Source: an uncultured archaeon (GTDB lineage: Archaea > Iainarchaeota > Iainarchaeia > Iainarchaeales > CSSED10-239). Taken from it: 32,000 nt of DNA. A program made the translations under genes and the position numbers. Within the stretch, counting starts at the first letter, position 1, and each line of letters starts with the position of its first letter. The notes beneath the pieces were generated by a model, which had not been told where the DNA came from, made no database searches, and saw only the letters and a list, made by a program, of their open reading frames with translations. Below are positions 1 to 32,000 of the stretch, in pieces. Location: the NCBI GenBank assembly GCA_964463155.1, contig CAYXAY010000002.1, positions 1-32,000 on the forward strand. Reading direction: 5' to 3'.

Positions 1-508
1 TTTCTAGTTTTTCAAAGACTGGAACAAAATAATTGTCTATTACGAAATTGAGGTTATCAATCATGTCTTTTAAGACTTTGTTGATTATCTTTTCCCATTC
101 TTTTATTTCCCTTTCTATTTCTTGTATCTTTTCTTTGTCATCGGAGTGTGTTATTACATACATTCTTAATTGAAAAACAAAATCCTTGATGTGGTCAGAT
201 AAAGACATTAATTGATATCTAAGTTTTATTGTTTTATTTGTCTTGTCATAAATAATAACATCCTTCTGCCCAACCTTATATTCTCCTGAAACAAACGGAG
301 CTATGATTTCTATAAATTTTTGTTTTATGTTTTTTAATGTGTGTTCTAAATCCGTTGGTTTTTTAATTGGCTTTTCTTTAATATCGATTGTCTTTTCAAT
401 ATTCTTTATATCCATCTCTATATTTGGAGTTCTTCTCTCAAAATGGCCTACTCTTCTTGGCCTAAAAGTCTTTTCTTCTTTGTATTTGAATGGCATAATC
501 TTTCTCAT
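1..508 (-). CDS. hypothetical protein (3' end lies beyond the window edge)
   Basis: Not in the ORF track because it runs off the window. Hand translation of the minus strand from ATG 508-506 is open down to position 2 (MRKIMPFKYKEEKTFRPRRVGHFERR...NLNFVIDNYFVPVFEKLE). Lys/Glu-rich; no family recognised. Confidence 0.5.
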   Translation of the reverse strand, partial: MRKIMPFKYKEEKTFRPRRVGHFERRTPNIEMDIKNIEKTIDIKEKPIKKPTDLEHTLKNIKQKFIEIIAPFVSGEYKVGQKDVIIYDKTNKTIKLRYQLMSLSDHIKDFVFQLRMYVITHSDDKEKIQEIEREIKEWEKIINKVLKDMIDNLNFVIDNYFVPVFEKLE

Positions 509-511
509 TTA

Positions 512-583
512 AGCCCCTGATGGGAATTGGACCCACAACCTTTTGCTTACGAAGCAAATGCTCTACCATTGAGCTACAGAGGC
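512..583 (-). tRNA. tRNA-Thr (anticodon CGU)
   Basis: Hand-folded 72-nt cloverleaf. Acceptor GCCTCTG/CAGGGGC; D arm GCTC-AATGGTA-GAGC; anticodon arm TTTGC-TTCGTAA-GCAAA; T arm GTGGG-TCCAATT-CCCAT; discriminator T. No intron and no encoded CCA. Confidence 0.9.
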
Positions 584-595
584 GTTTGTGGGGAA

Positions 596-2110
596 TTATT
601 TTATTTTTGAAAACTTTGTTTTACTATAGTAGAGCTTTTCAAGAAGCTTACCTAAAGACTTGATTGTAATCCTCTTTTGTTCTTGACTGTCTCTGTCTCT
701 TATCGTTACTGTTTGTTTTTCTAAAGTCTCGTAATCGATTGTTAAACAATAATTACAACCGATTTCGTCAAGACGAGCATATCTCTTACCAATTGAACCG
801 ACTTCGTCATAAAATATTTCATATTTTTTGTACTCATCTTTAAGAACATTAAAGATTTCATTTGCCTTCTCTGCTAGGCCATCCTTTTTCATTAATGGAA
901 GGATTGCTACAAAGTATGGAGCAACTCTAGGATTAAGATGTAAGAAGTTTCTTTCTTCTTCGTTTATGGTTTTTGTTTCAAAGGAGTTTTCTAACAAGAC
1001 ATAGAAAAGTCTGCCAAGGCCAATTGAACAAACCTCAAGGACATGTGGCTGTATTTTTTTGCCTTCTTCTGAGACAGACAAGTCTTTTTTTGAACCTTTG
1101 CCATGTGCCAAAAGATCATAATCCGTTCTATAGTTGATACAGAATAGTTCTATCCATTCTTTTTCTGACTTTATTTCACAATCAAAGGTTTGCTTTGAGT
1201 AAAATGCGCTGTCGTTATCTGCAAGCTCTCTAAACCTAATGTTTTCACGAGAAAAGCCTAAGTCTTCTAAGAACTTTTGAGTGATGTAAAGGGCATAAGT
1301 GATGAGATTACCACAAGTGATTTTCTTTTCAGTAATCTTTGTAATATTATAGTCTTTTTCTTCCTTATCTTTTAATAATTTAAACCTAATTTTGTATTTT
1401 GAGATTGATTCGAATGGTATTGGAGTCTCATTAATTTTGTCTGGATCAAAAAACATCTCTGTTTCTAGTTGCTCAAACTCCCTGCATCTTAAAAGACCGT
1501 TTCTTGGAGAAATCTCGTTTCTGTAAACGCTTCCGTGTTGAGAGATTGTTAATGGTAATGTTTGTCTTGATGTCTTGTAGATTCTTAAAAAATCAATAAA
1601 TATTGACTGGCATGTTTCACCTCTTAGATAACCAAGGTTACCAGAAACTGCTCCAACATTTATACTTGACATTAAATTAAATTTCTTAATATCAACAATA
1701 TTTCCTTTACATTTTGAGCAGACAATATTGTTTTGATTTATTAAATTTTGATAATCCTCAATTGAAAGGTTTTCGGGAACATCTTTTTGAGTGGCTTCTG
1801 AGATTAATCTGTCAAGGCGATATACTGTTTTACATTTGTCACAAGTCGCTATTGGGTCATTGAAGTTTTTTAGATGGCCAGAAGCTTGAAAAACTGCTTC
1901 TGGAAGGATAATTGAACCAGATATTTCAAGGAAATTATTCTTTCTTACAAACTCTTCTCTCCAGAAATTGATTAGGTTTATTCTTATTCTGTTACCAATT
2001 GGTCCATACTCATAGAACCCCGCAAAGTTATTAGCATAAATCTCAGATGACGGAAAATAAAGAGACCTTATAGCACAAAACTCATTGAATTTTTCAAGAC
2101 GCGTAGCCAT
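596..2110 (-). CDS. glyS: glycyl-tRNA synthetase, archaeal/eukaryotic-type class II
   Basis: The product is recognisable throughout as eukaryote-like GlyRS (FAGFYEYGPIGNRIR, GYLRGETCQSIF, RNEISPRNGLLRCREFEQLE, C-terminal anticodon-binding domain). The track ORF starts at GTG 2119; ATG at 2110 (MATRLEKF...) is the more likely start. Confidence 0.95.
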   Translation of the reverse strand: MATRLEKFNEFCAIRSLYFPSSEIYANNFAGFYEYGPIGNRIRINLINFWREEFVRKNNFLEISGSIILPEAVFQASGHLKNFNDPIATCDKCKTVYRLDRLISEATQKDVPENLSIEDYQNLINQNNIVCSKCKGNIVDIKKFNLMSSINVGAVSGNLGYLRGETCQSIFIDFLRIYKTSRQTLPLTISQHGSVYRNEISPRNGLLRCREFEQLETEMFFDPDKINETPIPFESISKYKIRFKLLKDKEEKDYNITKITEKKITCGNLITYALYITQKFLEDLGFSRENIRFRELADNDSAFYSKQTFDCEIKSEKEWIELFCINYRTDYDLLAHGKGSKKDLSVSEEGKKIQPHVLEVCSIGLGRLFYVLLENSFETKTINEEERNFLHLNPRVAPYFVAILPLMKKDGLAEKANEIFNVLKDEYKKYEIFYDEVGSIGKRYARLDEIGCNYCLTIDYETLEKQTVTIRDRDSQEQKRITIKSLGKLLEKLYYSKTKFSKIK

Positions 2111-2216
2111 GTTTTTCACTATTTCATATTATAAACATTTTGTTTTCTATTATATTATATAGTAATAGAATAAAAACATATTTAAAAATGGCTTTTTTCT
2201 ATTTATAGAGTAACGG

Positions 2217-2246
2217 TTTCTTTCCAGAGGGTTTCTTGGAAAGAAA
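2217..2246. repeat. perfect 10-bp inverted repeat (TTTCTTTCCA / TGGAAAGAAA) with a 10-nt spacer
   Basis: Read directly from the sequence. It ends 7 nt upstream of the tRNA-Leu 5' end and lies downstream of a TATA-like ATTTATAG at 2201-2208. Confidence 0.6.
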
Positions 2247-2253
2247 GGCTCGC

Positions 2254-2335
2254 GCAGGGGTTCCCGAGCGGTCAAAGGGGCATGGCTTAGGACCATGTGC
2301 TTAGTGCTTCGCAGGTTCGAATCCTGCCCTCTGCA
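2254..2335 (+). tRNA. tRNA-Leu (anticodon UAG), class II with long variable arm
   Basis: Hand fold of 82 nt. Acceptor GCAGGGG/CCTCTGC; 3-bp D stem CCC/GGG with an 11-nt loop; anticodon arm CATGG-CTTAGGA-CCATG; 13-nt variable arm; T arm GCAGG-TTCGAAT-CCTGC; discriminator A. Followed by a T5 run. Confidence 0.9.
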
Positions 2336-2336
2336 C

Positions 2337-2341
2337 TTTTT
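2337..2341 (+). terminator. oligo-T tract directly after tRNA-Leu
   Basis: TTTTT begins 2 nt after the tRNA 3' end. Archaeal terminators are typically short T runs. It overlaps the stop codon of the convergent ogg gene. Confidence 0.35.
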
Positions 2342-2966
2342 ATTTATAGATAGTTCCTGTTTCTAAATACCACAAATAAAGATCAAGCTCGCCAAGAGTT
2401 AACTTAGATTCTTTTGAGAGAACTAGAAGCTTTTTTTCTATTGCTAAATAATTTTCTTTATTTAGATTTTTTGGTTTCTTGATAATTTTATTGTCCACAA
2501 GAATATTAACTATATGAAAATCAATAATTGCGTAGTCAAAGAATCCGATATTTCTAAGAAAATGACTAGACTCCTTAAAGCCAAGACCTTTTATGTTTTT
2601 TACTAACCATTCTCGTCTTTCAAGATTGTCTTTAATTGAAAATATCTTGTCTCTAATGTCATCTTTGTGAGCCTGAGCAAGTGAAATAAAATGAGCGCGT
2701 GTGTTTGGAAAGCGATGACCATTAGCCTTTAGAAGCTTTGATAATTGAGATTCTGTTCCTGAAAGAAAAAGATTACCACCACTTTTCTGAATCTCAACAG
2801 CACGCATAGCGTTGAAGTTTGCAGTCATAAGACAAAAGCAAAGTTCTTTGAAAATCTCCTGATTGTTTTTCTTTTGAAAAGAAGAAAAAGATTGCTTCTT
2901 TCTCTCTATCGTCTTACCAAGAGCTGATTTTTTCAAAGAATTTATCTTAGAAATAAGTTGATTCAT
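2340..2966 (-). CDS. ogg: N-glycosylase/DNA lyase (archaeal Ogg2-type 8-oxoguanine glycosylase, HhH-GPD)
   Basis: ELCFCLMTANFNAMRAVE and IKGLGFKESSHFLRNIGFFDYAIIDFHI are typical of archaeal Ogg. The track ORF starts at TTG 3020 and overlaps dfx. ATG at 2966 (MNQLISK...) gives about 208 aa, matching my recollection of roughly 207 aa for MJ0724 Ogg. Confidence 0.8.
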   Translation of the reverse strand: MNQLISKINSLKKSALGKTIERKKQSFSSFQKKNNQEIFKELCFCLMTANFNAMRAVEIQKSGGNLFLSGTESQLSKLLKANGHRFPNTRAHFISLAQAHKDDIRDKIFSIKDNLERREWLVKNIKGLGFKESSHFLRNIGFFDYAIIDFHIVNILVDNKIIKKPKNLNKENYLAIEKKLLVLSKESKLTLGELDLYLWYLETGTIYK

Positions 2967-3007
2967 TGCTGTCCAAGAAATTGTGTTTTTGAAGAAAAGA
3001 AGTCTAT

Positions 3008-3382
3008 TTATGACTTCCAAACTCCATGTGTGTTACATAAACATCTTGCACTTATCTTGTAGCCATTCCCTTTAAACTCAGCTACTGGCTCACCTCCTGG
3101 ATTTAGTTTTTTAACATAGACTGAACCATCAATGTTGACTTCGATCCACTTGATGTGGTGATTAGCAGTCATTGGGTGTGGAATTCCCCCTACTCTAACA
3201 ACAACACTTTCACTGGTTTTTTCAATAATTGGAATGTGCTTTTCCTTTAATTGTTCTTCGCTTGTGTCGTGGTGAAGTTCCATGTTTTGTCCACAACAAA
3301 CAAGTGTGCCACCGCCCGCATCAATTACTTCAACAACATTTCCACATATTGAACACCTATATATTTCTCCTTTTTTTACCAT
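3008..3382 (-). CDS. dfx: desulfoferrodoxin (2Fe superoxide reductase)
   Basis: N-terminal desulforedoxin-like CSIC...CC. C-terminal neelaredoxin site with His ligands (HIPII, HPMTANHH) and CNTHG. GGGGGT Shine-Dalgarno 8 nt before the ATG. Confidence 0.9.
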   Translation of the reverse strand: MVKKGEIYRCSICGNVVEVIDAGGGTLVCCGQNMELHHDTSEEQLKEKHIPIIEKTSESVVVRVGGIPHPMTANHHIKWIEVNIDGSVYVKKLNPGGEPVAEFKGNGYKISARCLCNTHGVWKS

Positions 3383-3396
3383 CTATCTCTACCCCC

Positions 3397-3999
3397 TTAA
3401 TAATTCTCATTTCGCATTCTAAAATACTCTGACGGATGCCCGCATGATGGACAAACTTTGGGTGGTTCTTTTCCTTTGTGCATATATCCACACTTACTAC
3501 AAATCCAAACAACTTCTTTTTTTTTCTTTAGAAGAGTCTTTCCTTTTAGTTCCTTTAATAGTTTCTTGTATCTTTCCTCGTGATGTTTTTCTGCAACAGC
3601 AATTGCTCTTAATCTTTTTGCAATATCCTTAAACCCTTCTTTTTCTGCAACATCTGCAAACTCCGGATACATAGAAGTATATTCGTGATTTTCTCCTTCA
3701 ATTGAAGCCTTTAGATTATCTGCGGTATTCCCATAAATTGTTGGAACTTCTGCAAGAATTACAATATTTTTTGTAATATTATATTTTTTCTTTAAAGTGT
3801 TTATTAGAACAAACAATTGCTTTGCATGCTCTCTTTCTTGCTCTGCAGTTTCTAAGAATATGTCTGCTATTTGAAATAAACTTTCTTTAGTTGCGACCTT
3901 TGCATAAAAAGTGTATCTGTTTCTAGCTTGGGACTCTCCAACAAAAGCCTTTGCCAAATTATCAATTGTCTTCAAAATATCTAACCCCCTAAACCACAT
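3397..3999 (-). CDS. rbr: rubrerythrin
   Basis: Diiron ExxH motifs (EQEREH, AEKHHE) plus a C-terminal rubredoxin-like CSKCGY...CPSCGH. Alternative start TTG at 3975 has the same GGGGGT-plus-8-nt spacing as dfx and gives [11 protein letters not shown]... Confidence 0.9.
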
Positions 4000-4082
4000 A
4001 TTTATAAATATATATTAAACCAAAAACATTAAATAGGGTATTATATTATATTTATATTAGTTTACTAATAAATAGAGAAAAT

Positions 4083-4913
4083 ATGACTGAAAAAATAATT
4101 GATGACTTAAATCAAATTAAAGCTAAGGCAAATACTATTTATGACTCATTTGTATATCCTTTGCATAAAACTAATAAAACACAAAGAGCAGATTTTTTAA
4201 AAACACTAAAAATAAGCATTGACAGCCTTGCAAATGAATTAAGCAAACTTTCTGGTTATTCTGTTATTCAGTTCTCAAGAGAGATTGAGCCCGAAAAGGT
4301 AAGGCTGTTTCAGGAAAGGTTTTTAGATATGTCCGGAAGGATTAAACAGATATTGTTCTTTGAAGAAAAAACAGTTGAGGTAGATAATGATTTAGTAAAC
4401 ATTAAAAGAGAAATAACAACGCCAGAAATTTATTTTGAATTAGAGCAAGCAGTAAAGAATGACTTAAATAACCTAATTACATTTATTGACGGCTCCAAAA
4501 AACAAATAGAACATAAATATGCAAACCTTTCTAATCAAAAGCGATCTGTTGAGGAATTGTTAAAGATACTTGAAAAAAAGGAAAATACCATTAAAGAACT
4601 AAACAGAAAGATTGACGAATTATCTTGGATATCTGCAAAAGAAAAAACAAAAGAATCAAGGCTTGCAGGTCTTGAAGAAGACTTATTAAAAAGCTATAAG
4701 GCAAACGAACAAGACTTAACTGTTCTTAAACTTCATGTTTTACATATTGAAAAAACACTTGAAAATATCTTAAGAGACTCAAGACTTTTAGTTCAAGATA
4801 TAAATCATCTTGAAGCACAAAACATACTAAAAGAACAGACCTCTCTAGAGCTAATAAAAGAACTTAAAAAAGAATTGCTTGCAAGCAAATACAACTTGCA
4901 AAATAAAAAGTGA
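4083..4913 (+). CDS. soluble coiled-coil protein, first gene of the ATPase-associated surface locus
   Basis: 276-aa ORF, Lys/Glu/Leu-rich with heptad-like character, no TM segment. Its stop overlaps the next ORF. No family recognised. Confidence 0.65.
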   Translation: MTEKIIDDLNQIKAKANTIYDSFVYPLHKTNKTQRADFLKTLKISIDSLANELSKLSGYSVIQFSREIEPEKVRLFQERFLDMSGRIKQILFFEEKTVEVDNDLVNIKREITTPEIYFELEQAVKNDLNNLITFIDGSKKQIEHKYANLSNQKRSVEELLKILEKKENTIKELNRKIDELSWISAKEKTKESRLAGLEEDLLKSYKANEQDLTVLKLHVLHIEKTLENILRDSRLLVQDINHLEAQNILKEQTSLELIKELKKELLASKYNLQNKK

Positions 4914-4918
4914 TTACT

Positions 4919-6427
4919 ATGGCTGATTTTGACCCATTCTCTGGTGGACACGATTTCTATAAAGATTCCGAAGAAAAAACAAAAAAACCAAGCAACATAA
5001 AAACAACCGAGTTGATTAAAAAAACAATAACTACGGTAATCATTCTTGGAATTGTTGCTATTGTTGTGTATTTCTTATTTTTTAATACTAGAGATATAAG
5101 TTTTGATGTTACTGATAGAGAAGGGAGAAAAATTTCTACTCAAATAGAGATAAGAGAAACAAAAGGCACAAAGAGCCTAAGAATTTCATCAAATGAAAGC
5201 ATAAAATTAAATAAATCAAAAAAATACACTTATAGCGTTAATGCAAGTGGCTATTCCGCAATCAAAGCAGTCCCTATTGATTTTGATAATCCAGAGATTA
5301 AAATAGTCCTTATGAAAAACATAGCGCTGGCAATCAACAGCATTACTTGCCCGGCGCAGGTGTTTTTGGGGCAAAATGCAAAATGCGAACTACAGTTACA
5401 GAACAATAGCCCTAGCCAAGATTATAATTTAGATAATTTGACATTTGAAGCAGATGTAAAAGACTGGCCAGACATCAAGCACAAAACATTTGTTTATGTG
5501 GACAGTTTTAGAGAAGAACTTACAAACGATAGAAAAATAATTCTTGCTGGAAGAAACACCTCAGTCTTTGTTACTTTTGATGTTCCAACAGACAAGAAAT
5601 ATCTTGGAAATAAAAAGATTAGAGCAAGAGTAATTTACACAGATGTAAATAAAGACACAAACTTCAATATTCTCGAAACACCAACTATTAATTTTACTTC
5701 TGATATTTCAAGTCGCAGTAAAATGATAAGCGGGGAAACGATTTCCAAGAAATATACAATTGATAATACAAAAAACAAAACAGACATAAGCGATTTAGAG
5801 TTGTCTATTGTTGCTGATTACCAGCCAAACGATTCAAATATCACGTTTAATTTTAATTCTGATAAAGTGTTTGAACTTGATTATATTTTTATAACTGTTA
5901 ACAAGTCATCCACAAAAACAGGACTAATAACAATCAAATTGCCAAACAACATAAGAGCAGGAAAAATAGAAGGGAAATTATCTTTGAATAGCTCTATGTT
6001 TCCTAAAGCAAAAGATATTAATTTCTCAATAACTGTTGAAGAGCCACCAAATCTTTTTGAAATTAATCTTAGCAAAAGTTCTGAAAACCTAACTTATGAT
6101 TCCAACACCAATAGCACAAACACAAAAACAGTTGATGTTGTTTTTAATAACAAAAACAAGGTTGTTGTTAATATTAATGACGTTTCTGTGAAAAACTCTA
6201 CCGGAACAACAGACTGTAATAATTGGGTTGTTGTGCCTACACTTTACAATAATTATCCTTTGCAACCAAATGAAATACAGTCCGCGCCAATAATCTTAAA
6301 AGGCAATAATCTTTCAGCAACTACTGCAACAACTCCTAGATTTTGTGCAATAAAAGTGGAATATGTTCATCCATTTACTCAAGAGACGATTACGATTTTA
6401 AAAAGTTTAACAATAAATGTAGGGTAA
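4919..6427 (+). CDS. single-pass (N-in) membrane protein with large beta-sandwich-like, sequon-rich ectodomain
   Basis: ATG at 4919 (MADFDPF...); the track starts at GTG 4910. TM is ITTVIILGIVAIVVYFLFF. It has a PEGA-like segment (YTYSVNASGYSAIKAVPIDFDNPEIKIVL) and CARDB-like segments (ITCPAQVFLGQNAKCELQLQNNS...). I count about 18 N-x-S/T sequons by hand. Confidence 0.7.
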   Translation: MADFDPFSGGHDFYKDSEEKTKKPSNIKTTELIKKTITTVIILGIVAIVVYFLFFNTRDISFDVTDREGRKISTQIEIRETKGTKSLRISSNESIKLNKSKKYTYSVNASGYSAIKAVPIDFDNPEIKIVLMKNIALAINSITCPAQVFLGQNAKCELQLQNNSPSQDYNLDNLTFEADVKDWPDIKHKTFVYVDSFREELTNDRKIILAGRNTSVFVTFDVPTDKKYLGNKKIRARVIYTDVNKDTNFNILETPTINFTSDISSRSKMISGETISKKYTIDNTKNKTDISDLELSIVADYQPNDSNITFNFNSDKVFELDYIFITVNKSSTKTGLITIKLPNNIRAGKIEGKLSLNSSMFPKAKDINFSITVEEPPNLFEINLSKSSENLTYDSNTNSTNTKTVDVVFNNKNKVVVNINDVSVKNSTGTTDCNNWVVVPTLYNNYPLQPNEIQSAPIILKGNNLSATTATTPRFCAIKVEYVHPFTQETITILKSLTINVG

Positions 6428-6428
6428 T

Positions 6429-8444
6429 ATGGAGTATATAGATTGGATAATTTCAAGTGTTGTATTTATTACAGTTGTTGCATTGGTACTTTTGGTTATT
6501 TCCAATCTTTTGCCATTAACTAATAATTCCACAGATTTAATTGTTAGTGATGTAATTTATCAAAACCTTTCAAATCCAATTACTGTTTATAATGTTTCTA
6601 TGGATAATAACGATAACGAAGTTTATGGTTATTCAATAAATCTTGACAAGGCCTATGGTAGGGCTGGAAACACCTTTATTATTGATTATGATGAAAAAAC
6701 AATATATGGGACAATAACTAATACTGATAAATTTTACAATTACCAAACAAACATTAATTCCACATATGGTCTTGGCGCACTAATTGACTCAGAGGATTTT
6801 GAGGATTATAATTATGAAGATACTTTTTCTTTAATTGACGGCGCTGCTGAAATCAAATCAGGGATTTTAGAAACAAGTTCAGGAACAAAGATTCAATCTT
6901 TAAATAATTATTCTAGATACCTAGGAACAATTTCCACTGATGCTAATAATGTAATAGTATATGTCAGCTATATTGATGAAGATAATTTTTATTATTGTTC
7001 TTTTGCAAGAGGCAATGTGCAAATTTATCGGCGCATAGCTGGCGGAGAAATAGAAGAAAGAAGCTCTCCTTATCCTATTGAGAATTCATCTGAGTGGAGA
7101 AAACTATATTATGGAAATTATAAGCAAGATAATGATATTTACTTCTTTTGCGGGACAGAAAAAAATTATCTTCAAAACAATGCATCCACAAGTATTGGCG
7201 ACTTTAATCTAGACAATAGTAAGATTCTAATAGAAAGCAAAGATAACAAAACATATATTGATGATTTAAAAATCTATGATAATGTCTATGGAACTAATAT
7301 AAAACCAAGTCCTTCAATAGCATATCCTAGTCTTTCTACAAATTTAGAGGATAATGTAATTATAGTTGATTATAGACATCCGGAGATTGTTGCTACAAAT
7401 CAATTTGTGTTTACGGACAATATCACAAAGTACAATGCAGATTATATTAAGATTTATAAAAATGAAAACGGGCTTACAAAAGCAGTTTTCTTCCCTCATG
7501 CAAAGGAATTTTGGGCAAACATCTATGCGGATAAACCAATAGATATTTACCTTGAATCATCAAATCTTTATAACTTTAAATCACCTAATTTGTCAGGTGT
7601 GTTTAAAAATGAAGGATTAGATAGCTTTGGGAAATATAGAATTCCTTTTACTTTTATTCCTAATAAAAATTATATTGATGATGATGTGGTTTCCTTTAAT
7701 GTAAATTTTAATCTGGCATTTTCTGAAATCTCTGATATTTCAGAAGGCAAGCCCGAAACACCAAAATTGGTTTCATATACCAAAGATCACGGGTTTAAAG
7801 AGATAATGGATTTTAATTTGTACTTTAATTCAGATACCAATCAAGCACATGTGCTTTCTAAATTTCCCACGAGCGATAATGAAAACAACCCAATTTACTT
7901 GTTTATAATATTTAATAATTACAGTATCAGCAATAATTTAACAAAATTGACCCAAACAATTTCTTTTCCTTATGAACAACACACTGCGCAATCAAATACT
8001 AGCGCAATGACTTTTTATAATAATCAAATATATCTTTATAATTTTTATAATTCTAAACATCCGATTCTAAAACAAACAATAATGCTAAACTTGTTTGATA
8101 AAAACGGGCTAATTGACAATAATTGTAATTTTGAAATTACTTCTAATATTACCATTAGATGTAACTCAGATGCTTTGCTTAAAGTAAGATACCGGTTTGA
8201 TATTCCAGAAAATGTTAATCTTAATTATCCTAAATTAACAATAACTAAAACAAAGGAACAAATAATTCCACAGGATGTTTTTGAAAACCTATCCGGTGAT
8301 TCTTTCTATGCTAGAATTCTAAACAAGACATTAGATGTTAACTTCAATCGCGGAGTCAATCCTCCATATAAGAACAATACAAAATTCCTTTACAATAACG
8401 GCTTATTAGAAAATGCAACAATCTTTATTAAACCAATCAATTAG
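6429..8444 (+). CDS. membrane-anchored Asn-rich surface protein with a concanavalin-A/LamG-like lectin domain
   Basis: 671 aa with N-terminal hydrophobic anchor WIISSVVFITVVALVLLVISNLL. Residues about 120-285 follow the LamG/DUF1080-like pattern (DEDNFYYCSFARGNVQIYRRIAGGE...SEWRKLYYGN...IYFFCG...KTYIDDLKIYD). About 19 N-x-S/T sequons by hand count. Confidence 0.7.
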   Translation: MEYIDWIISSVVFITVVALVLLVISNLLPLTNNSTDLIVSDVIYQNLSNPITVYNVSMDNNDNEVYGYSINLDKAYGRAGNTFIIDYDEKTIYGTITNTDKFYNYQTNINSTYGLGALIDSEDFEDYNYEDTFSLIDGAAEIKSGILETSSGTKIQSLNNYSRYLGTISTDANNVIVYVSYIDEDNFYYCSFARGNVQIYRRIAGGEIEERSSPYPIENSSEWRKLYYGNYKQDNDIYFFCGTEKNYLQNNASTSIGDFNLDNSKILIESKDNKTYIDDLKIYDNVYGTNIKPSPSIAYPSLSTNLEDNVIIVDYRHPEIVATNQFVFTDNITKYNADYIKIYKNENGLTKAVFFPHAKEFWANIYADKPIDIYLESSNLYNFKSPNLSGVFKNEGLDSFGKYRIPFTFIPNKNYIDDDVVSFNVNFNLAFSEISDISEGKPETPKLVSYTKDHGFKEIMDFNLYFNSDTNQAHVLSKFPTSDNENNPIYLFIIFNNYSISNNLTKLTQTISFPYEQHTAQSNTSAMTFYNNQIYLYNFYNSKHPILKQTIMLNLFDKNGLIDNNCNFEITSNITIRCNSDALLKVRYRFDIPENVNLNYPKLTITKTKEQIIPQDVFENLSGDSFYARILNKTLDVNFNRGVNPPYKNNTKFLYNNGLLENATIFIKPIN

Positions 8445-8453
8445 AGTTATAAC

Positions 8454-8624
8454 CTATAACCCAAATACCATTCTAAGAATAAGAACCAATATGGCTATCC
8501 CAAGCGCTAGACCAATTACTGTTTCTGGAGATAATTGTGGGCCTCCTGAAGTTTCCTTAAATTTCATTATGCCTATAGCTGAACTTGGACCCTGATTTGT
8601 GTTTTTTATATAATTCATCTTCAT
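8454..8624 (-). CDS. secG: preprotein translocase subunit Sec61-beta (archaeal SecG)
   Basis: Below the ORF-track size cut-off. Hand translation gives MKMNYIKNTNQGPSSAIGIMKFKETSGGPQLSPETVIGLALGIAILVLILRMVFGL*. This matches the archaeal Sec61-beta pattern (SAGL.R...I.P..VIG plus a C-terminal TM). The start may be 8618. Confidence 0.75.
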   Translation of the reverse strand: MKMNYIKNTNQGPSSAIGIMKFKETSGGPQLSPETVIGLALGIAILVLILRMVFGL

Positions 8625-8714
8625 AAATCATCACTATTGACTATATGTATATATAACTTAGAAACCAAAACCTTTTATATTAATCTATTTTATATTTTAA
8701 TGGAGGTAAGGAAT

Positions 8715-9638
8715 ATGCCAGAAAAGATATCAGAATATAAGTGGCTTGTAAGAATTGTTTTTCTTATAATCATAATAATTATTGCATTATTTATTTTTAT
8801 CTGGACAGGAACCATAAGATGTAGAGCAATACCGGGAGGTTGTGGAGTTTATTGGGGGATGATGACTCTTGTAACTGGTAAGCAACAACCAAGCGTTCTT
8901 ATATTATATGACCCTACTGAACAAAAGGGACTAGGAAATCCAGAGTTGTTAAAAGATTTGTTGTCTGATAGAAAAGGTGTTGCAATTCACCCAAGCATTG
9001 CAGACATTAGATATCTAAATTCTGAACAGCTCAAGAACGTAAGTCTTGTTATTGTGGAAAAAGCAAGAAAAATATCTACATTACAATTGCTTACAATAAG
9101 AAACTATATTTCCCAAGGTGGAAGAGTTGTTTGGATTGGCGATGCCGGAACTATTGCAGACACTGACCGAGGAGACATGCTTTATATTGGCATTGCAAAC
9201 CCAAAAGAAAACGGGTGGGTAAGACTTACAGACACAAATGACATTATATTTTTCAATAGAACTATTGGCGTAAATTATATTTCTAATTTTTGTGATGTTA
9301 GAGATTGTGCTGTTGGAGACAAATATACAGGAAAACTTGTTCCAAGCTCTGATACTCACCCATTGACTTATGGGTTAAGGTCAAACCTTCCAATCTATGA
9401 CAATTATTCAATAGTAAAACTTACAGAACCAAACCCTGTGCCATTAAAGATTGATTATGGCTCCAGTTTGTTTGATAAAAAAAAATATAATTACGGAGAC
9501 ATATTTGATGCAATAGTAACATCAAACTCCAATCGCGTGGCTTACTATGCTATACCTCCAGAATATCTTGCAGAGCCCTCTGACAAAGAAAAATATTTTT
9601 CCGTAATATATAACATGTTTGATGGAATGGTAAACTGA
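8715..9638 (+). CDS. single-pass membrane protein, extracytoplasmic domain of unknown function
   Basis: ATG at 8715 is preceded by GGAGGT (the track starts at 8637). TM is WLVRIVFLIIIIIIALFIFIWTG. VLILYDP...GGRVVWIGDAG faintly resembles a flavodoxin/GATase1-like fold, which I could not verify. Confidence 0.65.
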   Translation: MPEKISEYKWLVRIVFLIIIIIIALFIFIWTGTIRCRAIPGGCGVYWGMMTLVTGKQQPSVLILYDPTEQKGLGNPELLKDLLSDRKGVAIHPSIADIRYLNSEQLKNVSLVIVEKARKISTLQLLTIRNYISQGGRVVWIGDAGTIADTDRGDMLYIGIANPKENGWVRLTDTNDIIFFNRTIGVNYISNFCDVRDCAVGDKYTGKLVPSSDTHPLTYGLRSNLPIYDNYSIVKLTEPNPVPLKIDYGSSLFDKKKYNYGDIFDAIVTSNSNRVAYYAIPPEYLAEPSDKEKYFSVIYNMFDGMVN

Positions 9639-9639
9639 T

Positions 9640-9993
9640 ATGACAAAATCATTTGAAGTAGCAATTGCAGTAATCTTGCTACTGTGTTTTGTCTTTTTTT
9701 TGTTTGAAAGCGTAAATCAAGAATATAAGAGCGTGCCTATTCCTGATGATGTAAAATCTCTTGTTTTAAGCAATGCAGAAAACGAGGGGTTTAGACAACT
9801 TGTTCTAAATAAGGATGTGGACAATATTTACTCTACCTTGTATCCGCAGATGGACTATAAATTTAATGTGTCAATATGCGATTGGCTAAACACGGACTGT
9901 CAGACGAAAACCGTTTCGGGGTTTACAAAGAAAAAAGAATTTGTTTATTATTTTGCAGACATAAACAAAACACTGCACTTACAAATGGATTAA
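9640..9993 (+). CDS. small pilin-like protein (short charged N-terminus plus hydrophobic helix)
   Basis: 117 aa, MTKSFEVAIAVILLLCFVFFLFES..., starting 1 nt after the previous stop. Candidate class III signal peptide with atypical Ser at -1. Confidence 0.6.
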   Translation: MTKSFEVAIAVILLLCFVFFLFESVNQEYKSVPIPDDVKSLVLSNAENEGFRQLVLNKDVDNIYSTLYPQMDYKFNVSICDWLNTDCQTKTVSGFTKKKEFVYYFADINKTLHLQMD

Positions 9994-9994
9994 T

Positions 9995-10471
9995 ATGAAG
10001 AAAGGTTTTACATATATTATTACAACAATGATAATCATCATATTAATTTCTAGTATTTTTATAATATTTAATCCAGTTAAAAAAACCGTAAACACAACAC
10101 CTAATATTCTTGCAAAAAATTATGAGATAGAATTTTTAAAACTTTCAAGTTCTAACCCTACAATCCAAGACATAAACAATCTAAACTATGGTTTTAAAAA
10201 ATTTACAAACAGCAATAATTATGATGTAAAAATTTGTAGCATTGTAGAAAACCAAACAAGCATAATCTTAAGCAACTATACTTCAGAAAACTGTAATCTA
10301 GTGATTGATGGGATGTTTAGTGGGGTTGTTTATGATAATAGTACTGTGACAATAGATAGATTTATAAATAATACGAATATATATTTATGTAGTTGTTATT
10401 ATGCCGGTGGCAAAAATGTTTATTATATAGATATTTATAACGAAAATTCAAAAACCATACTAAAAAACTAG
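9995..10471 (+). CDS. putative archaeal type IV pilin-like protein (class III signal peptide)
   Basis: 158 aa. MKKG/FTYIITTMIIIILISSIFIIF fits the FlaFind-style pattern [KRDE][GA][ALIFQMVED][ILMVTAS] followed by a hydrophobic stretch of about 20 aa. The rest is Asn-rich with sequons. Confidence 0.65.
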   Translation: MKKGFTYIITTMIIIILISSIFIIFNPVKKTVNTTPNILAKNYEIEFLKLSSSNPTIQDINNLNYGFKKFTNSNNYDVKICSIVENQTSIILSNYTSENCNLVIDGMFSGVVYDNSTVTIDRFINNTNIYLCSCYYAGGKNVYYIDIYNENSKTILKN

Positions 10472-10482
10472 AGGGAAAAATT

Positions 10483-10833
10483 ATGAAGGATGTAATGGGG
10501 CTTTTAAACCAGATAGAAGAAAAGAGCAACATCATTGTTGCAAAGCTTGAAATCTTAAGATTTGCAGAAGAAGATGCTCAAACAATAAAGAAATCTCTTG
10601 ATGGAATTAAGAAAAAACTTGACAGTGGAGAGATAAGCAAATTCTCATATGCAACAATGCTTGAAATGAACAAAAAAAGAGCAGTAGACAATACCAACTC
10701 CAAAAAGAAAACCTGGGATGAGGTTGCAGAAGCCATTAATGAGATTAGCGATATGCTAAATGATTTAAAAGACACCTATAACTCAAAAACAGAATATGGG
10801 GGTGTAGATGAAATTAAAGGAATCAAGCCTTAA
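10483..10833 (+). CDS. small soluble coiled-coil protein
   Basis: 116 aa with GAGGG Shine-Dalgarno upstream and no TM. Sits immediately upstream of the ATPase gene. Confidence 0.6.
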   Translation: MKDVMGLLNQIEEKSNIIVAKLEILRFAEEDAQTIKKSLDGIKKKLDSGEISKFSYATMLEMNKKRAVDNTNSKKKTWDEVAEAINEISDMLNDLKDTYNSKTEYGGVDEIKGIKP

Positions 10834-10873
10834 ATTCACTATTATACTTTCAAACAGAATATAAAGATGAGCC

Positions 10874-12865
10874 ATGAAAATACCAACTCAAAAGGATGCT
10901 TCAAAGCTTGTTGATCTAATTATTAGTCTTAAAAATATTGAAAACAAAAGAAGTGCTGAAGAAAAGGCAATCTTAGAAAAATTCTATAACGAAGAAATCA
11001 GTTCTAAGGAATTGATGAAAGGACTGAAAGAAAAAAATCTTTTTGTTAAATCAAAACAACTTGATAAGGAATTTGTTAAGGCGATTATTGAATATAATGT
11101 TCTTCTATCACAAATATCTTCAGATATTGACATAACTAACTTACGGAAATTTTATTTGACAAAAAGATCTGTTCTAAAACAATTAATTAAAAGCATATTT
11201 GCATACTCAAAAGAAAAAAGCACAGATCAAAAACAAAAAAAAGTGCAAAAACCAAAACTTGTTGCAATCACTCCGACACATCCTGCAACTCATAAAAATA
11301 TTATAGACAAAATCTTTAGTGGCGGAGAAAAAATAGACACAGAGTCTCTAAAGATTACTGAAAATGCAATGAATACTCCTGCTTTTGAAGAGCCAAAAGA
11401 ACTTTTGCCTGAAAACTACCAAGTATTGATACAAGGTTTTGCATATGCTTTTGTTGAAGAAAAAGAAGAAAATAGAAGGTATGTTGTTGCAGAACCAGAG
11501 CTTACAAAAGAAGAAGAAACGGTGCTTGCCGACACTAAGCAAGAACTTATCAATAAGATTTCATTAATTGACCTAAAGGAAGAATCAGAACTTATTAAAC
11601 ATGTAGACAAGATATTTTCAAAAACTAAACTAAATGCACAACAGCGTTCAAAAATCATGTATTATGTTGGAAGACAAATAAAAGGGCTAGACGCCATTGA
11701 ACCATTGATGCATGACCCATTGATTGAAGATATTGAGTGCGACGGCACAGGGATACCAATATTTATTGTTCACAGAAAATACGGACACCTTGAAACTAAT
11801 ATTATTTTTAATAGCGACAAGGAATTACAACAATTTGTAATCAAGATGGCACACCTAAGTAAAAGTTATGTTTCTTATGCAAGTCCATTACTTGATTCTA
11901 TACTTCCTGATGGCTCCCGTGTCAATGCAACACTAACTAGCAATGTTTCAACTAGAGGTCCAACATTTACTATAAGAAAATTCCCACACAAACCATTAAC
12001 CGCAATTGATTTAATAAAAAGTAAAACTATGAATTCTATGATTGTTGCTTATATCTGGACAATTATGGAATTTCAAAAAACAGCACTTATTATCGGACCA
12101 ACAGCAGGGGGTAAAACCACATTATTAAATATTATTACATCATTTATTCCTCCAGGAAAAAGGGCAGTTTCAATTGAGGATACTAGAGAAATAAATCTTT
12201 TGCTTGACAACTGGATACCACAGGTCACTAGACCTGGCTTTGGACCACCAGACAGCACTGGAAAAAAATATGGAGAAATAACGATGCTTGATCTTATCAA
12301 AGAATCATTCAGACAAAGACCTGATTATCTGGTATTAGGGGAAGTAAGAGGAGAAGAAATGTCTTTAATGTTTCAGGGCATGGCATCAGGACACTGTTGT
12401 CTATCAACAGTGCATGCAAGAAGTATAAATGATCTTGTAAACCGATTAATAACTCCCCCAATATCTCTGGAGCCAAGCCTATTAACATCACTTGATTTAG
12501 TTATAGTTACGGGTTTTCAAGGAGGTAGCGCTGTAAAAAGAATAATCAAGGAACTTGATGAGATTAATGGTTATAATATTAAGGATAACAAGATAGAATA
12601 CAATGTTATTTATAGTGTATCAGATAAATCACAAACAAAAGAAGGAGACTTGTTTACAAATGAACTGCCCATCACCTATAAAAGCGAAATACTTAAGTCT
12701 ATAGCAAAAGAATATGATATTAATATCAATGATTTGTTAGAAATGATTAACAAAAGAATTGCATTTATTAACGAATTAAGCAAAAACCCGCCAAAGGATT
12801 ATGTTGAGTTCAAGCTTGCGATAAACAAATATAAGTTGCAAGAAAAAGAATTATTTGCAAAATAA
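10874..12865 (+). CDS. FlaI/PilB (GspE/VirB11 superfamily) type IV filament assembly ATPase with N-terminal extension
   Basis: YVVAEPELTKEEE motif typical of archaeal FlaI-like ATPases. Walker A GPTAGGKTT (about 12095-12121), Walker B DYLVLGEVRGEE, His box GHCCLSTVHA. 663 aa. Confidence 0.9.
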   Translation: MKIPTQKDASKLVDLIISLKNIENKRSAEEKAILEKFYNEEISSKELMKGLKEKNLFVKSKQLDKEFVKAIIEYNVLLSQISSDIDITNLRKFYLTKRSVLKQLIKSIFAYSKEKSTDQKQKKVQKPKLVAITPTHPATHKNIIDKIFSGGEKIDTESLKITENAMNTPAFEEPKELLPENYQVLIQGFAYAFVEEKEENRRYVVAEPELTKEEETVLADTKQELINKISLIDLKEESELIKHVDKIFSKTKLNAQQRSKIMYYVGRQIKGLDAIEPLMHDPLIEDIECDGTGIPIFIVHRKYGHLETNIIFNSDKELQQFVIKMAHLSKSYVSYASPLLDSILPDGSRVNATLTSNVSTRGPTFTIRKFPHKPLTAIDLIKSKTMNSMIVAYIWTIMEFQKTALIIGPTAGGKTTLLNIITSFIPPGKRAVSIEDTREINLLLDNWIPQVTRPGFGPPDSTGKKYGEITMLDLIKESFRQRPDYLVLGEVRGEEMSLMFQGMASGHCCLSTVHARSINDLVNRLITPPISLEPSLLTSLDLVIVTGFQGGSAVKRIIKELDEINGYNIKDNKIEYNVIYSVSDKSQTKEGDLFTNELPITYKSEILKSIAKEYDININDLLEMINKRIAFINELSKNPPKDYVEFKLAINKYKLQEKELFAK

Positions 12866-12867
12866 AA

Positions 12868-14178
12868 TCATTTAAATGGATCTCTTCTGTTTAATAGATA
12901 TTCTGGATTAATCTCTTTTGATATTGGTTCTTTTTTTGATTTCTTTGTCTTTAGTTTTAATTTTTTCATAAAAATGATTGCGCCAAGAACAACAATTATG
13001 CCTATGATTGCATAACTAACATAATTTGAAATATCTGGAGTTTCTATACTTATCTGTCCTGCTTCTCTTATCTTTTTTACTTGTGTCTTTGCTAGCTTTA
13101 TCTTATTGGTGCTTTCTTTATATCTTCCCTTGTTATATAAATCTTTTATCTGCGCATAGTTTTGGCTTAATTCTGTTACAGTTTTTGTGTCTTTCCAAAG
13201 GTTTATGCTGTTCTCATTTAGTATTTGGTTTATTGCAATGTCTAGTGTGTTTTTTAGTTCGCTGTCTGTTGTGTATAATAGGTTCTTTGCAATGTAATAG
13301 TCTTGTCTTGACTTTAATGTATGAAGAATTATCTCTAGTGGGCTGTTTGGGCCTATCCTTTCAAAATCAGATATTACATTAGCATATACTTGGTTTGTTG
13401 AAGAAACGCTGTCTGCTATTGTTGATATGTCTAAAGACAAGGCTGTTGGCGCCTCAATATAACTTAAAATTGCTCTCTTTTTTGATTCATCAAGATTTTT
13501 GTCCGCAACAACTACTTCTACAATCTCATTAGTGGAATCTCTATAGTTTAGTGATAAAGAAACAAGGTTATTGTATCCTGAAAAAGATGTTTTATAAAGA
13601 TAAATTAGATTCTCTGTGTTTGAACAATCAGAAACATCAATAAACAAAGATTGTTCCTTTTGCACTTTTACTAAGTCGGTCTTAAGGTCTTGGAGTTCTG
13701 TTATCAATAATTGTAATTTATCGTTTGTGTTTTGGCATTTACTGTTTATGCTTGACGAATAGTTTGCCTTGATTATCCCATCAATCTTTGCGGATTTTGA
13801 TTGTAGGTTGACCGTAAGGTTATTCACTTTGTCTATCAATTGCTGTGAAAGAAAATTGTAATTGGTGCCTGCCTTTGTTTTTATATTTCTGTATAGGCGG
13901 GCTGTTCTTATTATTTTCTTTGTTTTTTCATTTGTTTCATAAACTACTGTTCCAGTCTCTGATTCTATAGGTAAGAACATTGTAAGATTTGATTTGGAAT
14001 CTACAAATCCAAAAGTAAAATATTCCTTTCTGTCACAGGTCACAGAATATACTTCGCTGTCAAGAGTTTCTGATGACAACATATATTCCTTTGCTATTCC
14101 TTGTGCTGAATAAAGTGACAGTGCAAATATTTGTGGCAATAACAGCAAAACCATGAATATTAATATTATTTTTTTCAT
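12868..14178 (-). CDS. secreted, C-terminally membrane-anchored protein of unknown function
   Basis: N-terminal signal MKKIILIFMVLLLLPQIFA, a long helical Asn/Ser-rich ectodomain, C-terminal TM YAIIGIIVVLGAIIF plus a basic tail. Its start overlaps the upstream stop (ATGA). Confidence 0.65.
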   Translation of the reverse strand: MKKIILIFMVLLLLPQIFALSLYSAQGIAKEYMLSSETLDSEVYSVTCDRKEYFTFGFVDSKSNLTMFLPIESETGTVVYETNEKTKKIIRTARLYRNIKTKAGTNYNFLSQQLIDKVNNLTVNLQSKSAKIDGIIKANYSSSINSKCQNTNDKLQLLITELQDLKTDLVKVQKEQSLFIDVSDCSNTENLIYLYKTSFSGYNNLVSLSLNYRDSTNEIVEVVVADKNLDESKKRAILSYIEAPTALSLDISTIADSVSSTNQVYANVISDFERIGPNSPLEIILHTLKSRQDYYIAKNLLYTTDSELKNTLDIAINQILNENSINLWKDTKTVTELSQNYAQIKDLYNKGRYKESTNKIKLAKTQVKKIREAGQISIETPDISNYVSYAIIGIIVVLGAIIFMKKLKLKTKKSKKEPISKEINPEYLLNRRDPFK

Positions 14179-15134
14179 TGTCTTTCTTCTTTAAATATTT
14201 TATTAAACAAATATATAGTTGCTGCAAGTATTAAAAATACTATTGATAGATAGCTATAAACTAGAGATGTAAAGATAATTGAAAAGAAAAATGCAAAGTG
14301 GTTTTCAATAATGCCCATAAACGGTATCGCTTTAATTGTGTCAAGTATTTTTGCCTTCACAACTGGCGTGTCCAGGCTTGGTATCGCATCTTTAATCTCG
14401 TCAACCTTCTTTTTTGAGTTTACAGATTCTTTTAGATTGTCCATGAACTGGTGGAAATTAATTGACTCCGGGTCTGTCTTTTTGCTTATTGCTATATATT
14501 CCTCTGATGACATTATGTATTTTAAGTTTGTGTTTGTACATTGTCTGCTTATGGTTTGAGAGGCGTTTATCCAAGGTTCTAAGTCCTCTGCAATAAACAA
14601 GTTAACAATTCCTACTTCAAACTCGTGTACCTTTTCTTTCTGACTTGGTAACAAATAGATTACAGAACACAAAAATACTACAATAACAAAAAAGATTATA
14701 AGTTTTGATAACCATTCTACAGAAAGATTGTACATATTGTCTTTGTCTTTCCTTACTATTAAGCAAAAAATAACATGTGCCACTATGTAAAGTATCAAAA
14801 ACAAGATAAATAAAATATTGAGCCCAAAAAGAATTGAAGATATTAGAGTTGTAAGCGCTAACGACAAGATAACAATAAACAAGCTTTCTGTTTTTGACGA
14901 ATTAAATATCACTGAAAGAATTATTACTGACGTTAATGGAAAGAAAATTAAAAACAAAACAAAATGTGTTGTTGAGATAGAGTTAAATATTGAGGAAAGG
15001 TCAAAGACAACAATTGAATGCATTGTAAGTCCTGAATATACTAGAAAATATATCCAAATAAAGGCAGATATTGCTACGAATGCTGATTTTAGTATATTAT
15101 TCCTGTTTATCATTGTATCGTCTGTCTTGCCCAT
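14175..15134 (-). CDS. polytopic membrane protein of unknown function
   Basis: 319 aa with about 5 N-terminal TM helices, a soluble insert of about 110 aa, and 1-2 C-terminal TM helices. No family recognised. Confidence 0.6.
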   Translation of the reverse strand: MGKTDDTMINRNNILKSAFVAISAFIWIYFLVYSGLTMHSIVVFDLSSIFNSISTTHFVLFLIFFPLTSVIILSVIFNSSKTESLFIVILSLALTTLISSILFGLNILFILFLILYIVAHVIFCLIVRKDKDNMYNLSVEWLSKLIIFFVIVVFLCSVIYLLPSQKEKVHEFEVGIVNLFIAEDLEPWINASQTISRQCTNTNLKYIMSSEEYIAISKKTDPESINFHQFMDNLKESVNSKKKVDEIKDAIPSLDTPVVKAKILDTIKAIPFMGIIENHFAFFFSIIFTSLVYSYLSIVFLILAATIYLFNKIFKEERQ

Positions 15135-15143
15135 GTAAATCTA

Positions 15144-16061
15144 TTAACCGATTATTTCATCAATATTTATCAAATCAATTGCGTGATTATTCTCAATCAA
15201 AAAGGTGGTTTCTGCTTGAGAAACAAAAGAATCTGGTTTATCCACAAGTATTGGATAAGGGGCAATGGCTTGTGCCTTTAAAAGTTCCCTAAACGCAATT
15301 TTTCTATCAAAACTTGAAAGTTCTTTTCCTGCCCAAAATTCAGAAAACGGCATCCCCTCAAAGCTTTTTATTTCTTCTAAAACCTTTCTTGCGTTTGTGT
15401 TTCTTATTGGCACGTCTTCTTGAAATATGAAAATATAAACCGCGTTTCCTTCCGTAACATAACCATTACCAGTGCTTGAGAATGGTTCTACTGCAAACCA
15501 GGTTGGGATGTCGGATAGCTTTATGTTTGTGTTTGTTTTTATGTTAGAGATAGATGGTTTATCGTGTGTTACATATCTTGAGATTGTGTGCCCTGTAAGA
15601 TTGCTGATTGGCTTGAAGCCATAACTATTGATTGTTTTTTCTATAAGCTCTCCAAGCTCTGATATTGTTGTTTTTGGATTTTTAAAAATTAGTTCTTTTG
15701 ATTTTAATAGTGCCTGGTTGCTTGATTCTTTTAGTTTTTCGTGTTTTTTGTCAAAGATTATTGTTTGGGAGGAATCTGTGATGTAGCCATTAATTGAAAC
15801 TCCAATATCTACTTTTAGGATATCTGTTTCCTTTAGAACAATTTGTTCTTCTTTACTATAGGAATTATGAGCGGCCTGTTCATTGATTGAAAGGTTTACT
15901 GGCCAAGCAGGTCTTGCACCATTCTCTTTAATGAACTCCTCAAGTTTTATTCCTATCTCTAAAAAAGAAATCCCTGGTTTAATAATCTTTAAAGCAAGCT
16001 TTTGTGCTTTATTGTTTATTGCACCAGATTTTTTTAGAAGCTCTATTTCTTTAGGATTCAT
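15144..16061 (-). CDS. map: methionine aminopeptidase, type 2 (archaeal)
   Basis: Metal ligands sit in the expected contexts (KVDIGV, GYITDSS, LTGHTI, FAVEPF, SQAETTF), and the archaeal type-2 insertion is present. Confidence 0.9.
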   Translation of the reverse strand: MNPKEIELLKKSGAINNKAQKLALKIIKPGISFLEIGIKLEEFIKENGARPAWPVNLSINEQAAHNSYSKEEQIVLKETDILKVDIGVSINGYITDSSQTIIFDKKHEKLKESSNQALLKSKELIFKNPKTTISELGELIEKTINSYGFKPISNLTGHTISRYVTHDKPSISNIKTNTNIKLSDIPTWFAVEPFSSTGNGYVTEGNAVYIFIFQEDVPIRNTNARKVLEEIKSFEGMPFSEFWAGKELSSFDRKIAFRELLKAQAIAPYPILVDKPDSFVSQAETTFLIENNHAIDLINIDEIIG

Positions 16062-16552
16062 TTCTTGCCCTTTTTGATTAAAAATATCATAGCTATTGCT
16101 GCTATTGCAAAACCAAAATATATAGGCATATCTGGTATTGGCAATTTTTTAGGGGTTTGCTTGATTACTATCCATTCTTCTGCTGTGTTGTTTGCAGGAT
16201 TTTCATCGTGTTCGTCAATTACTATTTTGATTAGATATGGTGCATTTGAATAGGTGCTTCTGTTTGCATCAACTCGGTATGAAAAATTAAGAAAACTGTT
16301 TGCTGGAATTCTTTGTGATGAACGACGCCCGCTAATAACTGCCCCTTGTGGAGTGAATAATGTGATGTTTAGATCAATCGTTTCTTGAGTGTTGTAATTG
16401 TTAACCAAAACTATATTAATATCAAAATTAGTTCCTTCAACAACAGTCTTTGGAGAAATTATTTCGCTTATAAAAAAATCTCCTGCAAAGATTGTTCCAG
16501 ACATTAATAGCAGGAATACAAGTATAATTATTTTTTTCATATTTTCAATCAC
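16058..16552 (-). CDS. small secreted CARDB-like beta-sandwich protein with C-terminal anchor
   Basis: Signal peptide KKIIILVFLLLMSGTIFA. PKTVVEGTNFDINIVLVNNYNTQE is CARDB-like. C-terminus PIYFGFAIAAIAMIFLIKKGKK resembles a PGF-CTERM-type tail. GGTGAT Shine-Dalgarno upstream. Confidence 0.65.
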   Translation of the reverse strand: MIENMKKIIILVFLLLMSGTIFAGDFFISEIISPKTVVEGTNFDINIVLVNNYNTQETIDLNITLFTPQGAVISGRRSSQRIPANSFLNFSYRVDANRSTYSNAPYLIKIVIDEHDENPANNTAEEWIVIKQTPKKLPIPDMPIYFGFAIAAIAMIFLIKKGKK

Positions 16553-16614
16553 CTTAAATATATTATAGTAAATATAAAGAAGGTAAGGTTTATAAAATTA
16601 GTGAAAAAAAGAAA

Positions 16615-17085
16615 TCATTCAAGCTGAGAATTGTATTTTCCGGAATTGAAATCTTTTAATGCTTCAGCTGGGCTTTTGCCGTCAATATTGACACCAATAG
16701 ACCTGCATGTTCCCATAACTTCTCTAATCGCTGTTTTCATGTTTCTTGCATTTAACTGGTTGTATTTTGCTTTTGTTATCTTTAAGATTTTTTCAAAAGT
16801 TATGTTTCCTGCAACAAGGGTTCCTGCTTTACCTGAAGCAGTCTTTAAGTTTAGTTCTTTTTTTATTAATGCACTCGTTAATGGCACACCAACCTCTATT
16901 GAATAGCTTTTATCAGTATTGATATGGACTTTAACTGGTACTTGCATACCTTCTAGTTCTTTTGTTGCTTTGTTGATTTTCTTAACAATCTCGATTGTGT
17001 TAACTCCAATTGGACCTAAAGCTGGACCAAGTGGTGGACCTGCGCTAGCGTTACCAGCATCTACTAAAACTTTTATTGTTGGCAT
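16615..17085 (-). CDS. rpl11: 50S ribosomal protein L11 (uL11)
   Basis: GNASAGPPLGPALGPIGVN signature, with AGGAGTGA Shine-Dalgarno upstream. Confidence 0.95.
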   Translation of the reverse strand: MPTIKVLVDAGNASAGPPLGPALGPIGVNTIEIVKKINKATKELEGMQVPVKVHINTDKSYSIEVGVPLTSALIKKELNLKTASGKAGTLVAGNITFEKILKITKAKYNQLNARNMKTAIREVMGTCRSIGVNIDGKSPAEALKDFNSGKYNSQLE

Positions 17086-17098
17086 ATTATTTTCACTC

Positions 17099-17536
17099 CT
17101 AATTTAATAATTTAATATTTTCTGCTTTCATTGTTATTGGAACCTTTACTGTTGCATCGAAAAGTTCTATAACTACTTCTTCTTTAGCAACATTTACTCT
17201 TGTTACTTTTGCGCGTGATCCTTTGAAAGGACCAAGGATTATTTCAACTGTTTGGCCTGGCTTAATTGAACTCATTAATGGCCTTGACTCTAAGATTCCA
17301 GCAATCTCTTTAATATTAATGTTGCCTGTTACCATTTGCCCGCCTTTGATGTGAGGGACATTGTGTATCAATATTTCAACCGTCTTTTCTGAATCCGCTT
17401 CTATAAGGATATAACCTTTAAGGTCGGCCATCTCTACTAAAGAGAAAACAGGCAGTCCTTCTTCTTTTATTCTATGGTGAAGGATATCGATAACAACCCT
17501 TTCCTGGCCTACTGTTGTTCTTACTGTAAATATCAT
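17099..17536 (-). CDS. spt5: transcription elongation factor Spt5 (NusG)
   Basis: NGN domain plus KOW motif (GQTVEIILGPFKGSRAKVTRV). Conserved position between secE and rpl11. Confidence 0.9.
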   Translation of the reverse strand: MIFTVRTTVGQERVVIDILHHRIKEEGLPVFSLVEMADLKGYILIEADSEKTVEILIHNVPHIKGGQMVTGNINIKEIAGILESRPLMSSIKPGQTVEIILGPFKGSRAKVTRVNVAKEEVVIELFDATVKVPITMKAENIKLLN

Positions 17537-17712
17537 AATTTACCACTGATTAGATTCATTATTAGTCTTACTATAAAACCAATCAATCCAATAATTACCA
17601 TCCCAAGACCAACAATCTTTGCCATTGCCCAGTATTCTTTATTGGTTGGTTTTTTTGCAATCAATAAAATTCTTTTTGCGGATTCAAAAAATTCTTTTAT
17701 TTTTTTAACCAT
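17533..17712 (-). CDS. secE: preprotein translocase subunit SecE (Sec61-gamma)
   Basis: Below the track cut-off. Hand translation gives MVKKIKEFFESAKRILLIAKKPTNKEYWAMAKIVGLGMVIIGLIGFIVRLIMNLISGKL*. KKPT..EY motif plus a single TM. Its TGA overlaps the spt5 ATG (ATGA). Confidence 0.85.
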   Translation of the reverse strand: MVKKIKEFFESAKRILLIAKKPTNKEYWAMAKIVGLGMVIIGLIGFIVRLIMNLISGKL

Positions 17713-17725
17713 TTCTTAATCACAT

Positions 17726-18841
17726 TTATACACTGTTAATATCTAGTTCAAGTTTTGTTTCTTTTTTTATGACTGTTGTTCCTACAATGTCGCTTAGGTA
17801 AGGGATGTCTGCTCCTGCAATCACTGCCATAACCTTTATTGAGTTTCTTGGAACATCCTCATCAACCATTGCACCCCAGATGATGTGAGCGTCTTGGCTA
17901 ATCTTTGATGCTACTGTTTCAACTATTAATTCTGCTTCTTTTAGTGTCATGTCTTGACCACCCAAAACATTTACTAAAGCCTTTTTTGCATTTCCAATCT
18001 CTATGTCAAGTAATGGCGAAGTTAACGCATCTTCCACTGCTTCCATTGCCCTTGAATCTAAATTGTTTTTATGTATTGAACTTTCTCCGACACCAATCAT
18101 TGCTAGGCCTCCGTTTGAAAGAACTGTTTTTAGGTCTGCAAAGTCAAGGTTTATTATTCCTGCTTTTGTTACTAGCTCGATTATCCCTTTAACTGATTGT
18201 GTTAAGATTTTGTCAACCTCTTGGAAAGCAATCTGCAGTGGTAGGTCTGGTGCAATTTCAAGAATCTTGTCGTTTGGTATTATTATTAATGTATCAACTT
18301 CTTTTTTTAGTCTTTCAAGACCACTTAAAGCATTTTCAATTCTTTGTTTTCCTTCAACAGCAAATGGCAAAGTTATTACTCCGATAACTAGCGCTCCTTT
18401 TTCCTTTGCAACTCTAGCAACCTCTGGTATTGCTCCAGTTCCTGTTCCTCCACCAAGACCACAAGTTACAAAAACCATATCTGCGTCTTTTATAACTGCT
18501 TTAATTTCTTCCTTTGATTCCTCAGCTGCTGCTTTACCGACTTCTGGATTTGAGCCAGCGCCAAGTCCTCTTGTTGTTTTCTTACCTATTAGCATTTTTT
18601 TATCTGCTCTAATCTTTAATAATGCTTGTGCATCAGTGTTCATTGCAATCATTATTGCTCCTTCAATACCGGTCAGGTTCATCCTGTCAAGGCTGTTACC
18701 ACCAGAGCCACCAACACCAATAACATAGATGTTTGGAAGAGAGGCTTTCAAGAATTCTTCTAATTCTTCATCATCACTTCTACAAACCTTTTCACTATTA
18801 TCGTCTTTGGAAACTACTCTGCTGCTTTGAATTCCGTACAA
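17726..18841 (-). CDS. ftsZ: cell division protein FtsZ
   Basis: GVGGSGGNSLDRM and the tubulin signature GLGGGTGTG. There is no in-frame ATG upstream of the first motif. The start appears to be TTG at 18841, with GGAG 10 nt upstream. Confidence 0.92.
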   Translation of the reverse strand: MYGIQSSRVVSKDDNSEKVCRSDDEELEEFLKASLPNIYVIGVGGSGGNSLDRMNLTGIEGAIMIAMNTDAQALLKIRADKKMLIGKKTTRGLGAGSNPEVGKAAAEESKEEIKAVIKDADMVFVTCGLGGGTGTGAIPEVARVAKEKGALVIGVITLPFAVEGKQRIENALSGLERLKKEVDTLIIIPNDKILEIAPDLPLQIAFQEVDKILTQSVKGIIELVTKAGIINLDFADLKTVLSNGGLAMIGVGESSIHKNNLDSRAMEAVEDALTSPLLDIEIGNAKKALVNVLGGQDMTLKEAELIVETVASKISQDAHIIWGAMVDEDVPRNSIKVMAVIAGADIPYLSDIVGTTVIKKETKLELDINSV

Positions 18842-18977
18842 AATTAATCATCTCCGCTTGCTATCTTTAAACATAATAAATTGAGAAAAATTATATAAAA
18901 AAAGATATTATATTTATAGATAAGAAACCTTTAAATATAAATCTATTTTAGAATATATAGGGAAAAGACGATAAGAT

Positions 18978-19883
18978 ATGATAGATAAAGACATTTTAAG
19001 GATTGGAAAAGACATAAAAGACATAAAGATACAAGGGGCTAGTAAGATTGAGCTTGCAGCAGTTGATGCAATTAAAAATCTTATTAATAGGAGCAAGTTT
19101 AATGGTGATGATTTTTTAGCAGAAGTTGTAGAAAACATTAATTTCTTGATTGCTCAAAGACCTAATGAGCCAAAACTTAGAAACTCTTTGTCTTATATTT
19201 GGCAAACAGCAAACAAATATTCTTCTGTTAAAGACAGAAATATTTTGATTGACTATATTGAACATTATCGAGACAATACCGAGAAAGGAAATCAATTGAT
19301 TTCTGAGTATGCTTCTCAGATTATCACTAATGGTTCACTTATTTTAACACATTGTCATTCTAATCTTGTAGAAGACACCTTCAAGAAGGCCTATGAAAAA
19401 GGGATTGACTTTGAAGTAATCTGCACAGAGACAAGACCTAGATTTCAAGGAAGAATAACTGCTAAAGCTTTAAGCGACTATGGGATTAAGACAACACAGA
19501 TTGTTGACTCTGCAGTTTCAACTTATCTTAAAAAGATAGATTTTTTCTTGACAGGCGCAGATGTTGTTTTTCTGGACGGTTCGATCATGAATAAGATTGG
19601 AACGCACACCATCAGTATTGCTGCAAAACACTTTAAGACACCTCACATTGTTTTAACTTCCACACACTGTGTAGAAACAGACGTCTTTGTTTCACTTAGC
19701 GAAGCTGTAGAAGAAAGAGATATTGAAGAGATCTGGAAAGAAGTAGACGGAAGACCAAAAGACCTGCGATTAAGAAATCCTTCTTTTGATATAGTACCAA
19801 ACGAGCTAATAGACAAATTCATAACAGAAGAAGGAGTCTTTACTCCAGAAACCTTGGCCATATGGAATAGAAAAAAAAAATAG
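18978..19883 (+). CDS. eIF-2B alpha/beta/delta family protein, probable ribose-1,5-bisphosphate isomerase
   Basis: TETRPRFQGR, ILTHCHS (catalytic Cys context) and LTGADVVFLDGSIMNKIGT (catalytic Asp context). The 301-aa size fits the aIF-2BII/R15P isomerase subgroup. Confidence 0.7.
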   Translation: MIDKDILRIGKDIKDIKIQGASKIELAAVDAIKNLINRSKFNGDDFLAEVVENINFLIAQRPNEPKLRNSLSYIWQTANKYSSVKDRNILIDYIEHYRDNTEKGNQLISEYASQIITNGSLILTHCHSNLVEDTFKKAYEKGIDFEVICTETRPRFQGRITAKALSDYGIKTTQIVDSAVSTYLKKIDFFLTGADVVFLDGSIMNKIGTHTISIAAKHFKTPHIVLTSTHCVETDVFVSLSEAVEERDIEEIWKEVDGRPKDLRLRNPSFDIVPNELIDKFITEEGVFTPETLAIWNRKKK

Positions 19884-19893
19884 ACATGGTATT

Positions 19894-20422
19894 ATGTATG
19901 AACTTAAAACTGATAAAATTTATTTAAGAACCATCATTCCTTCAGATGCTACGGAATTATATGAATACATAAAAAACAAATCGGATAATCTGCATAGCGA
20001 TTTTAATTACCCCTTTTCAGTAGATGACTCTTAAAAAATGTTTGAAAGAATGATTCCCGCCAGTCCGGAAAAATATTTCGGATTTACTATTTGTACAGCC
20101 AGTGACATTGTTGGATTTATTTCACTTAGATTAGATTAAAAAAAACAAAAATGCCTAAATCGGGTTGTGAATTGCAAAACCATTTAGAAATAAAGGCCAT
20201 GGTAAAGATGCGGTCAATTTAATCACAGATTTTGGCTTTAAAAACCAGGAACTAAATCTAATTTATTGCAACATAGATTTTGATAATTCCACATCAATTA
20301 ATCTATTTAAAAAGTGTAATTATATATTAGAAGCTAGCCTTAAAGAAAGGCATCTAATTGATGGACAATTCAAAGATTCTGTGATTTTAACTAAATTTAC
20401 TGAGAATTCCCAAAAATCTTAA
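19894..20422 (+). pseudogene. decayed GNAT (RimJ/RimL-like) N-acetyltransferase
   Basis: Conceptual product MYELKTDKIYLRTIIPSDATELYEY...IAKPFRNKGHGKDAVNLITDFGFKNQELNLIYCNIDFDNSTSINLFKKCNYILEASLKERHLIDGQFKDSVIL carries the RxxGxG acetyl-CoA motif. It is interrupted by TAA at 20032, a frameshift in or next to the A8 run at 20137-20145, TAA at 20156 and TGA at 20168. Confidence 0.8.
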
Positions 20423-20694
20423 AAAACAGTACAATTTCAAAATTGTATCTAAAGATAAAAACAAATTAAATGAAAAATTATCTGCAGATGGTTGGATTTG
20501 TAATAATTGTAGCTGTGGTTCTTGTACCTGCACTTGTGCATCCTGTAAATAACTCTATAATATTGTGCGATAATACTTGAAAAAAATATACATTATTAAT
20601 CCATTTGTTAAAGCATTCAATCTTGGTGCCATTATTCTTTATATAATCCATTTAATCAAGAAATTTGTGTTTTAGATTCTAAAGACTATAATAA

Positions 20695-23145
20695 TTAAAA
20701 ATCCATTAGGTCTTTTTGTTTAGTGTTGGTGATTAGTTCGTCTTTTGAGATGCCAAGCTCTTCTAGGATTGGAAGTATTGCAGGGATTAGCTGGTTGTTG
20801 ATGTAATACTCGCTATCATAATCTTTTTCTTTAACAAACTCTGCAAGCTGAGACTTGTCTGAGATTGTCTTTCCGGATTTTTCTGTAACAATGTACTCTA
20901 CAAGATCTCCAACTTTAAATTTCTTTCCTGCTTTTTTTGCATTCTTTACTGCTGCCATTGCTGGGTTTAATGTCTTGTAGCTTTCAAGAGATTTGTGAAC
21001 AAAAGTTTGAATTATTAGTTTTGAGTTTGGAATTTCTTTAGTCTTTAAGTCTTCAATAATAAATTGAATATACTTTTGGGCTTTCTTGGAGTCTTGCTCT
21101 TTTAAGATTAACTTTAGAATTTCCTTTTGAGTTTCCTTAACCAATGGACACCAATCATGTCTTACATACTCAAAGCCTTTAATCTTAAGATTACCATTAT
21201 AATCAAGAAGAGCATATTTCTTTTTTGCTGCTCTTTCCTTATCACGAGAATGAACAAAGATTCCTGACATATAGATGTTTTCAAGTTCTAAATGCATGGC
21301 TTTTGGAAGAGACGCATTTATGTTTTTTATGTCTTCCTTTAACTTTTCAACACTTCTAAACTCAATAAAGCAAGAATCTGTGTCTCCATAGATAACTAGA
21401 TAGCCAAGTCTTTCTAAGTCCTTAATGATATCTTGAATCTTTAGTCTAACAAGACAATACATTACTTCAAGAGATGGCCTTGAATACCATCGCGCTCCTG
21501 CAAAGCCCATATAACCATAGGTTGATGCTAAGAATATCTTTAGAACATATTGCTTTGCATGCATGTTTCTATATTCTTGTGTGTCTTTTGAAATAGTTTT
21601 TGCTGCTTCTTTATATCCTGCTCTTAATGACAATAGTTCTTCAAGAATCTCTGGAACAAATCCTTTCTTGTTGTAACAAAGATGATGTCCTGTAATATTT
21701 TCTTTTTTGTTTTCCTTACAGCAAGAACAATCAACTGTTTCTGGAGAAATATTATATGATATCAATATTGAAATATGATAACTTCTAAAATCTAGAACAG
21801 CAATGTTTTTGTGCAGTCCTGGAATTGGAGACTTTACAAAGGCCCCACTAAATGTAAATTTTTGCCTTTCTGCAATCTCTTCTGAACTTGGTTTGTTTGG
21901 AATGATTTTTCCTTTTTTAGAATAGTGTTTAAAAAACATTCTTTCTACCATTGCCCCCGCAGAAGAGAAGACGATGTCATTAACTGGATAATTGATAAAA
22001 TCAGAAATCTCAAACGCAATTGGTATATAGTTGTTTGCAAGTTCCATTGTTGCAACAACATCATCAAGGTTATAGTCTATTATCTTTTGATAATCGCTTG
22101 AAAGATAACTTTCTCTCATTTCTTTTGGGGGCATTGTTAGTTTTGCGTTTCCTGTTAGCTTTGAGTAAAGAGAGTTTAAGTCAAGTTTTGGATAATTAAA
22201 TACCTGTAGATATCTTAGAAGTCTCATCAAGGCATAAACATCAATATGCACTGTGCCTTCTAGACTAACTTTTCTTGTTTGCCCTTTTGAAAAAATTATT
22301 CTGCTGTTTGAAAAGGTTAGCTCTTCTTTTTTGTGTGCCCTGTAGGTTTTTTCCATATATTCAAAGTCAAATATTCCATTGTAGGTATAAACAATATCAA
22401 TGTCTTTTAAATTAACAAAATCCCTAAAGCCTTCAATCATCTTTATTTCGTCTTGGTAAAGATATATTTTTAAGAACTGGTTGTGCTTTTGTAGTTGTTC
22501 TTTTATCTCTTCAAGGTTTTCTTTTTTGTCTATTAAAAAAAACACAGCTTTTTCTTTTGAGCTGTCGATGTAAGAGATTGAGATTATCTTATCTTTTCCT
22601 GGTTTTGGAAAAGAGATGTTTTCTGGAACCAAGACTTCTATGTCAAAGACTGCTGATTTTAGTTTTGAGAAGTCTGTTGTTGCTTTGGGGATAATGTCAG
22701 TTATCCTTCCCTCGTCGTTTAATGTGTATTCTATTTCCTTGAAATTGCTAAGGTATTTATCCATCAAGAACCTGTAGACAAAAGGAATGTCGTATTCATA
22801 AAGTTTGTATTTTTTGTTTGGAAAAACCGAATTTTCAAGAAAATGGGTTCTGGTCCTTACTAGGTCTTCAACATTTTCAAAAATCAGCTTGTAAGTGTTG
22901 TTTTCCTTTAGCGCTATCCCTTTGACGTTTTGCTCTGATTTAAGAATGTCCGTGTCTTCTGATTCTAGTTTGCTGTTAAGAGATATATAAAAATAAGGCT
23001 GGTAGTCGATTGCAAGAGTTTGCTTAGAGTTTTCCTTTCTTAAGGTTGCATAAAGTGATTTGTCCTTATAGAAAACATCTAGAAGAACTGCTCTGTTGAT
23101 TGTTTGTGTCTTTTCCTTTGGGGCTTTCTTAAAGATATTAAACAT
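20695..23145 (-). CDS. polB: family B DNA polymerase
   Basis: Exo I FDIE, Exo II YNGIFDFEY, Exo III YNLDDV. Motif A LDFRSYHISI (variant), motif B KIFLASTYG (variant), motif C YGDTDS. C-terminal PIP-like QKDLMDF. 816 aa with no intein. Confidence 0.95.
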   Translation of the reverse strand: MFNIFKKAPKEKTQTINRAVLLDVFYKDKSLYATLRKENSKQTLAIDYQPYFYISLNSKLESEDTDILKSEQNVKGIALKENNTYKLIFENVEDLVRTRTHFLENSVFPNKKYKLYEYDIPFVYRFLMDKYLSNFKEIEYTLNDEGRITDIIPKATTDFSKLKSAVFDIEVLVPENISFPKPGKDKIISISYIDSSKEKAVFFLIDKKENLEEIKEQLQKHNQFLKIYLYQDEIKMIEGFRDFVNLKDIDIVYTYNGIFDFEYMEKTYRAHKKEELTFSNSRIIFSKGQTRKVSLEGTVHIDVYALMRLLRYLQVFNYPKLDLNSLYSKLTGNAKLTMPPKEMRESYLSSDYQKIIDYNLDDVVATMELANNYIPIAFEISDFINYPVNDIVFSSAGAMVERMFFKHYSKKGKIIPNKPSSEEIAERQKFTFSGAFVKSPIPGLHKNIAVLDFRSYHISILISYNISPETVDCSCCKENKKENITGHHLCYNKKGFVPEILEELLSLRAGYKEAAKTISKDTQEYRNMHAKQYVLKIFLASTYGYMGFAGARWYSRPSLEVMYCLVRLKIQDIIKDLERLGYLVIYGDTDSCFIEFRSVEKLKEDIKNINASLPKAMHLELENIYMSGIFVHSRDKERAAKKKYALLDYNGNLKIKGFEYVRHDWCPLVKETQKEILKLILKEQDSKKAQKYIQFIIEDLKTKEIPNSKLIIQTFVHKSLESYKTLNPAMAAVKNAKKAGKKFKVGDLVEYIVTEKSGKTISDKSQLAEFVKEKDYDSEYYINNQLIPAILPILEELGISKDELITNTKQKDLMDF

Positions 23146-23179
23146 AGTAAATACATATTAAAATAAAAAAGAAAAAAAG

Positions 23180-23827
23180 TTATAGCATATTAATCAAAAT
23201 AACTGCGACAACTAACAATATCATCAATGCAAGTTTTGAGAAAAAACCTTTGACCTCAAACACAATTTCAGTAAATTCAAAAAGCATTAATATCCAATAG
23301 ATTAGCATATAGATTGTTAATGCCGCAAACAATATTATTCCAATTATGTTTAGTGTTGTTAATGCCGGAAATATTGTTGCACTGTCTACAAGGCCAGGGT
23401 TTACTGATATTGCTTGTATAATCGAGATGATTGCTGGAAAGAAAACTACAATGATTACTGCTGCAAGAACAGAATAGATAATTGTGGTTATTCTAAAGGA
23501 AGCAAGACTCGAGAGAACCTTTTCAAATGGCTTTTTTGGAAGGCCCTTTTTCCCTCTAATAAAATACATTATCAAAAACACAACAATTCCTAAAAGCAAC
23601 CAATTAAGCAGTATTGTAGAATAGATCTGTATCAAGGAATACTTGAATAGCTCTGGGCCCTTGAATAATCCATAGATTAGGATATTTAACAATAACGCAA
23701 TGATTATTACAATTAGGCTTTCAAATAAATTGACTTTTAGAAAGAAAAAATCAACAATCGCCTTTGGGCCTCTTTTTGGCTTATAGGCTTCGTGTAGATT
23801 AATTTCTGATTTTTTTGCTTCTGGCAT
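23180..23827 (-). CDS. five-pass membrane protein (possibly Yip1-domain-like)
   Basis: ATG at 23827 is preceded by AGGTGA; the track's GTG 23836 lies inside that Shine-Dalgarno. Short charged N-terminus followed by about 5 TM helices. The family call is tentative. Confidence 0.55.
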   Translation of the reverse strand: MPEAKKSEINLHEAYKPKRGPKAIVDFFFLKVNLFESLIVIIIALLLNILIYGLFKGPELFKYSLIQIYSTILLNWLLLGIVVFLIMYFIRGKKGLPKKPFEKVLSSLASFRITTIIYSVLAAVIIVVFFPAIISIIQAISVNPGLVDSATIFPALTTLNIIGIILFAALTIYMLIYWILMLFEFTEIVFEVKGFFSKLALMILLVVAVILINML

Positions 23828-23920
23828 TTTTCTCACCTTTAAATAAATTTACATAAATATATTTAGATAAAAGGATATTTAAAGCTTGTGTTGGGTTTTA
23901 AATTATTTTTGTTAATAGTT

Positions 23921-25009
23921 ATGTTTATGGCTGTCTCAAAAACGCAAGTTTTCTCAAAACCATTCAATCTTGTTTATGAGAATAATTATCCAAATCTTTT
24001 GGTGGGTCCTGGGTTTTTTGAAGAACAAAATATTGCAAGCTCTTCAGACCCTAAACAGTGGATAAGAAAAAAACCTGAAGAGATTGAGAAAGACAGAGCT
24101 AAACAGGTTTTTTCTTTTAAGCGTTTTACAAAGACTGACGCCATAAGGCATGACAAAACGCTTTCAGACATACAGTTATTGTCACAATCAGTAAACACCA
24201 CGGAAATTGAAGTTGGGCTTGAAAAGAAAGCGCAGATGATTAAGGAAAACTATTCAGGGGTTAACAACTGCTCATATGGCTTTAATGACTTAAAGATTAT
24301 TGATAATGTTAAGATTCCTCCAAGCATTGATAAGGTTGTTAATGATGGGGATATGAAGGCAAAGGAAGGGATATTGCAGCTCAATAATAAGCTTGATGAT
24401 GTTTATAAGATTGAACAAATATTGTCTATGGGTCTTCTTGGAATAAATAAAAACAGAATACTTGTTCCAACAAGATGGGCAATAACTTCAACTGATGACA
24501 TTATCTCTAAAGACTTGATTGAAAACTCTCTTCTTGATTATCCAGCCATTGATAAATACGAAATCTTTTCTTTTATGTTTTATCAAAATATATTTTTTGT
24601 TCTTTTTGTTCCAAAAATCTGGGGTTTTGAACAGATTGAAATACAAGGAGAAAATGTTTGTGAAGACTTTGAGATAAATGGCCCAAGAAAGAAATATGCT
24701 AGTAGCGTGACTGGTGGGTATTATGCTGCAAGAATAGAGATTGCTAAATATCTAGCAAGAAGAAAAAGACAAGCATCAGTTATTGTTTTTAGAGATATTT
24801 CTCCAAGCTATCAATCAAAAGGAGTTTGGGTGATAAGAGAGGCCGTTAAAGAAGCATTAACAAAAGAACCGTATGTCTTTGATTCCCTTGAACAAGCAAT
24901 GTCATTTATCAATTTGCATATAAGAAACGGAGCAAGCTATTGGCTTCCACACTCACAACTTTACAAAGAAATAAAAACACAAAAACGAATTACTGATTTT
25001 TTCAAATAG
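23921..25009 (+). CDS. nreA: NreA-like DNA repair protein (DUF650/DUF651) with C-terminal PIP box
   Basis: ILVPTRWAITSTDDIISKDL and GGYYAARIEI are typical of archaeal Nre proteins. Canonical PIP box QKRITDFF at 24980-25003. The track starts at GTG 23888; ATG at 23921 is preferred. Confidence 0.75.
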   Translation: MFMAVSKTQVFSKPFNLVYENNYPNLLVGPGFFEEQNIASSSDPKQWIRKKPEEIEKDRAKQVFSFKRFTKTDAIRHDKTLSDIQLLSQSVNTTEIEVGLEKKAQMIKENYSGVNNCSYGFNDLKIIDNVKIPPSIDKVVNDGDMKAKEGILQLNNKLDDVYKIEQILSMGLLGINKNRILVPTRWAITSTDDIISKDLIENSLLDYPAIDKYEIFSFMFYQNIFFVLFVPKIWGFEQIEIQGENVCEDFEINGPRKKYASSVTGGYYAARIEIAKYLARRKRQASVIVFRDISPSYQSKGVWVIREAVKEALTKEPYVFDSLEQAMSFINLHIRNGASYWLPHSQLYKEIKTQKRITDFFK

Positions 25010-25011
25010 TT

Positions 25012-25377
25012 TTAAGCTAAAGATATAATTTCTTTAATTGTAACAACAGCTGCTCCTTTTGCTGGAAAACCGTTGTTTTCTTTTAAGGTTTTAGCTTTCT
25101 TTAGCCATTTACCTGAAGAAAAGTAATTTGCTATGCCTTTTAATTGATGACCCTTGTCAAATTTAGAATCAGTTACTACCAGCGTACAAATTGGGTTTAT
25201 CAAAATATTCTTTTTTGTTTTATTTATATAGTTGTCAGTAATTAAAATCTGGTTTTTAGAAACAACCTTGACACCAGAAAAATATACCGCATTTGGCTTG
25301 TTGTTTTTGTCTATGGTTGCAAAAGCAATATTGTTTCTTTCAATTATTGTTTTTAATTTAGATATGTCAACCATCAT
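25012..25377 (-). CDS. pyridoxamine 5'-phosphate oxidase-like FMN-binding split-barrel protein
   Basis: NIAFATIDKNNKPNAVYFSGVKVVSKNQILITDNYINKTKKNILINP fits the PNPOx-like pattern. ATG at 25377 is preceded by AGGTG (the track starts at GTG 25383). Confidence 0.55.
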   Translation of the reverse strand: MMVDISKLKTIIERNNIAFATIDKNNKPNAVYFSGVKVVSKNQILITDNYINKTKKNILINPICTLVVTDSKFDKGHQLKGIANYFSSGKWLKKAKTLKENNGFPAKGAAVVTIKEIISLA

Positions 25378-25383
25378 TAACAC

Positions 25384-26412
25384 CTACAAAAACAAAATAA
25401 AACCAATAACACAGAAAAGAATTTCTACAAGAAGTATACCACAGGTTACTTGCTTTTCTGTGAATCTTTTTTTCCACAGCGTAGGAAGCCACATCATGAT
25501 GTGTGTCCAAGAAAAAATGTGTTTGTACGGCATTTTTAGTGTTCCATCTTCCTGAAGATTACCAAGACTTCTTACTTTTAATTTTCCTCTAAGTTTCAGA
25601 AGTATTTCTATTGCCCAAGGAATAAAAATAAACAAAGCAAAGCTCTCAATGTTGCCAATTATTGCAATACTTGCAAAGGTTGCACCAAAAAGATAAGTTA
25701 ATGAATCTCCTGGTAAAATCTTTGCTGGATACCAATTGTTTAGAAAATAAGGAATAACTGCAAAAAGAGCAACAAAAGAAATAATTGTGGCCTCTGTTCT
25801 TCCATTAACTATTGCAAAAATACCTAACGCAAGCATAACAATTACCATTAATCCCCCCTCTACTCCATTAACACCAGCAAGCATGTTTGTTGAGTTTGTG
25901 AATACTACAAACAATACAGGAACAATAATTAAAGCATACAACATTCCAAAATGAATTGTTCCCAAAAACGGAATTGCCATTGTTGAGTCTCCGGCCATTA
26001 TAGCAACCAAAGGAATTGCTGCCAGGATTGTTAAAAGTGGTTTTAACCATTGTGGGAGACCAACCCTTATTTCTAAATCTCCATAAATGTTTTTTACTGG
26101 CTCTTTACTAATATTAAGATCATCAAAGAAACCAATTAATGTTGCTATCAAAATTGATAAGGTTGTTGTAATAATTATTGTTGTATTAACTTGAAAATAA
26201 AAAGCAGATAACAAAATCAGAAACATAATTCCAATCAAAAAACCAAAGAAAACCGGAACACCTCCGGATTGTGGGAGAGTTGGTTTTTCTTTCTTTTGTT
26301 GGTCAACAGCAATTATCCCTCTTGTAACAAAGAATTTTTTAAATTGAGTAATTATAAAAAAAGAGAAGAAAAAAGAAATTAGACAACTAAATATAAATAT
26401 TACATAATTCAT
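25384..26412 (-). CDS. aglH: glycosyltransferase family 4, dolichyl-phosphate HexNAc-1-phosphate transferase (MraY/WecA/AglH-like)
   Basis: About 10 TM helices with FFDDLN, NMLAGVNGVEGG and PGDSLTY motifs. Lies immediately downstream of aglB. Confidence 0.8.
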   Translation of the reverse strand: MNYVIFIFSCLISFFFSFFIITQFKKFFVTRGIIAVDQQKKEKPTLPQSGGVPVFFGFLIGIMFLILLSAFYFQVNTTIIITTTLSILIATLIGFFDDLNISKEPVKNIYGDLEIRVGLPQWLKPLLTILAAIPLVAIMAGDSTMAIPFLGTIHFGMLYALIIVPVLFVVFTNSTNMLAGVNGVEGGLMVIVMLALGIFAIVNGRTEATIISFVALFAVIPYFLNNWYPAKILPGDSLTYLFGATFASIAIIGNIESFALFIFIPWAIEILLKLRGKLKVRSLGNLQEDGTLKMPYKHIFSWTHIMMWLPTLWKKRFTEKQVTCGILLVEILFCVIGFILFL

Positions 26413-26424
26413 TTATTTTTCACA

Positions 26425-28392
26425 TTAATTTAATTTGTCTTTATTTACTTTGTAAACTCTTACATCTCCTGAAGAATATGCTAAATCAACTATTGGCTCT
26501 AATGTCTTGTCCTTAAACCATATTCTTGTAAATATGGTTTTGTTTGTTGCTGCGTTAAACAAATATATTTTAGAATTGTCCTTTTCCTTATAAAGATAAA
26601 CCGGAATGCCATTCATCACTTGGTCAGGGGTTGTGTGATATTCTGTTTTTATTTTGTTAAGCTCTGACTCTGGAAAAGAATTTCCTTGGCAGTTATAGCT
26701 TACGGCACCTGTTATTGGTGTTACTTGCTTGTAACAGTTCATAGAGATTCCATAATATTTTGTTATCCTTGGATCAGAAAAGTTTGTTGTCCAATAGCCA
26801 TAGATTGCAAATGAGCCCATTCTTGTAAGATATGAAGACTCTACCATTATATAGTCTGAATCGTATTTTTTTAATATTTGTTTTGATTGGTTAATGTCTT
26901 CAGAAATCATAAACAACCCAAAATCACTTGTTGCTTTTGCATCAGAGTTGGTATTGTCGGTGCTTATTTTTCTTTCTGAGAAATATGCTATCCAATGTCC
27001 TTGATCCCACCAATTGAATATCTTGGCATCAGTTGGAGTATTATCATAAACCCAAAACATTGCGTTTTGCCAATTCTTTTCCTCGTGGATTGGAGGGACC
27101 TTGCTCATTACAAAGAAAGTTCCAGCAGCAATTGCTCCAATCAAGAAAATTGCAGAAATTATTACAAATGTTCTTTTAAGATTAATAGATTTGTATTCAA
27201 TATTTTCTGTAGCCCAGAAAAACAAGAAACCAAAACCAGCAGCAATTGGAAGACCAAGAGTGTAAGTAAACTTTAGCTTTGTCCATGCCATAAATCCTGT
27301 AATTAATATCCAGTAAAAGATTATCAAAACAAAGTAATCAATGTTATTATGCTTCTGCTCCTCATGGTCCTTTTCTTTGTTTTTGTATTTGCCAAAAATG
27401 AAATAAAATGGTATTACAAGTAAAGCTAAAAATGGAATAACCACCAAAAGACTATACTTTTCAAGGAAGAACTGTTTACCGGTGTTTTCTTCACCAACTG
27501 TTGCTCCAATAACATCTTGTTCTTCAACAAGAGTTTTATTCACTCTTCCAATATTATCTTCTGAAACTGGGAGATAGTTTGTAATATATTCTGAAGTTCT
27601 GTTGATCCAACCCGTGCCATTATAAATTGTTGTCGAAATTGAAAATAATAAAAAACAAAATAAAAATACTTTTGAAAAAGCAAGTATTTCTTTTTTGTGT
27701 ATCTTCTTTAGCCACATATAAATTAACATAGTAAAGAAATACGCTAACAAAACCAAAGGAATTAATAAAAACATATTCCAAGTTATTGCCATGAGCCAAA
27801 AGAAAAAAGCACCAATTATTGAATAAATTATCCAGTTAAGAAGTTTGTGCCTATTTTTTATTGCAATCACAAAGAAAATAAAACCTAAGACTAACCATAA
27901 GAATCCTAAAGAATCCTCTTCAAAGAATCCTCCCATTGTTCTATAGACAAAAGCAGGAACTGTTGCTGCCATTACTCCCATAGCAACTCCTGTTTTTGTG
28001 TTGTACATTTCTCTACCTAAGAAAAACATAAACATTGCAATTAGTGCTCCAAATATTGCAGGAAGCCATCTTGCATAATCCATTAATAGCCATTTATCAT
28101 AAGCTGCACCAAAAGTAGTAAGTTTATACACGCCAGCCGTAAACTGCCACAAAAATTGTGGCCAAATATCATAAGTAGTTCCCCCTTGTTGATAAAATCC
28201 TAATGGGTCATTTGTTGGCAGATTGCCTTGAACAATATAACTTGTTGCTCGAAGATGCCAGTAAGGGTCAAACTCAAACATGTATTCATATCTTAGAATA
28301 TGTGCTCTAATCCCAAGACCCAAAACAAAAATCAAAACCGCAATTAGAATGACCCCCCAATATTTGGAAAAAAAATGTTTAATCTTATTCAT
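26425..28392 (-). CDS. aglB: dolichyl-(mono/di)phosphooligosaccharide-protein glycosyltransferase AglB (STT3 family)
   Basis: Polytopic N-terminal domain with EFDPYWH and EEDSLGF acidic motifs, and the WWDxG catalytic motif as NWWDQGHW (26998-27012). Short C-terminal soluble domain; 655 aa. Confidence 0.9.
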   Translation of the reverse strand: MNKIKHFFSKYWGVILIAVLIFVLGLGIRAHILRYEYMFEFDPYWHLRATSYIVQGNLPTNDPLGFYQQGGTTYDIWPQFLWQFTAGVYKLTTFGAAYDKWLLMDYARWLPAIFGALIAMFMFFLGREMYNTKTGVAMGVMAATVPAFVYRTMGGFFEEDSLGFLWLVLGFIFFVIAIKNRHKLLNWIIYSIIGAFFFWLMAITWNMFLLIPLVLLAYFFTMLIYMWLKKIHKKEILAFSKVFLFCFLLFSISTTIYNGTGWINRTSEYITNYLPVSEDNIGRVNKTLVEEQDVIGATVGEENTGKQFFLEKYSLLVVIPFLALLVIPFYFIFGKYKNKEKDHEEQKHNNIDYFVLIIFYWILITGFMAWTKLKFTYTLGLPIAAGFGFLFFWATENIEYKSINLKRTFVIISAIFLIGAIAAGTFFVMSKVPPIHEEKNWQNAMFWVYDNTPTDAKIFNWWDQGHWIAYFSERKISTDNTNSDAKATSDFGLFMISEDINQSKQILKKYDSDYIMVESSYLTRMGSFAIYGYWTTNFSDPRITKYYGISMNCYKQVTPITGAVSYNCQGNSFPESELNKIKTEYHTTPDQVMNGIPVYLYKEKDNSKIYLFNAATNKTIFTRIWFKDKTLEPIVDLAYSSGDVRVYKVNKDKLN

Positions 28393-28493
28393 TGAAAGTC
28401 AACTCTTATTTAAAAAATCTGTATAAATAATAAGAGCCATTATGTTTTTAAAAGAAATATATTTTAGAAAAAAATTAGAACTATAGAAAGAAA

Positions 28494-28525
28494 AGAAAAA
28501 AATCTTAATAGAATAAGCATTAAAA
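28494..28525 (-). terminator. T-tracts following the 5S rRNA
   Basis: On the minus strand, TTTT follows the 5S 3' end directly (28525-28522), and a T7 run lies at 28502-28496. Confidence 0.4.
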
Positions 28526-28641
28526 GTTAGCAACTAACTTGCTGCTCCAAGAATGAACTTAGTGCAAACAATGTCGGAGATGAACTTTACTTCTGGGTTC
28601 GGAAAGGGTCCAGGTGTTTCTCCATCCCTATGGTCGCTAAC
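28526..28641 (-). rRNA. rrf: 5S ribosomal RNA (stand-alone)
   Basis: Minus strand reads GTTAGCGACCATAGGGATGG...CCTTTCCGAACCCAGAAGTAAAGTT...GTTAGTTGCTAAC. Conserved CCGAAC and GAAGTAAAG elements are present. A 9-bp terminal helix I pairs GTTAGCGAC with GTTGCTAAC. Confidence 0.85.
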
Positions 28642-28663
28642 AAATAATTTATGGGCATAAAGG

Positions 28664-28672
28664 TTTTTAAAA
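28664..28672 (-). promoter_or_regulatory. TATA box for the 5S rRNA gene
   Basis: Minus strand TTTTAAAAA lies 23-31 nt upstream of the inferred 5S 5' end, which is the usual archaeal TATA-to-start spacing. Confidence 0.45.
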
Positions 28673-28680
28673 TGTTCGCT

Positions 28681-29223
28681 TTACTTCTCTTTTGTGCCAG
28701 CTAGAACCTTCTTTAGCTTGTTTAGCCCTTTTATTATGTCTTCTTCTGATTTAGCACCTGCACAGATTAGTTTTCCGTTTTTGAAAAGAAGCATTGTTAG
28801 TTTTGGATTGAATAGTCTAACAATTGCACCAGGAAACTGCTCTGGTTCGTATTCAATGTTATCAAGTGTTACTGCCGCGTTAAAAAGGTCAATTTGTTTG
28901 TTAAGGTATGATGTTGCAACTAGATTAACAATTTTGTAGCTTATTCTTTCTTTTAAAACAACTCCTTTTTGTACTTCGCCAATAATTTTTGTGGCTTTTT
29001 TTATTGCGGTCTTAATATCTTTCTCTGATGATGCTCCTGATATTATTATGTTTCCATTCTTGAAAAGAAGCAAAGAAACTCTTGGTTCGTCCATCTTAAG
29101 TATTGCACCAGGAAACTGCTCTGGTTCGTACTCTACTTCTGGTATTGCTGTAGCTAGATTATAAAGATCAAGACCAGCACCTAAAGAACTTGAAGCAACT
29201 AGATTAACAATTTTATATTCCAT
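28681..29223 (-). CDS. tbp: TATA-box-binding protein
   Basis: Two direct repeats, each with IVNLVA and YEPEQFPGAI. 180 aa. AAGGAGAT Shine-Dalgarno upstream. Confidence 0.95.
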   Translation of the reverse strand: MEYKIVNLVASSSLGAGLDLYNLATAIPEVEYEPEQFPGAILKMDEPRVSLLLFKNGNIIISGASSEKDIKTAIKKATKIIGEVQKGVVLKERISYKIVNLVATSYLNKQIDLFNAAVTLDNIEYEPEQFPGAIVRLFNPKLTMLLFKNGKLICAGAKSEEDIIKGLNKLKKVLAGTKEK

Positions 29224-29455
29224 TTTTAATCTCCTTTTAATTTTACAAAAAGCAAATATTTATATATAATATTAATATACCCAAGCATTTATAAACAAAT
29301 TTTTTAAATAATATTATTAACTACCCGTGGTTGTTTTGTTTGTTTTGCTAACTTTTATTAAACGGAAAGTTTGCGATTCCTTGTAAATATCAACACAATA
29401 TATAAGCCTTTTGTCTCAATAATTATATATAAACTAAATTAAAGGAAATGATAAA

Positions 29456-29770
29456 ATGGCAAACAAAAAAGCAAAAGGTAAAAGATCTTTGACAAGAAGA
29501 AGATATAAAAGAAATGTAAGAGACAAGACAACAGTTAATCAAATGATTAAACCAATAGTTATTGATGATGTTGTTCAAGTTAACGCAAACAGTTCTATTC
29601 ATTCAGGGCTTCCACACAGAAGAGCAGACGGGATTACTGGTAAAGTCGTTGGCTTTCAAGGAAACTGCCCTATTGTTCAGTTAAAGGATGGAAACAAGAC
29701 AAAGAAGATAATAACACACAGGGTTCATCTTAAGATTATCAAGCAGATTGCAAAAGGTGAAAAGAAATGA
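29456..29770 (+). CDS. rpl21e: 50S ribosomal protein L21e
   Basis: Basic N-terminus KGKRSLTRRRYKR and an SH3-like core. First gene of the conserved rpl21e-rpoF-DUF655-ksgA arrangement. Confidence 0.9.
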   Translation: MANKKAKGKRSLTRRRYKRNVRDKTTVNQMIKPIVIDDVVQVNANSSIHSGLPHRRADGITGKVVGFQGNCPIVQLKDGNKTKKIITHRVHLKIIKQIAKGEKK

Positions 29771-30099
29771 TAAACAACCCACCATCTGTTGATGACTTAA
29801 GTCTTTCTGAAGTTAAAAAAATATTAACAGAGAAAGGAAAAGACAAAGAGCTTAACTATGAGCAGAAGATGGCGTTAGAACATGCTAAGCAATTTGCAAA
29901 ATTAACTCCAGTAAAGGCAGAAAAACTAAAAAAAGAATTGCTAGAACTTGAGTTACCAAACGAAGTGGCTACAAAGATCGTTGATATCTTGCCAAACGCT
30001 GTTGAGCTTGACTTGATTGCTGAAAAAAACAAATCAATTGATGAAAGTAACAAAGAAAAGATATTGACATTAGTTAGTAAATATAAAAAAGAAGAATAA
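29767..30099 (+). CDS. rpoF: DNA-directed RNA polymerase subunit Rpo4 (RpoF)
   Basis: 110-aa helical protein in the conserved position after rpl21e. Its start overlaps the L21e stop (ATGA). Rpb4-like LSLSEVKKIL...ALEHAKQF. Confidence 0.75.
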   Translation: MINNPPSVDDLSLSEVKKILTEKGKDKELNYEQKMALEHAKQFAKLTPVKAEKLKKELLELELPNEVATKIVDILPNAVELDLIAEKNKSIDESNKEKILTLVSKYKKEE

Positions 30100-30104
30100 A
30101 AACC

Positions 30105-30635
30105 ATGATGGAAATAAAAAAAGAAGCAATTGTTCTTGACAGAGCAACAAAAGAAATACAATTTAAACAAACACCTATTATTCAGTGTATAGGTATTTCT
30201 AACTTTTCATTATTGGAATTGTATAGTGATGACACCCCAAAGCTTCAAGAAGTAATAAGTACAGAAGATAAGCCCGTTAAAAGAATAACTTACGACAAGC
30301 TTACAACTATAGCAAAAAAAGAACTAGAAAAGGCAGTTGAGACTATTATTAATAACAACCAGGAAAGATTTGTTTCTTTCTTTAATAATGCTAGACCAAT
30401 CAATGCTAGAAGACATCAATTGGATCTTTTACCAATGATTGGAAAAAAACACAGAATGGCTTTAATGGAATATCTAGAAAAGAACGGACCAATAAAGACA
30501 CTTGATGAACTAAAGCATGTTGAGCTGTTCCCTGACCCTATAAAAGTCATAGTCAATAGAGTGTTGATTGAAATAGATAACAAAAAAGATGAGAAATTTT
30601 TCTTGTTTACTGTTCCAATAATTAAAAAATTCTAA
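30105..30635 (+). CDS. DUF655-family protein (predicted nucleic-acid-binding, HhH-containing)
   Basis: ARRHQLDLLPMIGKKHRMALMEYLEKNGP is characteristic of DUF655, and the gene sits in the conserved position before ksgA. Confidence 0.75.
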   Translation: MMEIKKEAIVLDRATKEIQFKQTPIIQCIGISNFSLLELYSDDTPKLQEVISTEDKPVKRITYDKLTTIAKKELEKAVETIINNNQERFVSFFNNARPINARRHQLDLLPMIGKKHRMALMEYLEKNGPIKTLDELKHVELFPDPIKVIVNRVLIEIDNKKDEKFFLFTVPIIKKF

Positions 30636-30646
30636 TTTTTTTAAAT

Positions 30647-31453
30647 ATGATTAAAGATCTTTATTCACAAATGTTAAAATACAATTTCAAGCCTAGCCAT
30701 AAGCTAGACCAAAACTTCATTATTGATGATAATACTATTAAAAAAGTAATTGAGCTTCTAGACATTAAGAAAACCGAAATTATCCTAGAAGTTGGACCAG
30801 GCACCGGCTTTCTAACTAAGCATCTTCTTGAAAAAGCAAAGGGCGTTGTCGCCATAGAAAAAGACAAAAAGATGTTTGATATTTTAAAGCAAGAGTTTAA
30901 TGAAGAAATAGAAAATAGAAAACTTGTTCTCGTTAATGAGGATTTTTTAAAAATCAATCTTGAAGATTATAAGTTTACAAAAATTGCGACATTTTTGCCA
31001 TACTCTATATCTTTGGAGTTTACAGAAAAAATACTTTCCTGCAATCTCCTTGTTGTTGAGGTTGTTCAAAAGGAGTTTGCAGAAAAGCTGTCTTCAATTC
31101 CAGGTTTTATAAATTATAATGCAATTACTGCTTTAACCCAAAGCTATTATGAGGTAGAAATTAAAGGCAAGGTATCAAAGAAATGTTTCTTTCCAGTTCC
31201 TGCAATTGATTCTTCAATTGTCATGTTAAAACCAAAAAAGAAAGGCTTTGATAAAAGATACAATGACTTTGTTAAAGGTCTTTTTAGATATCCAAACAAA
31301 GATGTAAGTAATGCACTTATTCTTTTCTCAAGAGATCTAAAAGACAAAAACGTCTCTGACAAGGCAAAATCCCTTCTAGAAAAAATAACAAAAAAAAAGA
31401 TAAGACAACTTGAAATAGAAGAAATAGAAAAGATATATTCTGTGATTTATTGA
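30647..31453 (+). CDS. rsmA: 16S rRNA (adenine1518/1519-N6)-dimethyltransferase KsgA/Dim1
   Basis: LDQNFIID and the SAM-binding motif EVGPGTGFLT. Confidence 0.9.
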   Translation: MIKDLYSQMLKYNFKPSHKLDQNFIIDDNTIKKVIELLDIKKTEIILEVGPGTGFLTKHLLEKAKGVVAIEKDKKMFDILKQEFNEEIENRKLVLVNEDFLKINLEDYKFTKIATFLPYSISLEFTEKILSCNLLVVEVVQKEFAEKLSSIPGFINYNAITALTQSYYEVEIKGKVSKKCFFPVPAIDSSIVMLKPKKKGFDKRYNDFVKGLFRYPNKDVSNALILFSRDLKDKNVSDKAKSLLEKITKKKIRQLEIEEIEKIYSVIY

Positions 31454-32000
31454 TTATTTCTTCCAAACGATGTGTCCGTTTATGTTATTCTTTTCATAAA
31501 CTTTTAAAACATCTTCACAAAATTTTAATGGTTCTTTATCTTTGTTGTGTTTTGCTAATTCATAAAGTTTTATAAACATCTTTTTGCCGGTTTCTGTTTG
31601 TTTATAATATTTTTTCTGGAAATTGTGTTGGGCGCATAATGTTTGGCCATTAATTACTTCTGCTTTGCCACCTAATTCTTTGGGTTTTATATGATCTGCT
31701 TGTATTTCTATACCTTCTGCAGGACCACGCCCACAAATAACACAACGATATTCATCTTTCTTAAATATCTCTGCTTTTTGAGCAGGAGTAAAATCTTCTA
31801 ATTCTCTGTTATTAATAAATTCTGGATCAAATTTATAAATCCCTTTTGAGATTTTTATTAATTGCCCTTCTTGAGATAATTTTCGTATTGCTCTATCGGG
31901 ATCTCTAAATACTTTGCCTGTTCTTTTTTTATATTCTTTAGTAACCCAATCAACAATTTCTGGATGTTTAATGTCGCGTTTTGGATTTTTCTTAAAGTAC
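31454..32000 (-). CDS. HNH endonuclease with N-terminal winged-helix-like region (5' end beyond window)
   Basis: Not in the track. Hand translation of the minus strand gives ...KVFRDPDRAIRKLSQEGQLIKISKGIYKFDP...YRCVICGRGPAEGIEIQADHIKPKELGGKAEVINGQTLCAQHNFQKK...GHIVWKK*. This carries the CxxC...DH...N...H HNH signature. Its stop (31454-31456) abuts the ksgA stop. Confidence 0.75.
   Translation of the reverse strand, partial: YFKKNPKRDIKHPEIVDWVTKEYKKRTGKVFRDPDRAIRKLSQEGQLIKISKGIYKFDPEFINNRELEDFTPAQKAEIFKKDEYRCVICGRGPAEGIEIQADHIKPKELGGKAEVINGQTLCAQHNFQKKYYKQTETGKKMFIKLYELAKHNKDKEPLKFCEDVLKVYEKNNINGHIVWKK

Follow-up and report, generated by a model that had tools for sequence, protein, structure and literature searches.

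Archaeal T4P of the euryarchaeal, Tad-like kind share a ground plan that comprises a secretion ATPase, a TadC-like platform protein, minor and major pilins, and an unlinked PibD/FlaK peptidase (Makarova et al., 2016, PMC4858521). In DPANN archaea, a T4P island type consisting of an ATPase, TadB, TadC, and 'dark-matter' pilins has already been sketched (Makarova, Wolf & Koonin, 2019, PMC6393860, Fig. 2A). The locus described here lies in a 32-kb window (the whole stretch of DNA analysed) and is most likely the motor-ATPase and minor-pilin part of a T4P, with the platform and the major pilins encoded elsewhere. The locus type itself is known, and this example departs from it by the clade-wide absence of platform and major-pilin genes beside the motor.

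Eight open reading frames, g1–g8, are present on the plus strand at the coordinates given in an earlier note on this DNA, and the tight junctions (from a 4-nt overlap to a 40-nt gap) and the 2 nt that separate the stop of the ATPase gene g8 from the stop of the convergent gene g9 (12868–14178, minus strand) were likewise reproduced. The genes form two blocks, 4083–8444 and 8715–12865, with a gap of 270 nt between them. The first block encodes g1 (4083–4913), a soluble helical protein of the coiled-coil type with 276 aa; g2 (4910–6427), a 505-aa bitopic membrane protein with a large ectodomain; and g3 (6429–8444), a surface protein of 671 aa whose N-terminus is pilin-like but leaderless and whose ectodomain is variable. 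The second block begins with g4 (8715–9638), which encodes an N-terminally anchored protein of 307 aa and whose start ATG at 8715 is consistent with the N-termini of its orthologs. It is followed by g5 (9640–9993; a 117-aa leaderless pilin-like protein), g6 (9995–10471; a prepilin of 158 aa that bears a class III signal peptide), g7 (10483–10833; a soluble coiled-coil accessory protein of 116 aa, whose gene immediately precedes that of the ATPase), and g8 (10874–12865; a 663-aa secretion ATPase of the FlaI/GspE/TadA type). As judged from sequence, g1–g8 are real genes because orthologs of each were found in related MAGs. The gene for Sec61-beta (8454–8624, minus strand; 56 aa), which the earlier note had missed, sits between the two blocks and was assigned from the ORF call and from PF03911 in the gene at the same position in the relatives. 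This housekeeping gene occupies that position in 16 of 17 close-clade loci and is not part of the machine.

The locus resembles the DPANN T4P islands in its homologous ATPase, in the g5, g6, and g7 families arranged in the same order just upstream, in a large surface protein upstream, and in pilin-like proteins that are invisible to Pfam. It differs from them in that the window clade lacks TadB/TadC after the ATPase and the KG[IV]SPLIA major pilins, has gained g4 and g9, and has an ATPase gene that abuts a MetAP operon. Like the euryarchaeal/Tad-like T4P, it has an ATPase of the FlaI/GspE family, a prepilin of class III, minor components that resemble pilins, and a small coiled-coil subunit inside the cell; a C-terminally anchored surface protein is encoded nearby, and the locus contains no peptidase gene. 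Loci of that kind normally keep the ATPase–TadC pair as an invariant core, but in the window clade the pair is broken. An assignment to the type IV filament class, in a DPANN archaeon, is supported.

Gene order was compared in 17 related loci from relatives labelled Iainarchaeum or Diapherotrites, which together with the window make up the 18 loci of the close clade. The order g4-g5-g6-g7-ATPase (8715–12865) is kept in 16–17 of the 17 related loci, and this segment is, on the basis of synteny, the conserved unit. Conservation of the partners with the ATPase in related genomes thus holds for the core partners g4–g7. The eight genes had been proposed as one unit, and this proposal failed on three counts: g1 and g2 occur in 6 of the 17 loci, g3 is variable among them, and the Sec61-beta gene lies between the blocks. 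The g1 orthologs (38–69% identity) and the g2 orthologs (27–47% identity) are found in the same six loci, and the two genes appear to form an optional upstream accessory module. No TM segment and no family match were found for g1. g2 has a single hydrophobic segment at approximately residues 40–60, a short cytoplasmic N-terminus with a conserved D-P-F-S/G-G motif, and no family match in Pfam or NCBIfam.

g8 matches Pfam T2SSE (2.6e-29), and its Walker A (GPTAGGKTT, 408–416), Asp box (E435–E439), Walker B (D484–E495), and His box (G506–H514) are invariant across a 20-member family alignment, in agreement with the earlier description of a complete FlaI/PilB-type ATPase with Walker A, Walker B, and His box intact. 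It is an intact secretion ATPase of the hexameric type. The closest PDB entries are afGspE (2OAP, 4e-94), FlaI (4II7, 4e-68), and CpaF (1e-34). g8 belongs to the same family as archaellum FlaI/ArlI of S. acidocaldarius (4II7) and Archaeoglobus GspE (2OAP) and has all of the catalytic boxes, while it differs from both by an extra N-terminal region of ~185 aa, which is specific to the clade. Its sequence identity is 55–76% within the clade and 42–53% to the sister DPANN ATPases, the latter over an alignment coverage of only ~72%. An archaellum was ruled out: g8 scored 316 bits against the NCBIfam FlaI model, under the cut-off of 550 bits, and no match to FlaH, FlaJ, FlaF/G, or archaellin was obtained with Pfam over the window proteins or with NCBIfam over the ten locus proteins.

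A Pfam scan of all larger ORFs in the 32-kb window gave no match to T2SSF or Peptidase_A24, and DPANN-specific T2SSF profiles gave none in any six-frame ORF of at least 40 aa. These results uphold the earlier statements that no platform gene stands beside the ATPase and that no T2SSF- or A24-type ORF occurs in the 32 kb. The absence of A24 is itself no oddity, contrary to what had been suggested, since archaeal PibD/FlaK peptidase genes are usually unlinked to pilus loci (PMC4858521, section 15). T2SSF was found within 10 kb of the ATPase in none of the 18 clade loci (window included), whereas of 51 other DPANN loci 46 have it at most 1 kb from the ATPase and ~10% lack an adjacent T2SSF. Given these counts, the absence of the platform beside the ATPase is clade-wide and not an assembly accident. 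In the sister loci used for comparison (L015–L041, from sister Iainarchaeum, Undinarchaeota, Aenigmatarchaeota, and Woesearchaeota), a split TadB/TadC-like T2SSF pair directly follows the ATPase (Pfam, 1e-14 to 1e-21). A search seeded with the sister-clade T2SSF, which reaches only relatives of ~42% identity or more, retrieved 45 proteins, none of them on a contig that agrees in length with a close-clade contig. Canonical KG[IV]SPLIA major pilins were present in 0 of 16 clade loci, as against 43 other DPANN loci that have them. Since the major pilins are missing too, the evidence favors a partial locus, with the remainder supplied in trans, over the self-contained non-canonical machine that the earlier note had envisaged. 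Essential parts missing from the locus, in DPANN genomes that are undergoing reduction, might also be taken as the mark of a decaying remnant, in which an orphan ATPase and minor pilins have become functionless after platform loss. We regard this as very unlikely because the five core genes are intact in 16–17 of the 17 loci over the 55–76% range of ATPase identity, the catalytic motifs are all invariant without frameshifts, and the junctions are tight and operon-like; a relic would not last over such divergence in streamlined genomes.

None of g1–g7 reaches a curated family cut-off (Pfam, NCBIfam), as had been anticipated for the seven partner proteins, and none is polytopic. They are nevertheless not all unplaceable, because homologs of g5, g6, and g7 occur in T4P loci of sister DPANN lineages that carry TadB/TadC-like genes. 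The N-terminus of g6 (MKKG/FTYIITT..., with the slash at the cleavage site) conforms to a class III cleavage site, and its family shares an N-terminal motif, [KR][GAS]/[QF]xY, followed by a hydrophobic stretch. Relatives of g6 were found by jackhmmer in 48 ATPase loci, with no Pfam or PDB match, and g6 is a prepilin with a class III cleavage site. The retained KKG/F site is a sign that the organism still has an active A24 peptidase. g5 begins with MTKSFEVAIAV..., has a family-invariant Glu at position 6, and has relatives in 32 ATPase loci across DPANN (jackhmmer); it also gave no Pfam or PDB match. In the family alignment, Woesearchaeal and Nanoarchaeal members carry a KK[GA] leader, and g5 of the window clade and the sister clade starts at the mature +1 position, i.e. 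it is leaderless. g7 is present in 17 of 17 close-clade loci (47–89% identity), and a jackhmmer search seeded with the small gene that precedes the ATPase in the sister clade recovered the window g7 at 3e-29. Its relatives lie downstream of the ATPase in loci L032 and L037. A small coiled-coil protein of the cytoplasm, g7 is a partner of the ATPase, and its conservation extends across the DPANN lineages.

The first gene of the ATPase operon, g4, is present in 16 of 17 close-clade loci (45–81% identity) and absent from the sister loci. Cys36, Cys43, Cys193, and Cys198 (C36, C43, C193, and C198) are invariant in the orthologs, and sub-threshold ABC_transp_aux matches from 6 of 10 orthologs suggest a possible GIFT/GldG-like alpha/beta domain. 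No PDB relative was found for g4, and a single-sequence AF2 model was unusable (pLDDT 45.5). g4 is a clade-specific membrane-anchored protein that is predicted to be co-transcribed with g5–g8. The N-terminus of g3 (MEYIDWIISS...) contains the motif M-[EDQ]-[YH]-IDWI[IV]S, which is kept in orthologs of 609–961 aa and also occurs in a Woesearchaeal protein, there after a KKG leader. The beta-sandwich or lectin-like ectodomains attributed to the window proteins were not demonstrated for them; Laminin_G_3 or DUF2341 domains are added in some orthologs in the g3 slot only, and in the L003 ortholog the domain is an extra C-terminal module that g3 of the window lacks. g3 is a candidate tip adhesin or membrane-anchored adhesin.

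The gain of g4 in this clade coincides with the absence of T2SSF, g5 and g3 are leaderless, and g8 has its clade-specific N-terminal extension. Together with the 0/18 count and the lack of sister-like T2SSF on any close-clade contig within the ~42% reach of the search, these features would fit a true loss of the platform, with the ATPase driving assembly or display of g3, g5, and g6 via non-homologous membrane partners. The partner set would consist of the bitopic g4 and g2 and of leaderless g5 and g3, which need no peptidase. If so, the whole Iainarchaeum-type clade would do without T2SSF and perhaps without major pilins, its ATPase working with g4, g5, g3, g7, and in some cases g2, and this would be the first platform-independent machine of the type IV filament class. 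This scenario and its partner set are jointly improbable, because all FlaI/GspE/TadA-type ATPases that are known to function do so with a polytopic T2SSF partner (established knowledge; PMC4858521, introduction), g1–g7 include no polytopic protein, and g4 has only ~10 cytoplasmic residues with which to touch a cytoplasmic ATPase. Moreover, the sister clade has T2SSF and yet its g5 is leaderless as well, the concurrent lack of major pilins suggests relocation of a gene block, and g6 keeps its peptidase site.

The explanation that we favor, with reasonable though not strong confidence, is that 8715–12865 is the motor and minor-pilin operon of a DPANN-type Tad/FlaI-like T4P, to which platform, pilins, and peptidase are supplied in trans. 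A rearrangement would have set the ATPase against the MetAP operon, parting it from the platform and major-pilin genes, which would now be found at other sites in the genome, as would an unlinked A24 peptidase. The peptidase would trim g6 and the major pilins. The ATPase and g7 would dock on the trans-encoded TadB/C platform, and pilins would be pulled from the membrane into the filament. g5, g6, and g3 may be minor or priming subunits, or membrane-anchored base components, and g3 and its lectin-bearing orthologs would give adhesion to a host or surface. Scattered T4P genes are precedented by the ~10% of other DPANN loci mentioned above and by the pilin loci without ATPase and TadC and the duplicated ATPase/tadC operons serving distant pilin loci (PMC4858521). 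The g5, g6, and g7 families common to sister loci with T2SSF pairs speak for supply in trans; against it, the T2SSF, major pilin, and A24 of the clade were all unseen in the loci searched, and the best 80 genome loci included no second ATPase paralog from close-clade assemblies. The age of the arrangement and its stability throughout the clade would also fit a system that works without a canonical platform.

Downstream of the ATPase, g9 and g10 are the last genes of a minus-strand operon, g12-MetAP-g10-g9. g9 encodes a surface protein of 436 aa that carries a signal peptide at its N-terminus and a TM anchor at its C-terminus, and g10 (14175–15134, minus strand) a polytopic membrane protein of 319 aa. 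g9 occupies the place of the sister-locus T2SSF genes, but on the opposite strand, and is present in 17 of 17 close-clade loci (30–63% identity) and absent elsewhere. The position of g9/g10 directly after the ATPase in 17/17 related loci, the polytopic nature of g10 with its helical insert of ~100 aa (AF2 model, pLDDT 79.8), and marginal T2SSF-profile matches of several g9 orthologs (E 0.02–0.3) could be read as traces of a highly diverged TadB/TadC pair inverted in place, with a parallel in Thermoproteales clade 4D, where the ATPases have 4-5-TM partners that are unrecognisable. Such a descent is scarcely credible and is largely refuted. In hhalign comparisons with T2SSF, g9 gave probabilities of 2–3% and g10 of 2–6%, against 100% for the positive control. 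A Foldseek search of the PDB with the g10 model gave a best E of 0.37 (TM 0.18) and no PilC, GspF, or FlaJ chain, and the signal peptide and single C-terminal anchor of g9 put its bulk outside the cell, an arrangement that the topology of T2SSF proteins does not allow. The g10 family (111 clusters) is absent from the sister ATPase loci and tied to MetAP in other DPANN: in three of five look-ups distant relatives lie directly after MetAP, in a fourth the distance downstream of it is 3.5 kb, and these look-ups showed no ATPase in the vicinity. g10 was consequently rejected as a hidden platform; it is MetAP-linked and not part of the machine.

Thermoproteales clades 4D/4E offer precedents for loci with TadC unrecognisable or encoded at another site and for pilin loci that lie apart from ATPase and TadC (PMC4858521, section 14). 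Clade 4D differs in that an ATPase and a 4-5-TM protein occur there without pilins, the opposite of the window locus (PMC4858521), and in that g10, the sole polytopic neighbour of the window ATPase, is linked to MetAP; the two lineages are also unrelated. A clade 4D-type ATPase with a polytopic partner was rejected for this locus, as g10 goes with MetAP, not with ATPases, outside the window clade and shows no similarity to T2SSF by profile or fold. The membership of g9 in the machine is uncertain, and its one PDB match was at chance level (E 0.02), with no meaningful relative. In topology it matches the C-terminally anchored S-layer-like proteins that are frequent in archaeal T4P loci (PMC4858521, section 14).

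The eight plus-strand ORFs of the locus, namely g1 (4083–4913), g2 (4910–6427), g3 (6429–8444), g4 (8715–9638), g5 (9640–9993), g6 (9995–10471), g7 (10483–10833) and the ATPase gene g8 (10874–12865), were recovered in an ORF check with the junctions and the convergent neighbor (g9, 12868–14178, minus strand) described in an earlier note on this sequence. The two plus-strand units of that note were also found, together with a 56-aa Sec61-beta gene (8454–8624, minus strand) in the gap between them, which had been overlooked. This gene keeps its position between the blocks in 16 of 17 related loci, so that the blocks form two separate transcription units. The products of g1–g7 are soluble or single-pass proteins, and in agreement with the note's statement that they belong to no nameable family, none of the seven scored above a curated cut-off. 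Pfam scans of all larger ORFs in the window likewise bore out the reported absence of the platform family T2SSF (FlaJ/TadB/TadC) and of the prepilin peptidase family A24. The observation itself is thus confirmed, and its interpretation as a non-canonical surface-assembly or host-attachment machine is only partly supported.

As claimed, g8 encodes a complete secretion ATPase, matching Pfam T2SSE at 2.6e-29. The residues of the Walker A, Asp box, Walker B and His box motifs show no variation across an alignment of 20 family members, and the nearest solved structures are Archaeoglobus GspE (2OAP, 4e-94), Sulfolobus FlaI (4e-68) and CpaF (1e-34). Against the NCBIfam model for FlaI of the archaellum, the protein reaches 316 bits, short of the 550-bit cut-off, and archaellum genes were not found in the window. 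Related ATPases are between 646 and 747 aa long, and the N-terminal region of the protein (10874–11430, about 185 aa) is clade-specific. A tandem repeat search of this region in the window gave nothing notable; a small 24-nt repeat is present in the corresponding region of the related locus L090 (10325–10375). Repeats inside a "secretion-related ATPase" of a Crystal Geyser Diapherotrite were reported in the Forterrea genome paper (PMC5905446, Fig. 1F), and that ATPase may belong to the g8 gene family.

The source lineage is DPANN. The window has a GC content of ~31% and carries the archaeal housekeeping genes TBP, PolB, FtsZ, Nre, AglB and aIF-2B, and the nearest relatives of the ATPase (55–76% identity) occur in MAGs labeled "archaeon", Candidatus Iainarchaeum or Diapherotrites. 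These Iainarchaeum-type relatives, here called the close clade, were sampled as 17 loci (L001–L014, L023, L089 and L090), and for some members there are contigs of 0.66–0.98 Mb. As far as each contig reaches, all 17 loci share the order Sec61-beta (minus strand), g4, g5, g6, g7 and ATPase, then the convergent genes g9, g10, methionine aminopeptidase (MetAP) and g12, beyond which lie L11, NusG, SecE and FtsZ. The upstream block is poorly kept: g1 and g2 occur together in 6 of the 17 loci, and the g3 slot holds proteins of 609–961 aa that have only the N-terminus and core in common, some with added Laminin_G_3 or DUF2341 domains that are absent from g3 of the window. The conserved entity is accordingly a five-gene operon (8715–12865) instead of the eight-gene locus originally proposed. 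Since the housekeeping neighbors are also syntenic, synteny alone does not prove a functional link of g9 or g10 to the ATPase.

Related loci were examined in the next ATPase clade, which is Iainarchaeum-labeled (48–53% identity), and in Undinarchaeota, Aenigmatarchaeota and Woesearchaeota. Their gene order begins with canonical pilins, a large surface protein, g5-like and g6-like genes and a further pilin-like gene, and continues with a small coiled-coil gene, the ATPase and two polytopic proteins of about 290 aa. Both polytopic proteins are T2SSF members by Pfam (1e-14 to 1e-21) and form a split TadB/TadC-type platform; a DPANN locus type with TadB and TadC was outlined earlier (PMC6393860). 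Profiles built from these proteins matched 58 distant loci and gave zero matches in the window or the close clade, where relaxed thresholds returned noise only. Counting only loci that have 3 kb or more of sequence downstream, a T2SSF gene lies within 1 kb of the ATPase in 46 of 51 other DPANN loci versus 0 of 18 in the close clade including the window. The major-pilin N-terminus [KR][GA]xSPxxA was found in 43 other loci versus 0 of 16 close-clade loci, again with the window included. Platform and major pilins are therefore both missing from the close-clade locus, which retains the motor and minor components.

An ATPase without an adjacent T2SSF gene was also seen in ~10% of the other DPANN loci, among them clear orphans in housekeeping contexts. 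Such FlaI-like ATPases are present in L062 and L066 (about 9.9–11.4 kb) and in L063 and L070 (about 9.1–11.5 kb), and two of these other-lineage cases are orphans amid housekeeping genes. In two Nanohalarchaeota-labeled loci, a protein of 206–236 aa with five TM segments is encoded directly upstream of the ATPase and may be either a peptidase of the PibD type or a short TadC.

The sole polytopic candidate for a platform near the ATPase is g10 (14175–15134, minus strand; 319 aa). In hhalign comparisons with T2SSF profiles, its family gave a probability of 3%, or 2–6% with a 103-representative profile; the positive control, TadB-like versus TadC-like, gave 100%. The AF2 model of g10 (pLDDT 79.8) consists entirely of helices, including an inserted helical stretch of about 100 aa, and it had no match in the PDB (best E 0.37, TM 0.18), with no PilC, GspF or FlaJ chain among the matches listed. 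The family consists of 111 clusters at 50% identity, polytopic, roughly 330 aa long and devoid of Pfam domains. Five distant members were inspected (L085, L086, L091 and L092 among the loci): three directly follow MetAP, a fourth lies 3.5 kb downstream of it, and none of the five has an ATPase nearby. In the sister loci, the 10 kb on either side of the ATPase contain no member of the g10 family. In the window, g10 belongs to a minus-strand g12–MetAP–g10–g9 operon near SecE, Sec61-beta and ribosomal genes. On the hhalign values, the absence of a PDB fold match and the MetAP linkage, g10 was rejected as a diverged FlaJ/TadC; instead of a platform, it is a membrane protein linked to MetAP. The adjoining g9 combines a signal peptide with a lone C-terminal anchor, which places the bulk of the protein outside the cell. 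S-layer-like proteins anchored at their C-terminus are common in archaeal T4P loci (PMC4858521), and g9 resembles them. On its topology, together with an hhalign probability of 2–3% against T2SSF, g9 was rejected as a platform remnant. Despite the position of the two genes beside the ATPase, it is thus extremely unlikely that g9 and g10 represent diverged TadB/C. A 218-aa polytopic protein downstream of PolB (23180–23836, minus strand), which is kept in the close clade, was considered as a peptidase or platform; it gave no Pfam match and <1% in hhalign against T2SSF, and is probably neither.

Of the retained components, g5, g6 and g7 are recognizable beyond the close clade. The g6 family adjoins the ATPase in 48 loci, and its class III site reads MKKG|FTYII in the window and KRG|QFYII in Woesearchaeota; retention of the site implies that the genome encodes an active A24 peptidase. 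The g5 family was found in 32 loci with a Glu as the single invariant residue. Woesearchaeal and Nanoarchaeal relatives carry a KK[GA] leader that places this Glu at +6, and in both the close and sister Iainarchaeum clades g5 begins at the equivalent of mature +1 (MTKSFE; alignment A8). Similarly, g3 is leaderless (MEYIDWIIS), and a Woesearchaeal protein reads KKG|LSYIDWAIS. The ORFs begin at the earliest start codon available behind a stop, so the missing leader is a fact of the sequence. In both Iainarchaeum-type clades g5 and g3 thus appear "born processed" and the g6 cleavage site is kept, a small curiosity bearing on peptidase independence. Leaderlessness is not tied to the absent platform, since g5 is leaderless alongside T2SSF in the sister clade. 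Pfam gave nothing for the g5 and g6 families across lineages, and profiles of the g3, g4, g5, g6 and g9 families gave nothing significant against PDB sequences (best E 0.02 or worse).

A jackhmmer search seeded with the small proteins encoded upstream of the sister-clade ATPase recovered g7 of the window at 3e-29, indicating homology, and two other lineages have g7 relatives on the downstream side of the ATPase. By comparison of orthologs, g4 is specific to the close clade and has four invariant cysteines; 6 of 10 orthologs give the same sub-threshold ABC_transp_aux/GIFT-type domain match, and its single-sequence AF2 model reached a pLDDT of 45.5, too low for use. Orthologs of g2 (L001, L005, L008, L009 and L014) have a short cytoplasmic N-terminal D-P-F-S/G-G motif before the single TM segment, which may serve as the docking site of a cytoplasmic partner, for example g1.

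We infer that the locus is probably a T4P sub-locus with a trans-encoded TadB/C platform and an unlinked A24 peptidase. Relocation of the platform is favored by the joint absence of platform and major pilins, by the peptidase site retained in g6 and by the similar lack of an adjacent T2SSF in ~10% of other DPANN loci. It is also favored by the intactness of the ATPase and its partners across the divergence of the close clade (55–76%), and a decaying relic is a very unlikely description of the locus. True loss of the platform in the close clade is unlikely as well. A search seeded with sister-clade T2SSF proteins returned 45 proteins, all assigned to the sister clade and none to the close clade, but it reaches only ~42% identity, is uninformative for copies below that level and is weak negative evidence against a relocated platform. 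No ATPase of the g8 family is known to act without a T2SSF partner, which again favors relocation, as do archaeal precedents: ATPase/TadC and pilin loci that are dispersed or duplicated have been documented, as have peptidases that are unlinked (PMC4858521). With a trans-encoded platform, the unlinked A24 peptidase would trim the major pilins as well as g6. The g8 hexamer, together with g7, would dock on TadB/C and drive the extraction of pilins into the filament. The g5, g6 and g3 proteins would act as minor, priming or base subunits, with attachment possibly mediated by g3 and its lectin-bearing orthologs; g4 may be a clade-specific extracytoplasmic accessory and g1 plus g2 an optional module.

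The ATPase–platform gene pair is regarded as an invariant core shared by all type IV filament systems. The novelty here is the clade-wide, stable break of this pair in an otherwise recognizable DPANN pilus locus. If the platform is merely relocated, the result is a useful rule for annotation, in which g5, g6 and g7 count as pilus components throughout DPANN, g10 counts as MetAP-linked and not pilus-related, and partial loci are to be expected. If complete genomes were truly without T2SSF, the assumption that such ATPases require a platform would be overturned. The analysis also yields g3 as a candidate host-attachment adhesin in a probably symbiotic lineage.

Several other features of the window were recorded. 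N-x-S/T sequons are present in the Asn-rich ectodomains of g2 and g3, which may be N-glycosylated; a GT4 (AglH-like) gene and the AglB oligosaccharyltransferase gene (25384–28392, minus strand) lie 12 kb downstream. A stand-alone 5S rRNA gene (28525–28641, minus strand) is located between AglB and TBP, and there are genes for tRNA-Thr(CGU) (512–583, minus strand) and tRNA-Leu(UAG) (2254–2336, plus strand). An ORF-poor gap of about 810 nt (19884–20694) separates aIF-2B from PolB, two genes that directly abut in relatives. The gap has no Rfam match and contains two short ORF fragments (19894–20034 and 20038–20139) that, judged by eye, look like a broken acetyltransferase gene.

Follow-up and report, generated by a model that had tools for sequence, protein, structure and literature searches.

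Tyrosine-to-histidine replacement at the steric gate of family B DNA polymerases in Iainarchaeota

The steric gate of family B DNA polymerases is described in a 2026 review as Tyr or Phe only, and living Thermococcus and yeast cells cope poorly with mutation of the gate Tyr. In the KOD polymerase, the sugar C2′ packs on the ring of Y409, N491 bonds the β-phosphate and the 3′-OH and stacks on the base pair, and R460 and K464 are triphosphate ligands (PMC5718519). Changes at positions 489, 491, 493 and 514 of laboratory enzymes shift sugar specificity. A His gate has been demonstrated in PolD, for which a bond to the 3′-OH was also proposed (PMC7708050), and His has been proposed as the gate in PolC (PMC13492167). 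In PrimPol, replacement of Tyr by His gives a residue that bonds the 2′-OH and removes sugar discrimination. Because the family B gate is held to be near-invariant and is poorly mutable in vivo, a phylum whose PolBs mostly carry His at this position matters: the gate Tyr has been treated as essentially invariant, and the polymerases described here break that rule.

The window (the whole stretch of DNA analysed, 32,000 nucleotides) encodes on the minus strand an 816-aa family B DNA polymerase, probably of the Thermococcales-like (PolB3) type (20695..23145). The protein matches the Pfam families PF00136 (3.5e-54, 184.7 bits) and PF03104 (4.4e-22, 79.1 bits), in both cases above the gathering cut-off of 23. 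Its top solved relatives in phmmer are the KOD, 9N and Tgo PolBs (E ~1e-96), against 5e-30 for Sso PolB1, and neighbour-joining trees place it among DPANN and Thermococcales sequences. An AF2 model (pLDDT 91, pTM 0.85) shows the right-hand fold, complete from the N-terminal and exonuclease domains to palm, fingers and thumb, and aligns with the 9N and KOD complexes in Foldseek at TM 0.78-0.86. Since no NCBIfam equivalog model scores above its cut-off for this protein, we keep its name at the level of family B.

Motif A reads DFRSYHISI (residues 452-460; 21766..21792, minus strand), with D452 as a metal ligand, and motif B reads KIFLASTYG (residues 536-544; 21514..21540, minus strand). Minus-strand translation of positions 21514-21792, inside the polymerase reading frame, gives DFRSYHISILISYNISPETV...KIFLASTYG. 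Alignment with KOD, 9N and Tgo PolB by phmmer has no gaps over either motif. It pairs LDFRSYHISILISYNISPETV with the corresponding Thermococcales PolB segment, giving L408Y, Y409H and P410I (KOD numbering), and KIFLASTYGYMGF with KILANSYYGYYGY, giving A490L, N491A and Y493T, with A485V slightly upstream. Thus Y456 (codon 21778-21780, minus strand as for all codons given here) occupies the column of KOD L408, H457 (21775-21777) that of the steric-gate Tyr409 and I458 (21772-21774) that of P410; in motif B, K536 corresponds to K487, L539 to A490, A540 (21526-21528) to N491, T542 to Y493 and Y543 to Y494. At the position of KOD A485, known from Therminator, V534 (21544..21546, minus strand) is private to the window, the remaining clade having Ala (93%). 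Relative to the family B signatures, the Asp of motif A (Dx2SLYPS) is kept as Asp452 and the Tyr sugar-gate part is absent (DFRSYHIS), and motif B (Kx3NSxYG) keeps Lys, Ser, Tyr and Gly and has Ala for Asn.

Three independent MAFFT alignments (121, 267 and 94 sequences) return identical columns, the spacing from D452 to H457 equals that from D404 to Y409, and in the AF2 model H457 sits in the first helix turn after the D452 strand. The sequence-only reading had derived these replacements from an ungapped alignment with Thermococcales PolB; that alignment was correct, in that phmmer, the MAFFT alignments and the predicted structure agree on YHI and Ala. Its statement that mutating these positions in laboratory enzymes alters sugar and analogue selectivity is likewise borne out by the literature. 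A shifted register, in which Tyr456 would be the true gate, was ruled out by the lack of any indel between D452 and H457 in every alignment. In relatives with the motif LHP there is no Tyr nearby, so His itself fills the gate site.

The remaining active-site residues are intact. Motif C (YGDTDS, residues 586-591; 21373..21390, minus strand) supplies the catalytic Asp588 and Asp590, and its DTD is 100% conserved. The finger-helix triphosphate ligands R508 and K512 (KOD R460 and K464; 21610..21624, minus strand) are invariant in alignments A1 and A2. All three exonuclease motifs were found on the minus strand: Exo I, FDIE, with D168 and E170 (22636..22647); Exo II, YNGIFD, with N256 and D260 (22366..22383) and one residue fewer than in KOD; and Exo III, YNLDD, with Y358 and D362 (22060..22074). 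In the window's clade, D404, F405, D542, R460, K464, Q483, K487, Y494, G495, T541, E578, E580, K592 and Y594 (KOD numbering) are 98-100% conserved, as are the exonuclease residues D141, E143, D215, Y311 and D315. The C-terminal tail, QKDLMDF (20698..20718, minus strand), resembles a PCNA-interacting peptide; Q810 is invariant, alignment A2 shows a conserved KQKxLxxF consensus, and with this Q-x-x-L-x-x-F pattern the protein would probably bind PCNA.

The palm helix behind motif A is also altered. Residues 559-569 (KOD 510-520; 21439..21471, minus strand) carry A510L, V513M, T514Y, G517V and Y520K, each present in at least 98% of the window's clade and in at most 0.5% of canonical relatives. 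These changes probably represent second-shell repacking behind motif A. Next to this segment, I521 lies near D542 and the active site; the RTX mutations include T514I (PMC9738464).

Two signature motifs that depart from the family consensus, in a protein with no NCBIfam equivalog above cut-off, could indicate a degenerating or inactivated PolB2-like paralogue, or a polymerase from a mobile element or virus. We regard this explanation as effectively refuted and very improbable. A PolB2-like, dead enzyme was rejected because every polymerase and exonuclease carboxylate is present and conserved; the intact metal ligands, triphosphate ligands and Exo I-III place the protein outside the inactivated PolB2-like clade, in line with the earlier expectation that motif C and the exonuclease motifs are canonical. 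The predicted fold is of high confidence, the 80 best hits contain no more than one PolB locus per genome, and the motif residues, like the metal, triphosphate and exonuclease ligands, are under purifying selection, as the same amino acids are retained with varying synonymous codons. Over 21 species genomes, His is encoded by CAT or CAC, Tyr by TAT or TAC, Ile by ATT, ATA or ATC, and Ala by GCA, GCT or GCC. Chance does not account for these motif residues: 44 homologues, some with as little as 45% identity, share them without exception, although synonymous codons vary at each position.

The genomic neighbourhood also argues against a mobile origin. In clade 1, the subclade that the window shares with the complete Ca. 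Forterrea genome (100% bootstrap), the gene order L11, Spt5, FtsZ, ribose-1,5-bisphosphate isomerase, PolB and membrane protein is kept, with the isomerase gene adjoining PolB throughout; TBP is a further part of this housekeeping neighbourhood. Because the housekeeping synteny is conserved, a viral or mobile origin was rejected; the PolB is chromosomal and vertically inherited. Directly upstream, across a gap of 34 nt, lies the gene of a 218-aa multi-pass membrane protein (23180..23836, minus strand), which is possibly co-transcribed with PolB. It has no Pfam or NCBIfam match, and its homologue is found in 19 of 20 clade 1 loci and is absent from all other loci. PolD is the usual main replicase. 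The PolD motifs GLAPHT and DGDE were not found in the locus flanks (~1.3 Mb) or in the window, and no PolD-like reading frame was found among all those longer than 850 aa in the flanks.

The gate replacement is widespread in the phylum. Of the 80 species genomes with the best matches, mostly Iainarchaeota (Diapherotrites, DPANN), 61 carry His in the gate position; one of these is Ca. Iainarchaeum andersonii, which has SLHPT and retains Asn. Tyr and Asn are present in every one of the 197 canonical relatives that were sampled. Clade 1 adds L408Y/F, P410I/V/L and N491A, and within it His409, Tyr/Phe408, Ile/Val/Leu410 and Ala491 each reach 100%. A multiple alignment, which the sequence-only reading had proposed as the check on whether its double variant is lineage-wide, shows that YH[IVL] with the Asn-to-Ala change is. 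Three observations go beyond that reading: most of the phylum shows the Tyr-to-His change by itself, the window's clade represents a second step with L408Y, P410I and N491A, and the second-shell cluster at KOD 510-520 accompanies this step. The window PolB is best assigned to a Forterrea-like archaeon within the DPANN phylum Iainarchaeota. A literature search for Tyr-to-His gate mutants, or for the steric gate in DPANN, Iainarchaeota or Forterrea, returned no relevant report.

The tree places the gate change before the other substitutions of clade 1. Bootstrap support is 95% for an Iainarchaeota superclade and 100% for the YH[IVL]/Ala clade, and L023, the sister of clade 1 (91%), has YHP and retains Asn. 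In most of the phylum, the first step was the change of the gate Tyr to His by one T-to-C transition; in the window's clade, a second step replaced Leu408 by Tyr, Pro410 by Ile, Val or Leu, and Asn491 by Ala, and probably repacked the helix behind motif A. Together these polymerases form a graded natural series from LYP/Asn through LHP/Asn and YHP/Asn to YHI/Ala. In a first neighbour-joining tree of 253 sequences the His sequences were not all monophyletic; on closer inspection the trees show a single large superclade with interspersed Tyr members, and P0257 as the lone outlier. N491A occurs on a His background in clade 1, P0124, P0161 and P0257, none of the latter three joining clade 1 in the bootstraps, and on a Tyr background in P0258 only, which amounts to at least four origins on His and one on Tyr. 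The recurrence of N491A on His backgrounds suggests that sites 409 and 491 are coupled.

Parsimony requires at least seven Tyr/His changes on the tree, some of which separate well-supported sisters (L070 from L044/L067, 81%; L045 from L029, 79%). Such switching, for which one transition suffices and which leaves all catalytic residues unchanged, would be expected if His and Tyr were interchangeable in Iainarchaeota and the additional changes of clade 1 were compensatory drift that entrenched the swap without altering the substrate range. We consider this neutral origin improbable. The ~200 PolBs outside the group show no Tyr/His polymorphism, so that general neutrality of the gate position is excluded. 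Within clade 1, whose members span 45-100% identity, His is 100% fixed. His and the Asn-to-Ala change have come together four times independently, and P0124 has a convergent YHT/Ala form, which points to directional coupling and not to drift. The repeated interchange of Tyr and His among close Iainarchaeota relatives fits near-equivalence of the two residues no less well than it fits a drastic change. Repeated switching could also reflect a minor cellular role of PolB instead of functional equivalence.

Our preferred reading, which we hold with about even confidence, is that the window encodes an active, proofreading and probably PCNA-tethered chromosomal PolB with a remodelled sugar pocket, in which selectivity has been shifted and not lost. 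The imidazole of His457 would remain under the C2′ of the incoming nucleotide and serve as the gate, the role demonstrated for His in PolD and proposed for it in PolC. If His457 can also hydrogen-bond the 3′-OH, the contact made by Asn491 would become redundant and the Asn could be lost, and once the Asn was gone the His would be locked in. The preference for dNTPs would then be kept, and stringency at the 2′ and 3′ positions of the sugar would be shifted, probably lowered, but not abolished. Counting against this hand-over, loss of Asn491 also removes the β-phosphate contact, which His could not replace. The opposite outcome, in which discrimination is lost, is plausible because the Tyr-to-His change in PrimPol removes it.

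The sequence-only reading had suggested relaxed or unusual nucleotide discrimination, for which precedents exist on either side. A stronger version of the change is possible but doubtful: His457 and the loss of Asn491 might substantially lower 2′ and/or 3′ discrimination, so that ribonucleotides or non-standard sugars are readily inserted; in symbionts that scavenge nucleotides, this would be adaptive where dNTPs are scarce or their pools unbalanced. PrimPol Y100H equalises NTP and dNTP use and aids dNTP-depleted cells. The YH[I/V] of the clade resembles the engineered 9N 'YAV' (L408Y/Y409A/P410V/A485L), which accepts 3′-O-azidomethyl nucleotides, and Therminator III has L408S/Y409A/P410V; N491S and L489Q help TNA polymerases, L408F occurs in Tgo EPFLH, and Y493L/T514I in KOD RTX. 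The clade member Ca. Forterrea lacks nucleotide synthesis and depends on nucleotide salvage, and the isomerase whose gene adjoins PolB belongs to this salvage pathway. However, His is a competent gate in PolD and a proposed one in PolC, close relatives swap Tyr and His without other change in the pocket, and the engineered enzymes carry small residues without a ring (Ala, Gly, Val) at 409. In T. kodakarensis, mutation of the PolB gate was not tolerated at the native locus, so strong leakiness would come at a cost unless little of the DNA is made by PolB. We entertain only tentatively that the Iainarchaeota PolBs, above all those of the YH[IVL]/Ala clade, have naturally relaxed 2′/3′ selectivity and put up with modified sugars or ribonucleotides, and perhaps also with RNA-containing primers or templates; such relaxation would have evolved since the symbionts cannot make nucleotides and replicate from scavenged pools. 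If so, nature independently reached the positions used by engineers (408, 409, 410, 489, 491, 493 and 514).

The phylum offers a natural experiment in rebuilding sugar selection, in which one subclade has also dropped the Asn that holds the 3′-OH and β-phosphate. Its polymerases are new scaffolds for modified-nucleotide polymerases at positions that engineers already target, and their chemistry may be linked to the way in which DPANN symbionts live by scavenging nucleotides.

Among known systems, the Thermococcales PolBs (KOD, 9N, Tgo, Pfu and Vent; PolB3 type) share with the window PolB the domain order, the fold and ~30% identity, as well as identical metal and triphosphate ligands, Exo I-III, a PCNA-box-like tail and the uracil-pocket residues Y7, P36, Y37 and I114. 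Unlike them, the window PolB has L408Y, Y409H, P410I, A490L, N491A, Y493T and its private A485V, the five changes in helix 510-520, the shorter Exo II and no inteins. The same three motif A positions are altered in the engineered YAV/YAS enzymes (L408Y/Y409A/P410V or S, with A485L), Therminator III and KOD Mut_C2, and natural and engineered forms share a pattern in which 408 is Tyr, 409 is a smaller residue and 410 is a branched aliphatic one; four natural members have YHV. Whereas these engineered enzymes have Ala409, are exonuclease-deficient and were selected for 3′-blocked nucleotides, the natural enzyme retains a ring, that of His, at 409 and its exonuclease. Residues 489, 491, 493 and 514 are altered both here and in TNA/XNA polymerases (Kod RS, QS and RSGA with N491S, L489Q and A485R; KOD RTX with Y493L, T514I and I521L), but in the window PolB the replacements are Ala, Phe, Thr and Tyr and have co-evolved with the His gate. 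PolD (DP2 H931) and, as proposed, PolC (His1275/1268) place a His beside the sugar 2′ position as a gate, as the window PolB would; their catalytic folds are unrelated, so that the likeness is one of mechanism and not of membership. Human PrimPol Y100H and the equivalent His of M. tuberculosis PolDom also have His for Tyr at the sugar-stacking gate. PrimPol, however, has an archaeo-eukaryotic primase fold, its His bonds the 2′-OH and abolishes discrimination, and Y100H is a somatic mutation, whereas the His of the window PolB is a conserved trait of its lineage.

The family B DNA polymerase (PolB) gene occupies positions 20695-23145 of the minus strand and encodes an 816-aa protein. The minus-strand translation of 21514-21792, DFRSYHISILISYNISPETV...KIFLASTYG, is identical to that given in the sequence-only reading, which held that the steric-gate Tyr and the motif-B Asn are both replaced. 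In a phmmer search of all PDB chains, the Thermococcales polymerases (KOD, 9N, Tgo and Pfu) matched at E of about 1e-96, with no gaps over motifs A and B. In motif A, LDFRSYHISILI lies opposite the Thermococcales segment (L408Y, Y409H and P410I in KOD numbering), and in motif B KIFLASTYG lies opposite KILANSYYG (A490L, N491A and Y493T), with a further substitution, A485V, just upstream. The motif columns are identical in three MAFFT alignments (121, 267 and 94 sequences), and the metal-binding Asp and the gate residue are spaced as in Thermococcales PolB. The AlphaFold2 model (pLDDT 91, pTM 0.85; TM 0.78-0.86 to 9N and KOD complexes in Foldseek) places His457, the residue at KOD position 409, in the first turn of the helix following the Asp452 strand. 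Because the alignments do not restore the Tyr and the Asn, and the model agrees with phmmer and MAFFT, the replacement of both residues stands.

With DNA_pol_B and DNA_pol_B_exo1 domains far over the Pfam threshold, this is clearly a member of family B, yet it fails the motif-A gate signature and the motif-B Asn signature of the family. The functional residues of KOD have been defined from its ternary structure (PMC5718519). The metal ligands D404 and D542 with F405, the triphosphate ligands R460, K464, Q483 and K487, and Y494, G495, T541, E578, E580, K592 and Y594 are all present in this PolB and 98-100% conserved in its clade, and the five exonuclease residues are conserved to the same degree. 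The catalytic and exonuclease residues are thus intact, as first read, and because they are conserved a PolB2-like dead copy is ruled out. A conserved Q-x-x-L-x-x-F at the C-terminus resembles a PCNA-interacting peptide. At the KOD A485 'Therminator' position, which governs analogue uptake in engineered enzymes, V534 (21544-21546, minus strand) is private to this protein; the rest of the clade has Ala (93%). In another species of the clade (CAYXWT010000008.1, protein P0032) all five exonuclease catalytic residues are replaced (FNIK, SDF, CVLDE) and the polymerase motifs are intact, which would make it a natural exonuclease-dead YHI/Ala polymerase.

Homologues were searched for in 5.8 billion proteins and then in 1.84 billion cluster representatives, and 185,579 species-representative genomes were scanned. 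His occupies the gate column in 65 of 267 aligned proteins, 47 of which have Ala for Asn491, and Tyr and Asn are present in 197 of 197 canonical relatives (Micrarchaeota, Aenigmarchaeota, Thermococcales and others). The sole other gate residue among the 267 sequences that is neither Tyr nor His is a Trp (DFRSFWPSL) in P0243, from a 165-kb JGI contig. As to whether the double replacement is lineage-wide, the question attached to the initial observation, 20 of the best 80 genome loci are [YF]H[IVL]/Ala, including the complete genome of Ca. Forterrea multitransposorum. Another 41 have His with Asn kept ([LFY]H[PM]), including the type species Ca. Iainarchaeum andersonii (SLHPT, KILLNSHYG), and the remaining 19 are LYP/Asn. 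Most records of the loci carry the names Iainarchaeum, ainarchaeum or Diapherotrites.

Phylogenies were built by neighbour-joining throughout. One tree, computed without the motif columns and with 200 bootstrap replicates, supports the Iainarchaeota superclade at 95% and the YH/Ala clade at 100%. A locus with YHP and Asn kept (L023) is sister to this clade (91%), and one with FHM and Asn kept (L052) is the next branch outward. From these positions, therefore, the order of changes is Tyr-to-His first, Leu408-to-Tyr second, and Pro410-to-aliphatic and Asn-to-Ala jointly last. Within the clade the pocket residues are constant (408 as [YF], 410 as [IVL]) despite varying codons (His, CAT 16 and CAC 5; Tyr, TAT 18 and TAC 3; Ile, ATT, ATA or ATC; Ala, GCA, GCT or GCC). 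At the sequence level, constant residues with changing codons are a signature of purifying selection.

A single Asn491-to-Ala change suffices on the species tree, but the change recurs elsewhere, in P0124, P0161 and P0257. P0124 (YHT/Ala), whose nearest relatives are LHP sequences at 53% identity, and P0161 (LHP/Ala) join the main clade in 0 of 60 bootstrap replicates. P0257 (LHP/Ala with Y494H) is a chromosomal PolB of a different archaeon (GCA_964603525.1, locus positions 6001-8460), encoded beside FEN1 and RFC; its nearest relatives are canonical LYP (Tyr-gate) polymerases and its changes are independent of the main clade. On a Tyr background Asn-to-Ala occurs only in P0258, although Tyr sequences are three times as numerous. 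P0124 also converges with the clade at 408, where it has Tyr, and at 410, where it lacks Pro. The recurrence on His, the single Tyr case and this convergence argue that a gate His would make loss of the Asn acceptable or favoured. A purely neutral Tyr/His swap would be consistent with the alternation seen within the phylum (at least seven changes, some between well-supported sisters), but such switching is absent outside the phylum and the repeated His-Ala pairing would be left unexplained; we consider it improbable.

The window is ordinary archaeal chromosome around PolB, with tRNAs, L11, Spt5, FtsZ, ribose-1,5-bisphosphate isomerase, an NreA-like repair protein, AglB, 5S rRNA, TBP, L21e and KsgA. 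Almost every clade member has the order L11-Spt5-FtsZ-isomerase-PolB-membrane protein, which no locus outside the clade shares; therefore the PolB gene is vertically inherited. That it is an inactive or mobile copy is effectively excluded, and we give this hardly any weight. The multi-pass membrane protein (23180-23836, minus strand, 218 aa), encoded 34 nt upstream of PolB in the same orientation, has no match in Pfam or NCBIfam; homologues occur in 19 of the 20 clade loci and in 0 other loci, and the two genes may form an operon. Adjoining this pair, a divergently oriented NreA-like archaeal DNA repair gene (23888-25009, plus strand, Nre_N and Nre_C) is present in 9 of the 20. The isomerase-like gene of the IF-2B family (18978-19883, plus strand; TIGR00511 best hit, below cut-off) adjoins PolB and is syntenic with it in 18 of the 20; ribose-1,5-bisphosphate isomerase belongs to the nucleotide-salvage/RuBisCO pathway. 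Two adjacent short ORFs (46 and 33 aa; 19894-20139, plus strand) in the otherwise empty 0.8-kb isomerase-PolB gap look like pieces of one disrupted gene.

Elsewhere in the window, a run of seven ORFs (4083-12865, plus strand; 116-671 aa) without a significant Pfam family, of which the 6429-8444 ORF has just a weak match to SOP4 below threshold, has at its end a type II/IV secretion-family ATPase (T2SSE, 10874-12865). It is possibly a gene cluster for a pilus or for secretion. The 5S rRNA gene (28525-28641, minus strand) stands alone beside TBP; the window contains neither 16S nor 23S rRNA. Many Iainarchaeota loci with His and Asn (L021, L022, L027, L033, L042, L044, L053, L054 and others) have, upstream of PolB, a giant ORF of 1,000-1,860 aa that is cut off by the end of the locus and possibly encodes a large surface protein. 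PolD is reported to be widespread in DPANN, and RNase H to be kept in all DPANN phyla; PolD was not found in 1.3 Mb of DNA flanking the loci, a sample that is uninformative for whole genomes.

In total, 23 columns, 408, 409 and 491 among them, carry a residue that is fixed in the clade and almost absent elsewhere. Five lie in the palm helix (KOD 510-520): A510L, V513M, T514Y, G517V and Y520K. The adjoining I521 has been described as near D542 and the active site, and the KOD RTX mutations include T514I and Y493L (PMC9738464). This cluster probably represents repacking of the second shell behind motif A.

The ternary structure of KOD shows the deoxyribose packed against Tyr409, C2' being the atom nearest the ring; Asn491 forms a bond to the beta-phosphate, stacks on the nascent base pair and can also make a bond to the 3'-OH (PMC5718519). 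The reading we prefer, to which we give about an even chance, is that His457 would retain the stacking and gating role and take over the 3'-OH contact, rendering Asn491 redundant. Tyr456, Ile458, the helix repacking and the loss of the Asn would then jointly lock the His in, and the enzyme would still be a DNA polymerase, its sugar stringency shifted and probably lower. The main alternative, which we regard as rather unlikely, is that sugar discrimination is substantially relaxed. In its favour, the YH[I/V] of the clade resembles the engineered 9N 'YAV', comparable engineered variants are N491S of TNA polymerases and the L408F of Tgo EPFLH, Ca. Forterrea is incapable of nucleotide synthesis, and a nucleotide-salvage gene adjoins PolB throughout the clade; however, a ring rather than a small residue is retained at the gate, and T. 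kodakarensis did not tolerate PolB gate mutants at the native locus.

Full-text literature searches found no Tyr-to-His gate variant of family B, and no paper mentioning the steric gate with DPANN, Iainarchaeota or Forterrea. A 2026 review gives the family B gate as Tyr or Phe and His for PolC only, as a proposed gate (PMC13492167); the PolD paper adds family D, in which His931 is a proven steric gate whose ring nitrogen is proposed to bond the 3'-OH (PMC7708050), the contact that His457 would make in our preferred reading. Another precedent for His at such a position is PrimPol, where Tyr100-to-His forms a bond to the 2'-OH and makes the use of NTPs and dNTPs equal.
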